DNA of 64,000 nt. Origin: Gammaproteobacteria bacterium. GTDB lineage: Bacteria > Pseudomonadota > Gammaproteobacteria > Eutrophobiales > Eutrophobiaceae. Position 1 is the stretch's first letter. Each line of letters starts with the position of its first letter. The stretch spans positions 3,632 to 67,631 of the forward strand of contig JANQJZ010000013.1 in the NCBI GenBank assembly GCA_028281365.1, written 5' to 3'. The notes under the pieces are model-generated. The model saw only the letters and a program-made list of their open reading frames with translations. It had not been told where the DNA came from and made no database searches. Both the position numbers and the translations under genes were made by a program. Below, one piece after another: positions 1-64,000 of this stretch.

Positions 1-3000
1 GTCCCCAATTAACTGACAAGACTTTACAGTCTTCTCGAACCTGGTGTTCATGTTGTGCAATCTTATTAAGTATTTCGTTGGCAGCAGCATAATCAACCTG
101 TCCTTTCCGACCCAGGCGTGCTGTGCTTGATGAAAACGTGATTATTAATTTCAATTCATCATTTGCAGTTGCTGTTAAAAGATTTTGCAGACCATCAACC
201 TTTGTAGAATAAACCAGGTCAAATTGTTCCTGCGTCTTATCTTCTATTAATCTATCAGCTAATACACCGGCCGCATGGATGACCCCGCTAACGTTACCTA
301 AGTCAATACGGGCAAGATTTATTACATTTTCAACTGCATTTAAATTTGTCACATCAGCAGATGCATATTGAACATTGGAACCGGCTTTTTCGATCCGCTC
401 TAATGTTGTTTTTATTTCTCTATTGGCAAGAATCGACTGGTACTGCTTCTCAAGGTTTGCCGGACTCAACTTTTCATTGGAATTATCGAGAATTGCTTTT
501 TTAATAGCTGCATCTTCTGTCAGTGATGCTAACCATTCAGGCTCGTCCTCCGGTTCCGGACTGCGTCCGAGTAATAATAGACTGCAATGATAAGTCTCGG
601 CTAATTTAACAGCAACCTCGGCTGTAACACCTCTTGCTCCACCGGTAATAACGACAAAATCTTCTTTATCTAGTAATGAATTTTCTTTGCCACTTTCAAC
701 AAGTGCTTCTTGTTCTAAAACTAATTGGATTGCTTGATCATTAACCAATCCAACTTCTAATGGCCCTTGTAAAAACAGTTCTTTTAAAATTGAATCAATT
801 AAGATCGAATCATTATCTATATCGATCGACTTACAACTGACATCTAGCCATTCCTTATCGGCTGTTTTCAGAATTCCGTGGAGTCCTGCTTGTATGGCTG
901 ATGCTTTAAGATCATTTTCAAAACCAAACGTACCACCCAATGTTGTTATCGTTGTTAATAGACCCTTTGATTCATTAAGTTTTACTGAACATGATTGAAT
1001 CAATTGAAAGGTATCCAATAACCATTGTTTATTCGGCTCCTCAACGGCACATATAATGAGACCCGCCAGATTCCTGGACGGTTTTTTATTATTCTTAACA
1101 AGCCTGGTTTTGTATCCATTATCTTTTAATGCATCTGCAATTCGTTCAGCCAACTCTCCGCCATTTTCATTTATCCAGATTTCTTTCTTTTTATCAAATT
1201 TGATTGGCTGTCGATCTTCAATTAGATCGGTAATTCCAATTACACTGCGAACAATAGCTGATTCATTATTACTAACATCTTCACGATGTTCCGGTATTTT
1301 ATCTATCTTATCGCGTTCGGACTTGTTTCCTATATGTATGGGATCATCCTGGTCAATAAAGATATCAACAATGGATTGCAGTGTTTGTAGACTGGCCATT
1401 TCATCTGGATTAACGGTCGGTAATTCAGGAATACATTCCTGCATAGCCGACAATATTTCAACACGTTTGATTGAATCAATACCCAGGTCACTGTCCAGGT
1501 TCATTTCCAGTGATAACATATCAACCGGGTAACCGGTTTTTTCTGCTACCACTTCCAGTAGTGATTCAGCAAAATTGCCTTGCATTTCTTCTACTTCAAC
1601 AACTTCACTAATGCCTGTTGTCTGTTCTAATGCAAACAACTCGACTATTGAACGCAAGGTTTGTAGTTGGCCTAATTCATCGGGACTAACTGTTGGTAAT
1701 TCCGGCAACTGTTCCTGAATTGCAGAAAGAATCTCGACACGTTTAATGGAATCAATTCCTAAATCGCTATCGAGGTTCATATCCAGTTCGAGCATTTCGA
1801 CGGGGTAGCCCGTTTTTTCAGCAACAACTTCCAGTAAGGTCTTTTCAAAATTGCTATCCGGTTTTACGGTTGCTACGACAGGCTTTACTGGTTCATTAAC
1901 GACATCACTTGCAGGTCTGCCTGCTGCTATAAACTCTACGATATGTTGCAAAAATTGAAATGTACCTAACTCTTCCGGGTTAACTGATGCAGACCAGGGT
2001 AATTTTTCCTGTAAGGCAGATAGTATTTCAACACGTTTTATTGAATCGATACCCAGATCGGTATCCAGGCTCATATCCAGACTTAACATCTCTAATGGAT
2101 AACCGGTTTTTTCCGAGACGACTTTTAATAACAGATTATCGATATCGACCTCGTTTTGTTGACGAGTTTCCTCGATTTCCTTAACAACAGCTTGTTGTTT
2201 TACTTCTTCCTGTTTTTGTGAAACAACTTGAGTTTGTTCAGGAACCGGTTGATTGATATTGATTGAAACCGGTTCTGTCGATAAAGGCTGGCCACTAATC
2301 AGGCGTTGTTGTTGTTCAAGTAAACGTTGAATTGTTTGTTGCGCAGTCTCCTGTCCTTCCAGATATTGTTGATGCAATCTGGCAGTCTGTTCCTGCATCC
2401 TTTGTAAGGCCAGAATACTCTCCTGTGTCGCCTGTAATAGATTATTGTCTGGTGCTGTGACTATTGTTTGTTGTGTCGTGTTACTGGTCCTATCCTGATT
2501 GCCTGTAGCAGGTTTATTATTTTTATTCGTCATTTGATTTACTGGTGTTGATGGTCTTTGTTTCCTTGGTGGACGCGGTTCACGCGGCATCATGACATTG
2601 GCACCACTTATCGATACTGTCATGCCTGGCTTATTTTCTGTTTCGGGTCGTTCAAGATTAAAAGAACAGGCATCCCATTTATCAAGATCAAATCGAATAC
2701 CTTTTGCTGCTAACGTTGCCAATACAATAGCCAGGTCATATTGACCATGCTTTTTACCCATAGAAGCATCAATAGAAAGATTGGTAATTTCCTTTTCGGA
2801 CAAGATTGTTCCAATTAACCCACTAAGCGTTTTACCCGGACCGACTTCAACAAAAGTGTCAACGCCATCAGCATAAAGACGTTCCACCTGTTCTACGAAT
2901 CGAACTGGATTTGCCAACTGTTCTGCTAACAGTTTTTTTATTCCATCCCTGCCGTCCGGGTAAGGTTCACCCGTTGTATTGGATAATACCGGTATCGTAT

Positions 3001-5422
3001 TTTTTTGAAATTGTACTTTAGCCAATGCCTCAGCAAATGGTTTTGCCGCGTCAGCAACAAAAGAACTATGGAATGCTGCTGCGACTGGTAAACGGATTAC
3101 CCGAATCTTTTTTATTTTTACAATATCCGCAAACTTTTCTATTTGATCAGTAGCACCAGACAGTACAACTTGTTTGGGTGAATTATGGTTGGCAATAACT
3201 AAATCCACATTATTCTCTTTTAAAAGTTCTTTAACCTGACTGGTTTCTGTAATGACAGCCAACATCGCTCCCCGATCACCATCACCTTTATTCATCAACT
3301 CACCACGCATGCGTGATAAACGATGAAACGATTCTGCATCATAGTATCCGGCAGCATGTAAGGCTGTCAGTTCTCCATAACTGTGACCAACAGCAATATC
3401 AGCTTCAATATTAAAATGTTTTAATACGTTTAATGCACCAAGACTTACTGCACCAATCGCAGGTTGTGCATTTTGTGTTTGTCTTAACGTCTCTTCCTGT
3501 TGTTTTCGATCAGCCTCAGCAAAGACCGGTATCGGATAGATGATAGAATTTAATATCTCATCTGTATTTTGACTAAAAACAGTACTGGCATCTTCCAATG
3601 CTGAAAAGAACTGTGGGAACTGGCATGCCAGATCTCTGCACATACCAGTGTATTGTGATCCCTGACCAGGAAATGCAAAGGCAATTTTATTTGCAAAAGC
3701 TTTAGATGAATAAACCGCTCCTGGCAGTTGCCACTCTTCCTCTTCGTTTTGCTGTAATTGATTTTTAATTTTGTTAAAGAATGATTCCATATCTTTCTGC
3801 GCTTTTTCAATAACAATAGTTAATCGGTGAGAAAATTCAGGATTGAATGATTGACAGGAATCAAATGCAAAATGTCTTAGATCATTCCATGCTTCAATAA
3901 TTTCATTTTCAGGAAATTGCTTGATTAATTCTGGTTTACTTTCGGCAGATAGAGCAATAATTAATGCCTGTCCATCCCAGTCGATATCCGCTTTGCTTTC
4001 TTCAGCTTCTTCAAGGACACAATGGAAATTACTTCCACCAAAACCGAACGAACTAAGAGCGGCTCGACGTGGTGTCGTTAATGTCTTAACCCAGGGCCGC
4101 TTAATTGTATTTAAATAGATCGGTGCAGTGCCTGGATTAATGATCTCTAATGGTTCATCTACTTTAATACTGGGAGGCAAGACCTTATGTTTTAAGGCCA
4201 GTGCTGTTTTAATCAAACCTGCGACACCAGCAGCAGCCTTGGTGTGACCTATCATGGATTTAACCGAGCCTATGGCACACCAGGTATCATCTTCATTATC
4301 TTTACTATAAACATCTGACAAGGCAGTTGCTTCTACAGCATCGCCAACAGAGGTACCTGTACCATGTGTCTCAACCAGTTCGATACTTCTCGGTTCTATA
4401 TCCGCTTCATGGTAGGCATTCCATAATGCCTTGGTTTGACCATTAGAGCTCGGTGCATAGATCGCGTTACCGCGTCCATCAGAAGACGCTCCCATCCCTT
4501 TTAAAACGGCATAAATCTTGTCGCCATCACGTTTCGCATCATCCAGACGCTTCATTATGATTGCACCCAGTCCTTCACCCAGGATTGTCCCGTCACCGTC
4601 TTTGGCAAATGGCCGGCTGTTACCGGTTGGTGATAAGGCCGGTGTCTTACTGAAACACATATACATAAAGATATCGTTGAATGTATCCATACCACCTGTA
4701 ATAGCCATATCGACCCGGCCGGTACTGAGTTCCAGTGCAGCAAGATGAATTGCACTCAAAGAACTGGCACAAGCAGCATCAACCACACAGTTGGTGCCAC
4801 CGAGATCAAAACGATTGGCAATACGACCTGCGGCAACATTACCCAACAAACCGGGAAATGAATTCTCCTGCCATGGGACATAACCTTCGGCAATACGTTG
4901 CACGACATCTTCGGCCGTTTCCGGGTCAACACCGGCATCTTTTAATGCCTTGCGCCAGATCGGGTGACCGAGACGTGCACCCAGTGGAATCACTAATTCA
5001 AGTGTTCCGGTTACACCTAGAATCACACTGGTACGATCGCGATCAAACTCACGACCATCACCGGCATCTTTACTTGTTGAATAACCCGCATCGAGTAATG
5101 CCTGACGTGCCACAACCATCGCTAATAATTGTGTTGTGTCGGTTGCTTCAATATTGTTTGGACTTAAACCGTATAACAAAGGATTAAAATCCTGTGGATC
5201 GATAAAACCACCACGCTTCGCATAGGTCATATCCGGAACTGTCTGATCTTCATCAAAGTAATCGTTCGGATTCCAATGTGTATCCGGGATATCGGTAATT
5301 GCATCAACCCCTTCACGAATATTGCTCCAGTATTCATTAGGGTTGTTAGCCTTTGGAAATAAACAACCAATACCGACAATTGCTAAAGGCTGTATTTGTT
5401 TCTTATCTTCTTTATCCGACAT
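1..5422 (-). CDS. pfaA: PUFA/secondary-lipid polyketide synthase subunit PfaA-like (KS-AT-3xACP-KR), 5' part. Gene continues beyond window start
   Basis: Minus-strand frame is open from ATG (rc CAT at 5420-5422) to position 1 with no stop. It is absent from the ORF track only because it is truncated by the window edge. Own translation shows ketosynthase motifs (DAACASSL, HGTGT, GHTKAAAG), acyltransferase GHSYGE, and a Q/T-rich linker. Three tandem ACP repeats each carry DLGIDSIKRVEILS. A ketoreductase Rossmann motif VVITGGARGV follows. Confidence 0.8.
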   Translation of the reverse strand, partial: MSDKEDKKQIQPLAIVGIGCLFPKANNPNEYWSNIREGVDAITDIPDTHWNPNDYFDEDQTVPDMTYAKRGGFIDPQDFNPLLYGLSPNNIEATDTTQLLAMVVARQALLDAGYSTSKDAGDGREFDRDRTSVILGVTGTLELVIPLGARLGHPIWRKALKDAGVDPETAEDVVQRIAEGYVPWQENSFPGLLGNVAAGRIANRFDLGGTNCVVDAACASSLSAIHLAALELSTGRVDMAITGGMDTFNDIFMYMCFSKTPALSPTGNSRPFAKDGDGTILGEGLGAIIMKRLDDAKRDGDKIYAVLKGMGASSDGRGNAIYAPSSNGQTKALWNAYHEADIEPRSIELVETHGTGTSVGDAVEATALSDVYSKDNEDDTWCAIGSVKSMIGHTKAAAGVAGLIKTALALKHKVLPPSIKVDEPLEIINPGTAPIYLNTIKRPWVKTLTTPRRAALSSFGFGGSNFHCVLEEAEESKADIDWDGQALIIALSAESKPELIKQFPENEIIEAWNDLRHFAFDSCQSFNPEFSHRLTIVIEKAQKDMESFFNKIKNQLQQNEEEEWQLPGAVYSSKAFANKIAFAFPGQGSQYTGMCRDLACQFPQFFSALEDASTVFSQNTDEILNSIIYPIPVFAEADRKQQEETLRQTQNAQPAIGAVSLGALNVLKHFNIEADIAVGHSYGELTALHAAGYYDAESFHRLSRMRGELMNKGDGDRGAMLAVITETSQVKELLKENNVDLVIANHNSPKQVVLSGATDQIEKFADIVKIKKIRVIRLPVAAAFHSSFVADAAKPFAEALAKVQFQKNTIPVLSNTTGEPYPDGRDGIKKLLAEQLANPVRFVEQVERLYADGVDTFVEVGPGKTLSGLIGTILSEKEITNLSIDASMGKKHGQYDLAIVLATLAAKGIRFDLDKWDACSFNLERPETENKPGMTVSISGANVMMPREPRPPRKQRPSTPVNQMTNKNNKPATGNQDRTSNTTQQTIVTAPDNNLLQATQESILALQRMQEQTARLHQQYLEGQETAQQTIQRLLEQQQRLISGQPLSTEPVSININQPVPEQTQVVSQKQEEVKQQAVVKEIEETRQQNEVDIDNLLLKVVSEKTGYPLEMLSLDMSLDTDLGIDSIKRVEILSALQEKLPWSASVNPEELGTFQFLQHIVEFIAAGRPASDVVNEPVKPVVATVKPDSNFEKTLLEVVAEKTGYPVEMLELDMNLDSDLGIDSIKRVEILSAIQEQLPELPTVSPDELGQLQTLRSIVELFALEQTTGISEVVEVEEMQGNFAESLLEVVAEKTGYPVDMLSLEMNLDSDLGIDSIKRVEILSAMQECIPELPTVNPDEMASLQTLQSIVDIFIDQDDPIHIGNKSERDKIDKIPEHREDVSNNESAIVRSVIGITDLIEDRQPIKFDKKKEIWINENGGELAERIADALKDNGYKTRLVKNNKKPSRNLAGLIICAVEEPNKQWLLDTFQLIQSCSVKLNESKGLLTTITTLGGTFGFENDLKASAIQAGLHGILKTADKEWLDVSCKSIDIDNDSILIDSILKELFLQGPLEVGLVNDQAIQLVLEQEALVESGKENSLLDKEDFVVITGGARGVTAEVAVKLAETYHCSLLLLGRSPEPEDEPEWLASLTEDAAIKKAILDNSNEKLSPANLEKQYQSILANREIKTTLERIEKAGSNVQYASADVTNLNAVENVINLARIDLGNVSGVIHAAGVLADRLIEDKTQEQFDLVYSTKVDGLQNLLTATANDELKLIITFSSSTARLGRKGQVDYAAANEILNKIAQHEHQVREDCKVLSVNWG

Positions 5423-5425
5423 TGT

Positions 5426-7102
5426 TTACTCTGTTAAATAATTTTTTATCGCATCAAGTTGCATGGGTTTAAATTTCGTTAACTCTACCGGTAGTTCGAC
5501 ACCCTGTTTTTGTATGACATGTATTCGATTTAATACCGCAGCCCCGAATAAAATATTCATTGCAACCGTCACCGCATCACGGTTCTTTGGTTCCGACAGA
5601 AATGTATCTTTAGTCCATTCATTAAATGCACCCATTGCAGGTCCACACCAGACCTGATAATCAACCTTACGTTCTTCAACGCCGGCATTGGCCCAACGCG
5701 ATGACAAACCAAGATACCAGCGAAATATTAAAGCCATTTTATGTTTTGGATTTTTCTTTGCTTTTTCAACTTGTGATGGATCACGATCATTAAAGAATTC
5801 TTCAGTGTTTTGCCAAACCTCTTCCATGGTCATCTTAAAGATCGTTTTTTCAAGTTTGGTTTTCTCAGCTTCAGGGATCGCTTCAATTGAAGCGTATTGT
5901 TTATAAATGTCATAGAGTTTATTACCACGCATTGCGAACATCGTGCCACGCTTCAATACCTGAAGCTTTACACCCATTTCAAACATATCGACAGCGGGGG
6001 CCATGGTGACATCGGCCTGTTCTGCCTCTGCCAGCATTTCCCTGACAATATCTGATGAACCGGATTCCTTGCAAGCCTGATTCACCGTACCCGTCACAAC
6101 ATAAGCAGCACCCATGGCAAAGGCACCAAGCGCTGATGCCGGCGTTGAAATACCACCTGCTGCACCCACCCGAAGTTTATCTTTATACTTATATATAGAC
6201 TGTATCTGATCGCGTAATGCCAATATGGTTGGCAACAAGGTAATCACCGGCCGGTTATCAGTATGTCCACCTGAATCAGCTTCAACAGTCAAGTCCTGTG
6301 CCATTGGAATATATTGCGCAAGTTCAGCTTCTTCTGCTGTTATTTCACCCTGCTCTATTAATTGATTTAATAATTTTTCAGGTGGCGGGCTAAACCATTT
6401 TTCTGCAAGCTCAATACGTGAAGCCTTGGCTATAATGCGATTGGGTACAACAATATTTCCTTTACCGTTTTTATGAATACCTGTTACACGATATTTAACG
6501 ACAGGTAATGTTAATTTCATGTAAGCAGATGTCTCTACAAGTTTTACTCCATACTTTATATATAGATCGACGACAGCTTGCTCATGACCCTTTTCATTCG
6601 GGCTATAGATAAGGTTAAAACAATAAGGGTTATCTCCAAGTGAGCTTTGTAATTCTTTAATCGCATTTTCAATTTCATTTAACGATAAACCAGCCGCACC
6701 AAATGACGCCAGCATTCCTGCATTAGCAATCGCCTTCACTAATTTTACTGATGCAATACCATTTGCCATCGACCCTGTCATATAGGGGTAACTAAGCCGA
6801 TAGTCCTGACAAAACGATTGATCGCCAAGTGCATTAATTGTTTGTTTTGGCGCAATACCCAGCAGTGGATAAGAGTTATCTTTATTACTGTTTTCATTAA
6901 GCGCAACAGTGCCGCCTGATGCAATGGATATCTTTGCTGCGTTTTTAACCAAACAAAATGGCATATCAAGTCGCAGCAGATATTCTGGCAAATTATCCAG
7001 CTTAGCCAGGCTTGAATCACTGTTCGATTGCCAGTAACCAAGGGAATGTTTATTTGACTCCAGGCTCTTTGCTGGAGCGACTATTTCTGGAAGTGAACTC
7101 AC
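5426..7102 (-). CDS. pfaD: PfaD-like trans-acting enoyl reductase (2-nitropropane dioxygenase/FMN-dependent ER family)
   Basis: 558-aa ORF, about 540 aa expected for PfaD. Glycine-rich FMN-barrel signature (GAAGGISTP, AFAMGAAYVVTGTVNQ). Stop lies 4 bp upstream of the pfaA start, suggesting translational coupling. Confidence 0.75.
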   Translation of the reverse strand: MSSLPEIVAPAKSLESNKHSLGYWQSNSDSSLAKLDNLPEYLLRLDMPFCLVKNAAKISIASGGTVALNENSNKDNSYPLLGIAPKQTINALGDQSFCQDYRLSYPYMTGSMANGIASVKLVKAIANAGMLASFGAAGLSLNEIENAIKELQSSLGDNPYCFNLIYSPNEKGHEQAVVDLYIKYGVKLVETSAYMKLTLPVVKYRVTGIHKNGKGNIVVPNRIIAKASRIELAEKWFSPPPEKLLNQLIEQGEITAEEAELAQYIPMAQDLTVEADSGGHTDNRPVITLLPTILALRDQIQSIYKYKDKLRVGAAGGISTPASALGAFAMGAAYVVTGTVNQACKESGSSDIVREMLAEAEQADVTMAPAVDMFEMGVKLQVLKRGTMFAMRGNKLYDIYKQYASIEAIPEAEKTKLEKTIFKMTMEEVWQNTEEFFNDRDPSQVEKAKKNPKHKMALIFRWYLGLSSRWANAGVEERKVDYQVWCGPAMGAFNEWTKDTFLSEPKNRDAVTVAMNILFGAAVLNRIHVIQKQGVELPVELTKFKPMQLDAIKNYLTE

Positions 7103-7363
7103 TCTAATAAATTAATCTGTTCTGTATTTGAAGATTATAGATGGCTGGCATAATGATTATTTGCATCCTTTACTATCAGCTTGTATTGTGCGCGTCCTGA
7201 ACCACCCTAATGCATTAAATAGTATCATTTTTTTCCTTTTTAGACCTCGCAAAATGGGGTCCCGGGAATATATTATTCTGAAAGCATAGACTTAGTTAAA
7301 CGCGAAACAGATATTCAGCTAAAATGATAAGATATTGTTATTTATAGAAATAATAAATTAAGA

Positions 7364-8443
7364 ATGAAGTCCAGAGAGAACTACCAGACCCAATTAGACG
7401 ACGATGCCTACCAGAATGAGATCCTGCAGCATGTTTCCAGGACCTTTGCATTAACCATCCCTGAACTTCCAGACCCACTTTGCCGGGTCGTTTCAAATGC
7501 CTATTTGCTCTGTCGAATCGCCGATACGATTGAGGATGATAAATCCATGTCAGCTGAGGCGAAGCGGGAGTTCGCCGAACAATTTATCGAGGTTGTTAAG
7601 GGAACTGAAGATTCGAAAGACTTTTCTGAGAGCCTGTTTCCACTCCTGTCAGCAACGGCGACCGAAGCTGAACATGATCTGATTGCCAATACTGAACCCG
7701 TCATTCGCATAACACATAGTTTTAATCAACGGCAACGCGCTGCACTGGAACGATGTGTCGCAATTATGGCTGAAGGTATGGCACGCTATCAGGATGCCGA
7801 GACCCTGGATGGTGTCGCTGACCTGGATGATATGGGTCAGTATTGTTATTACGTTGCCGGGGTTGTCGGTGAGATGCTAACCGAGCTTTTTTGTGATTAT
7901 TCTGCCGAGATTGATAAGCACCGGGATGAATTGATGCAGCTGGCGGTATCTTTCGGACAAGGCTTGCAAATGACCAATATCCTGAAAGATATTTGGGAAG
8001 ATCACGCAAGGGGGGCTTGTTGGTTACCGCGTGATATCTTCGATAAATACGGTGTTGATATACGACATAAGCAAGCCGGGCAAGTTGCATCGGGTTTTGA
8101 TGAAGCCATGCTGGAGTTGCTTGGAGTTGCCCATGCTCATGTTTATAACGCCTTACGCTATACATTAATCATTCCCACCCATGAAAAAGGACTGCGCCGG
8201 TTCTGTTTGTGGGCACTTGGCATGGCTGTATTGACACTGGATAAGATCCGACAGAACCCGGGATTTACGCAAGGGCAACAGGTAAAAATCAGCAGACGTA
8301 GCGTTAAGGCGACAATTTTCCTGACCAGTCTTTTTGTTGGCCAGGATCGAATTCTGAGTTATCTATTTCAGTTTTCCGGGCGGCATTTGCCTATGGCAAG
8401 TATTCATGAGAGACTTGATAGATCAGCTTTTTCCACACACTAA
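7364..8443 (+). CDS. sqs: Squalene synthase (eukaryote-type farnesyl-diphosphate farnesyltransferase, as in Methylococcus sqs)
   Basis: 359 aa. Motif MGQYCYYVAGVVGEMLTELF matches the SQS domain (YCHYVAGLVG). Aspartate-rich IADTIEDD. Sits immediately upstream of shc. Confidence 0.8.
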   Translation: MKSRENYQTQLDDDAYQNEILQHVSRTFALTIPELPDPLCRVVSNAYLLCRIADTIEDDKSMSAEAKREFAEQFIEVVKGTEDSKDFSESLFPLLSATATEAEHDLIANTEPVIRITHSFNQRQRAALERCVAIMAEGMARYQDAETLDGVADLDDMGQYCYYVAGVVGEMLTELFCDYSAEIDKHRDELMQLAVSFGQGLQMTNILKDIWEDHARGACWLPRDIFDKYGVDIRHKQAGQVASGFDEAMLELLGVAHAHVYNALRYTLIIPTHEKGLRRFCLWALGMAVLTLDKIRQNPGFTQGQQVKISRRSVKATIFLTSLFVGQDRILSYLFQFSGRHLPMASIHERLDRSAFSTH

Positions 8444-8546
8444 TTAACAAAAATCAGGGGAACTGTAGATGTTTATGGAAATTATATTTTCACCAGTTTT
8501 ACCTGATTCCAAAACTTGCAATAGGTCAATCTAAACCGTTATATCA

Positions 8547-10496
8547 ATGACTCTGGATACACAAAATGCAAATGCATCGAATTTGGTTATTGATGAATCT
8601 GCATCTCAAAATTTAGTCATCAATCTTGAAGAATCTATCCAGGCAGCCTGCGAAAAACTCCTGGATCAACAACACAGCGATGGTCATTGGGTTTATGAAC
8701 TGGAGGCAGATTGCACTATTCCTGCTGAATATATATTAATGAATCATTTCGTCGGTGAGATCGACGATGAAACAGAAGAAAAAATTGCACAATATTTACG
8801 TGACAACCAGACTGAAGAAGGTGGTTGGGCATTGTTTACCGGTGGTGACTTTGATATCAGTTGTTCAGTTAAAGCTTATTATGCGTTGAAACTGGTTGGC
8901 GATAATCCTAAAGAAGAACATATGATCAGGGCCAGGAATTTGATCCTGAATCATGGTGGTGCAGCACATAGTAATGTGTTTACCCGAATTACGATGGCTT
9001 TGTTCGGACAGGTACCCTGGCGTGCAACGCCCTTTATTCCTGCTGAAGTTATCATTTTACCAAAATGGTTCCCTTTCCATATCGACAAGGTATCTTACTG
9101 GTCACGTACTGTTATGGTACCTTTATTTGTTTTATGTACCATGAAACCACTGGCTGTTAATCCACGTGGTGTTGATATTAGAGAACTATTTATTGTCCCG
9201 CCGGAAGACGAACAACATTATTTTAAAGTAACAACAGCCTTAAACCGTGCATTTTTAATGCTCGACCATGTTGGTCGTATAATTGAAAAACTGGTACCAA
9301 AATTTGTACGTCAATACTCCATTCGTAAATGTGAACAGTGGTTTCTTGCAAGGATGAATGAAGACCATGGTATCGGCGGAATTTTTCCCGCTATGGTTAA
9401 TGTATTCGAATCGCTTGTTGTGCTTGGTTACCCAAAAGAACACCCAACACGTATTAAGGCACGTAAGGCAATTGATGCTTTGCTAACAAAACGCGGTAAT
9501 ACAAAGTATGTACAACCTTGCGTATCTCCCGTCTGGGATACCTGCCTTGCCAGCCAAACCATGATCGAAACCGAAACCGAAAATAACATCACCAGGGAAA
9601 TTGAACACGGACTTGACTGGCTCAAGGAACGTCAGCTTAGTGATGAGCCCGGTGACTGGCGTATCCCTCGCCCTAATCTGGCAGGTGGTGGATGGGCATT
9701 CCAATATAGTAATTATTATTACCCTGATCTGGATGATACTTCCATGGTTGCCTGGGCAATGCACCGTACAGGTCTGGAAAAATACGCTGAACCAATTGAA
9801 CGGGCAGCTAACTGGGTGGCAGGTATGCAATCGAATGGCGGTGGTTTTGGCTCATTTGAAGTAAACAATACCCAGTATTATTTAAATGCTATTCCGTTCG
9901 CTGATCATGGTGCGCTTCTGGATCCACCTACTGCAGATGTAACAGGCCGTTCAATTGCCCTGCTAAGTCTTGCCGATAAGGAAAAATATGCAACGAATAT
10001 TAAGGACGCGATAAATTATTTAAAAGAAGAACAGGAAGATGATGGTTCATGGTTCGGCCGTTGGGGCACCAACTATATTTATGGCACCTGGTCAGTGCTT
10101 ACTGCATTAGAGATTGCAGGTGAAGATCCTGAACAGCCTTATATACGTAAAGCTGTAGAATACTTGCAAGACATGCAAAATGAAGATGGTGGCTGGGGAG
10201 AAAGTAATGACAGTTATTACCCACCGCGTCATCGACGACCTTATAGAAGTACCGCCTTTCAGACTGCATGGGCGCTGTTATCATTATTAGCGGCAGGTGA
10301 AGCTGAATCTGACACAGTTATAAAAGGTATTAAGTATTTAATATCGGCGCAATCTTCAGATGGTCACTGGTATGATGATAGTTATACTGCACCAGGCTTT
10401 CCACGTGTGTTCTATTTAAAATATCATGGTTACACAAAATATTTTCCACTTTGGGCATTGGCCCGCTATCGTAATATCACGCAATACGAATCTTGA
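8547..10496 (+). CDS. shc: Squalene-hopene cyclase
   Basis: 649 aa. Multiple QW repeats (GGW, DGHW, DGSW). Catalytic DxDDT motif present as DLDDTSMV. Confidence 0.9.
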   Translation: MTLDTQNANASNLVIDESASQNLVINLEESIQAACEKLLDQQHSDGHWVYELEADCTIPAEYILMNHFVGEIDDETEEKIAQYLRDNQTEEGGWALFTGGDFDISCSVKAYYALKLVGDNPKEEHMIRARNLILNHGGAAHSNVFTRITMALFGQVPWRATPFIPAEVIILPKWFPFHIDKVSYWSRTVMVPLFVLCTMKPLAVNPRGVDIRELFIVPPEDEQHYFKVTTALNRAFLMLDHVGRIIEKLVPKFVRQYSIRKCEQWFLARMNEDHGIGGIFPAMVNVFESLVVLGYPKEHPTRIKARKAIDALLTKRGNTKYVQPCVSPVWDTCLASQTMIETETENNITREIEHGLDWLKERQLSDEPGDWRIPRPNLAGGGWAFQYSNYYYPDLDDTSMVAWAMHRTGLEKYAEPIERAANWVAGMQSNGGGFGSFEVNNTQYYLNAIPFADHGALLDPPTADVTGRSIALLSLADKEKYATNIKDAINYLKEEQEDDGSWFGRWGTNYIYGTWSVLTALEIAGEDPEQPYIRKAVEYLQDMQNEDGGWGESNDSYYPPRHRRPYRSTAFQTAWALLSLLAAGEAESDTVIKGIKYLISAQSSDGHWYDDSYTAPGFPRVFYLKYHGYTKYFPLWALARYRNITQYES

Positions 10497-11221
10497 GTAA
10501 AATCGGGGTCATTGCTGCCTTACCGGTTGAAGCAAGATGTCTCTATCCGGAGAAACTTGACATAGCTTCACCAGCAGAGATTCATTCGGATATTTTTTTA
10601 TGTCTCAGCGGCATCGGAACTGAATCAGCATATACAGCAATAGAACAATTATTAAGCCTGGAAATCGATGCATTAGTCAGTTGGGGAGTTGCAGGCGCTC
10701 TTGATCCGTCATTAAAAGCTGGTGATTTATTAATCGCTGACTCCGTAATTATATCCGACAAGAATTTTCAGACATCATCCGATTGGCTGGTCAATATTAA
10801 AAACTACTTCCTGAATATATCACTTAACCCTGTAATCGCACCTATTGCATCAATTGATGCAATGTCTATCACGAACAACGATAAAACTCTTTTACATAAC
10901 AATACTGGTGCCCTGGCGGTAGATATGGAAAGTGCTGCAATTGCTGATATTTCAAGCAAACACAATCTGGATTTTATTGTGATTCGGGCAATTGCCGATG
11001 AAATAGATACTCCTATTCCTGAAGTTGTAACAAAATACACCAATGCACTGGGTCAACCGGATTTTATTCCTTTTGTAATTTCCTGCCTGAAGAATCCCCG
11101 GCAAATTAAGGAACTGATTAAATTGGCAAAATGCTACAATAAATCAATTAAAACGCTTAAACATTGTGCTTACGATTTAAAAAAGGAACATTTTCTCTAT
11201 AATACACAGCGTTTTGACTAG
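10493..11221 (+). CDS. hpnG: Hopanoid-associated nucleosidase HpnG (MTA/SAH nucleosidase-PNP family)
   Basis: 242 aa. PNP_UDP-like N-terminus KIGVIAALPVEA. Start overlaps the shc stop (ATGA). Position after shc matches hpnG synteny. Confidence 0.7.
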   Translation: MSKIGVIAALPVEARCLYPEKLDIASPAEIHSDIFLCLSGIGTESAYTAIEQLLSLEIDALVSWGVAGALDPSLKAGDLLIADSVIISDKNFQTSSDWLVNIKNYFLNISLNPVIAPIASIDAMSITNNDKTLLHNNTGALAVDMESAAIADISSKHNLDFIVIRAIADEIDTPIPEVVTKYTNALGQPDFIPFVISCLKNPRQIKELIKLAKCYNKSIKTLKHCAYDLKKEHFLYNTQRFD

Positions 11222-11264
11222 GCTATTTTTTTAACTCTCTATATATTTACCAGGCAACACCATA

Positions 11265-12011
11265 ATGAAATTAAGTACAGAGCAAATTGAAGAATTTAAA
11301 TCTACAGGCTTTCTCGTAGTACGGAATCTTTATGATACGGATGAAATTAAAGACATTACTGCGTGGACGGAAGAAGTCGCTAATTATCCGGAAGTACCGG
11401 GAAAATATATGATGTTTTTTGAAGAAAGTAAACTTGAGCCAGGCAAACGAATACTGTCCCGCATGGAAGATATTGAGCCCTTCCATCAGGGTTTGAGCGA
11501 ATTGTTTGTTAAAGGCAAGATTCAACAAATTACATCACAACTTTTTGATGATGAAGCCATTCTATTTAAAGACAAAATTAATTTTAAAATGCCAGGTGGT
11601 GATGGTTTCAAGGCACACCAGGATGTCCAGGCTGGATGGGACCGTTACGGCAAATTACATATAACTGCATTGGTAAGTATCGATTCATCTACTATTGAAA
11701 ATGGTTGTCTTGAGGTTGCAGGTGGCTACCATGATAAGGGACTGATTGGTGAATCATGGAAACCGCTTGAAGAAGATGCCCTGGATTATATGCCAGTCCC
11801 GACTGAACCTGGCGATGCCGTCTTTTTTGATTCATATGCACCACATCGTTCCAAACCAAACATGACAAATGAACAACGCCGGGTCTTATACGTTACTTAC
11901 AATGCTGCAGCTGAAGGTGATCATCGTCGACGATATTATGATGATAAGCGACTTAGCTACCCGCCGGATATAGAACGCGATCCTAATAAAGAATACGTCT
12001 TCAGAGTATAA
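11265..12011 (+). CDS. Phytanoyl-CoA dioxygenase (PhyH) family Fe(II)/2-oxoglutarate oxygenase
   Basis: 248 aa. HxD (KAHQDV) and distal His (YAPHRS) facial-triad residues with PhyH-like spacing. Embedded between hpnG and hpnN. Confidence 0.6.
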   Translation: MKLSTEQIEEFKSTGFLVVRNLYDTDEIKDITAWTEEVANYPEVPGKYMMFFEESKLEPGKRILSRMEDIEPFHQGLSELFVKGKIQQITSQLFDDEAILFKDKINFKMPGGDGFKAHQDVQAGWDRYGKLHITALVSIDSSTIENGCLEVAGGYHDKGLIGESWKPLEEDALDYMPVPTEPGDAVFFDSYAPHRSKPNMTNEQRRVLYVTYNAAAEGDHRRRYYDDKRLSYPPDIERDPNKEYVFRV

Positions 12012-12029
12012 TAGGATATCTCGGAAAAT

Positions 12030-12215
12030 GTCTTTTTTCGCGAGAGTTTCGTCAGCACCGTGCTCACAAAATTGCAGGAGCAAATTTTGGACAGCCGAAG
12101 GCTGGCCCGAAGGGCGAGATACATGGATGTATCGAGCAAATCCTCATGTATTATCTATACACTCCGGTTTTCCGTGCGCTGCTTTCTCACTCTCACAAAA
12201 AAATATTATTTTCGG
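12030..12215. repeat. Structured intergenic repeat, copy D (5' leader of hpnN). Perfect 8-9 bp hairpin caaaattg..caa(a)ttttg, a gacagccNNNggctg hairpin, and terminal gagagt/actctc inverted ends
   Basis: Shares a core over 40 nt (ttggacagcc..ggctg.c..gaa.ggcga) and a tttcgtcagc 10-mer with the element at 39483-39625. Shares cgtgctcac with copy A at 29371. The small ORFs 12028-12260 in the track are judged non-coding. Confidence 0.45.
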
Positions 12216-12269
12216 AGAAATCCTATAATCAAACATCCATATGTACCTTTATTCATGTGAATAATATCA

Positions 12270-14879
12270 ATGAATGAACAGCACTTACCATTCATAGAAA
12301 AACTTGTTACCCGCTGGGTTGAATTTACAGAACGTTATTCAACAGGCGTCGTTGTTGGTATCTTCATCCTGACAATATTTTCCATTCTTTTTATTAAAGA
12401 AAACCTGGGAATGAGTACCAGTACAAAAAATATGTTATCCGAAGAATTACCATGGCGGCAATTGGATTTGGAAGATGAAAAACTGTTCCCGCAATTTTTA
12501 AACAATATACTAATCGTTATAGATGCGAATACGCCTGACCAGGCTATCGACAGTGCCAATGAAATCTTCAGTGTATTGAACAGAGATTCAAAATATATAA
12601 ATGATATTTATTATCCATCTTCATTACCCTATTTTCAGCAGTCAGCCTTTTTGTTTCTTGACCTGGATGAACTTCAGGATCTGGCCGATCGACTGGCTGC
12701 TATACAGCCATTCCTTGGCACCCTGATGCAGGATAAAAACCTGCGGGGACTGTTTAATATGTTAAGTGATGCTTTAACTGCTAAACAGGATGGCGAGGAT
12801 ATAGATATAAAACCATTGCTGGAAGAGATAAATCGCGTATTTCAAAATGATGATTATTACATCTCCTGGCAAAAGTTAATGAATGCCGATGCAGATAAAG
12901 AACCTCCCTATCGTGAATTTATTGTTGTTCAGGTAAATGATATCAATGATGATATTTTGCCGGGAGAAAAGGTTCTTACACAAATCAGATCCGTCATAAA
13001 AGAGACAGAAGCATATAAGGAAAAAACGATAAACGTTAGATTGACAGGCGGTATACCACTTTCTAACGAAGAACTTAAAAGTGTATCAAAGGCCAACATT
13101 CAAGCCATTGTCATTTCACTAATTCTGGTTTCGATTATTCTGGTTGTGGGCCTTGGCTCTGGCTGGCTGGTTATTTCCTGCTTAATAACATTAATAACCG
13201 GCCTGATTGTAACAACTGCGTTTGCAACACTCACTGTAGGTGAATTAAACCTGATTTCAGTTGCCTTTGCTGTGTTATATATTGGGCTTGGCATTGATTT
13301 CGCAATTCACCTGACGCTTCGATACCGTGAAGAGCTTGTAAAAGGTACGAATAAAAAAGACCTGCTAAAATTAACCACAAAACGAATATATCGTTCCTTA
13401 TTACTTTGTGCCGTTTCAACTGCTATTGGTTTTTATTCCTTTATTCCGACTGACTATCAAGGTGTTGCGGAACTGGGCTGGATCGCGGGTAGTGGCATGT
13501 TCATTAGTATTTTTTTTACTTTTACATTACTCCCCGCTTTATTAAGTCTAAAACAAAATAATCTCCTAAGTGAAAAAGTATCTGCCAGGAATAATGTTTT
13601 CTTGTTATGGTTGGGTAAATTCTCCTGCCAGTATTCCAGACAAATATTAATGCTGACATTTATAGTTACTATCATCATTTTAACTCAAATAGACAGGATT
13701 AAATTCGATACCAATACCCTCAATCTACAGGATCCTGAAAACGAATCCGTTCAAACCTATCGGGATCTCCTTGGTGACAGTAATACTTCTCCGTGGAATA
13801 GTATTTTGCTAAAACGGGGTAAAGAAGAAACCACTAGAGTTATCCAGCAATTGGAAACCCTGCCATTGGTCGATAATGTAATCTGGCTGGAAGATCTTTT
13901 GCCTGAGGGGCAGGAAGAAAAACTCTTCATCATTGACGAGATGAATCTTTTTATGGGACAGCTCGATACAAGCTCAAACCCGGGTTCAGTTGAAGAAAAT
14001 GAACGTAAAAAGTCGATAATAAAATTAACTGAACAATTAAACGACTATTCTGATCCGTCCATTCAAACCGAGCTACATGAATTAAATAATCATTTATTAC
14101 ATCTGTTAAACCAAAATCCGGACAATTCTTTACTGGTTAAGCTTGAAAATAAAATGCTGAAAAACCTGGATGGTCGGCTTGATGCGTTATCTTATGCGCT
14201 TGCAGCTGAAGAACTCGAGCTCGAAGATATACCTGCAGAAATACATGATCGTTGGCTAAATAATAATTATTACAGGATACAGATAACTCCAAGAGAAAAC
14301 CTGAATGACAATATTGCAATGAAAAACTTTGTTGAGCTCATCCAGTCTCATGATAAACAGGTAATAGGTTCACCTGTCATCAAAATTGAGGCAGGCAAAG
14401 CAGTCGTTACGGCTTTTAGAGATGCGTTTAGCTATGCATTAATTGCAATCGCCTTGTTATTACTATTCCTGATAAAAATCAAGACGGATGCAGCAATCAT
14501 TCTTGTTTCCGTTTTGATTGGTGCAATCTTTACTTGTGGTTTCATGTTGCTATTCAATATGCCACTTAACTTTGCCAATATTATTGGTCTGCCATTATTG
14601 CTTGGTATAGGTGTTGATAGTGGTATTCATATTACTGATCGATTTAGACAGGATGGAAATAACAATCAAAATATCTATTTGACCAGCTCTTCGCGTGGTG
14701 TGATTGTCAGTTCACTGACAACGATATGCAGTATCAGTAATCTTGCCTTTTCCTCCCATCAAGGCACCGCCAGCATGGGTATACTTTTAACCACAGGTCT
14801 TGCGTCGATGATGATTTCGACTATGATAATCCTGCCTGCATTTCTAATATGGCAGCAATCAATAAAAGGCAATAAATGA
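12270..14879 (+). CDS. hpnN: Hopanoid transporter HpnN (RND/MMPL superfamily)
   Basis: 869 aa. Two 6-TM bundles, each followed or preceded by a large periplasmic loop, typical of the RND/MMPL fold. Located in the hopanoid cluster. Confidence 0.8.
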   Translation: MNEQHLPFIEKLVTRWVEFTERYSTGVVVGIFILTIFSILFIKENLGMSTSTKNMLSEELPWRQLDLEDEKLFPQFLNNILIVIDANTPDQAIDSANEIFSVLNRDSKYINDIYYPSSLPYFQQSAFLFLDLDELQDLADRLAAIQPFLGTLMQDKNLRGLFNMLSDALTAKQDGEDIDIKPLLEEINRVFQNDDYYISWQKLMNADADKEPPYREFIVVQVNDINDDILPGEKVLTQIRSVIKETEAYKEKTINVRLTGGIPLSNEELKSVSKANIQAIVISLILVSIILVVGLGSGWLVISCLITLITGLIVTTAFATLTVGELNLISVAFAVLYIGLGIDFAIHLTLRYREELVKGTNKKDLLKLTTKRIYRSLLLCAVSTAIGFYSFIPTDYQGVAELGWIAGSGMFISIFFTFTLLPALLSLKQNNLLSEKVSARNNVFLLWLGKFSCQYSRQILMLTFIVTIIILTQIDRIKFDTNTLNLQDPENESVQTYRDLLGDSNTSPWNSILLKRGKEETTRVIQQLETLPLVDNVIWLEDLLPEGQEEKLFIIDEMNLFMGQLDTSSNPGSVEENERKKSIIKLTEQLNDYSDPSIQTELHELNNHLLHLLNQNPDNSLLVKLENKMLKNLDGRLDALSYALAAEELELEDIPAEIHDRWLNNNYYRIQITPRENLNDNIAMKNFVELIQSHDKQVIGSPVIKIEAGKAVVTAFRDAFSYALIAIALLLLFLIKIKTDAAIILVSVLIGAIFTCGFMLLFNMPLNFANIIGLPLLLGIGVDSGIHITDRFRQDGNNNQNIYLTSSSRGVIVSSLTTICSISNLAFSSHQGTASMGILLTTGLASMMISTMIILPAFLIWQQSIKGNK

Positions 14880-15487
14880 ATATAAGTGATAAACCCTGGG
14901 ACGCTCGAATAGCATACCGATTAGTCTATCCATTGCGTAATACATTTATTACGCCAAATTACCTGACATCTTTACGTCTGCTGTGCGGGATTATTTCATT
15001 CGTTTTCCTGTCCTTAGGTGAATATATATACAGCAATATCGGTGCTTTATTCTTTGTGCTATCAAACTTTCTTGACCACACGGACGGTGAATTGGCGCGT
15101 ATCACAGGTAACACTAGTAAAAAAGGACATTACTTTGATCTGGTTTCCGATGCGTTGGTCAACATCTTACTTTTCCTGGGTATCGGTTTTGGTTTAATGA
15201 AGACTGATCTTGGTGTTTATGCCGGTATTATGGGGGGAATTGCCGGCTTATCCGTAGCTACAATATTTCATATGCGTAATGAGATTGAAAAGCAGATAGG
15301 GAAACAAATGGCCCGCCAACCTAACAAGGCCGGCGTAGAAGCCGAGGATGTACTGTATCTATTGCCTGTCGTGACACTTTTACAACTTGATTATTATTTC
15401 CTGTTTTTGGCATGCTTCGGTGCGCCTGCCTTTTGTTTATGGGTAACGAAAGATTACTTCTCAAGAAAAATCCTTTCTAAAATATGA
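14876..15487 (+). CDS. CDP-alcohol phosphatidyltransferase family protein
   Basis: 203 aa membrane protein with the complete signature D-x2-D-G-x2-A-R-x8-G-x3-D-x3-D (DHTDGELARITGNTSKKGHYFDLVSD). Overlaps hpnN stop and hpnA start by 4 bp each (ATGA), so it is translationally coupled. Confidence 0.75.
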   Translation: MNISDKPWDARIAYRLVYPLRNTFITPNYLTSLRLLCGIISFVFLSLGEYIYSNIGALFFVLSNFLDHTDGELARITGNTSKKGHYFDLVSDALVNILLFLGIGFGLMKTDLGVYAGIMGGIAGLSVATIFHMRNEIEKQIGKQMARQPNKAGVEAEDVLYLLPVVTLLQLDYYFLFLACFGAPAFCLWVTKDYFSRKILSKI

Positions 15488-16470
15488 AAACCTTAATAAC
15501 CGGGGCAAATGGATTTGTCGGTTCATCTGTTCTAAGAGAATTACTAAATAAAGGTATCAATATCAGGGCACTTGTCAGACCCGGTTCCGACAGGCGTAAT
15601 TTTGATGGCCTGGATATTGAAATATTTGAAGGCGATCTGCTTGATGTAAATTCATTAAAAAAAGCCGTGATCGGATGTGGTCATTTATATCATGTTGCAG
15701 CTGATTATCGTCTATGGATACCTGATCCGGAATCTATGTATAAAACCAATGTTGATGGAACCCGAGAACTGGTTCTTGCAGCATCTGAAACCGGTATGGA
15801 TAAAATTGTCTATACCAGTAGCGTTGCTACTCTGGGCATCAATAAAGATGGTACACCGTCAGATGAAACCACTCCGTCATCAGTCGAAGATATGATTGGA
15901 CATTACAAACGATCAAAGTTTCTTGCAGAACAGGAAGTAAAAAAATTAATAACCGAAAAACAATGTCCGGTAACTATTGTTAACCCATCAACGCCTGTTG
16001 GACCAAGAGATATAAAACCCACGCCTACTGGCAGAATTGTACTCGATACGATACGTAAGCGAATGCCAGCCTATGTTGATACAGGATTAAATATCGTACA
16101 TGTAGATGATGTGGCAAAAGGGCACTTATTGGCCATGGAAAAAGGCATAGCTGGTGAACGATATATTCTTGGTGGTGATAATATGACGCTTGCATCAATA
16201 CTTGAGTATATTTGCGTTAGTGAAGATCTGACACCGCCGAAAATTAAACTTCCCCATAATCTTATAATACCAATTGCCTGGTTTATGGAACGAATCGCTG
16301 ATATTACACATAAAGAGCCACGAGCTACCGTGGAAAGTGTTCGAATGTCAAAAAAACTGATGTTTTTTTCCAGTGAAAAGGCGAAAAAGGAATTAGGTTA
16401 TCAATCGCGTCCGGGTGTAGAGGGATTAAAGGATGCGATTGACTGGTTTAACAAGGAAAATTACCGTTAA
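15484..16470 (+). CDS. hpnA: Hopanoid-associated sugar epimerase HpnA (NAD-dependent epimerase/dehydratase)
   Basis: 328 aa. N-terminal Rossmann motif TGANGFVGS. Catalytic YxxxK (YKRSK). Follows hpnN. Confidence 0.75.
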   Translation: MKTLITGANGFVGSSVLRELLNKGINIRALVRPGSDRRNFDGLDIEIFEGDLLDVNSLKKAVIGCGHLYHVAADYRLWIPDPESMYKTNVDGTRELVLAASETGMDKIVYTSSVATLGINKDGTPSDETTPSSVEDMIGHYKRSKFLAEQEVKKLITEKQCPVTIVNPSTPVGPRDIKPTPTGRIVLDTIRKRMPAYVDTGLNIVHVDDVAKGHLLAMEKGIAGERYILGGDNMTLASILEYICVSEDLTPPKIKLPHNLIIPIAWFMERIADITHKEPRATVESVRMSKKLMFFSSEKAKKELGYQSRPGVEGLKDAIDWFNKENYR

Positions 16471-16651
16471 AATGAAATGTGCCATCCATGGCACAATTAT
16501 CCGTGACCAAACCCTTAAGTATTAAACTTAAACTAAATCACAAACTACTTCCTTGTGGTTCTGAATATAATCATTTTTATAAATTATTTCTTCCTCTGAA
16601 AAAAGGATTTTTTTTAGGATTTAATTACTCAATTATGATGATTTTTTAACC

Positions 16652-18355
16652 TTAAATTAAAAAATAGAACAAAGTGAGAATAAACAAACCTAATAAAATG
16701 AATATATTTCTTGCTATTGATAAGCGAAAAGCCAAGACATTTGATACTTCTTTGATTGGTATCTTCGTATACAAATGACATAGTCCTGTTTGGAATTGTT
16801 CTAAATAATTAAACAGTACGTTAAAAATATAAGGTCCCGGCTTTCTGTAAAACCAGTCAAAATCAAGACTAATCGTTAATGTACGTTGCATCCATGGCAA
16901 CATGACAAAAAACGCCAACCCTGAAAACAAAAGCAATTGAAGTTGTGTAACAACATGGGCGGCTGTATAAGGAACATACTGAACTGGATAAGGAAGCATG
17001 TCATACAGGACTTCAGGAAAAACTCCTAATAAAATACAAGTAATTGCAAAAAGTATCATACCAATTTGCATATTAAGCGGTGGATCATCAGGTCTTAAAC
17101 CACTGTCTTTTTGAAAAAAAACAAACCACGGAAATTTAATACCTGCATGTAGAAATACGCCTGCTGATGCAGCTTGTAATAATAGCCATACCCATATTAT
17201 ATGTTCATCAACTGATGCCTGGGTAATCATTGATTTGCTGACAAAACCTGACGTCAATGGGAATGAAGAAATTGCCAGTGCACCTATAATTCCACAAAGT
17301 GCGGTTACCGGCATTGACTGAATCAGACCACCCAAATCGGTGCATTTACGTTTACCAGTCATATACAAGACCGACCCGGCTGACATTAACAATAATGCCT
17401 TATAGATAATGTGGGTAAATGCATGAGCCGCTGCACCATTAAGTGCCATCTCGGTACCGATACCTATTCCACAAACCATAAATCCAACCTGGTTAATAAT
17501 GCTATAGGCCAGGATACGGCGCATGTCATTTTCCAGTAACGCATAGATAATGCCATAGAAGATCATGAACAAACCGATGTAGACCAGTAAATCAGTCCCC
17601 GGGAAGCCCCGTAACAAGACATAAACAGCTGTCTTGGTAGTGAATGCACTCAGGAAAACCATACCGCTGAAGGATGTCTCTGGATATGCATCTGCCAACC
17701 AGGCACTTAAAGGTGGTGCACCTGCATTTAACAGGAAGCCACTTAGAATTAACCATGTGGCGACACTATTTGCCTGCATATGCGTAAATAACAATGAACC
17801 GGTTTCGTTAACATATGCAGTAATACCACACATTAAAACAACCCCACCCAGTAAATGGATCGTGATATAACGCATACCTGCCCGCCATGACCCATTATTG
17901 TTAGCAGACCAGATAATCAATGTAGAAGCCAGTGCCATTAACTCCCAAAAAATAAATAAACTAATCAGATCGCCAGCAAGCACAACTGACATGGCACCAC
18001 CTGCATAAATAAAAGCTGCAGCCAGCTCGGTTGATTTTGCCTGTTTACAACAAAACAGACTGCCCGTAAAAACAGTGATCGCAAATACAGTAAGAAAAAG
18101 ACGGCTCAGGGTATCCAGATTTATTAATATCAATTCATATTCAAGATATTGATAATTACAGGCATTACCCAATGGCATACTCCAGATACTGAGTAATGCA
18201 AGACAAGGTATAAGGAGTATAAACAACGTCCTCCTTGTCCCATTGAATAATGGAATAAAAAATCCTGAAAGGATTAGCAATAGACCAGGATGAAAAAGAC
18301 TACATGTCATAGTAATCATCCTTACGTTTAATGAAAACACCCAGTATTTTTGCAA
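16652..18355 (-). CDS. Complex I ND2/ND4/ND5-family (NuoL/M/N, MrpA/D-like) proton-translocating membrane subunit with about 100-aa C-terminal extension
   Basis: 567 aa polytopic protein. Internal region resembles antiporter-like subunits (e.g. HAFTHIIYKALLLM). The true start is probably at an internal Met, because the N-terminus in the track overlaps the upstream small ORF. Confidence 0.65.
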   Translation of the reverse strand: MQKYWVFSLNVRMITMTCSLFHPGLLLILSGFFIPLFNGTRRTLFILLIPCLALLSIWSMPLGNACNYQYLEYELILINLDTLSRLFLTVFAITVFTGSLFCCKQAKSTELAAAFIYAGGAMSVVLAGDLISLFIFWELMALASTLIIWSANNNGSWRAGMRYITIHLLGGVVLMCGITAYVNETGSLLFTHMQANSVATWLILSGFLLNAGAPPLSAWLADAYPETSFSGMVFLSAFTTKTAVYVLLRGFPGTDLLVYIGLFMIFYGIIYALLENDMRRILAYSIINQVGFMVCGIGIGTEMALNGAAAHAFTHIIYKALLLMSAGSVLYMTGKRKCTDLGGLIQSMPVTALCGIIGALAISSFPLTSGFVSKSMITQASVDEHIIWVWLLLQAASAGVFLHAGIKFPWFVFFQKDSGLRPDDPPLNMQIGMILFAITCILLGVFPEVLYDMLPYPVQYVPYTAAHVVTQLQLLLFSGLAFFVMLPWMQRTLTISLDFDWFYRKPGPYIFNVLFNYLEQFQTGLCHLYTKIPIKEVSNVLAFRLSIARNIFILLGLFILTLFYFLI

Positions 18356-18626
18356 ATATGATCATAGCGACACAGGTTAAAAACCCGTAAACAGCATGAA
18401 AAGCAAAAATACTTTCTATCCTGAAATGAGGATGTAGTGTAACGACCAGTTCAATTAATACGGTCAATAACAGAACAACAGCCGCCGCTACCCATATTTT
18501 TTTAATTGATGATTTTTTATAAAACCAGTTTTGTTTCATGACACGTTGCCTGTCAGTAGAGTAAGTATCTGCATTGCATAAACGGGATATAAAAATAATA
18601 CGATGGTCATTAAAGCTGTAAAGCAA
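18300..18626 (-). CDS. Small membrane protein (about 79 aa from Met at about 18539) between antiporter-like genes
   Basis: The ORF overlaps both neighbours. Starting at MKQNWFYKK gives a 2-TM protein with an ATGA overlap with the upstream gene end at 18536. No family recognised. Confidence 0.35.
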   Translation of the reverse strand: MLYSFNDHRIIFISRLCNADTYSTDRQRVMKQNWFYKKSSIKKIWVAAAVVLLLTVLIELVVTLHPHFRIESIFAFHAVYGFLTCVAMIIFAKILGVFIKRKDDYYDM

Positions 18627-20002
18627 AGTGCCAATACAATTGGCAACGGTGCTTCCCCGTTTGAGATCGTATTGTGTGATTTCGCTTCTTTAAAAAAAGC
18701 CATATACACAATAGGTAAAAAATAGGCGGCATTTAACAATGTACTTATAACAATTACCGTAACAGCGAACCAGGATTCAATAGTAAATGCACCCTGTAAA
18801 ATAAACCATTTACTTAAAAATCCTGCTGTCGGTGGCACACCAATCATGGATAGACTACCAATTGCAAAAGCCCCCATAGTCCATGGCATAGCTCTACCTA
18901 TACCATCAAGCTCACTGACCTTTGTTTTCCCTGAAGCCGTATAGATTGAACCTGCTGCAAAGAACAAGGTAATTTTACCAAAGGCGTGAGCAAGAATATG
19001 CATTGCCGCACCCATAATAGATATGGGCACAAGTATCGCTGTTGCCATAATCACATAAGATAATTGGCTAATAGTTGAATATGCAAGACGTCTTTTTAAA
19101 TTATCTGATTTTAATGCGATTATTGAAGCAATAATGATTGTCGCACCAGACAAATAGAGTAAAAAATTTAATTCTATAATGTCGGATAAAAGTGCTGGAG
19201 AAAATATATAGCTGACTATTTTAACAATACTAAACACACCTGCCTTTACAACAGCAACAGCATGCAATAATGCACTGACCGGTGTTGGAGCAACCATCGC
19301 GGCCGGTAGCCACTTGTGCATTGGCATTAATGCCGCCTTGCCAATTCCATAAGCATATAACAGTAACAGCAACAATATTATACTGTTGTCATTAACGTGA
19401 TTAAGTATGCCGCCTGTTTTAAAGTCAGTTGTATCAGCTAAAACATTTGTCCATATAATTGCTGACAGAAAAAAACAAATCGAAGTGCTTAAGAGTATAC
19501 CAAGGTAAACACGTCCGCCATGGATTGCATCCTGAGTCCCTTTGTGTGTCACCAGGGGATAAGTTGATAAGGTCAGGACTTCATAAAATATAAACAACGT
19601 AACCAGATTTCCAGCAAATGCAACACCTATAGTGCTAAAAATAGCGATAGCAAAAAAGATATAAAACCGTGTCTGGTTACTTTCATTGTTACCACGCATA
19701 TAACCTATCGAATAGATCGAATTTATTAACCAGAGTAGTGATGCAATACAGGCAAATAACATCCCCAGCGGTTCCAGTTCAAAATAGATTTCAAGACCCG
19801 GAAAGATTTCAAACAATAGTAAGCCAGGCGAATTTCCATCCAGTACCAGTGGAAGAATAGAATAAACAACTATAATCAGAGCCACGGCAGACAATAAGGT
19901 AATGGCTTCTCTCAGGTTTGGCAGTTTGTTTGCCAAAGCAATAAGGACTGTAGCCGCCAGGGGAATAATCAAAGCTATTAATATAAGGTTCCCGGAAGAC
20001 AT
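18536..20002 (-). CDS. MrpD/NuoN-like antiporter subunit (ND2/4/5 family)
   Basis: 488 aa with 14 predicted TM segments. Family motifs such as LLHAVAVVKAGVF and WLPAAM(V)APTPVSALLHA. Confidence 0.75.
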   Translation of the reverse strand: MSSGNLILIALIIPLAATVLIALANKLPNLREAITLLSAVALIIVVYSILPLVLDGNSPGLLLFEIFPGLEIYFELEPLGMLFACIASLLWLINSIYSIGYMRGNNESNQTRFYIFFAIAIFSTIGVAFAGNLVTLFIFYEVLTLSTYPLVTHKGTQDAIHGGRVYLGILLSTSICFFLSAIIWTNVLADTTDFKTGGILNHVNDNSIILLLLLLYAYGIGKAALMPMHKWLPAAMVAPTPVSALLHAVAVVKAGVFSIVKIVSYIFSPALLSDIIELNFLLYLSGATIIIASIIALKSDNLKRRLAYSTISQLSYVIMATAILVPISIMGAAMHILAHAFGKITLFFAAGSIYTASGKTKVSELDGIGRAMPWTMGAFAIGSLSMIGVPPTAGFLSKWFILQGAFTIESWFAVTVIVISTLLNAAYFLPIVYMAFFKEAKSHNTISNGEAPLPIVLALCFTALMTIVLFLYPVYAMQILTLLTGNVS

Positions 20003-20007
20003 GTTTG

Positions 20008-21486
20008 TTAATTTACCAGCCCATACGCAATATCTTTAGCAAAGCCGATATTGACGGATGTTTCTGTACCAAAATAAAGATTGGCCAAAACAAAAATAAA
20101 TAATGCAATATATAATAACCGGGGTGCATTCTGGGTATTATTATTGCTCAATTCAACAGCAGGAGTTTTAAAGTACGCTGCCTCCACTACTTTCCAGACA
20201 TAGAGGATAGAAAGTATTGATGAAAACACTATTATAATTACCAGGCTCCAATAACCTGCAGAAAAAGAAGCCTGTATCAATAACCACTTACTGGTAAAAC
20301 CTGCAGTTAAAGGAATGCCTATTAAACTTAACCCACCGAACAAAAAGCAAGCCGAAGTGTAAGGCATAAATTTTGAAATACCATGAAGCTGCGAAATCAT
20401 CTCAGTGTTATAACGATAAATAATGCAGGCAACTGATAAGAACAACGCGACTTTAATAACAGCATGATTAAACACATGTGCGAGACTGGCTGCCAGACCA
20501 AGTTCCGTTGCTATCGAGATTCCGAGCACCATATAACCTATCTGTGCAATACTCGAATAAGCCAACAAGCGCTTGATACTATCCTGTCTTATCGCCTGAA
20601 TCGAGCCATAAAGAACTGCACCACAAGCAAGAATCATTAACAGATCATTTAATACCAGCTGATTGAAACTGAATTCATAACCAAACAGCGAATAGATAAA
20701 CCGGATTAATGCATAGATAAAAACCTTGGTAGTCGTGCCCGCAAGAAATGTAGATACGATTACAGGTGAATAAGTATAAGCGTCCGGCAGCCATAAATGT
20801 AATGGAAATATTGCTGCTTTTATAGCAATACCAATAGTAAAAAATATTAAGGCAGTAATTACTGTATTTGTATTCTCTACATTGCCTAAACGATCAGACA
20901 GATCAAATATATTCAATGTACCAGTAACAGCATATAGCAGACCAACAGATATCAGAATAAAACTGGCACCGATTGTTCCTAATATTAGATATTTGAAAGC
21001 AGCATAAAGACATCGTCGATCACGGCTAATACTGATCATTGCATAAGATGACAACGACGCAATCTCAATAAATACAAACAGGTTAAATGCATCACCCGTC
21101 ATGACTACACCAAGTAACCCGGTCAGATTTAACAGGAAGGCTGCATAAAAAAGATATAATCGATCAGATGCAATTTCAGATGCCATACTTTCCCTGGCAG
21201 CAATAACGACCACTGCAGCAACTGCATTAATAATTAATAGCATATAGGCGGTTAATAAATCGACATGGTATTCAATACCAGCAGGGGCAACCCACCCACC
21301 TAGTGCATAGGTGATATTATTTCCCCCGGACACTGAGGTAAGCAATAAACAGGCAATTATAAAAGTAATGCAACTTACGAGTGATGCTAATACCCAGCTC
21401 AATGTGCCATTGCGCAAAATGACACAGACCGGGGCAAATATAAGAGGTATAACAACTTGTAGTATAGGCAAATGATTACTTAACAC
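20008..21486 (-). CDS. MrpD/NuoM-like antiporter subunit (ND2/4/5 family)
   Basis: 492 aa. HLWLPDAYT..PVIVSTFLAGTTTK motif typical of NuoM/MrpD. Lies 5 bp from the downstream paralogue. Confidence 0.75.
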   Translation of the reverse strand: MLSNHLPILQVVIPLIFAPVCVILRNGTLSWVLASLVSCITFIIACLLLTSVSGGNNITYALGGWVAPAGIEYHVDLLTAYMLLIINAVAAVVVIAARESMASEIASDRLYLFYAAFLLNLTGLLGVVMTGDAFNLFVFIEIASLSSYAMISISRDRRCLYAAFKYLILGTIGASFILISVGLLYAVTGTLNIFDLSDRLGNVENTNTVITALIFFTIGIAIKAAIFPLHLWLPDAYTYSPVIVSTFLAGTTTKVFIYALIRFIYSLFGYEFSFNQLVLNDLLMILACGAVLYGSIQAIRQDSIKRLLAYSSIAQIGYMVLGISIATELGLAASLAHVFNHAVIKVALFLSVACIIYRYNTEMISQLHGISKFMPYTSACFLFGGLSLIGIPLTAGFTSKWLLIQASFSAGYWSLVIIIVFSSILSILYVWKVVEAAYFKTPAVELSNNNTQNAPRLLYIALFIFVLANLYFGTETSVNIGFAKDIAYGLVN

Positions 21487-21830
21487 TACAACTCCTGCTG
21501 GATTTCATTATCTTCGATAGTACCAAATGCCTTATATATTCTTATGATTATTGCAAGACCCAACGCTGTTGTTGAAATACCGACAACGATTGCGGTCAGG
21601 ATCAAAACATGGGGTAAAGGACTGGAGTAAAGCTGTGCTGACTCAGTCAATACGGGTGCAGTTCCACCACTGACCTTTCCTAAAGATATAAACAGGATGA
21701 AGATTGATGTCTGGAATATATTAATTCCAATCAATTTTTTAACCAGGTTATCATGTGCAATGATGATGTATAGACCTGACATCATCAAAAATATCACAGC
21801 CCAATAATTAAATAATCCAAGAATTTCCAT
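21486..21830 (-). CDS. MrpC/NuoK-like small subunit (cation:proton antiporter subunit C family)
   Basis: 114 aa, 3 TM. Similar to MrpC/NuoK (LIGINIFQTSIFILFISLG). Stop overlaps the start of the next gene. Confidence 0.7.
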   Translation of the reverse strand: MEILGLFNYWAVIFLMMSGLYIIIAHDNLVKKLIGINIFQTSIFILFISLGKVSGGTAPVLTESAQLYSSPLPHVLILTAIVVGISTTALGLAIIIRIYKAFGTIEDNEIQQEL

Positions 21831-22371
21831 TCCGAAATATGACCCGTTGTTAATGACGATTATTAATAGTTGTTATAAACAAGCTAAATAGAAGAGAGCT
21901 TTTGGAGGGGTATTATATATAAAAAAACCGGATGCGCAGGCAAAACAAAAGATAATGACGCAAAGTATTGTTCCCCAATGCGAGGTAAAATCCTGTAAAT
22001 TCGTGCTGTCGGTGGCAAATGATACGCCTGACATAAGAAAAAATAATACAGAAAGCAGTTTAGTGGAAAATTCCTTATTTTTAAAGCGCGTTTATCACAT
22101 TACCCATGGCCGTGTCTTAACCGGCTTATTCGCTAGTTTTAATCCGGAATTAACCACCTGCAGTACATATTCCATGCCAAACCCGCAAGACCGGATTATT
22201 CAAATAAATTAATAATAATCAGTGACTTACATAGATATACTGTTCTGGTCAACGGTTGTTCAAAAAAGGCAAGTTTGTTCCGGTATCCGGCAACTAACAT
22301 GCTGAAATTTTGCATAAAGGTTTTGATGTATGATGCTTATCATGCGGAAATAATCATTCAGGTATAATGGC

Positions 22372-23028
22372 TTGATGATTAGTCAACTCAGTAATAGTAG
22401 GTTTCTTATCCCTGTCATGATCGCTGTTGCAGTGCTGGCTGCTGCAAGCGGCTTTTATATTTCACTAAAACAAAACCAGCAGGTGGTACAAATTAACCCT
22501 GGTATTGATGGTTTATTCTGGCCAAATCCAAAACAACTTAATGAATTTTCCGTCCTTGATCAAAATGGAAATCCTTTTAGCCTGAAACAAATCAAGGGGA
22601 AATGGTCTTTAGTGTTTTTTGGTTATACACATTGTCCGGATATATGCCCGATAACCATGTCTGTGATGTCCGAGAGTTATAAAATGCTTGCTCAACAGAA
22701 TAAGGATGCTCAAACAATTTTTGTCTCGGTCGATCCTGAGAGAGATACAACAGATAAATTATTACAGTATGTTAATTATTTTAACCCTGAATTTATTGGT
22801 CTCGGTGGTGACCTGAATATGATCCAGGGACTAACAAAACAAATTGGAATCGCTTTTTATTATAATAAAGAAGGAAGCAATGAAAACTACCTCGTTGATC
22901 ATTCTGCTTCCGTGTTTCTGATTGATCCAAAAGGCCGTCTGGTAGGTAAACTATCCCCACCACATAAAAAAGAACAAATTGTTAAACAATTTACAACAAT
23001 AAGAGATTTTATAAATGCACAGAGTTAG
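22372..23028 (+). CDS. SCO1/SenC copper chaperone (thioredoxin-like)
   Basis: 218 aa. N-terminal TM anchor. CxxxC copper-binding motif HCPDICP and downstream His. Confidence 0.8.
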   Translation: MMISQLSNSRFLIPVMIAVAVLAAASGFYISLKQNQQVVQINPGIDGLFWPNPKQLNEFSVLDQNGNPFSLKQIKGKWSLVFFGYTHCPDICPITMSVMSESYKMLAQQNKDAQTIFVSVDPERDTTDKLLQYVNYFNPEFIGLGGDLNMIQGLTKQIGIAFYYNKEGSNENYLVDHSASVFLIDPKGRLVGKLSPPHKKEQIVKQFTTIRDFINAQS

Positions 23029-23482
23029 TTTTGCCAAAGTAGTTATACTTATATTTATATTAATTAAACCCATTACATTACAGGCGCATGATAGCATCAT
23101 ATTATCACATGCGTGGATTAGCGAGGCACCACCAACAGTATCAATATTAGCCGGGTATCTTGAAATAAAAAATAATACCAATGAAACAAAAATATTAAAT
23201 GCGGTAAGTGGTTCAGATTTTAATCATATTGAAATCCACCAAAGTATAATTCGTAATGGAATGGCCTCAATGGAAAAACAAAACGAATTGTCGATAACGC
23301 CCGGACAGACTCTTAAATTAACACCAGGTGGTTACCACTTAATGTTATTTGACCCTAGTAGACCTCTACGTTCCGGAGATACTGTTCCACTTGAATTTTC
23401 CTTTGCCGATGGGCACAAGCAAACCATTAATGCTACTGTAGAAAAACGTAACAACAGCACCCATGAGCATCATCACCATTAA
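23015..23482 (+). CDS. PCu(A)C periplasmic copper chaperone (DUF461) with C-terminal His-rich tail
   Basis: 155 aa. Signal peptide. H/M-rich motif region (MASMEKQ.., HLMLF). Ends HEHHHH. Overlaps the SCO1 gene end. Confidence 0.7.
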   Translation: MHRVSFAKVVILIFILIKPITLQAHDSIILSHAWISEAPPTVSILAGYLEIKNNTNETKILNAVSGSDFNHIEIHQSIIRNGMASMEKQNELSITPGQTLKLTPGGYHLMLFDPSRPLRSGDTVPLEFSFADGHKQTINATVEKRNNSTHEHHHH

Positions 23483-23498
23483 TACTGAACGATAAAAG

Positions 23499-24365
23499 AT
23501 GATAGCCCGTGTACTCGATTGTTTAAAAGTCTGGCCACTCTATATGCTACCGAAGCATGGCCTTTCAAGGCTGGTTTATTGGTTAACGCGCATACAGTTT
23601 AAACCCTGGAAAAACTTGCTGATTACGTCGTTTGTTAAATTTTATAATGTTAATATGAATCAGGCTATCTGGCCTGGCCCTGATGATTACCAATCATTTA
23701 ATTCATTTTTTACGCGTAAATTAAAGCCTGATGCGCGAACCTGGGCAAAGGATCCAAACCATGTTCTGTCTCCGGTTGATGGCGCTATCAGCCAGATTGG
23801 TCAAATTAATGATGACAACATAATCCAGGCCAAAGCAATGAATTATAGTCTTACAAAACTGCTATCCAACGAAACCAGGGCGGTTGAATTACTTAACAAC
23901 GGACTCTTCGCTACCTTATATCTTTCACCCCGGGATTATCATCGTATTCATATGCCGGTTTCCGGAAAATTGATCAAATCTATCTATGTTCCAGGCGATC
24001 TTTTTGCTGTTAATACTGCTAGCGTTAGAACTGTAGATCAACTTTTTGCCCGGAATGAACGGTTTATAAGCTTGTTTGACACAGAGATTGGCTTAATGGC
24101 GCAAATTATGGTTGGCGCCGTTTTTGTAGGCAGTATGGATACTGTTTGGCTGGGGCAAATTACACCGACAAAACACCGGGAAATTACGGTTCGGGAATAC
24201 GAAGAAAATGAAGTTGGTCTAAACCAGGGGGATGAGTTTGGCCATTTTAATATGGGATCGACAGTTATTCTTATCTTCCAAAAAGACAGCATTGCATGGT
24301 TGAATGAACTAAAAGCCGAAAACCCCGTTCAGGCTGGACAAGTATTAGGAAAAATTAAAAATTAA
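23499..24365 (+). CDS. psd: Phosphatidylserine decarboxylase proenzyme
   Basis: 288 aa. Self-cleavage motif FNMGSTV (GST) near the C-terminus. Conserved PxDG region. Confidence 0.85.
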   Translation: MIARVLDCLKVWPLYMLPKHGLSRLVYWLTRIQFKPWKNLLITSFVKFYNVNMNQAIWPGPDDYQSFNSFFTRKLKPDARTWAKDPNHVLSPVDGAISQIGQINDDNIIQAKAMNYSLTKLLSNETRAVELLNNGLFATLYLSPRDYHRIHMPVSGKLIKSIYVPGDLFAVNTASVRTVDQLFARNERFISLFDTEIGLMAQIMVGAVFVGSMDTVWLGQITPTKHREITVREYEENEVGLNQGDEFGHFNMGSTVILIFQKDSIAWLNELKAENPVQAGQVLGKIKN

Positions 24366-25792
24366 CCGGCTAATGCTGACAGACAAAGACTCATTAATAT
24401 ATTGGGTATTAAGCCTAAAACCAGAATAGCTAATCCGTTTATACTCAATACGAAACGCATTTGTCGGGATGCCTTGATTGCAGTCATTGAATCAGGTTTA
24501 TCAAAATACATTAGTTTAATAATGCGTAAATAATAATAGGCACCGATGATAGAAAAAACAACGGCTACGGCAGCGAGTACGACAAATCCGGAAGCAACCA
24601 GTTCTTTCAGGACAAACCATTTTGACCAAAAACCAAGGAATGGTGGAACACCGGCCATGGAAAACATAAAGCACAACATAATAAATGCAAACCAGGGACT
24701 ACGTTCAGACAAACCTTTAAAGTCATCCAGCATATCGGCTTCAAAACCAAAACGACCTAATAAAATTATCATACCGAAAGCACCAATACTCATTAATGCA
24801 TAGCTAATGATATAAAACATTGAACCGGCAAAACCTGTAGCAGTACCTGCGATAAAACCCAAAAACAGGAACCCCACGTGAGCAATCGTGGAATATGCCA
24901 GCATGCGTTTTATATTTGTTTGTGAAATCGCGATGATATTACCTATCGCCATTGACAAGACCGCCAGAATCATCAGTATTGATTGCCAATCACTCAATAA
25001 AGGTAAGAGACCATCAACCAGGATACGCATTGCCATTGCAAATGCAGCTAATTTTGGTGCACTGCTGATAAATAAGGTTACTGAAGTTGGCGCACCCTGA
25101 TAAACATCAGGCACCCACATATGAAATGGTGCGGCACCCAGTTTGAATGCAATACCGATAATCAGAAAGATCATGCCATAAACCAGATACATCCTGTTGG
25201 CAGAATCAACATTGATGACATCTGCAATTGTTATCAACTGCAATGATCCGGTAAGACCGTAGATCATTGAAATTCCATACAGTAACATGCCCGATGCCAA
25301 TGCGCCCAAAACGAAATATTTCATTGCTGCTTCAGAAGCTGAACTGGAGGTACGCTGCATAGCTACCATGGCATACAGTGATAATGATAATAACTCGAGT
25401 CCAAGATAAACCGATAACAAACTATAGGCCGATGCCATGATCATCATACCCAGAACCGCAAACAAACCGAGTACAAAATATTCACCTTTAAGGCATTGGT
25501 GTTCTTTCAGGTATTCATGTGAATAAAGAAATACGATAAAACTGATCCCGCATATAAATGCTTTCAATGTCGCACTCATCGCATCACTAATAAAACTTCC
25601 ATGGAAAGCTATGCTTGCATCTTCGGGAAAATAATAAAGCACCAGTCCAAGCGTAATCAATAAACTTGCCTGGGTTATCCAGTAAGACAATAGATGTAGT
25701 GGATCTTTACTATACGCATCAACTACCAGCACTAAACACGCTAATGCGAGTAACGTGATTTCAGGAATGGCAATCATTAAGTCTGCGTTCAT
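24362..25792 (-). CDS. nuoN: NADH-quinone oxidoreductase subunit N
   Basis: 476 aa polytopic protein. Last gene of the nuo operon. Confidence 0.9.
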   Translation of the reverse strand: MNADLMIAIPEITLLALACLVLVVDAYSKDPLHLLSYWITQASLLITLGLVLYYFPEDASIAFHGSFISDAMSATLKAFICGISFIVFLYSHEYLKEHQCLKGEYFVLGLFAVLGMMIMASAYSLLSVYLGLELLSLSLYAMVAMQRTSSSASEAAMKYFVLGALASGMLLYGISMIYGLTGSLQLITIADVINVDSANRMYLVYGMIFLIIGIAFKLGAAPFHMWVPDVYQGAPTSVTLFISSAPKLAAFAMAMRILVDGLLPLLSDWQSILMILAVLSMAIGNIIAISQTNIKRMLAYSTIAHVGFLFLGFIAGTATGFAGSMFYIISYALMSIGAFGMIILLGRFGFEADMLDDFKGLSERSPWFAFIMLCFMFSMAGVPPFLGFWSKWFVLKELVASGFVVLAAVAVVFSIIGAYYYLRIIKLMYFDKPDSMTAIKASRQMRFVLSINGLAILVLGLIPNILMSLCLSALAG

Positions 25793-25803
25793 ATCTTAAC
25801 TCG

Positions 25804-27324
25804 TTATGGAACCTTGGTTTGCATTACATGTTCTACTAATTGTTCCATTGTCATATGCATGACATCAAATACAGGTGCTGGCCAGATACCAAACAATAAA
25901 ACCACAACTGCAAGCATAAACAGGATTAAGCCCTCCCTGGAATTAATATCTTTTAATTCTGCAACCTCTGCCTTGCTTACATCACCAAATATGACCCGCT
26001 TATACATCCATAAGGTATATGCTGCTCCTAAAATCAATGTCAAAGCTGCTGTAAATGCAATCCAGAAACTCGCCTTGAAGCTACTTAAAATAACAAGGAA
26101 CTCGCCAACAAAACCTGAAGTACCTGGCAAACCTGCGTTGGCCATCGCGAATAACATCATAAAAGCAGCAAAGTAAGGCATACTGTTAACGACACCACCA
26201 TAGTCTTTAATCATTCGACTATGTAAACGGTCATACATTACACCAACACAAAGAAACATCGCTGCAGAAATAAAACCATGGGAAATCATTTGCATCATGG
26301 CCCCTTCAATACCCATCAAGGCACCGGATGTAGAGCCTGTCTTTGCAACAATAATAAAGGGGATAAAAAAACCCAGCGTGACAAAACCCATATGAGAGAT
26401 CGATGAATAGGCAATCAGCTTTTTCATATCTTCCTGAACCAGGGCAACAAAGCCGATGTAAACAATCGCAATTAATGATAAAACTATTATTACGTCATCA
26501 AAATAAAGGCTGGCATCCGGTGTTATCGGTAAACTAAAACGAAGGAAACCATAGCCCCCCATTTTCAACATGATTGCTGCCAGTATGACTGAACCACCCG
26601 TTGGTGCTTCCACGTGTGCATCCGGTAGCCAGGTATGTACCGGCCACATTGGTATCTTGACGGCAAAGGCAAGAAAAAACGCGATGAATATTAATTTTTG
26701 TGCCGTTAACGATAATGGTACCGCGTGCATGGCTTCAATGCTAAAGCTATCTGCGACTGAATACAGATAAAGGAATGCAACCAGCATGAATACCGATCCT
26801 AAAAAGGTATATAAAAAGAATTTAATCGTTGCATAAACCCGATTTGGTCCACCCCAGATACCAATAATAATAAACATCGGTATCAACATGGCTTCCCAAA
26901 AGACATAAAACAATATCGCATCGAGTGCCACGAACACACCGTTCATTAAACCTGTAAGAATTAAAAAGGCACACATATAGTAGGAAATATGACTTTCGAT
27001 AACTTCCCACGCTGACAGGATGACAAGAATAGTTGTAAAGGTAGTTAATAAAATTAATGGCAGGCCTATTCCATCAACCCCAATATGGTATTTAATATCA
27101 AAAGCAGCTATCCAGCTTGCTTCTTCAATAAATTGCATTCCAGCAAATTCATTATCAAATTGTTGATAAAGCAATACTGAAAAAATAAATGTAATCACAG
27201 CAACAGCAAGGGAAAAATATTTAACGGTTTGTTCCTGTCTATCCCCTGCAATCAATGCCCAGACACCACCGATTATAGGGGTCCAGATCAACATACTTAA
27301 TATTGGTAAATTTGTTAATGTCAT
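25804..27324 (-). CDS. nuoM: NADH-quinone oxidoreductase subunit M
   Basis: 506 aa. ND4 family motifs (WLPDAHVEAPT). Confidence 0.9.
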   Translation of the reverse strand: MTLTNLPILSMLIWTPIIGGVWALIAGDRQEQTVKYFSLAVAVITFIFSVLLYQQFDNEFAGMQFIEEASWIAAFDIKYHIGVDGIGLPLILLTTFTTILVILSAWEVIESHISYYMCAFLILTGLMNGVFVALDAILFYVFWEAMLIPMFIIIGIWGGPNRVYATIKFFLYTFLGSVFMLVAFLYLYSVADSFSIEAMHAVPLSLTAQKLIFIAFFLAFAVKIPMWPVHTWLPDAHVEAPTGGSVILAAIMLKMGGYGFLRFSLPITPDASLYFDDVIIVLSLIAIVYIGFVALVQEDMKKLIAYSSISHMGFVTLGFFIPFIIVAKTGSTSGALMGIEGAMMQMISHGFISAAMFLCVGVMYDRLHSRMIKDYGGVVNSMPYFAAFMMLFAMANAGLPGTSGFVGEFLVILSSFKASFWIAFTAALTLILGAAYTLWMYKRVIFGDVSKAEVAELKDINSREGLILFMLAVVVLLFGIWPAPVFDVMHMTMEQLVEHVMQTKVP

Positions 27325-27350
27325 TATTCTTGTTATTTTCCGCTATCCAT

Positions 27351-29330
27351 TCAAACCAATATTTGATGTACGAATATTGCCAATAAAGTCAGTAAGCCCA
27401 GGATCAACACGAATGCATAGTCGTAAAGAAAGCCTGTTTGTATTTTTCGAATCTTGCTGGAAAACCAGCGTACACTTTTGGCACTACCATTTACCATTAA
27501 CCCATCGATAATATTAACGTCACCAAACTTCCAGAGTATTTGTCCAATATTTCTAACCCCTCCAGCAAAAACGATTTGGTTAAAATCATCAAAACCATAT
27601 TTATTAACAAGAATCTTATGAATAATTCCAAATTTATCTACTATCCTGGCTGGTAACTCAGGGAATTTGATATAACACAGCCATGCGACAAAGATACCGG
27701 CAAATGCCAAATAAACAGGTGGGTGTTTGAATGCATGCAGCGTAAACAACATGACACCATGATAGTTTTCACCAATCTCGGCCAATACATTATGAGTAGA
27801 TGAAACAACTATTGCGTCTCCAAAATAATCACCAAATAACATTGGGCCTATTAAAAATGCGCCCAGTATTAACGAAGGAATAGCCAATACTGATAATGGT
27901 ACTGTCACCACTGCAGGCGCTTCATGCAGATGTTTCCAGGTTTCGACATCCATTCTTTGTTCACCATGGAAGGTCATAAAGAATAAACGGAAACTGTAGA
28001 GTGCGGTTATAAAGACGCCAAACAAAACAGAGTAATAAGCAAAGGTTGCGCCGGCCAGATCGGAATAATGGACTGCTTCAATGATAGCGTCTTTGGAAAA
28101 AAATCCGGATGTCCCCGGAAAACCGATCAAAGCCAGGGTGCCAAAGAAACAGGTTATCCATGTGATCGGCATTGATTTATATAAGCCACCCATCTTGCGC
28201 ATATCCTGTTCATGATGCATAACGATAATCACTGCACCTGCTCCCAGGAATAACAGGGCTTTGAAGAATGCGTGTGTTACCAGGTGAAACATTGCTGCCG
28301 CATAGGCAGATGCACCCAGTGCAACAGTCATATAACCTAGTTGAGATAAGGTCGAATATGCAACAACACGCTTGATGTCATTCTGTACCAGGCCCAGAAA
28401 GCCCATGAACAATGCTGTGATTGCGCCGATAACCAAAATAAAATTCAGCGCTGTTTCTGATAATTCAAATAACGGTGACATCCTTGAAACCATAAAGATA
28501 CCGGCAGTCACCATTGTCGCAGCATGGATCAATGCAGATATCGGTGTCGGACCTTCCATAGAGTCTGGTAACCAGACGTGTAAAGGAACTTGCGCAGACT
28601 TACCCATAGCACCAATAAATAAACAAATACAGATTACCGTCATTAATGACCAGGGTTCATTACCAAAGATCATTATTGTTGTGTCTGCATGATCTCCAAC
28701 TTTGGAGAAGACTTCTGCATAATCAAGAGAATTGAAATACATTAAGACAGCGGCAATACCCAGTAAAAATCCAAAATCACCGACCCTGTTAACCAGGAAT
28801 GCCTTGAGGTTGGCAAAAATTGCTGTTTCCTTTTTAAACCAGAAACCGATCAACAAATAAGAGACCAATCCCACTGCTTCCCAGCCAAAAAATAGTTGCA
28901 GGAAGTTATTCGACATGACCAACATCAACATCGAGAAGGTAAATAATGAGATATAACTAAAGAAACGTTGATAACCGGAATCATCATGCATATATCCAAT
29001 CGTATAGATATGGATCATCCACGAAACAAATGAGACTACGACCATCATTGTCACTGAAAGCGGATCGATAAGAAAACCAATCTCAAATGTAATGCCACCA
29101 CTGCTCAACCAGGTATAAACAGCTTCGTTATATACACCACCGCCATCAAACATATGATGTTTATAAGCAACCATGGAAAGAATACTGGATATCGCAACAC
29201 CTATGATCGTTACCCAATGCGCACCACTTCTGCCAATTAATTTTCCAAACAGGCCGGAAATAAGAGAGCCTGCAAGCGGGGCTAATACAATGGCAAGATA
29301 GATTTGTTCCATGTTATCTAGCATGGTCAA
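27351..29330 (-). CDS. nuoL: NADH-quinone oxidoreductase subunit L
   Basis: 659 aa. ND5 family. The track start is TTG; ATG alternatives lie 2 or 6 codons in. Confidence 0.9.
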   Translation of the reverse strand: MTMLDNMEQIYLAIVLAPLAGSLISGLFGKLIGRSGAHWVTIIGVAISSILSMVAYKHHMFDGGGVYNEAVYTWLSSGGITFEIGFLIDPLSVTMMVVVSFVSWMIHIYTIGYMHDDSGYQRFFSYISLFTFSMLMLVMSNNFLQLFFGWEAVGLVSYLLIGFWFKKETAIFANLKAFLVNRVGDFGFLLGIAAVLMYFNSLDYAEVFSKVGDHADTTIMIFGNEPWSLMTVICICLFIGAMGKSAQVPLHVWLPDSMEGPTPISALIHAATMVTAGIFMVSRMSPLFELSETALNFILVIGAITALFMGFLGLVQNDIKRVVAYSTLSQLGYMTVALGASAYAAAMFHLVTHAFFKALLFLGAGAVIIVMHHEQDMRKMGGLYKSMPITWITCFFGTLALIGFPGTSGFFSKDAIIEAVHYSDLAGATFAYYSVLFGVFITALYSFRLFFMTFHGEQRMDVETWKHLHEAPAVVTVPLSVLAIPSLILGAFLIGPMLFGDYFGDAIVVSSTHNVLAEIGENYHGVMLFTLHAFKHPPVYLAFAGIFVAWLCYIKFPELPARIVDKFGIIHKILVNKYGFDDFNQIVFAGGVRNIGQILWKFGDVNIIDGLMVNGSAKSVRWFSSKIRKIQTGFLYDYAFVLILGLLTLLAIFVHQILV

Positions 29331-29575
29331 ACCCGTATATTGTATAAGTTGCCGAAATGATAACGCCGTACTGGTACGTTTTGAGCGTGCTCACGACCGC
29401 AATCATAGCCTTAGCTCTGGTGTAGGGAGTATGTGCGCTCAAAACGTGCGAGGACAAGTTAGCACTCGGCAAATATTTTTTTCGGTAACTTATATATATC
29501 TTACTTAAAGGAAAAAGTACCTGATTAAGAGTTATTTTTAATATGTTCATATGTACTTATGCAATATACGGGTTT
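29329..29575. repeat. MITE/REP-like element filling the nuoL-nuoK spacer. 14-15 bp perfect terminal inverted repeats (aaacccgtatattg / caatatacgggttt) plus an internal inverted repeat cgttttgagcg..cgctcaaaacg
   Basis: Terminal repeats read directly at 29329-29343 and 29561-29575, abutting the nuoL start and nuoK stop. The internal unit is related to the 36341-36480 and 12030-12215 copies. Confidence 0.55.
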
Positions 29576-29879
29576 AGCCCTTCATACTATCTAATGCATC
29601 TACATTAATAGTTTCTTTATTTCTAAACATAACAACAAGGATCGCAAGCCCAATCGCCGATTCTGCTGCTGCAACTGTCAGTATAAAAAACACGAATACC
29701 TGACCATGAATATCGCCAAGAAAATGTGAAAAGGCAATGAAGTTCATATTCACAGATAACAACATCAACTCAATACACATTAGTAGAATAATGACATTCT
29801 TTCTGTTTAGAAAAATTCCAGCCACGCTGATACAAAATAATAATGCTGCAAGTATCAAAACTTCAGGCAAAGTAATCAT
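29574..29879 (-). CDS. nuoK: NADH-quinone oxidoreductase subunit K
   Basis: 101 aa, 3 TM. Conserved Glu residues in TM2/TM3 ([12 protein letters not shown]). Confidence 0.9.
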
Positions 29880-30478
29880 TCTTTTTTCTCCGCCTGCATT
29901 TTGATAACTCGTAGTCGATCTTTCTTCTTCACAAAGACCTGATCACCCGGATTTTTAGATTTTGTAAGCTTGGCTTTACTCATACTGAGTGATATTGCAG
30001 CAATAATAGCGACTAATAAAATTGCACCAGCGATCTCAAATTGATAGAGATATTCTGTGTAAAGAGTTAAACCCAGCTCTCTTGTATTACTGTGATCCGC
30101 ACTGACTTCTTTTACTGCCATGTAGTTTTCTGACATGAAATAATTAGAACCAACGACAAGACCCATCGCGGTAACCATTAGAAGTGCAACAATAATCCCG
30201 ACTGGTAAATAACGTGCAAATCCTTCTCTTATTGTGACAAGGTTGATATCAAGCATCATGACGACAAATAAAAACAACACCATGACTGCACCAACGTAGA
30301 CAAGCACCAAAGCAATAGCTAAAAATTCTGCCTGCAACAACAACCATATTGCAGCAGATGAAAAAAAGGACAGAACCAGAAATAATGCAGCATGTATCGG
30401 GTTTTTCATTACCACGACCATTGATGCTGACAGTAATAACATACTGGCAAAAAGATAAAAAACTACCTGTTCAATCAT
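29876..30478 (-). CDS. nuoJ: NADH-quinone oxidoreductase subunit J
   Basis: 200 aa. ND6 family. Confidence 0.85.
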
Positions 30479-30509
30479 TCAATTTTCCGCAAAAATATTA
30501 TTGTTTTTA

Positions 30510-31001
30510 TTAACGATAGAATGCATCTCTTGCACGATCTTCTGCAATTTGCTTTTCGGCTAATTCACCAATTTCAAGTAATCTGGGTTTGGTCATTAAC
30601 AAATCACCACGCTTTTCACCGTGATATTCAAAGATACGCGTTTCAACGATTGAATCGACCGGACAGGATTCTTCACAGAAACCACAGAAAATACATTTAG
30701 TCAGGTCAATATCATAACGTGTAGTTCGTCTACTTCCATCATCGCGCGGTTCAGACTCAATAGTAATCGCTACAGCAGGACAAACTGCTTCACATAATTT
30801 ACATGCGATGCAACGTTCTTCACCATTTGGATAACGACGTAAAGCATGTAATCCACGGAACCGATGTGATTGAGGTGTTTTTTCTTCAGGATATTGAACA
30901 GTTATCTTACGTTTAAACAAGTGTTTTCCAGTTAAACGCAAACCCTTCAAAAGTTCCCATAAAAATAAACTGGTAATGTAATTTTTAACTTTAGTCATCA
31001 T
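30510..31001 (-). CDS. nuoI: NADH-quinone oxidoreductase subunit I (2x[4Fe-4S] ferredoxin-like)
   Basis: 163 aa. Two CxxCxxCxxxCP motifs ([24 protein letters not shown]). Confidence 0.95.
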
Positions 31002-31003
31002 AA

Positions 31004-32155
31004 TTAAGCAACAAACCAGGGAGGTGTATTGGTTACCACTAATGCTGAGATAACGACCAGCCAGACAATTGTAATCGGAATAAACACTTTCCAGCCTAAA
31101 CGCATAATTTGATCATAGCGATAACGCGGAAAAGTTGCCCTGAACCATAAAAACAAAAACATGAAGAAAGATGTCTTCGCCAATAACCAGAAGATAGGTG
31201 GGACCCAACTAAATAGATCCTCAAGGCCCGGTATACCCTGAAATGGCGATAACCAGCCACCGCAAAACATAATGGCCGATAACACTGCAATCAGGATCAT
31301 GTTGGCATATTCTGCCATGAAAAAGACTGAAAAGGCCATGCCACCATACTCTACATGGAAGCCAGCGACAATTTCCGACTCGCCTTCTGCAACATCAAAC
31401 GGTGCACGATTCGTTTCAGCAACACCGGATATAAAGTAGACAATAAACAAAGGTAATAAAGGTAGCCAGAACCAATGAATAAAGCTTCCAGACTGTGCGG
31501 TAACTATCTCACCCAGGTTTAAACTGCCAGCAGCAATTAATACCCCGACCAGGGCAAATCCCATTGCGATCTCATAAGCAACAATCTGGGCCGCTGAACG
31601 CATTGCACCTAAAAAGGCATACTTTGAATTAGACGCCCATCCGGCAATAATGACACCATAAACAGCAAGTGAAGTTAATGCCAGGACATATAACAAACCG
31701 GCATTAATATCCGCTAATACCTTGGTGTCATCAAATGGAATCACTGCCCAGGCTGCAATCGAGGGAGCTAATGATAATATTGGAGCAATTATAAAAAGAG
31801 TTTTATTTGATCCTGTTGGAATAACAATCTCTTTTACAATAAGTTTGACTGCATCAGCAATTGGCTGGCCCAGGCCCCATAGGCTAAAACCAAAAAACCC
31901 GACCCTGTTCGGTCCAATACGTGCCTGAATAAAACCAATCACCTTTCGTTCAGCATAGGTAAAATAAGCAACAGTGAGTAACACCGGCACCATAATAGAC
32001 AGGATTTTCACTATCGTTTGCAAAACATATAATGCCTGGGGTTGATATTGAAGCGGGAACAAATATGTTGCGACAGGTGACAACACATTCTGGCTAATAA
32101 ACTGATAGAGAAATTCGATCATAAACCTATCCCTTTGCCAGCCTGATTGGTCCAA
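31004..32155 (-). CDS. nuoH: NADH-quinone oxidoreductase subunit H
   Basis: ND1 family. Probable true start at Met12 (about 32122), giving the usual short overlap with the nuoG end. Confidence 0.9.
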
Positions 32156-34508
32156 AAGAAGGACCTAAACCAATTTGTGATGGGTGTGCAGATTGTATTA
32201 ACACACAGTCATCGGGTAATCTGTCGTCGATAACTACTTTTAAAATGGCACTGTTGTTTTCCTGTTCAACCTTCGCTTTGTCATCACTATTCAGTTTATT
32301 TTTTTCTGCCAGATTTTTATTTATATGTATAGTGCCGTCAGAAACATCATTTGTCTGTTGTAATGCATTGGCACGGCGACAAATGGAATCAATCATATTC
32401 ATTGGCGTTTCTGTAATACGCTGTAGACCATTTTGTGGTTGTTCTATACTTGCTGGAAGTTGCCATTGATCAAGGTTATCTCCTTTTATATTACCAATCT
32501 TTTGCATGGTTTCAGTAAGTACATCTTTTGATGATTGATATTCAAAACCATCAAGGTCGAAGTAATTGCCCAGAACTCTTAATACCTTCCAGGCTGGTCT
32601 GGCTTCTCCCAGGGGAGAAACAACCCCATCAAATGATTGAACAACCCCTTCATTATTTATATAAGTACCTGATGTTTCGGCAAATACCGAAACAGGTAAC
32701 ATGACATCGGCATAAGATTCAATAGCATCACTTTTATATGATGTTAATGAAACAACAAACTCTGCTTTATTCATTGCTTGTGCAGCAAGTTGGCTGTCCC
32801 AACAATCGAGTTCCGGTTCAACACCCAGTAAAACAAAGGCCCTTAACTGTGCCTGTAACATATCCATTGCATTTAAACCAGTAGCCATATTCTTTTCACC
32901 ACCTGCACGACGATGCGGGATGGCACCTGCCAGCCAACTACCCGAACTATTAGCAGCTTCAGATAAATAACCAAAACTACAAGCTGTTGCTTTGGCAATT
33001 TCACCTGCGAGGGAACGCAACATTGAAAATTGAGGGTGAGAGGTGGCCAGGTTTCCGAGCAAAATAATCGCGCCCTCAGAATTAACCAAATTATCTGCTA
33101 TCTGATCATGGATATCGCTTGTCTTTACATGATCCAGTTTGTGTTTAATCTGTTCATTTACATTAGCGGAGGTATTTTCTGTTAACGCTTTTAAGATTGA
33201 AGCTACGTCTGAAATCATTTCGTCAGGAGAGATAATACGTTTTACCGCAACAGGATAATTAAAATCGTAATCAACCGGATTAACCACCATGACTGATGCA
33301 CCCTTTAAAGCTGCTTTACGAATCCGGTGATTAACAATAGGTTGATCCTTACGAACATTACTTCCTATTAAAAGGACTGATTGTAAAGATTCAATTTCAG
33401 CTATAGATTTACCTAACCATGGAAAAGCCGGTGCAGAATCCTGATCTGAAAAATCTGCCTGTTTCAAACGGCTATCAATATTATTTGAACCAATGGCACG
33501 AATAAATTTTTGTAGCAGATATAATTCTTCCAGCGTCGAAGAAGGTGAAGCCAATGCACCGAGTTGATCCGCACCATGTGTATTAACAACCTGTTTTAAT
33601 CCATTTTTAACTCTATCAAGGGCCGTTTCCCAATCCACTTCTTTCCAACTACCCTCTTCCTTAACCATCGGGGCCTGTAAACGATCCTCACTATAGATCG
33701 CTTCATAACTAAAACGATCGCGATCTGATAACCATACTTCGTTAATTGATTCATTTTCTGCAGGCACAACTCGCTTAACCTTATCGTCTTTTATATGTAT
33801 ATGTATATTGGAACCAACGGAATCATGTGGTGCGATACCATCTCTTTGTATTAATTCCCAGGTCCTGGCTGAATAGCGGAATGGTTTTGAAGTCAAGGCA
33901 CCTACCGGGCAAAGATCGATAACATTGCCGGACATTTCAGATACAACACTCTTTTCTATATAGGTGCCGATTTCCATGTTTTCACCACGGCCCGTGGCAC
34001 CCATTTCACGAATACCGGAAATCTCCTCACCAAACCGCACACAACGCGTACAATGAATACATCGTGTCAAATCAGTCTGGATCAAAGACCCGATGTTCTT
34101 GTCTTTAACAACGCGCTTCTTTTCCTGATAACGTGAGACATCTCGTCCATAACCCATGGCCAGATCCTGTAGTTCACATTCACCACCCTGATCACAAATC
34201 GGACAATCCAGTGGATGATTGATTAATAAAAACTCCATAATTGATTTCTGTGCATCAAGTGCTGCTCTCGATCGGGTTTTAACTTTCATCCCATCCATAA
34301 CAGGCGTCGCACAGGCAGGTAATGCCTTTGGCGCTTTTTCAACTTCAACCAGACACATCCGGCAATTCGCTGCGATGGTTAATTTATTGTGATAACAGAA
34401 ACGCGGAACATAAATATCATGAGCATCAGTGACCTCGATCAACATCTGTCCCTTCCTTGCGGGAAGTTCCTTACCATCAACTTCTATTGTGATTTGATCG
34501 TCTGACAT
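32127..34508 (-). CDS. nuoG: NADH-quinone oxidoreductase subunit G
   Basis: 793 aa. N-terminal 2Fe-2S and 4Fe-4S cysteine clusters ([25 protein letters not shown]). Molybdopterin-like domain. Confidence 0.95.
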
Positions 34509-34527
34509 AATCTTTAATTAATTTTCT

Positions 34528-35829
34528 CTAGGCTGCATCATCTTTAATACTGCTTGAACCAACCAGGCAGCGTTTATGATCAATGTGGTACTGAAATTCA
34601 TCGCGAAACTGTTTAACAAAACTTCTGACTGGCCAGGCTGCTGCGTCACCAAAAGCACAGATCGTTCGACCTTCAATCTTGCTGGCAACATCATCCAGTT
34701 TATCCAGGTCTCCCTGAACACCTTTGCCATCTTCAATTCTTTTCACAACCCGATATAACCAGCCGGTACCTTCACGACACGGTGTACACTGACCACAGGA
34801 TTCTGAATAATAAAAGCGTGATAAACGTTCCAGGGCCTTAACCATGCAGGTGGTATCGTCCATGACGATGACCGCACCGGAACCCAGATAGGAACCTATC
34901 TTTGCAATCGAGTCATAGTCCATATTGGTTTCAAGCATCGCATCACCATGTACCACCGGCATCGAACAACCACCGGGAATAACCGCCTTTAAACCACGAC
35001 CATTACGAACACCGCCTGCCATTTCCAATAATTTTGAAAATGGTGTACCTAATGGAATTTCAAAATTACCCGGGTTATTGACATGACCGCTGACTGAAAA
35101 ACATTTCATACCACCGCTATTTGGTACACCTTTATCTGCAAACCAGGTGCCACCATTAACAATGATGCTTGGTACAGAAGCAAAACTTTCCGTGTTATTG
35201 ATTGTTGTTGGTTTACCATATAAACCAAAGTTAGCAGGGAATGGCGGCTTGAAGCGTGGCTGACCTTTTTTACCTTCTAATGATTCGAGTAATGCCGTTT
35301 CTTCACCACAGATATAAGCACCGGCACCCAATGAAGCATAAATATCAATACTGATATCCGTACCAAATAAATTTTCTCCTAACATGCCCTCGCGATACGC
35401 TTCCTTTAATGCATTTTCAAAACGTGGATACGGTTCATCCATAAATTCACCACGGATATAGTTATAACCCACACTTGAACCTGTCGCGTAACAGGCAATA
35501 GCCATACCTTCAACGACTGAATGTGGATTAAAACGCAGGATATCCCTGTCCTTACAGGTACCCGGTTCACTTTCATCCGAGTTACAAACAATATATTTTT
35601 GACCGCCAACATTCTTTGGCATAAAACTCCATTTCAATCCTGTTGGAAAACCAGCACCGCCTCTACCTCTAAGTCCTGATGTTTTTACTTCTTCAATAAC
35701 CTGATCGGGTGGTATTTTTTCCAAAATAATTTTTTTCAATGCCGCATAACCACCTACCTTTAAATAATTTTCAAAGGTCCAGGGCTCATCAAACTTGAGC
35801 GTGGCGTAACAGACAGTATTCATTTCCAT
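34528..35829 (-). CDS. nuoF: NADH-quinone oxidoreductase subunit F (FMN, NADH-binding)
   Basis: 433 aa. [17 protein letters not shown] motif. [12 protein letters not shown] 4Fe-4S motif. Confidence 0.95.
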
Positions 35830-35835
35830 AGTGAT

Positions 35836-36339
35836 TTAATCCAATTCGTCCAGAATCTCATCAACCTTATCCGGTGTGAGATTTTCATAATATTTATGAT
35901 CGATCATCATCATGGGACCACCACAACAGGCAGCCAGACACTCTTCTTCGCACTTGATAAAGAACTTTCCATCTGCCGTTGATTCTCCCGTTTTTATTCC
36001 AAGCTTCTTTTCAAGATGATCAACGATCGTATCCGAACCCATCAACATACAAGAGATATTGGTACAGACAGAAATGCTATGACGTCCGACAGGTTCTGTC
36101 TCGAACATTGAATAAAATGACGCAACTTCATAAACAGCGATATCAGGCATACCAAGATAATCTGCAACAGCATCCATCAATTCTGTTGTTAGATAACCAC
36201 CGTTTTGATGTTGGGCTTCACGTAATGCTGCCAAGACAGCCGATTGTTTTTGATCATCCGGGTATTTTTTTAACCATTCATCGATCTCGGATCGGGTATG
36301 CTCAGAAAGAATAGTTGTCTTTGTCTCAGTCATTCTCAA
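35836..36339 (-). CDS. nuoE: NADH-quinone oxidoreductase subunit E
   Basis: 167 aa thioredoxin-like 2Fe-2S subunit (CTNISC...CEEECLAACCGGP). The track start is TTG; the ATG at Met3 (36333) is likely. Confidence 0.9.
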   Translation of the reverse strand: MRMTETKTTILSEHTRSEIDEWLKKYPDDQKQSAVLAALREAQHQNGGYLTTELMDAVADYLGMPDIAVYEVASFYSMFETEPVGRHSISVCTNISCMLMGSDTIVDHLEKKLGIKTGESTADGKFFIKCEEECLAACCGGPMMMIDHKYYENLTPDKVDEILDELD

Positions 36340-36340
36340 T

Positions 36341-36480
36341 TAACTCAAATTTATTGATGAGCGAGTATTTTTTGTTCAGGCAAGGCGCGAGATTTTGAGT
36401 GTCCGGAGCGTACAAGTTAGTACGTGAGGAACACGAAGAATCGAGCAACGCAGCATGGGCGAAAAATAGGAAGCTCATCG
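36341..36480. repeat. REP/MITE-like palindromic element filling the nuoE-nuoD spacer
   Basis: Flanking 7-bp inverted repeat gatgagc..gctcatc overlaps the nuoD stop. Internal cgagattttgagtg and acaagttag motifs are shared with the 29329-29575 element. Confidence 0.45.
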
Positions 36481-37770
36481 GTCAATTTCTCCGAAGACAA
36501 TGTCTTGGGTACCTATTACAGCTACGACATCAGCTAACATATGACCTTTAACCATTTCATTCATCGATGATAAATGTGCAAATCCCGGTGCTCGTATCTT
36601 TAAGCGATAGGGTTTGTTTGCGCCATCAGAGATCAGGTAAATACCAAATTCACCTTTTGGATGTTCAACTGCTGAATAAACTTCACCCTCTGGAACACAA
36701 TAGCCTTCCGTAAACAGTTTGAAATGATGAATCAGTGATTCCATATCGTCTTTCATTTCTTCGCGACTAGGCGGAGTAAGTTTATGGTCATCAATCATGA
36801 CAGTACCGGGATTTTTTCTTAACCAGTCAACACATTGTTTGATAATTCTGTTGGATTGGCGCATCTCTTCAACACGAACCAGGTAACGATCATAACAATC
36901 ACCATTAGTACCAACCGGAATATCAAAATCGATTTGATCGTAAACGTCATAAGGTTGTTTTTTTCTGAGATCCCATTCAATCCCGGAACCACGTAACATC
37001 GGTCCCGTAAAACCTAAATTTAGTGCCCGTTCTGGTGTAACTTCCGCAATACCCACTGTTCGTTGTTTCCAGATACGATTATCCGTTAATAATGTTTCAT
37101 AATCATCGACACATCCCGGAAAACGATCAGTAAATGATTCAATAAAATCCAGTAGTGAGCCCTGTCTGTTTTCGTTTAACCGGTCAACTTCTTCCTGATT
37201 GTGCCATTTAGATGCTTCATACTTCGGCATGGTTGAAGGTAAATCACGATAAACACCACCCGGACGATAATAGGTCGCATGCATACGTGTCCCTGATACT
37301 GCTTCATAACAATCCATCAGGTCTTCACGTTCACGAAAACAATAAAGAAAGACGGTCATTGCACCGATATCCAGACCATGCGCACCCAACCACATCAAAT
37401 GATTCAGGATTCGGGTTATCTCGGCATACATGACTCTTATATATTGGGCGCGTTCTGGTGGTGTAACCCCAAGTAGTTTCTCTATTGCCATAACGTAGGC
37501 GTGTTCATTACACATCATAGAGACATAATCGAGACGATCCATATAACCAATACTTTGATTAAAAGGTTTACTCTCTGCGAGTTTTTCCGTTGCACGATGC
37601 AATAAACCAATATGTGGATCAGCACGTTCAATCACTTCACCGTCCATTTCCAGGATAAGCCGAAGTACACCATGTGCAGCAGGATGTTGCGGCCCGAAAT
37701 TCATTGTCATATTACGAATCTCAGGCATCGCTTTGTTCCTCTTCTTCAGCAGCGTAACGATTGTCATCAC
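36475..37770 (-). CDS. nuoD: NADH-quinone oxidoreductase subunit D (separate from NuoC)
   Basis: 49-kDa subunit motifs ([15 protein letters not shown]). Likely start at MPEIRNM (about 37728), which gives an 8-bp overlap with the nuoC end. Confidence 0.9.
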
Positions 37771-38413
37771 GAATGACTCTGGGCACCAACACCCTGTTTG
37801 TTATCGTGACAGGTTGATAAACCACACGTTGTTTATCCGGGTCATAACGAACTTCAACATTACCTTCCAATGGAAAATCTTTTCTAAAGGGATGTCCAAT
37901 AAAACCATAGTCCGTCAATATACGACGAAGGTCCGGATGACCATTAAACAGGATGCCAAATAGATCGAATGCCTCACGTTCAAACCAGTTAGCTGAATTC
38001 CATATATCTGTAACAGATGCTATTCGAGGTGGCTCTTCGTTTAGATAACAACGCAAGCGCAAACGAATATTATGTTTGAGAGACAAAAGGTGATAAACCA
38101 CTGCAAATTTACGTTGTTCATCATCATCAGATTCGTCGTCTAAAGTATTTTGCCTGCCACGACTAAAGCCGGTTGCTGTTGTTTCTTGTGTCGCCCAATC
38201 AACCTGACCATAAGTTGAATAATCAACACCACAAAGATCGGATAATTGAGAAAAGGCAAACTCATCATCATCACGTAATGTTTTGCAAACAGATATGATA
38301 TGTTCGGCAGGAATAACCAACGTGACCTGATTGCGATCAACAATACAATCGATCAACTCATTACTAAAACGTTCTTCAAGTTTTGTCTTTAGACTGGCGG
38401 TAGATTCCGTCAT
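37721..38413 (-). CDS. nuoC: NADH-quinone oxidoreductase subunit C
   Basis: 230 aa. 30-kDa subunit family. Acidic C-terminal tail. Confidence 0.9.
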
Positions 38414-38440
38414 ACTAATTTGTTTTAAGCTAATATGTAA

Positions 38441-38920
38441 TTAACGTGCAATCGTATTTGTACGTCTTATCTTTTTCTGCAGTTGTATAATTCCAAACAA
38501 CAATGCTTCAGCAGTTGGTGGGCAGCCCGGGACGTAGATATCTACCGGAACAATACGATCACAACCTCGTACTACAGAATAGGAATAGTGATAATAACCA
38601 CCGCCATTGGCACAGGAGCCCATGGATATTACCCAGCGCGGTTCCGGCATCTGGTCATAGACTTTACGTAAAGCCGGAGCCATTTTATTGACAAGTGTCC
38701 CGGCAACTATCATGACATCAGATTGTCTTGGGCTTGGTCTAAAAACAATACCGAACCTGTCCAGGTCATAGCGGGAAGCACCAGTATGCATCATTTCGAC
38801 AGCACAACATGCCAGACCAAATGACATCGGCCACATCGAACCGGTTCTTGCCCAGTTTATGACATTGTCTACTGTAGTCGTAACAATACCGGGTTCGTGA
38901 ATTTTTTCTTCAGCGCCCAA
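38441..38920 (-). CDS. nuoB: NADH-quinone oxidoreductase subunit B
   Basis: 159 aa. N2 cluster cysteines ([24 protein letters not shown]). Confidence 0.95.
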
Positions 38921-38926
38921 TCTTAC

Positions 38927-39295
38927 TTACTCCCACTCAAGTGCACCCTTTTGCCATTCATAGATAAAGCCAACAACCAATATACCCAGAAATATCATCA
39001 TTGCCCAAAAACCGGCCATACCTATACCGTCCAGGGCTACTGCCCATGGGAAAAGAAAGGCTATTTCAAGGTCAAAAATAATAAACAGGATGGCAACCAG
39101 ATAATAACGAACATCGAACTTCATGCGGGCGTCTTCAAACGCTTCAAAACCGCATTCATAAGGGGATTGCTTTTCAGAGTCAGCGCGGGCATGACCCATT
39201 ATTTTCCCCAAACCAAGACCCAGTGCAATGAGAACAACGCCCATTACCAGGCCCATAAAGGTAAATATCAAAATAGGGAAATAATTAGTTAACAT
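38927..39295 (-). CDS. nuoA: NADH-quinone oxidoreductase subunit A
   Basis: 122 aa. 3 TM. ND3 family. First gene of the operon. Confidence 0.9.
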
Positions 39296-39482
39296 TTTCT
39301 TGTTTTAGCATCCCTTTAAATACTCTGGTAGATATTCTTAAGTATACTAACAAGATTCAGGCCAATCACCATAAAAACATCCAAATTTTATTTATTTACG
39401 GGGAATGCAGAAGAAAAGTTCTGTTCTTGAAAATTAGAACATCCTGGATTTTAAGTTACGAATTTATGACCCGTAATACTTA

Positions 39483-39625
39483 TGATTGGTGCCGATAGCC
39501 GGAGTCGACAACTTTGTCTGGAACAAAGTTGGACAGCCACAGGCTGCCTGAAAGGCGAAAGCCAAGGATGGCTTTCGTCAGCCGCACACCCGAAGGCACT
39601 ACCCCCTCAAAATTGCGCGACTATG
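39483..39625 (-). other. Partial tRNA-Leu copy (3' acceptor/T-arm and anticodon/variable-arm segments) interrupted by a 73-bp insert of the intergenic repeat family. Flanked by a 9-bp direct repeat atacttatg
   Basis: tggtgccgatagccggagtcgaca matches 21/24 of the tRNA-Leu 3' end at 40727-40750. gcacacccgaaggcactaccccctcaa matches the tRNA variable-arm/anticodon region. The insert contains the perfect hairpin caactttg..caaagttg and a ttggacagcc core homologous to 12090-12130. Confidence 0.6.
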
Positions 39626-39736
39626 ATACTTATGTTTATGAATTATTTTAGAAAAACACAACTTATACACAAAACAAAACTGAGCAAAAACATACAAAAC
39701 CGAACATATGGCAATTGAATTCTTACTAACTAAATA

Positions 39737-40354
39737 TTAATGATGATCGAAGAACTCGCCTTCTTTTTTTACATATTGTTCTTTAAATGTAGATACTCCA
39801 TCATTCCATTCAATAGCTGCTTTTTCTAGATGGCAATAAATTGATTTATCTTTAACCTGGGCTTGTTTAATATGTTCATGCATCCCTTCATACAATTTTT
39901 TAAATACCAAGCGTTCCGATTCTCTAATTACTTCCTCATCAGCTGTATCATTCATTGCGCAAATAGCAATAAATTCATAATAGCCTAGCAATAATTGTGT
40001 TTGAGGCATCGGTATACTTTTATTAGCCTCATTACTATCAATGTATGCATAAACCTCTTTTTTCCAGTCATTTACATTTTGTTCTAATAAAGGAAGCAAA
40101 ACAGTAACTGCATGTTGCTTGCGGGACAATCTTCTATTTATGTGACCTGACCACATCCAACCGCAAGTAGCCATAATGGCACTTAAAAAAATGGTGGAAG
40201 ATAATAAATACTTTTCTTGAATTACGTCACTCGCAAATACAAATAACCATACCTCTAGTACGAAACATAAAATAAGAGATACATATAAGAATGGGCGAAT
40301 ATTCCTATCCGCCCATCTTTTTACTTTTTTACAAAATCCTACATTTTCTGCCAT
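39737..40354 (-). CDS. Hypothetical membrane-anchored protein (2 N-terminal TM helices, soluble C-domain). Islet cargo
   Basis: 205-aa ORF in AT-rich DNA between tRNA-Leu and its partial copy. No recognisable family. Confidence 0.5.
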   Translation of the reverse strand: MAENVGFCKKVKRWADRNIRPFLYVSLILCFVLEVWLFVFASDVIQEKYLLSSTIFLSAIMATCGWMWSGHINRRLSRKQHAVTVLLPLLEQNVNDWKKEVYAYIDSNEANKSIPMPQTQLLLGYYEFIAICAMNDTADEEVIRESERLVFKKLYEGMHEHIKQAQVKDKSIYCHLEKAAIEWNDGVSTFKEQYVKKEGEFFDHH

Positions 40355-40726
40355 TTTATATCCTTATACGCCAATGAAATTTAATACTCCTTTTCTTCTA
40401 GTATTCTCTTAATCATCGTACTCTCCTTTGTTATCTAAGTTAAAATTAGCTTAATTGAATATACATTGTCAATGCTTATGACATCGGCAAATGCAAATAA
40501 GTTCTTGAATTTATTTTATTAAATTCATTAAGTATGTTGTTTTTAACGCAATATACTTGCCATTTGTGACATCTTTATGTCTTGTATCTATTATTTATAG
40601 AGGCACTATCCTCGCAGGGTAGCGTGCTTATTTCACTATATCTTTGATTTTATTATAATTATTGTCTCAGTTATACCTCAAAATTTTGAGTAACAGAATA
40701 AAAACGCTGTAAGTCTTTGATTTAAT

Positions 40727-40811
40727 TGGTGCCGATGGCCGGAGTCGAACCGGCACGCCCGAAGGCACTACCCCCTCAAGATAGCGTGTCTACCAATTCC
40801 ACCACATCGGC
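40727..40811 (-). tRNA. tRNA-Leu (anticodon GAG), type II with long variable arm, CCA encoded
   Basis: Reverse complement reads GCCGATGTGGTGGAATTGGTAGACACGCTATCTTGAGGGGGTAGTGCCTTCGGGCGTGCCGGTTCGACTCCGGCCATCGGCACCA. It folds as a cloverleaf with a 7-bp acceptor stem and anticodon loop cTTGAGgg. Confidence 0.9.
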
Positions 40812-40843
40812 AATCTTTTGGTTTTAATATTTTAAGAGTAAAT

Positions 40844-41224
40844 TTATTCGATTGGTAAACTCGGAAGATCAGAATCCTGGTTTTGCTCAGCGTCATCGAC
40901 TATTGCAGGTATATCTTCTTCAGTCACTTGTTGCTCTACAACGACTTCTGGCTGATCCAGCAAACTGGTTGGCGCTTCTCTAATACTCTGTGTCGCAAGG
41001 TAGGCCAACAATAAACTGTTAGCTAAAAAAACAAATGCCAAAAAGGCTGTTACTTTGGTTAAAAAGCCTCCAGCTCCCTGGCTACCAAATACCGTAGACG
41101 AAGATCCACTACCAAAAGCCGCACCTGCATCAGCACCTTTACCGTGCTGAATTAAAATAAACACTATCAACGCAACTGCGACCAATACCTGCAATACAAA
41201 TAATAATGTATGGATTGTTTCCAT
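40844..41224 (-). CDS. secG: Preprotein translocase subunit SecG
   Basis: Start taken at METIHTLLFVLQVL (the track ORF extends to 41251 but would overlap tpiA). Gly-rich FGSGSSSTVFGSQGAGGF loop. Conserved secG-tRNA-Leu arrangement. Confidence 0.85.
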   Translation of the reverse strand: METIHTLLFVLQVLVAVALIVFILIQHGKGADAGAAFGSGSSSTVFGSQGAGGFLTKVTAFLAFVFLANSLLLAYLATQSIREAPTSLLDQPEVVVEQQVTEEDIPAIVDDAEQNQDSDLPSLPIE

Positions 41225-41232
41225 TGTTTGTT

Positions 41233-42000
41233 TTACCTCACAGCCCGACAAATTGTCAGGAAATCATCAGCAATAAGTGATGCACCGCCAATTAAACCGC
41301 CATCAATATCTGCCATTTTAAAAAGTTGTTCAGCATTATCTGCCTTGACACTACCACCATAAAGAATCCTGATCCCATTGGCGATTTCATTATCATGTCG
41401 CGCCAGACGCAAACGAATAAATTCATGTACTTCCTGTGCCTGTTCCGGTGTTGCCGTTTTCCCTGTCCCTATTGCCCAAACCGGTTCATATGCAATCACA
41501 GCATTTGCAAATGCTGATATTCCGGCTTTATCAATAACAACATCCAACTGCCTTGCTATCACATCTTCCGTTGTATTCGTTTCACGCTCTTCCAACAGTT
41601 CTCCAACACACAGGATAGGTATCAACCCCTGGGCTTGTGCAGCAATAAATTTCTCAGCTACCCTGCTATCACTCTCATGATATAAATTCCGCCTTTCCGA
41701 ATGGCCGACGATAACATATCGACAAGCAAAATCAGTCAGCATCACAGATGAAATTTCACCGGTATATGCCCCATTTTCCAGGTGAGACACATTTTGCGCC
41801 CCGAGTGAGATGCTTGTATCACTCAAAAACCCTGATATTTCAGGAAGATAGATAAATGGCGGGCAAATCGCTACCTCGGCATTGTTATTACCAGCCAATC
41901 CCTGTTTGATGCCGATCACTAATGATTTAGCACTCTCCAGTGAGCCATTCATTTTCCAGTTGGCCGCAACCAAATATTGGCGATCCGGCATTTTATCCAC
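41233..42000 (-). CDS. tpiA: Triosephosphate isomerase
   Basis: ANWKMNG, AYEPVWAIGTGKTAT, catalytic His (VGHSERR). Alternative start MPDRQY at 41988. Confidence 0.9.
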   Translation of the reverse strand: MDKMPDRQYLVAANWKMNGSLESAKSLVIGIKQGLAGNNNAEVAICPPFIYLPEISGFLSDTSISLGAQNVSHLENGAYTGEISSVMLTDFACRYVIVGHSERRNLYHESDSRVAEKFIAAQAQGLIPILCVGELLEERETNTTEDVIARQLDVVIDKAGISAFANAVIAYEPVWAIGTGKTATPEQAQEVHEFIRLRLARHDNEIANGIRILYGGSVKADNAEQLFKMADIDGGLIGGASLIADDFLTICRAVR

Positions 42001-42078
42001 CCTGTCCTAAAAGGCCGCAAAGGTTACCGAGAGGAAGAGCCGAAATCAATATTTTCCTGAATAAACAGGCACATTATA

Positions 42079-42717
42079 TTAAATGGGCGCTTCAACAAGG
42101 CAGTGCTTACAATCATTAACACCTGAACACTTTATCTTCGCGTGCCTGACGATTAATGCATGGTATTCCTGGAATAGTTTTATATCTGCTTGCAGATTAG
42201 ACTCGAATAACTGACGAAGTGATTCATAAGACTCTTTACCATCAATTAATTTCATTCTTTCGAGCAACCTTCGTGTATAGGCATCTATAACAAACACGGG
42301 TCGTTCAAATGCATAAAGCAATATATCATCTGCGGTTTCAGGTCCAATTCCGTTGACACCTAGTAATCCATTACGTAAGTCTAGATCTGTCAATTTGTTT
42401 AATCCTTTAAAGCGGCCTTGTTGAACAAACCAATTTGTAAAATTCTTTAAGCGTTTTGCTTTAACATTAAAATAGCCGGATGGCTTTATTAAGCCGGCGA
42501 GCTTTAATTCGGATAAGCCTGATATTGAATGAATATTTAATGCATCAGCCTGTTTCAAATTATTTATTGCCTTTTCAACGTTAGTCCACGCTGTATTTTG
42601 AGTCAGTACGGCTCCAACCATTACTTCAAAAGGAGTTTCTGCAGGCCACCAGTCTTGTGGACCATACGCTTTATAAAGTCGTCGATATAATTTTTGCAGA
42701 GCGGCTCTACTGGTCAT
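42079..42717 (-). CDS. HhH-GPD family base-excision DNA glycosylase (endonuclease III-like domain protein)
   Basis: 212 aa. Helix-hairpin-helix motif LLGVNGIGPETADDILLYAF. C-terminal Cys cluster CSGVNDCKHC. Confidence 0.6.
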   Translation of the reverse strand: MTSRAALQKLYRRLYKAYGPQDWWPAETPFEVMVGAVLTQNTAWTNVEKAINNLKQADALNIHSISGLSELKLAGLIKPSGYFNVKAKRLKNFTNWFVQQGRFKGLNKLTDLDLRNGLLGVNGIGPETADDILLYAFERPVFVIDAYTRRLLERMKLIDGKESYESLRQLFESNLQADIKLFQEYHALIVRHAKIKCSGVNDCKHCLVEAPI

Positions 42718-52737: not shown

Positions 52738-52743
52738 ATCATA

Positions 52744-53247
52744 ATGGAAAGATTAATTGAAAAAACCCTTTTTGCCAGCCGTTGGTTACTTGCACCTATA
52801 TTCCTCGGGCTCTCACTGGCATTAATTGCATTAATAATAAAATTCTTCGAAGAATTATTTCATACACTTACTACGATATTATCGTTGAGTGAAGCTGAAT
52901 TGATTTTACATATACTTTCTATGATTGACATGGCATTGGTCGGTAGTTTAATCGTGATGGTTATGTTCAGTAGTTATGAAAACTTTGTTTCCAAAATTGA
53001 TTTGGAAGAAGGAGCTGAAAAACTGGACTGGTTAGGAAAACTGGATTCAGGAAGTCTAAAACTTAAAGTTGCTGCATCAATTGTAGCGATTTCTTCGATC
53101 CATCTTTTACAAAAATTTATGGAAGTACAAACCATTCCTGATAATAAGTTAATGTGGTACGTCATAATACATATGACCTTTGTCATCTCTGCACTCATGC
53201 TTGCTTTCCTGGATAAGATAGCTTTTGCTGAGCATCGGGAACATTAA
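52744..53247 (+). CDS. YqhA family (UPF0114) inner membrane protein
   Basis: 167 aa, 4 TM. YqhA-like N-terminus ([15 protein letters not shown]). Confidence 0.7.
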
Positions 53248-53255
53248 GTAGCGTA

Positions 53256-53945
53256 CTATCTGAACAAGTTATATTTTACAATGCAGTAAACAGCCCGGAC
53301 ACCATCTTTCCAGTTAATCTTCTTACCCTCCTGGTAGGTACGGCCATAATAAGAGATACCGACTTCGTAGATACGGCAATTAAGCTTCGCTACCTTTGCT
53401 GTTAATTCCGGCTCCATACCAAAACCGTTTTCCTCTATTTCAATTTGATCAATGATTTCCTTTTTAAACGCCTTATAACACGTCTCCATATCAGTTAAAT
53501 TGAGATTACTAAACATATTGGATAAAAATGTTAAAAAACCATTACCCATCCTATGCCAAAAATATAATACCCGATGAGCACTACCTGATATAAAACGCGA
53601 ACCGTAAACTACATCAGCCCTGCCTTCTTCAATTGGTTTCATTAACCATTCATATTCGTTTGGATCGTATTCAAGATCAGCATCCTGAATAATAACCACA
53701 TCACCGGAAGCTTCTTTTAGCCCAGTACGTATCGCTGCACCTTTTCCCTGGTTACTATCATGCAGGATTAAGTTATCTATCTTGTCTTTTAAATCGTTTT
53801 CAAGAATTTCACGGGTGCCATCTGATGAACAATCATCAACAACAATGATCTCCAAATCTGACCATGTGCAATTACGTACCGCATTGATGATCTCATTAAT
53901 AGTCGGCTTTTCGTTATAACAAGGAATTATGACTGACAATTTCAT
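53256..53945 (-). CDS. Family 2 glycosyltransferase (polyprenyl-phosphate sugar transferase-like)
   Basis: 229 aa. VIIPCYNE and DDCSSDGT (DxD-type) motifs. Confidence 0.8.
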
Positions 53946-54001
53946 GTCTATATCTTTTTATAACCGTATATAAATGTCTATAGTTTTTTATTTCAGAAAA
54001 T

Positions 54002-54029
54002 AAAAAACCGGAGCAAGCTCCGGTTTTTT
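54002..54029. terminator. Bidirectional rho-independent terminator (aaaaaaccggagc aag ctccggtttttt)
   Basis: Perfect 9-bp GC-rich stem with a 3-nt loop flanked by A6 and T6 runs. Immediately downstream of aceA. Confidence 0.85.
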
Positions 54030-54050
54030 AGTTCAAATAATTTTTAACAA

Positions 54051-55382
54051 TTATTTTGCTTCAGCAACATCATCAAACTGAGCTTCTTCCGTAGAACCGG
54101 TTAAAGCGGTAACTGAAGAAGAGCCACCCTGGATAACAGTGGTGACATCATCAAAATATCCAGCGCCGACTTCCTGCTGATGAGAAACGAAAGTATAACC
54201 TCTTTCGCGGCCTTCAAACTCAGGTTCCTGGACCATCTCGGTATAATGCTTCATACCTTCACCACGCGCATAATGATAGGCAAGGTCGAAAGTACGATAC
54301 CAATTCAAGTGAATACCCGCCAGGGTAATAAACTGGAATTTATAACCAAGATCAGACAATTCATCCTGGAAGGTAGCAATTTGAGCATCGCTTAAGTTTT
54401 TCTTCCAGTTGAAAGAAGGTGAACAGTTATACGACATGATTTGGCCCGGACATGCAGCCTGTACAGCTTGTGCAAATTCACGGGCAAAACCAATATCAGG
54501 CGTACCCGTTTCACACCATACCAGATCGGCATATGGTGCATAAGCAATGCCACGGCTTATCGCCTGTTCCAGACCATTCTTTACACGATAGAAACCTTCA
54601 TCAGTTCTTTCTCCAGTCAAGAATGGTTTATCATTTTCATCAAAATCACTGGTGATAAGATTTGCAGCTTCTGCATCGGTACGAGCCAGGACGATTGTTG
54701 GTACACCCATAACATCTGCGGCTAAACGCGCAGCTATCAGTTTTTGTACCGCTTCCTGAGTTGGAACCAGTACCTTACCACCCATGTGACCACATTTTTT
54801 AACAGCAGCCAATTGATCTTCAAAGTGAGCACCAGAAGCACCATTGGCAATCATGTTTTTCATTAATTCATAGGCATTTAGGACACCACCAAAACCGGCT
54901 TCCGCGTCAGCTACGATCGGCAAAAAGTAATCGATAGCATCTTCTTCTTTAATTTTGCCATCAGCAATATTTTTCCACTGGATTTCATCGGCACGCTTGA
55001 AGGTATTGTTGATACGACGAACCATGGTGGGAACAGAATCGTAAGCATACAAGGATTGATCCGGATACATGGTTTCTGACGTATTACCGTCCGCTGCAAC
55101 TTGCCAACCAGAAAGATAAACTGCTTCAAGTCCCGCTTTAGCCTGTTGCATGGCCTGGCCAGCAGTAATGGCACCAAATGCATTTACATAACCTTTCTTG
55201 GCACCACCGTTTACCAGATCCCACAACTTTTCTGCACCACGTCGTGCAAGTGTATGTTCAGGCTGGACACTACCGCGTAGACGTACGACGTCTTCTGCAC
55301 TATAGCCACGTTTTACATTTTTCCAACGTGGGTTATCAGCCCAGTCTTTTTTCAATTGTTTAATTTGTTCCTCTCTGGTCAT
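54051..55382 (-). CDS. aceA: Isocitrate lyase
   Basis: 443 aa. ICL signature KKCGHMGGK and TIM-barrel motifs. Confidence 0.9.
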
Positions 55383-55852
55383 CAGAAATACATCCTCCCA
55401 AAAATAATAATATTTGTATATAAATCAGCTAGTTACGTGAATATATTACTTGAAATAGCCGATTGGATAAGCAAAAGGGCGCATATCATGCCATTTGTTT
55501 ACAATTCTGTGAATCCCTTCACGGAATATTAACCGAATATCGTCATCAGTAGATTTCAGCTCAATTGAGGAAAAATAATAAAAATTTCAAATAAATAGCA
55601 ATAAAATGGTCCATCTTACTTTTACAGTAGTTTATAAAGTTAAAATTTGGCCTGTTGATTGCAAAATAAAATTTATGAAATAAAAATTAATTAATCCAGT
55701 CGTTGTCTATTACAAAATAGTCAGTAAATACAATGAGATTTAACTTGAATTTTGATTAAAGGGTCACTAAATAAAAGTATGTACATCTAATTACTCAAGT
55801 TATAATAATGATTAATAACCTTATGAAAAAAGTTAGCCGGAGTTGATCAGAG

Positions 55853-56173
55853 ATGTCAGACCACACTGACAATGACTTTGATAATGATTTGGCTGTTCAG
55901 GAAGCCAAACCAAAGCTTAAACGACCCCCATTATATAAAGTCATCTTATTAAATGACGACTACACTCCGATGGATTTTGTTGTTCATATTCTTGAAGCAT
56001 TCTTTTCTATTGATCGCGAGAATGCCACACGAATAATGTTGGAAGTTCACACCAGAGGTAAAGGTGTTTGTGGTATCTTTACCCATGAAATAGCTGAAAC
56101 AAAGGTATCTCAAGTAAATAGTTATTCAAGAGAAAATCAACATCCTTTACTTTGTACAATGGAAAAAGCCTGA
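55853..56173 (+). CDS. clpS: ATP-dependent Clp protease adaptor ClpS
   Basis: 106 aa. ClpS core ([20 protein letters not shown]). Confidence 0.9.
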
Positions 56174-56185
56174 CAGGTAATCACT

Positions 56186-58450
56186 ATGCTCGACAAAGAA
56201 CTAGAACAAACTCTAAATAATGCTTTTCGCGAAGCAAGAGAACAACGTCATGAATTTATGACAGTTGAACATTTATTACTCGCATTACTAGACAATGCAT
56301 CTGCAACAGGTGTTTTAAAAGCATGCGGAGTTAATCTGAACAGTCTGCACACTGACCTTATAAAATTTATCCAGGAAAATTCACCCATCATTGAAGAAGA
56401 TGATGATCGTGATACTCAACCAACACTTGGCTTCCAGCGTGTATTACAACGCGCTGTTTTTCATGTTCAATCATCAGGGAAAAAAGAAGTAACGGGAGCA
56501 AATGTACTGGTTGCAATATTCGGTGAACGTGAATCTCATGCCGCTTACTTTTTAAGTCAACAAAATATTGCCCGGCTGGATGTTGTTAATTATATCTCGC
56601 ATGGTATTGCCAAGATAAATGATGACAGTGATAACGAAGAAAGTATTAATGAAATCGAGGAAGAACAACCGGATGAAGCTGGTACAAACCCCCTCGATGC
56701 CTATGCGGTCAGCCTCAATGAACTGGCTATGCAGGGAAAAATTGATCCGTTGATTGGACGACAGATTGAAATACAACGAACAATTCAAATACTTTGTCGA
56801 AGACGTAAAAATAATCCTTTGTATGTTGGCGAAGCTGGTGTAGGTAAAACAGCAATTGCAGAAGGACTGGCAAAATTGATCGTTGATGGTGATGTCCCCG
56901 ATGTATTAATGGATAGTGAAATTTATGCACTCGACCTGGGCGCACTACTGGCCGGGACAAAATACCGTGGTGATTTTGAAAAACGATTAAAAGGTGTTAT
57001 CGCACAATTAAAGAAACAGGAAGGTGCCATTCTATTTATTGATGAGATACACACCATTATTGGAGCCGGTGCAGCATCCGGTGGTGTTATGGATGCATCG
57101 AATATTATTAAACCGGTACTGGCATCAGGCGAATTAAAATGTATTGGTTCGACCACCTATCAGGAATACCGCGGCATCTTTGAAAAAGATCGTGCACTGG
57201 CAAGACGATTTCAGAAGATTGATGTGATTGAGCCATCCATAGATGAAACAGTCAAGATACTTGAAGGCTTAAAGTCACGTTTCGAGGACCATCATCAAAT
57301 AAGGTATACGCATCAGGCCTTACGTACGGCTGCAGAATTAACAGAACGATATATTAATGATCGTCATTTGCCTGACAAGGCAATAGATGTGATTGATGAA
57401 GCTGGCGCAGCACAACAGTTAGTATCACCTTCAAAACGTAAAAAGACTGTTGGTGTGAATGACATTGAAAACATTGTTGCAAAGATCGCTCGCATTCCTG
57501 CAAAAACTGTCACAACGTCTGACAAGGATGTGATCAAAAATCTTGAACGTAACCTGAAGATGGTTGTGTTTGGTCAGAACGAAGCAATCGGTACGCTGGC
57601 AAATGCCATCAAGATGTCACGCTCGGGCCTGGGCAACCCACAAAGACCTATCGGTAATTTTCTCTTTGCCGGACCCACCGGTGTTGGTAAAACAGAAGTG
57701 ACTCGTCAACTTGCTATACAGATGGGTGTAGAGCTTGTTCGCTTTGATATGTCTGAATATATGGAACGTCATACTGTTTCCAGATTAATTGGCGCACCTC
57801 CCGGCTATGTCGGTTTTGATCAAGGTGGTTTGTTGACCGACGCGATTAATAAGCAACCACATTGCGTTTTATTACTTGATGAAATGGAAAAGGCGCACCC
57901 GGATGTTTTTAACCTGATGTTACAGATCTTTGATCACGGTACATTAACAGATACTAACGGTCGTAAAACCGATTTTCGTAATGTCATTATTGTTATGACG
58001 ACCAATGCCGGTGCTGATCGTATGAGTCGCGCATCAGTAGGGTTTACAACCCAGGATCACAGCGGTGATGCGATGGAAAGTATTAAACAGATGTTCAGTC
58101 CTGAATTTCGAAATCGTCTCGATGCAATTATTCAGTTTAATACTCTGGACAAACGTACAATCGCGAATGTGGTTGATAAATTCCTGATTGAACTTGAATC
58201 TCAACTGGATGAAAAGAAAGTAACGATTGAAGTGACTGATACTGCACGCGAATGGTTTGCCAAACACGGTTATGACAAGATCATGGGTGCACGCCCCATG
58301 TCCCGTTTAATCCAGGATAAAGTAAAACGTCCACTCGCGGAAGAATTACTTTTTGGCAAACTGGAACATGGCGGGCATGTTATTGTCGATCTGAAGAACG
58401 ATAAAATTTCAGTTAAGATTGAGGAGGAAGAATTGGAAGGCGCTGTATAA
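56186..58450 (+). CDS. clpA: ATP-dependent Clp protease ATP-binding subunit ClpA
   Basis: 754 aa. Two AAA+ modules with Walker A GEAGVGKT and GPTGVGKT. N-domain repeats. Confidence 0.95.
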
Positions 58451-58484
58451 GACGCTACTAAAAATGCACTTTTTAGTTTGCGTC
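58451..58484. terminator. Bidirectional hairpin terminator between convergent clpA and argA
   Basis: gacgctactaaaaatgcactttttagtttgcgtc forms a near-perfect stem about 14 bp long. Followed by a T/A-rich run. Confidence 0.6.
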
Positions 58485-58492
58485 TTTAAAAA

Positions 58493-59827
58493 TTAGTTTT
58501 CGTTATTAGTCAGACTTTTAATCAATGCCTTTGAATTGCGTTGATAATCATAAATCTTCTTTTTTTCCACAGGTAACGATTCAATATCTGTTTCAGTAAA
58601 TCCTTTTTCAACAAACCAATGTGCTGTCTGCGTGGTTAAGACTAACAAGGTTTTGGCACCATTTTCGCTAGCGAGTAATTCAAGATAATTGAATAACATA
58701 TCTCCTATTGACTGATTTTGATAATCCGAATGGACGGCCATAGAAGCAATCTCCATTAGCTTTTCATCAGGGTAATTATGTAATGCCGCGCATGCAATTA
58801 CGGTATCATCACGGACTAATACTTTATAATCATTGATATCAGCCTCAATTTTTTCCCGTGATCGTTTTATTAATATGCCTTGTTCCTGCAACGGAAGAAG
58901 TAATTCATAGATACCGCCTACGTCGCTTACCGTCGCCTGACGGGCCATATCGAAAGGTGCACTACTGAGAAGCGTACCAATACCATCGCGGGTAAACAGC
59001 TCTTGCAAAACACCACCTTCGATATTCTTATCAATAAAATGCACACGTTTAACACCTGCCTCACAGGCCTTAATACCAAGTGCCAATGCCGTTACATGTG
59101 TGTCATCAATATTATTACTATATGCCGTACCTAATTTTTCTTTTGCCTGTTCACAGGTTAGTTGCCTGGTGATTTCTTCATTTTCACCTTCTAATTCTTC
59201 AGCAAGACTGAGCATGATCAATTTATCAGCATTAAGGTGAATCGCTACCTGTGAAGCAACGTCTATGGAACTCAAATTAAATATTTCACCTGTCGATGAA
59301 TAACCCAATGGTGTAATCAAAACAATTTCTCCAGTATCCAGTCGTTTACTAATCGTGTCTTTCTCTACACTTCTGACTCTGCCAGTTAATTTAAAATCAA
59401 CACCATTGACTACGCCATAAGGTCTTCCAGTCACATAATTACCTGAAGTGACCTTGATGTCCGATTGTGCCATCGAAGAATTGGGTAATCCCATTGACAA
59501 TAACGCTTCAATCTGAATTTTGACTTCACCGACGGCCTGGATAACGCTACTGATTGATGCTTCATCAGTAACACGTAAAGCTTCAAAATATTCCGGTGTA
59601 ATACTTCTTTCTTTTAATAACGCATCTATCTGCGGCCTGACACCAAAGACAATGACAAGTTTAATACCGAGACTATTTAATAACGCCAGGTCGTGTATTA
59701 AATGAGGGAAATTATCTGAAGCAATAACATCACCGCCAATCTGTAAAACAAACGTTTTACCATAATGGTCCCGAATGTAAGGTGCCGCTCCCCGGAATAA
59801 CTCAACAAAAGTTGATTCATTAGTCAT
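58493..59827 (-). CDS. argA: Amino-acid N-acetyltransferase (N-acetylglutamate synthase)
   Basis: Start taken at MTNESTFVELFRGAAPYI, whose ATG overlaps the argE stop (TAATG). N-terminal amino-acid kinase fold plus C-terminal GNAT domain. Confidence 0.85.
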   Translation of the reverse strand: MTNESTFVELFRGAAPYIRDHYGKTFVLQIGGDVIASDNFPHLIHDLALLNSLGIKLVIVFGVRPQIDALLKERSITPEYFEALRVTDEASISSVIQAVGEVKIQIEALLSMGLPNSSMAQSDIKVTSGNYVTGRPYGVVNGVDFKLTGRVRSVEKDTISKRLDTGEIVLITPLGYSSTGEIFNLSSIDVASQVAIHLNADKLIMLSLAEELEGENEEITRQLTCEQAKEKLGTAYSNNIDDTHVTALALGIKACEAGVKRVHFIDKNIEGGVLQELFTRDGIGTLLSSAPFDMARQATVSDVGGIYELLLPLQEQGILIKRSREKIEADINDYKVLVRDDTVIACAALHNYPDEKLMEIASMAVHSDYQNQSIGDMLFNYLELLASENGAKTLLVLTTQTAHWFVEKGFTETDIESLPVEKKKIYDYQRNSKALIKSLTNNEN

Positions 59828-60981
59828 TATCTTGATCCACAAAAATACGTCAGCATGCTTGAAAGAATACTAACCATTGGTTCAATTCGATCTATTTGTA
59901 AATATTCGTTGGGTTGATGTGCTACATCGATATCGCCGGGGCCAAGGATAACTGTTTCTGAGCCAATGTCATTAAAATATGGCCCTTCTGTAGTAAACGC
60001 GACTGAACTCGCTTTTTCTCCGGTAAATTTTTCACTCATCTTTACAATTTCACTATCACTCGGTGTTTGCATTGCAGGCGTACCATCAAAGCTGGAATTA
60101 AATTCAACCTGCAAATTACTACCTGCTATTGCATCTTCAACAACCTGACGCAGTTCCTGTTTTAATGCGTTTAAATCCATTCCAGGTAACATCCTTAGAT
60201 CAATAGAGAGTTCGCAGTTTGCACAGATTCGATTTGGACTGTCGCCACCTTGTATTCGTCCAAGGTTTAGTGTCGGTACAGGGATATTAAAGTCTTCGTT
60301 TATATTGCTTGCCTGTAAATCGTTACGCCAAACACGTAACGCATTGATCACGTCGTTCATTCCTTCAAGCGCGCTATTACCCAATGATGGATCACTGGAA
60401 TGTCCTGACTGTCCTTGCACGTAAATCGTTTCGATAATAATACCTTTATGCGTATATCTGGGTACAAGCCCTGTCGGTTCGCCAATAATGCAATAACGGC
60501 CTAATGATTTTCCTGCATTATGAATTGCACATGCACCTGACATGGTGCTCTCTTCATCGGCAGTGGCAACGACCGTAAGCGGATGGTCAAATTCAACACC
60601 AGATAATCTCTCCAATGCTTCAAATACAATTGGAAAAAAACACTTCATATCGGCCGTACCAAGACCATAATAATTGCCATTACGCTTTGTCAGCTGAAAG
60701 GGATCCGTGTCCCATCCTTTCTCATCGTAAGGGACGGTATCGGTATGACCCGAAAGAACCAGACCATCACTTCCTTTTCCTCGTCGCGCAACCAGGTTAC
60801 ATTTTTCCGGATTATCGTTAATTATCGTGACGTCACAATCGAAACCCAGTGCCTCGAGATGATTAGCAAGGGTATCAACCACAGCACGATTACTCTGATC
60901 ATGTTTCGGATCGATACTGCTGACCGAAGGTAAACGGATCAGCTCGGCAAAACAGTCTTCAAATTCCGGTGTTTTTCTCAT
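59827..60981 (-). CDS. argE: Acetylornithine deacetylase (M20 family)
   Basis: 384 aa. M20 motifs (SGHTDTVP, GTADMK, ADEESTMSG). Confidence 0.8.
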   Translation of the reverse strand: MRKTPEFEDCFAELIRLPSVSSIDPKHDQSNRAVVDTLANHLEALGFDCDVTIINDNPEKCNLVARRGKGSDGLVLSGHTDTVPYDEKGWDTDPFQLTKRNGNYYGLGTADMKCFFPIVFEALERLSGVEFDHPLTVVATADEESTMSGACAIHNAGKSLGRYCIIGEPTGLVPRYTHKGIIIETIYVQGQSGHSSDPSLGNSALEGMNDVINALRVWRNDLQASNINEDFNIPVPTLNLGRIQGGDSPNRICANCELSIDLRMLPGMDLNALKQELRQVVEDAIAGSNLQVEFNSSFDGTPAMQTPSDSEIVKMSEKFTGEKASSVAFTTEGPYFNDIGSETVILGPGDIDVAHQPNEYLQIDRIEPMVSILSSMLTYFCGSR

Positions 60982-61086
60982 AAATATTCTTTACTGATAC
61001 GACTGACATTGTTATTAAGCTCATGTATTCTAACGCACCTTTTTTATACTTAGCGAATATGATGTATCGATATAGGGTAATTTTAA

Positions 61087-62766
61087 ATGAGTCATAAGTT
61101 GAATAAGTACAGTTCTCGCATCACCGAACCAAAATCCCAGGGCGCATCACAGGCCATGCTTTATGGAACCGGCCTGACCAGGGAAGACATGGACAAGGCC
61201 CAGGTGGGTATCTCAAGTGTTTGGTATGAAGGTAATACCTGCAACATGCATTTACTCGATCTTGCCGAAAAGGTAAAGGAAGGTGTTATTGCTGCCGGAT
61301 TAGTTGGCTTACGTTTCAATACTGTTGGTGTCAGTGATGGTATCTCAATGGGTACGGACGGTATGAGCTTCTCATTACAATCACGGGACCTGATTGCTGA
61401 CTCAATAGAAACAGTGATGTGCGCACAATGGTATGACGCCAATATCTCATTACCCGGTTGTGATAAAAATATGCCGGGTTGTTTAATTGCTATGGGCAGA
61501 TTGAACCGGCCTTCAATCATGATCTATGGCGGAACTATAAAACCCGGTCATTGTGACAATAAAAAGCTGGATGTCATTTCCGCCTTTCAAAGTTATGGCG
61601 AATATATCTCTGGCAGTATTGATGATGAAACGCGTCTGGAAATTGTTAGAAACTCCTGTCCTGGCGCCGGTGCCTGTGGCGGAATGTATACGGCAAATAC
61701 CATGGCTTCTGCCATTGAAGCAATGGGTATGAGTTTACCTTACAGTTCATCCACACCGGCAGTCGATCCACAAAAACTCGAAGAATGTTTTAATGCTGGC
61801 AAAGCAATTAAATATCTTTTAGAGAATGATATAAAACCCTGTGACATCATGACGCGCGATGCGTTCGAAAATGCAATAGTACTCGTTACAGCCTTAGGTG
61901 GATCAACCAATGCCGTATTACACCTGATTGCGATGGCGCGTTCGGTTAACATCGATCTTACCATTGATGACTTTCAGGCAGTCAGTGATCGCATTCCTTA
62001 CCTGGCTGATCTAAAACCCAGTGGCAAATATGTCATGGAAGATTTACATCTTGTTGGTGGAACACCGGCTGTTTTAAAATTCCTGTTAGATAATGATCTT
62101 ATTAATGGCGATTGTTTAACTGTAACGGGTAAAACGTTAAAAGAAAATCTTGCTGACTTACCGGGTCTTAAAGAAGGACAAGACATTATCGCGCCATTAG
62201 ATAAGCCATTAAAAGATACAGGTCATATCCGTATCTTGAAAGGTAATCTCGCACCCGATGGTGCTGTTGCAAAGATTACAGGTAAAGAAGGTCTTGTTTT
62301 TACCGGTCCTGCAAAAGTCTATGACTCTGAAGAAGACATGTTAAAGGCATTGGAAGAGAACAAGATTGAAAAAGGTGATGTCATTATTATTCGTTATGAA
62401 GGACCGAAAGGCGGGCCTGGTATGCCCGAGATGTTGACACCGACATCTGCGATTATGGGTGCTGGTCTCGGACAGGATGTCGCGATGATCACAGATGGCC
62501 GTTTCTCGGGAGGTTCACATGGATTTATCATTGGCCATGTCGTACCTGAAGCTCAGGCAGGTGGTCCTATCGCATTGGTCCAGGATGGTGATGTTGTCAC
62601 TATTAATGCTGAAACAAATGAAATACGTGTTGATGTTGCAGATGATGAACTGGCGTCAAGAAAATCCAAATGGACGATGCCACCTTATAAATCAGATCGT
62701 GGCACCCTGTATAAATATATAAAGAATGTGAAGACCGCTTCTGAAGGTTGTGTGACTGACGAATAA
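61087..62766 (+). CDS. ilvD: Dihydroxy-acid dehydratase
   Basis: 559 aa. ILVD/EDD signatures (CDKNMPG, SLPGCD.., GGPIALV). Confidence 0.9.
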
Positions 62767-63073
62767 TTTAAAAACCTGGTTAATACTTTCTCAAAATATT
62801 GTCGTTAAGCTAAGACACTCTTCAAATTATTGCTAATAGTGTGTTACTTTCAACATATGTAATTATTCAATCTCTGTATTTAAAACTGTGACAGCGGTCA
62901 CACTATAAAACAAATAAGTGTGCGCTGGATAACAAAATAAATACACATTTAGATACTGCTTATGAGATTGGCATCCAAGTTGCGGTGACACTAATCAGTT
63001 TTTTCACTTTTTAATATTGATACAAATATATTGAACAATACTTAGACGCCTGAATATTATCGTGTGGAGTTAG

Positions 63074-63742
63074 ATGGAAACAGAAATTCGTAAAATCTTG
63101 ATTATTGATGATAATGATGATTATCGGAAACTGTTACTAACGCACTTAAATAATTTATTTCCCAATACTGATATTAAAGAATACGATATTCTCAAACACG
63201 GGTTACCCCCACCTAAATTCGATTGGGAAAAATTCGATGTATTAATCCTGGATTACTATTTAGGTGATGATGAAACAGGATTGGACTGGTTCAGGAAATA
63301 TAAGAAATCAGTATATTTTCCTGCTACCGTGATTATAACCGGGATGCATGATGAAGATACTGCAGCATTAGTCCTGAAATCCGGCGTTCATCATTATCTA
63401 AATAAAAAACAACTTACCAAAAATGGAATGTATGAAGCTATTGAAAAGGCATTAGCAGTTCGTGCATCACTCGTTGCAGAATATAATAATCAGATTAATC
63501 TGGAATATGATTTTGATACCTTTTTAACCGGGTATTTAATCAGGATTGAAGAACGACTGACAATTGAGATCCTAAGAGATGCAAAAAGAACTGGTCGTCC
63601 ACCGGACAGATGCTTGATTGATACAGAAATAGAACGGGAACGTCAGGACATCCTGAATTTAAATGATGACCCAACTATCCAGGAAGCTAAAATAGCTCTT
63701 TTGGAAATAGCTACCGAGCATATCAGGAATAAATCGTGGTAA
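63074..63742 (+). CDS. Response regulator receiver-domain protein with uncharacterised C-terminal domain
   Basis: 222 aa. CheY-like N-terminus (KILIIDDNDDYR.., phospho-acceptor Asp in VLILDYYL, conserved Thr/Lys positions). C-terminal 90 aa has no recognised output domain. Confidence 0.6.
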   Translation: METEIRKILIIDDNDDYRKLLLTHLNNLFPNTDIKEYDILKHGLPPPKFDWEKFDVLILDYYLGDDETGLDWFRKYKKSVYFPATVIITGMHDEDTAALVLKSGVHHYLNKKQLTKNGMYEAIEKALAVRASLVAEYNNQINLEYDFDTFLTGYLIRIEERLTIEILRDAKRTGRPPDRCLIDTEIERERQDILNLNDDPTIQEAKIALLEIATEHIRNKSW

Positions 63743-64000
63743 TTATAAAATATAATGTTTCTGTTTGGGTCGAAAGCTGTGATATTACAATAAACATTAA
63801 CTCATCGTAATTCGATATTTTTTTACTTAATGATTTTATCTATCTAGTTACGGAGTCCCTGCGGAAATTTCAACATAATTTTGATAGACCCATACAAATG
63901 CATCATAACCAACAATTACTAATATCGTCATTATTAATGCAAGAGTTAATGTGAAATATAAAAAATTGATTAACTCGTTATCATGTTTATTACTGGTTTC

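Follow-up and report, generated by a model that had tools for sequence, protein, structure and literature searches.

A phosphonolipid-type CDP-alcohol phosphotransferase within a hopanoid operon: hopanoids as possible acceptors of a phosphonate head group

Introduction

The hopanoids of bacteria may be capped by a head group that contains a carbon-phosphorus bond. This idea is put forward because a transferase of the phosphonolipid type is found repeatedly fused with hopanoid genes. One such case is found in the 64-kb stretch of gammaproteobacterial DNA analysed here (the window), in which a gene for a CDP-alcohol phosphotransferase-family enzyme is located between hpnN and hpnA. The model which we propose is that this gene codes for the enzyme which attaches the head group to the lipid in the 2-aminoethylphosphonate (AEP) "phosphonolipid" pathway, that it has been recruited into the hopanoid operon, and that the side chain of bacteriohopanetetrol (BHT) is the acceptor. 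Taken as a whole the model is tentative, and we consider its chances to be somewhat below even.

The transferase gene

The gene is located on the plus strand at 14876..15487, starts with ATG and codes for a membrane protein of 203 amino acids, which is 99% identical to the database entry MCG8378858.1. The translation contains the catalytic signature D67xxD70G71xxA74R75x8G84xxxD88xxxD92 (15074..15151, plus strand), and all eight signature residues (D67, D70, G71, A74, R75, G84, D88 and D92) are invariant in an alignment with 28 homologues. The signature of the PF01066 superfamily, D-x2-D-G-x2-A-R-x8-G-x3-D-x3-D, spans TM2-TM3. The protein scores 56.7 bits on the Pfam model PF01066 (cut-off 22), its AF2 model has six TM helices with a pLDDT of 91.7, and the top Foldseek match of the model is AF2299 (4o6n; TMq 0.77, probability 1.00). 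Judged by sequence and predicted fold, the protein belongs to the PF01066 CDP-alcohol phosphotransferases.

The ORF call, the translation and the junctions agree with the first-pass annotation of this DNA, which described a 203-aa gene with a complete motif and ATGA coupling on both sides. The stop codon of hpnN (TGA, 14877-14879) overlaps the start codon of the transferase gene (ATG at 14876) in the ATGA at 14876..14879, and the stop codon of the transferase gene (TGA, 15485-15487) overlaps the start codon of hpnA (ATG at 15484) in the ATGA at 15484..15487, both on the plus strand.

The same annotation also considered that the gene could be a generic pgsA/pssA paralogue found at unrelated loci in relatives. 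Relatives do occur away from hpn genes as well, and some are annotated as "phosphatidylglycerophosphate synthase" in the sources. A housekeeping paralogue of the pgsA/pssA type, present in the operon by chance, is nevertheless refuted by the NCBIfam scores, which are far too low for PgsA (TIGR00560 28.7 versus 109.1 bits; PRK10832 18.1 versus 304) and for PssA (TIGR00473 24.3 versus 107), and by a synteny with hpn and/or AEP genes that is conserved across phyla; we give it hardly any weight. Assignment as an AIP, PIP or DIPP synthase was rejected in the same way (NF040950 60.8 versus 180; NF045883 25.6 versus 170; NF041135 45.3 versus 580). The AIP and DIPP synthases are the nearest curated and structural neighbours of the transferase, yet its scores are far under their cut-offs.

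The surrounding operon and the partner oxygenase

The operon runs on the plus strand and contains upstream of the transferase gene a squalene synthase of the Sqs type (7364..8443; PF00494 203 bits; TIGR01559 128.6 bits, under cut-off), a squalene-hopene cyclase (8547..10496; TIGR01507 800 bits), an HpnG-like nucleoside phosphorylase with adenosylhopane as predicted substrate (10493..11221; TIGR03468 165.6 bits, the top match although under the cut-off of 187), a PhnY*-like 2OG/Fe(II) hydroxylase of the PhyH family (11265..12011; NF052437 204 bits, cut-off 500) and the RND hopanoid transporter HpnN (12270..14879; TIGR03480 843 bits, cut-off 752). Downstream follows the hopanoid-associated SDR HpnA (15484..16470; TIGR03466 498 bits, cut-off 368). 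According to these profile scores the genes flanking the transferase gene are genuine hpn genes. A palindromic hairpin, found in a consensus scan only, is located directly after the hpnA stop codon (16478..16495) where hpnA and the mrp operon converge, and is a possible end of the operon; a promoter/terminator scan from 7 to 17 kb gave no enrichment over shuffles.

The PhnY*-like oxygenase was overlooked in the first-pass annotation. Its match to NF052437 (methylphosphonate hydroxylase) covers the full length, and the H118-x-D120...H194 triad is intact and invariant. The protein is 61% identical to a Nostocales oxygenase (locus L039) which is located between the transferase and PntC-PepM, and hydroxylases of the PhyH type and of the HalD type, both with HxD triads, interchange at the same position of this module. 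The oxygenase is co-inherited with the transferase, and from its sequence it is a predicted phosphonate alpha-hydroxylase and the module partner of the transferase. The window thus retains two genes of a phosphonate module, the transferase gene and that of the PhnY*-like hydroxylase.

Relation to the phosphonolipid gene cluster

A "Group 1 phosphonolipid" or "Burkholderiales_CDP-OH" pepM core has been described (10.1101/2021.04.07.438883; PMC5987646), and the family is attributed to Yu et al. (2013, as cited in PMC5987646). In Burkholderiaceae and Nostoc the cluster consists of PepM-PntC, Ppd, AEP transaminase, a second PntC, a 2OG oxygenase and HpnL. It is the largest pepM cluster family and accounts for 36% of the pepM neighbourhoods in RefSeq (10.1101/2021.04.07.438883). 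The function of the cluster is itself a prediction, and so is its product, a lipid carrying (1-hydroxy-)2-AEP. The phosphonate literature reports no detected glycerolipid product, although the cluster is abundant and expressed; a single line hints at a possible "terpene-phosphonate". The transferase family was thus already on record in this literature, as the CDP-OH transferase belonging to the predicted cluster, which the first-pass annotation had missed.

The protein of the window shows 50-57% full-length identity to pepM-adjacent proteins from Nostoc, Nevskia, Caballeronia and MAGs, and in an NJ tree it forms one family with the transferases of pepM clusters. The gene order in Nostocales, Nevskia, Caballeronia and the MAGs is transferase - 2OG hydroxylase - (HpnL) - NTP transferase - PepM/NTP fusion - Ppd - class-V aminotransferase. 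The solved structure nearest to the NTP transferase of the module is the Treponema PntC-AEPT protein 6pd1. HpnL (LPG_synthase_TM; 353 bits on TIGR03476) is a core gene of the module; it was originally defined through its association with hopanoids. That the transferase is an orthologue of the phosphonolipid transferases of pepM clusters is held with high confidence.

Since the family is known from the phosphonate literature, an ordinary phospho-alcohol is less likely to be the transferred group than a CMP-activated phosphonate (2-AEP or 1-hydroxy-2-AEP). Transfer of a head group, as first proposed for this gene, is thus kept as a prediction while the ordinary phospho-alcohol loses ground. For a phosphonate donor in this particular organism we put the chances only slightly above even. 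In the window an HMM made from 48 NTP transferases of the module found no PntC at E<=10 and tblastn found none either, PepM, Ppd and AEP transaminase gave no tblastn matches in the 64 kb, and neither HpnL nor a HalD-type oxygenase was found there by profile HMMs or tblastn. The sole protein of the window with a PEP_mutase fold (54051-55382) is isocitrate lyase (383 bits), and by Pfam annotation the region 39.7-62.8 kb contains housekeeping genes only. The 8-10 kb flanks of the closest relatives are likewise without pepM, ppd, AEPT, PntC and HpnL. In a sister clade HpnL is found upstream of sqs (L045, L046, L049, L057, L061, L093 and L099). With pepM, ppd, AEPT and PntC missing from the window and from the flanks of its relatives, the donor in this lineage is one that we infer; the source contig is only 67.8 kb long, and the donor genes may therefore sit elsewhere.

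These missing genes are an argument for supposing that phosphonate use was lost in the lineage and that a phospho-alcohol, e.g., from CDP-ethanolamine, CDP-glycerol or CDP-inositol, is transferred to a hopanoid or to diacylglycerol. It is also in keeping with such a loss that the nearest models and structures are inositol-phosphate enzymes (AIP synthase at 60.8 bits, DIPPS, AF2299); every inositol and PgsA model, however, is far under its cut-off. This explanation is close to the one first proposed for the gene, and the oxygenase would then act elsewhere, e.g., on the hopanoid side chain. We find it unlikely: the transferase (50-57%) and the oxygenase (61%) are clearly orthologous to the pair in pepM clusters, the strongest curated match of the oxygenase is a phosphonate hydroxylase, and the missing genes may simply be located outside so short a contig.

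The polarity of the reaction could also be the reverse, with CDP-diacylglycerol as donor and the hydroxyl made by the oxygenase in 1-hydroxy-2-AEP as acceptor; the product would be phosphatidyl-HAEP, comparable to phosphatidylserine. The constant presence of a hydroxylase alongside the transferase would then be accounted for, and so would the ability of the clade of the window to dispense with a PntC. Most modules, however, carry two PntC, which implies a CMP-activated phosphonate, and in Foldseek the structural neighbours binding soluble CDP-alcohols outrank the CDP-DAG enzymes. The linkage to hopanoid genes would be left without explanation as well, and we consider the reverse reaction very improbable.

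Linkage to hopanoid genes

The transferase family was compared across 161 loci, and time and again it is found within hopanoid clusters. Gene order was analysed in 16 loci: 10 of them keep the arrangement hpnN-transferase-hpnA at 54-80% protein identity, and 5 more keep one side of it. The junction between the transferase gene and hpnA is the best-conserved junction of the family: outside the window, 14 loci have there either an overlap of 4 bp or no more than 4 bp between the two genes, and an overlap identical to that of the window is found in L001, L002, L045-L047, L049, L054, L057, L061, L006 and L008. In most hpn-linked loci hpnA adjoins the transferase gene, in either order. The arrangement exceeds what is expected by chance; the association with hopanoid genes, as already suspected from the window alone, is not accidental, since both the order and the hpn neighbours recur across loci.

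The two gene sets also occur joined. L116 and L118 carry a single co-directional string, sqs-shc-hpnG-hpnA-transferase-oxygenase-HpnL-PntC-PepM-Ppd-AEPT, similar strings are found in L156, L047 and L153, and L077 has hpnM-shc-hpnG-hpnN-NTP-transferase. With at least 8 kb of context, hpn genes are found beside the transferase gene in 11 of 15 sequence clusters (70% identity), and in the tree the hpn-linked transferases are spread over three distinct branches.

It should be noted that the linkage is not universal. Orthologues away from hpn genes are found in Paraburkholderia, most Nostoc and TARA contigs, two of the latter with a stand-alone transferase gene amid metal-resistance genes, and in Paraburkholderia and Caballeronia the phosphonate module does not adjoin shc. 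In Nostocales the transferase gene is often located downstream of a B12-rSAM gene named hopanoid C-2 methylase by IMG. The alternative that the Nostoc B12-rSAM protein is a phosphonate methyltransferase was rejected (75.6 bits versus 600 for the PhpK family; its 90% cluster in IMG is "hopanoid C-2 methylase"). This link carries little weight, as hopanoid C-2 methylase is an IMG name only.

The published surveys touch on the linkage indirectly. The presence of PepM correlates with SHC in Gammaproteobacteria with r = 0.43 (Table S7), a correlation in which Burkholderia acts as a phylogenetic confounder. Two recent papers on hopanoid genomics are, in their main texts, silent on any CDP-alcohol phosphotransferase, in agreement with the earlier claim that the hpn gene set has no such enzyme. 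The only entry for it there is a domain family without a name, "6", listed among the supplementary tables with a frequency of 1409 near shc (10.1101/2025.07.29.667474, Table S8); this is a domain-level count in a sheet where several "frequencies" look irregular, and it is not taken as evidence for the present subfamily. Family "6" is absent from the individual rows examined.

The main rival to a hopanoid acceptor, and the textbook alternative, is diacylglycerol (DAG). The enzyme would then be a conventional phosphonolipid synthase transferring (H)AEP from CMP-(H)AEP to DAG, and the clustering with hpn genes would be due to co-regulation, or to co-export by HpnN/HpnL, of lipids which harden the envelope. 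In eukaryotes there is precedent for the formation of such lipids from CMP-AEP and DAG by CDP-alcohol phosphotransferases. The phosphonate literature annotates the module in this way, Foldseek also recovers CEPT1/CHPT1, though more weakly, the module is separate from shc in Paraburkholderia and in most Nostoc loci, and clustering could mean co-regulation of two envelope lipids rather than one shared molecule. The glycerolipid, however, has never been detected although the cluster is abundant and expressed, and synthesis on DAG leaves unexplained both the conserved 4-bp coupling to hpnA and the repeated insertion among core hpn genes in three branches. We regard DAG as a rather unlikely acceptor; a hopanoid is our first choice, though a tentative one.

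A model for phosphonate transfer to hopanoids

In the model with a hopanoid acceptor PepM, Ppd and AEP transaminase would make AEP from genes outside the window, or AEP would be imported. The PhnY*-like oxygenase (11265-12011) would hydroxylate AEP at C-1, and a cytidylyltransferase of the PntC type would activate (H)AEP to CMP-(H)AEP. At the Asp-rich metal-binding motif of the transferase a lipid hydroxyl would attack the phosphorus of the phosphonate with release of CMP, giving lipid-O-P(O)(O-)-CH(OH)CH2NH3+. The hydroxyl would be one on an extended hopanoid side chain, in the simplest case that at C-35 of bacteriohopanetetrol, and this hopanoid would be supplied by Shc, HpnH, HpnG and possibly HpnA. 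The zwitterionic product would be flipped by HpnL in those relatives that have it and then moved outward by HpnN. The analysis shows the fold and motif of the transferase, its orthology to the transferases of pepM clusters, its co-inheritance with the oxygenase and its repeated physical fusion with hpn genes; who donates, who accepts and how the product is transported is what we infer.

Extended to the pepM family the model predicts that the product is a phosphono-hopanoid and not a glycerolipid: BHT, and its methylated or pentol variants too, with 2-AEP or 1-hydroxy-2-AEP as an ester on the side chain, HpnA supplying the acceptor alcohol and HpnL/HpnN flipping and exporting the product. This extension is somewhat more doubtful than the model for the window itself. 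To our knowledge the partner in characterised lipid-forming CDP-alcohol phosphotransferases is always a glycerolipid or of the ceramide type and never a triterpenoid, and we know of no published bacteriohopanepolyol survey with a phosphorus-containing hopanoid. A search of the literature on hopanoids together with phosphonate or aminoethylphosphonate found no such hopanoid, and literature searches brought up no genetic or chemical result on an effect of the transferase on the structure or transport of hopanoids.

If the acceptor is a hopanoid, it becomes understandable that no product has so far been detected for the largest pepM cluster family. It would give HpnL its first function and HpnA a testable one, after both have been unexplained for more than 20 years. 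A phosphorus-containing class would join the bacteriohopanepolyol biomarkers, and hopanoid producers, among them marine Gammaproteobacteria such as the present one, would be tied to the oceanic phosphonate cycle. A phosphono-hopanoid would be the first C-P-bonded lipid with a triterpenoid backbone, and the bacteriohopanepolyols would gain a new class. Should the acceptor be DAG, phosphonolipid and hopanoid synthesis would still be genetically coupled envelope traits.

Comparison with known systems

With the CDP-OH transferase of the Group 1 cluster the protein of the window shares the additional conserved motifs KPWDAR, ARQP and EAEDVLY; in both cases the transferase is paired with a 2OG hydroxylase, and HpnL is also carried by the sister clades. 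Unlike the Group 1 genes the gene of the window is placed between hpnN and hpnA, its hydroxylase is of the PhyH/PhnY* type and not of the HalD type, and the 64 kb are without PntC, PepM, Ppd, AEPT and HpnL.

On sequence and predicted structure the nearest enzymes appear to be the Archaeoglobus fulgidus proteins AF2299 and IPCT-DIPPS (4o6n, 4mnd), which bind soluble CDP-alcohols. They match best both in structure and in sequence, with the six-TM core and the catalytic motif in common, and they use a soluble CDP-alcohol from a partner cytidylyltransferase, which for the window is a prediction only. The identity, however, is only 17-22%, the protein of the window has no cytoplasmic domain, the NCBIfam models for DIPPS and AIP synthase are far under cut-off, and the partner genes of the family are phosphonate and not inositol genes.

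CEPT1/CHPT1 (8gyw, 8ero) resemble the transferase in the type of reaction proposed, in which a lipid alcohol receives the polar head group of a cytidine conjugate, and eukaryotic enzymes of this type make AEP phosphonolipids from CMP-AEP. They differ in being larger proteins with DAG as acceptor, and the structural match is far weaker (E about 0.03, TMq 0.57-0.59).

The last comparison is with the hopanoid side-chain enzymes HpnI/J/K, HpnO and HpnP/R and with HpnA/B/L/M, of which hpnA, hpnB, hpnL and hpnM are without an explained function in the hopanoid genomics papers. While no CDP-alcohol phosphotransferase has been given an hpn letter or a hopanoid function, the transferase gene is located in the same operon as genes of this set and is co-inherited with those of HpnN and HpnA, and HpnL is common to the hopanoid and the phosphonate gene sets.

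The transferase gene and its operon

The transferase is encoded at 14876-15487 on the + strand by an ORF of 203 aa with an ATG start. It matches PF01066 with 56.7 bits (Pfam, cut-off 22), and its translation holds the full CDP-alcohol phosphotransferase motif D67xxD70G71xxA74R75x8G84xxxD88xxxD92, which is invariant across 28 aligned homologues. The ORF upstream is HpnN (12270-14879, +; TIGR03480, 843 bits, cut-off 752) and the one downstream HpnA (15484-16470, +; TIGR03466, 498 bits, cut-off 368). Recomputing the junctions gave ATGA at both: the start shares the upstream TGA and the stop TGA shares the downstream ATG. The complete signature, the overlap on either side and the hopanoid-operon neighbours reported in the first-pass annotation are thus all confirmed. 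Upstream of hpnN the operon encodes an Sqs-type squalene synthase, a squalene-hopene cyclase (800 bits) and an HpnG-like phosphorylase.

From the 28-homologue alignment AlphaFold2 confidently predicts a membrane core of six helices (mean pLDDT 91.7, pTM 0.87). Among PDB structures the model resembles AF2299 (4o6n, TMq 0.77) and IPCT-DIPPS (4mnd) most closely, then PIP synthases; CEPT1/CHPT1 and PgsA match more weakly. A large protein collection holds about 1,800 relatives, the best 120 of which show 60-99% identity, a length of about 200 aa and generic names only. The transferase stays far under every curated cut-off of the PgsA, PssA, cardiolipin synthase, PIP synthase, AIP synthase and DIPPS models, the highest being AIP synthase with 60.8 bits against 180. 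That it is a generic housekeeping paralogue is effectively refuted by these scores and the conserved synteny, and we give this identity hardly any credence.

The window has a GC content of 39.6%. A PUFA/polyketide synthase locus (2-7102) adjoins the hopanoid operon and is divergent from it; it consists of a PfaD-family enoyl reductase (5426-7102, -; TIGR02814, 643 bits) followed on the - strand by a PfaA-like PKS ORF, 1808 aa or longer, which extends past the window start. On the other side a Mrp-type multisubunit cation/proton antiporter operon (16652-21830, -) converges on hpnA. The region 24362-39295 (-), read by eye from translations, is probably an NADH:quinone oxidoreductase (nuo) operon. 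A possible islet of restriction-modification or defence genes lies among housekeeping genes at 48295-51551 (+): adjacent D12-class N6-adenine and N6_N4_Mtase DNA methyltransferases, then a short ORF with no annotation (49852-50256) and a DUF6575/DUF7226 protein.

The phosphonate module

In Nostocales, Paraburkholderia, Caballeronia and Nevskia the orthologues, about 50% identical, do not adjoin shc. In their conserved string the transferase is joined by a HalD-like 2OG/Fe(II) oxygenase, in proteobacteria by HpnL (TIGR03476, 353 bits, cut-off 196), and by a free-standing NTP transferase, whose best solved relative is Treponema denticola PntC-AEPT (6pd1), then LicC. Nostocales, Nevskia, Caballeronia and several MAGs add a fusion of PEP mutase with a second NTP-transferase domain, a TPP-dependent decarboxylase and a class-V aminotransferase, together the canonical 2-aminoethylphosphonate (AEP) pathway. 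PepM, Ppd and AEPT (AEP transaminase) adjoin the module in Caballeronia and Nevskia and not in Paraburkholderia (L042 and other loci, about 8000-11300), where it is shortened to transferase-oxygenase-HpnL-PntC and followed by an MFS transporter and a gamma-glutamyltransferase.

The operon in the window also encodes a PhyH-family oxygenase (11265-12011), which the first-pass annotation did not connect with the transferase. Among curated models it matches methylphosphonate hydroxylase PhnY* best (204 bits over the full length, the equivalog cut-off of 500 not being reached), and its HxD...H iron triad is invariant. A 61%-identical orthologue lies between transferase and PntC-PepM in Nostocales HT-58-2 (L039). 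PhyH/PhnY*-like and HalD/BesD-like proteins are unrelated 2OG oxygenases, found in the same slot beside the transferase (window, L039, L024, L042). Since the PhyH type occupies this slot in L039, the two types, both with HxD triads, replace one another in the module, which looks like non-orthologous replacement. The window retains two module genes, transferase and oxygenase.

Linkage to hopanoid genes

Scanning a single genome of each species for the transferase gave 80 loci, whose neighbours were found by tblastn with the window proteins. The order sqs-(shc)-hpnG-oxygenase-hpnN-transferase-hpnA is kept in about 15 Gammaproteobacteria, 'Legionellales' and Pseudomonadota MAGs, with transferases 54-80% identical to that of the window. 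In 14 loci transferase and hpnA overlap by 4 bp or lie no more than 4 bp apart, and in eight the hpnN-transferase junction is as tight. Nostocales transferases are often preceded by a B12/radical-SAM/DUF4070 protein whose close relatives IMG names 'hopanoid C-2 methylase'; this is only suggestive of a further hopanoid link.

A metagenome scan gave 80 further loci. Two of these (L116, L118) read sqs-shc-hpnG-hpnA-transferase-oxygenase-HpnL-PntC-PepM/PntC-Ppd-AEPT on a single strand with short spacers; L156 reads hpnA..shc-hpnG..hpnN-transferase-oxygenase-HpnL-PntC-PepM-Ppd-AEPT, and L047 and L153 have sqs-hpnG-(hpnN)-transferase-hpnA, then HpnL and phosphonate genes. The hopanoid and phosphonate gene sets have been physically fused repeatedly. 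When 161 transferases were clustered at 70% identity (20 clusters) and the 15 whose context spans 8 kb or more were counted, hpn genes lay beside the transferase in 11, four of them also with AEP genes; two had AEP genes only and two neither. A neighbour-joining tree spreads the hpn-embedded loci over three separate branches.

Not every orthologue has such company. In two TARA contigs (L095, L096), which bear metal-resistance genes, a 55%-identical orthologue (match at 10001-10573) has no hpn or phosphonate genes within 10 kb; its neighbours are genes for an outer-membrane efflux protein, a multicopper oxidase and a methyltransferase, MerR/MerC-like genes and a TonB receptor gene.

A model for the reaction

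In CDP-alcohol phosphotransferases the acceptor hydroxyl attacks the cytidine-distal phosphorus of a cytidine-linked donor and CMP leaves; the intact motif is consistent with this reaction. With CMP-AEP or CMP-HAEP (1-hydroxy-2-AEP) as donor, the product would be a lipid phosphonate ester. We lean slightly towards such a donor in the window organism, and more strongly for the family overall. The reverse arrangement, CDP-DAG as donor and HAEP as acceptor, is very improbable.

Neither the 64-kb window, cut from a contig of 67.8 kb, nor the flanks of the closest relatives contain pepM, ppd, AEPT, PntC or HpnL, and hpnH is absent from the window. A CDP-alcohol other than a phosphonate could serve as donor in this clade, which we find unlikely; the oxygenase retained there is PhnY*-like. 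In a Desulfobacteraceae MAG (L077: MlaC/hpnM-shc-hpnG-hpnN-NTP transferase-transferase) neither oxygenase nor pepM is visible, so that lineage may have a different head group; a NUDIX hydrolase and a HAD phosphatase follow on the opposite strand (8647-10172, -). A survey of shc neighbourhoods (10.1101/2025.07.29.667474, Table S8) lists an unnamed fusion of CDP-alcohol phosphatidyltransferase and MobA-like NTP transferase (family 338, 2 occurrences); families of glycerol-1-phosphate dehydrogenase (641) and of nucleotidyl transferase (535) are frequent in it. These entries hint that hopanoid loci may be surrounded by further head-group chemistry with cytidine activation.

We favour as acceptor an extended hopanoid, for which the hydroxyl at C-35 of bacteriohopanetetrol (BHT) would be the simplest candidate, because the transferase is repeatedly inserted among core hpn genes, its translational coupling to HpnA is conserved, HpnL belongs to the module and a glycerolipid product of the module has never been found. 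Against it, we know of no triterpenoid acceptor for the superfamily, and no P-containing bacteriohopanepolyol was found in the literature searched. If the acceptor were DAG, the hpn clustering would be mere co-regulation; this is the leading rival, which we hold a little less probable than the full hopanoid chain. For the hopanoid acceptor, a source of the alcohol can be suggested. No role has been assigned to HpnA, an NAD(P)-dependent SDR. As the reductase converting ribosylhopane to BHT is also unidentified (PMC12583986), HpnA could plausibly, if speculatively, supply the acceptor alcohol. The full chain, in which the transferase would join a phosphonate head group onto a hopanoid, is put forward tentatively, at somewhat less than even chances.

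Comparison with known systems

The seven-gene core is known as the 'Burkholderiales_CDP-OH' group, the 'Group 1 phosphonolipid' of Yu et al., which makes up 318 of 882 analysed pepM neighbourhoods; its predicted product, a 1-hydroxy-2-AEP lipid, has never been chemically characterised (10.1101/2021.04.07.438883). A lichen Nostoc cluster has been drawn with 'CDP-alcohol phosphatidyltransferase', 'OG-Fe(II)', 'NTPT', pepM, ppd, AEPT and hpnL (PMC5987646). The family and its predicted 'phosphonolipid' role are thus already known, but neither has been characterised. The literature gives two independent hints of the hopanoid link. PepM and SHC presence correlate in Gammaproteobacteria with r = 0.43, a value confounded by Burkholderia (10.1101/2025.07.29.667474, Table S7). 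A survey of Acetobacteraceae genomes remarks on a frequent linkage of terpenoid genes with pepM, 'suggesting... an undiscovered terpene-phosphonate'; this one sentence (PMC8776678) and an unnamed supplementary-table row are all that we found in the literature on a transferase-hopanoid link. What is new is, first, the translationally coupled place between hpnN and hpnA, in an operon that also has a PhnY*-like hydroxylase, and second, that fusion with hopanoid clusters extends across the family. One concrete hypothesis thereby joins two questions, the product of the Group 1 phosphonate clusters and the roles of HpnL and HpnA.

Follow-up and report, generated by a model that had tools for sequence, protein, structure and literature searches.

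A five-gene locus orthologous to the distal half of a ten-gene Mrp-type operon in marine gammaproteobacteria

The locus and its five proteins

The window, i.e. the whole stretch of 64,000 nucleotides analysed here, holds between positions 16652 and 21830 five open reading frames running in the same direction on the minus strand, C-D1-D2-S-D3, whose neighbours overlap or are tightly packed. The features of the locus are the following:

21486..21830, minus strand: C, subunit resembling MrpC/NuoK, 114 aa, opening the operon
20008..21486, minus strand: D1, antiporter-like subunit of the MrpD/MbsH/MbhH type, 492 aa
18536..20002, minus strand: D2, antiporter-like subunit resembling NuoL/ND5/MrpA N-terminal part, without C-terminal extension, 488 aa
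18300..18539, minus strand: S, small conserved subunit with two predicted TM helices and no family, 79 aa
16652..18310, minus strand: D3, third of the antiporter-like subunits, resembling MbsH', 552 aa, final gene of the operon
17726..17728, minus strand: codon of D3 Asn195, at the conserved TM7 lysine position of antiporter-like subunits (from alignment)
16655..17083, minus strand: C-terminal extension of D3, residues 410-552 (from hydropathy and AF2 model)
21831..22371, no strand: intergenic spacer of 541 bp separating C from the divergent sco1, where the promoter of the five-gene operon is presumed to lie
16478..16495, minus strand: terminator-like hairpin between D3 and a convergent epimerase gene (consensus scan, weak evidence)

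Hopanoid genes lie on one side of this module, on the opposite strand, and a genuine nuo operon lies near it, as had been described at the outset. The latter is complete and separate (about 24.4-39.3 kb of the window), and its nuoN end is some 2.5 kb away, beyond Sco1, PCuAC and Psd. The other flanking genes encode an epimerase, a CDP-alcohol phosphatidyltransferase (PF01066) and an MMPL protein. No DabA-like (DUF2309) product occurs among the flanking genes, and a DAB/Mps-type system of CO2/bicarbonate uptake was rejected on this ground. A promoter scan of the spacer upstream of C matched nothing convincing, and conservation was not found for the 53-aa ORF that it contains (21873-22034). In relatives too, a divergent Sco1 or PCuAC gene is followed by C. 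The candidate hairpin beyond D3 has a stem of 7 bp with 4 GC pairs and then a T-rich tail.

The original prediction had the locus encode an MrpC-like subunit, antiporter-like subunits and an unannotated small membrane protein only, with MrpA, B, E, F and G absent, and our Pfam and NCBIfam searches agree with it. Among the hallmarks of Mrp (CPA3) systems, the module has the MrpC/NuoK-like subunit of PF00420 (C) and at least two PF00361 subunits with the conserved charged set (D1 and D2). Co-encoded MrpE, F and G were found neither in the window nor in the loci of its clade, and MrpB and the MrpA C-terminal domain were not found in the window, in S or in the D3 extension. When all six frames of the window were searched for these subunits with HMMs made from relatives, the best E was 0.19, and none of the five proteins shows in Pfam or NCBIfam a fusion to MrpA-C-terminal, B, E, F or G.

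C matches PF00420 (3e-21 in Pfam) and the MrpC equivalog NF005621 of NCBIfam, cation/H+ antiporter subunit C (135.7 bits for a cutoff of 126), and its counterparts at the corresponding position of 58 related loci share 55-79 % identity with it. It lacks both glutamates of NuoK (E36 and E72). Membership of complex I, which requires orthology to NuoK/L/M/N and genes for NuoA/H/J and the Q and N modules encoded alongside, was rejected: a complete nuo operon is present separately, and the module proteins score 46-160 bits against the NuoL/M/N of the window and of E. coli, whereas true orthologues score 200-348. D1 (PF00361, 6e-69) has as best solved relatives MbsH (6u8y_H, 226 bits), MbhH (212) and MrpD (204), with MrpA far lower (107), and its charged set E141, K223, K254, H337, H341, K345 and K400 is invariant or nearly so in 58 sequences. 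D2 (PF00361, 5e-52; weak match to Proton_antipo_N) is closest among solved proteins to MbhH, ND5/NuoL and the MrpA of Dietzia, all at 126-134 bits. Its key residues are all invariant or nearly so (51 sequences), and its TM8 carries both His247 and Lys253, a combination reported for MrpA (PMC7419157). D1 and D2 hold the full set of TM5 Glu, TM7 Lys, TM8 Lys/His and TM12 Lys, near-invariant throughout the family.

We corrected the start of D3 to 18310, which gives 552 aa and agrees with the gene calls of relatives. D3 matches PF00361 (6e-45) and NCBIfam NF009310 (686 bits for a cutoff of 564), its best solved sequence relative is MbsH' (6u8y_X, 130 bits), and its identity is 62-81 % across 80 species genomes. 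E123, K226 and K359 are invariant, and H296, H300 and K304 are present in 80 of 81 sequences. While these key positions are kept, the TM7 lysine is replaced by Asn in all 81 sequences; in the window this is Asn195, which aligns with K229 of NuoL, K234 of NuoM and K217 of NuoN of E. coli. The C-terminal extension, taken at first to be unique and about 100 aa long, is conserved in all 81 family members examined. Hydropathy places its TM segments at 410-439, 451-472 and 525-552, and the AF2 model has helices at 412-438, 450-489, 491-515 and 523-551. In its motif SLDFDWFYR, D483 and R489 never vary, and D485 is found in 80 of 81 sequences. The full-length model reaches TMq of 0.70-0.78 on the lateral-helix subunits MrpA/NdhF/ND5, against 0.65-0.67 on MrpD. 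The extension is predicted to add two TM helices, then about 50 aa of amphipathic character and a last TM helix, and to form a lateral amphipathic helix like that of MbsH', NuoL and MrpA. The role of this helix in MbsH' is described in PMC7684303.

S, for which 108 aa had been proposed, is 79 aa long: all 32 homologues found have 79-81 aa, at 55-75 % identity. Its ATG at 18539 overlaps the stop of D2 (ATGA), and its end overlaps the start of D3 by 11 nt. A profile search for S returned 1560 clusters (50 % identity) at E <= 1e-3 and 389 at E <= 1e-10, and no match was found in Pfam, NCBIfam or PDB sequences. The gene lies between D2 and D3 in 66 loci, and S and D3 remain paired where the operon splits elsewhere (L075, L044). 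S is a real, conserved two-TM protein lacking a Pfam or NCBIfam family.

A ten-gene operon and its truncated form

The locus had been seen as a stripped-down assembly standing apart from described Mrp systems. The description of its five-gene content holds, but not its isolation: the window genes are orthologues of the distal half of a ten-gene Mrp-type operon, mrpE-mrpF-mrpG-mbhD/E-mnhB-C-D1-D2-S-D3. The gene-neighbourhood comparison suggested by the original prediction showed that the order C-D1-D2-S-D3 is kept in nearly all of the 80 species genomes with a D3 relative, and in about 57 of these five further genes lie upstream of C. Pfam assigns them to MNHE, MrpF_PhaF, PhaG_MnhG, MbhD+MbhE and MnhB (the identifiers are PF01899 for MrpE, PF04066 for MrpF, PF03334 for MrpG, PF04039 for MrpB and PF13244/PF20501 for the MrpA C-terminal domain); mbhD+mbhE is equivalent to the C-terminal domain of MrpA (A^C). 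The orthologues C, D1, D2, S and D3 share 44-81 % identity, the same order and the same overlapping junctions, whereas the first five genes of the operon are missing at the locus of the window clade. Among 80 marine metagenome contigs, all informative loci have the ten-gene layout, which spans Alpha-, Beta- and Gammaproteobacteria and Magnetococcales; a Longimicrobiales contig whose upstream end is missing has the D2-S-D3 end of the block. The five-gene system is not an orphan, and belongs to an Mrp-type operon widespread in Proteobacteria. In Colwellia, Thalassotalea, Pseudoalteromonas sp. C2R02 and Bradyrhizobium retamae this operon is annotated piecemeal ('Na+/H+ antiporter subunit B/C/D', 'DUF4040'). 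In the literature that we searched we found neither the ten-gene form as a distinct Mrp class, nor an annotation of S, nor transport or assembly data for either form.

In a tree rooted on divergent full-operon sequences, the window and its close relatives (L002-L013) are monophyletic and branch within the full-operon lineages. Because of this monophyly and nesting, the five-gene form is a derived truncation, and it is limited to one clade. This clade is low-GC, gammaproteobacterial and marine, with GC of 31-51 % and D3 identity down to 69 %, and its protein clusters sharing 70-81 % D3 identity number more than 100. The succession of nuo, Sco1/PCuAC/Psd, module and hopanoid genes is kept in its chromosome-sized contigs. 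In the window the first five genes are not contiguous with C, since the divergent sco1 and the spacer lie upstream, and a divergent gene and spacer likewise precede C in the eight clade loci with enough upstream sequence.

With half of the ancestral operon gone from the locus, one might think of the rest as the decaying, non-functional leftovers of a disrupted mrp operon. The conservation data effectively refute this reading, to which we give next to no credence. All five ORFs are intact with their start/stop overlaps coupled, the clade counts its more than 100 protein clusters, the catalytic residues are all kept, and C, D2, S and D3 show no rate acceleration. Of the columns conserved to at least 95 % in full-operon lineages, the clade retains 82-96 %, and every change is conservative. 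C/D3 distance ratios are 0.97 within the clade and 0.98 beyond it. The D1/D3 rate ratio is 1.39 in the clade against 1.16 outside, i.e. D1 evolves about 20 % faster, and this could be the trace of a lost interface. In these sequences, constraint on the five genes is unchanged in the clade.

The missing genes and the function of the module

Genes for E, F, G, A^C and B were found neither in 14 clade loci of up to 21.7 kb nor in the 64-kb window. Metagenome contigs scanned for the MnhB motif YVQFHGDxGPGG in A/T-ending codons gave 106 matches, and no stand-alone mnhB, i.e. one not preceding C-D1, was found at the 80 that were read; this negative is weak because the codon filter passes 1-16 % of clade genes and 80 of the 106 matches were read. 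Taken at face value, these searches, including the lack of a stand-alone E-F-G-A'-B operon among the 80 low-GC loci with the motif, would fit a self-sufficient complex of five subunits: the other genes would have been lost genome-wide, and C-D1-D2-S-D3 would work alone, as a proton-coupled transporter with its cation path in the antiporter-like subunits or at the C/D1 interface, or as a proton conduit serving another role. The intactness of the five-gene operon across such a range of GC and D3 identity and the modest acceleration of D1 also speak for it. Single antiporter-like subunits are functional without Mrp small subunits elsewhere, e.g. DabB with DabA. Yet a new partner or a new function would normally have left its mark, of which there is no sign. 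C contacts A^C, B, F and G in Mrp structures, but its relative rate is the same as in full-operon lineages, and it retains 32 of 39 near-invariant positions in the clade, the seven changes being all conservative. The operon gained no new gene, and the searches for the missing ones are weak as negatives. To our knowledge, all Mrp subunits are required for antiport in Bacillus, which also argues against self-sufficiency. We regard it as possible, though rather doubtful, that the clade has no mrpE/F/G/A^C/B anywhere and has long kept C, three antiporter-like subunits and S as an 'antiporter-module-only' complex.

The five proteins might alternatively be an accessory pumping arm docked on complex I or another respiratory enzyme, to which they would add proton-pumping subunits. 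Extra MrpD-like subunits on complex I or oxidases are documented (2M, 'green' complex I and the MrpD-containing terminal oxidase of Ca. Manganitrophus; PMC9040806), the synteny of nuo and module is kept across the clade, and MbsH', the closest solved relative of D3, contacts the redox-module anchor MbsM in MBS. However, three opposite-strand genes stand between nuo and the module, which has its own upstream region, the lateral helix of the window NuoL lacks an insertion of the 26-aa type, and no NuoH-, NuoB- or NuoD-like gene is associated. Moreover, the same five genes are part of a self-contained Mrp operon without redox genes in more than 57 other lineages. Such docking seems to us improbable.

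The reading that we prefer, while giving it no more belief than doubt, is that a ten-gene operon for an Mrp-type (CPA3) cation/proton antiporter broke between mnhB and C in the ancestor of a single clade of low-GC marine gammaproteobacteria, and that the locus is its distal half, passed on as an operon of five genes in its own right. In the membrane arm that the five proteins would form, the NuoK-like MrpC would lie against three antiporter-like proton-channel subunits arranged in a row. D3 would be the outer one and would clamp the row with its lateral helix and last TM helix, in the manner of MbsH', NuoL and MrpA; S would be a two-helix subunit associated with D3. This arm would move protons down the proton-motive force, and cation export might, more tentatively, require the small-subunit module of E, F, G, A^C and B. 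That this module is encoded elsewhere in the genomes of the clade is a nearly even matter, which we find just a little easier to believe than to doubt; the complex would then still be a ten-subunit Na+(K+)/H+ antiporter. Antiport of Na+(K+) and H+ by the module is putative.

Relation to Mrp, MBS and complex I

Canonical Mrp systems of groups 1 and 2 (mrpABCDEFG and mrpA'CDEFG; PDB 6Z16, 7QRU, 7D3U) likewise associate MrpC with antiporter-like subunits bearing the Glu/Lys/His set. They have two such subunits whereas the module has three, MrpA is here split into D2 and MbhD/E, the lateral helix is on the third subunit D3, S is an extra small subunit, and the window locus lacks E, F, G, A^C and B. 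The cyanobacterial group-3 cluster mrpCD1D2EFGAB (gene order in PMC5703873) also has the order C-D-D, with a short 'A'. Homologies between the subunits of Mrp, MBH and complex I are given in PMC7419157. The ten-gene operon is also collinear with the membrane-arm genes of archaeal mbs/mbh operons: in the MBS of Pyrococcus furiosus (MbsA-H'; PDB 6U8Y) the genes run A, B, C, D, E, G, H, H', matching E, F, G, A^C(+B), C, D1...D3. MbsH and MbsH' are the best solved matches of D1 and D3, respectively, and MbsH', like D3, is extended at its C-terminus by TM helices, a loop and a lateral helix, which clamp the antiporter-like subunits. In contrast to MBS, the module lacks the redox module MbsM/J/K/L/N, has D2 and S in addition between the MbsH-like D1 and the MbsH'-like D3, and carries in D3 an Asn where MbsH' has Lys217 on TM7. 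The P-module of complex I (NuoK, N, M, L) similarly combines one NuoK-like with three antiporter-like subunits, of which the outer carries a lateral helix. The composition of the module fits the idea of an 'antiporter module' at the origin of complex I.

The routes of Na+ and H+ through Mrp antiporters, and the coupling of antiporter-like subunits in complex I, are still disputed. Should the small-subunit module really be absent from the clade, nature would have dissected the machine and would show what MrpC and the antiporter-like arm can do alone. An antiporter-module-only complex would then be the free-living counterpart of the NuoK-N-M-L arm of complex I, performing ion transport, or coupling to an unknown partner, without the small-subunit domain to which current Mrp models assign the Na+ path. 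Even with partners encoded elsewhere, these genes define an under-described class of Mrp in hundreds of proteobacterial species, marked by its three antiporter-like subunits, by the invariant Lys-to-Asn change on TM7 of its MbsH'-like outer subunit and by a conserved small subunit, S, unnamed in databases. The collinearity of this class with the archaeal membrane-arm genes bears on the relationship between Mrp, MBH/MBS and complex I.

The five genes and the operon of their relatives

The window carries five open reading frames head to tail on the minus strand (16652-21830). This is the five-gene antiporter-type module of the original prediction, and Pfam and NCBIfam matches bear it out:

21830-21486, minus strand: C, MrpC/NuoK-like subunit, 114 aa (PF00420, 3e-21; NCBIfam equivalog NF005621, cation:proton antiporter subunit C, 135.7 bits, cutoff 126)
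21486-20008, minus strand: D1, antiporter-like subunit, 492 aa (PF00361)
20002-18536, minus strand: D2, antiporter-like subunit, 488 aa (PF00361)
ATG at 18539, minus strand: S, small two-helix protein, its ATG overlapping the D2 stop (ATGA)
start at 18310, minus strand: D3, antiporter-like subunit (PF00361; NCBIfam NF009310, 686 bits, cutoff 564)

The small reading frame is real but shorter than had been listed: it begins at 18539, and its homologues, 55-75% identical, are all 79-81 aa long (32/32). S and D3 share 11 nt at their junction, in agreement with the gene calls of relatives. The surroundings are also those first described, with squalene synthase, squalene-hopene cyclase and an HpnN-like MMPL protein downstream on the opposite strand, and Sco1, PCuAC, Psd and then the genuine nuo operon upstream.

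We scanned relatives of D3 with one genome per species, finding at least 493 species, and examined the best 80, leaving out one N-masked scaffold (L023). The order C-D1-D2-S-D3 is kept in nearly all of these 80 loci. When flanking ORFs were clustered, 57 loci had four protein clusters, corresponding to five genes, directly upstream of C and on the same strand. Pfam assigns them to MNHE, MrpF_PhaF, PhaG_MnhG, MbhD+MbhE, homologous to the MrpA C-terminal domain (PMC7419157), and MnhB, the last two sometimes being fused. Hence, the usual form is a ten-gene operon, E-F-G-A^C-B-C-D1-D2-S-D3, where A^C (or A') is the MbhD+MbhE gene and B is MnhB. It is found in Alpha-, Beta- and Gammaproteobacteria and in Magnetococcales, its cultured carriers including Colwellia, Thalassotalea, Pseudoalteromonas, Rhodoferax and Bradyrhizobium; a Longimicrobiales contig has the D2-S-D3 end of the block and ends upstream of it. 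An independent sample of 80 marine metagenome loci, chosen by an MnhB motif, has the ten-gene layout in every locus long enough to judge. Literature searches turned up no account of such an operon class.

Among the marine loci (L086-L165, e.g. L088, L089, L118, L121 and L140) are lineages of 28-35% GC whose operon is complete but whose D3 (profile scores of about 500-640 bits) and S (30-70 bits) are far more divergent, which shows deep diversity inside the ten-gene family. A MASE1-domain histidine kinase lies on the opposite strand upstream of mrpE in nine mostly betaproteobacterial loci (L026, L027, L033, L035, L058, L070, L072, L074, L081), on the same strand as the operon in L076 and downstream of it in L060; it is a possible lineage-specific regulator of the operon.

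Two other regions of the window deserve mention. The hopanoid locus (5426-16470, plus strand) comprises genes for squalene/phytoene synthase, squalene-hopene cyclase, an HpnG-like nucleosidase, a PhyH dioxygenase, an HpnN-like MMPL transporter, a CDP-alcohol phosphatidyltransferase and an epimerase. A minus-strand FabD/NMO gene comes before it; in the relative L082, the FabD/NMO gene stands at the head of a large polyketide/PUFA-synthase gene. The segment 48001-52000 has a GC content of 0.33, against about 0.40 elsewhere, and resembles an acquired restriction-modification or defence islet:

48295-49086: D12-class adenine methyltransferase
49067-49828: N6/N4 methylase
49852-50256: 134-aa protein of no family
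50253-51551: DUF6575+DUF7226 protein

Truncation in the window clade

In the D3 tree, the window groups with loci L002-L013 in a single clade of low-GC gammaproteobacterial metagenome-assembled genomes with varying labels (Legionellales, Thiotrichaceae, Gammaproteobacteria). No member whose sequence reaches far enough upstream has E, F, G, A' or B at the locus. HMMs for these five proteins, built from the relatives, found no match in 14 clade loci or anywhere in the 64 kb of the window (best E = 0.19). Two chromosome-sized contigs of the clade share the order nuoLMN, Psd/PCuAC/(Sco1), module, hopanoid genes. A 53-aa ORF at 21873-22034, considered as an extra upstream gene, is not conserved in the clade. 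In a neighbour-joining tree without support values, rooted on the divergent full-operon group, several full-operon lineages branch off before the clade, whose sister group comprises 71 further ones. The clade is nested among full-operon lineages and the ten-gene state is therefore ancestral. The five-gene form of the window is a derived truncation. The original prediction was right to see a locus of antiporter subunits only, but took as a system of its own what is rather one half of a Mrp-type operon of ten genes, and a derived form. It had also raised the possibility of fused MrpB (DUF4040) or MrpE/F/G domains in S or in the D3 extension; Pfam and NCBIfam scans found none. On a 27%-GC marine contig (L092), an MnhB-like gene (3680-4078) comes first after a divergent murE/F-mraY cluster, without E/F/G/A' upstream; elsewhere in the family, therefore, breaks of the ten-gene operon have occurred at different junctions.

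One might suspect that the remaining genes are a pseudogene remnant, a reading to which we give next to no credit. The top 120 homologues of D3 are all full length and 70-81% identical (one 99%). We took the alignment columns at least 95% conserved in full-operon lineages and scored them in the window clade, where the share retained is 82% for C, 88% for D1, 96% for D2, 86% for S and 95% for D3, all changes being conservative. Divergence relative to D3, in the clade and outside it, is 0.97 vs 0.98 for C, 1.15 vs 1.07 for D2 and 1.29 vs 1.38 for S; it is somewhat higher in the clade for D1 (1.39 vs 1.16). Conserved columns and divergence ratios therefore exclude decay. The constraint on C argues weakly that its structural context would be unchanged in the clade.

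Where, then, are the missing subunits? A protein search with a Pseudoalteromonas A'B fusion brought back Alteromonadales sequences alone (at least 75% identity), with none from the clade's chromosome-sized contigs, and so says little about relocated copies. A DNA scan of metagenome contigs for the MnhB motif, biased to A/T-ending codons, gave 106 matches, of which 80 were readable; it recovered contiguous ten-gene operons only, and mnhB was never followed in these 80 by anything but C-D1. Since only 1-16% of clade genes would pass the codon filter, this negative is weak. If E, F, G, A' and B were truly absent from the clade genomes, the module would be a stand-alone antiporter arm. All searches for the five genes being negative, this is a real, if less likely, possibility, and the unchanged constraint on C speaks against it. 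Weighing that constraint against the negative searches, we give a little better than even chances to a split operon, with the five genes encoded elsewhere in the clade genomes. The module might instead dock on complex I or an oxidase, for which the TO_2 oxidase and two complex I variants, 2M and green, are precedents (PMC9040806). But this is improbable: the module has its own upstream region, the lateral helix of the window's NuoL is not extended and has no 2M-type insertion, and the other lineages all have these genes within a self-contained Mrp operon.

Subunit identities and the S-D3 pair

The best solved relatives of D1 are MbsH (226 bits), MbhH (212) and MrpD (204), with MrpA far lower (107), and those of D2 are MbhH, ND5/NuoL and MrpA about equally (126-134 bits). 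TM8 of D2 carries both His and Lys, the pattern described for MrpA (PMC7419157). An alignment to NuoL/M/N of E. coli shows that the TM5 Glu, TM7 Lys, TM8 Lys, TM11 His/His/Lys and TM12 Lys are retained in both D1 and D2, all invariant or nearly so (58 D1 and 51 D2 sequences). C has neither NuoK glutamate but retains motifs common to its family.

The best solved sequence relative of D3 is MbsH' (6u8y_X), from the archaeal membrane-bound sulfane reductase (MBS). D3 retains E123, K226, H296, H300, K304 and K359, but the position of the TM7 lysine is occupied by Asn195 (Asn in 81/81 sequences). Its C-terminal extension, initially thought unique, is a family trait, the last 140 residues being conserved family-wide. 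From hydropathy and an AF2 model of moderate confidence (pLDDT 72, pTM 0.73, weakest at residues 473-485), it consists of a pair of additional hydrophobic helices, some 50 residues of amphipathic sequence with a nearly invariant SLDFDWFYR motif, and a last TM helix. The full-length model fits MrpA, NdhF and ND5/NuoL (TMq 0.70-0.78) better than MrpD (0.65-0.67). In MBS, the TM15-loop-HL-TM16 element of MbsH' clamps antiporter-like subunits (PMC7684303), and we infer by analogy that the D3 extension would do the same. Between TM14 and the first extra helix, residues 390-414 (17069-17143, minus strand) form an almost invariant loop, GIKFPWFVFFQKDSGLRPxDPPxNM, better conserved than most TM segments, at which S or another partner might dock.

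The S family is large: a profile search of 1.84 billion representatives gave 1560 clusters (50% identity) at E <= 1e-3 and 389 at E <= 1e-10. No relative was found in Pfam, NCBIfam or PDB sequences and solved structures. Conserved throughout the S family are two TM helices and an N-terminal W, together with a loop (H-x-H/Y-F), a motif (F-G-F-x-A-x-Y-G-F) and a tail (K-R-x-D-x-Y-Y-D). Some members (among the representatives P0201, P0240, P0246, P0291 and P0294) have lysine-rich or very acidic N-terminal extensions of 100-160 aa, which may be mis-called starts or lineage-specific additions.

The ten-gene operon shares its gene order with the membrane arm of archaeal mbs (A,B,C,D,E,G,H,H'), with D2 and S inserted between the H-like (D1) and H'-like (D3) genes. 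S and D3 also occur as a pair apart from the rest of the operon, convergent with E to D2 in L075 (9700-17774) and isolated on a 6.4-Mb chromosome in L044 (9427-11728), where the neighbourhood holds no informative partner genes. We infer that S is a D3-associated subunit, and these two loci suggest that S-D3 is a separable add-on unit.
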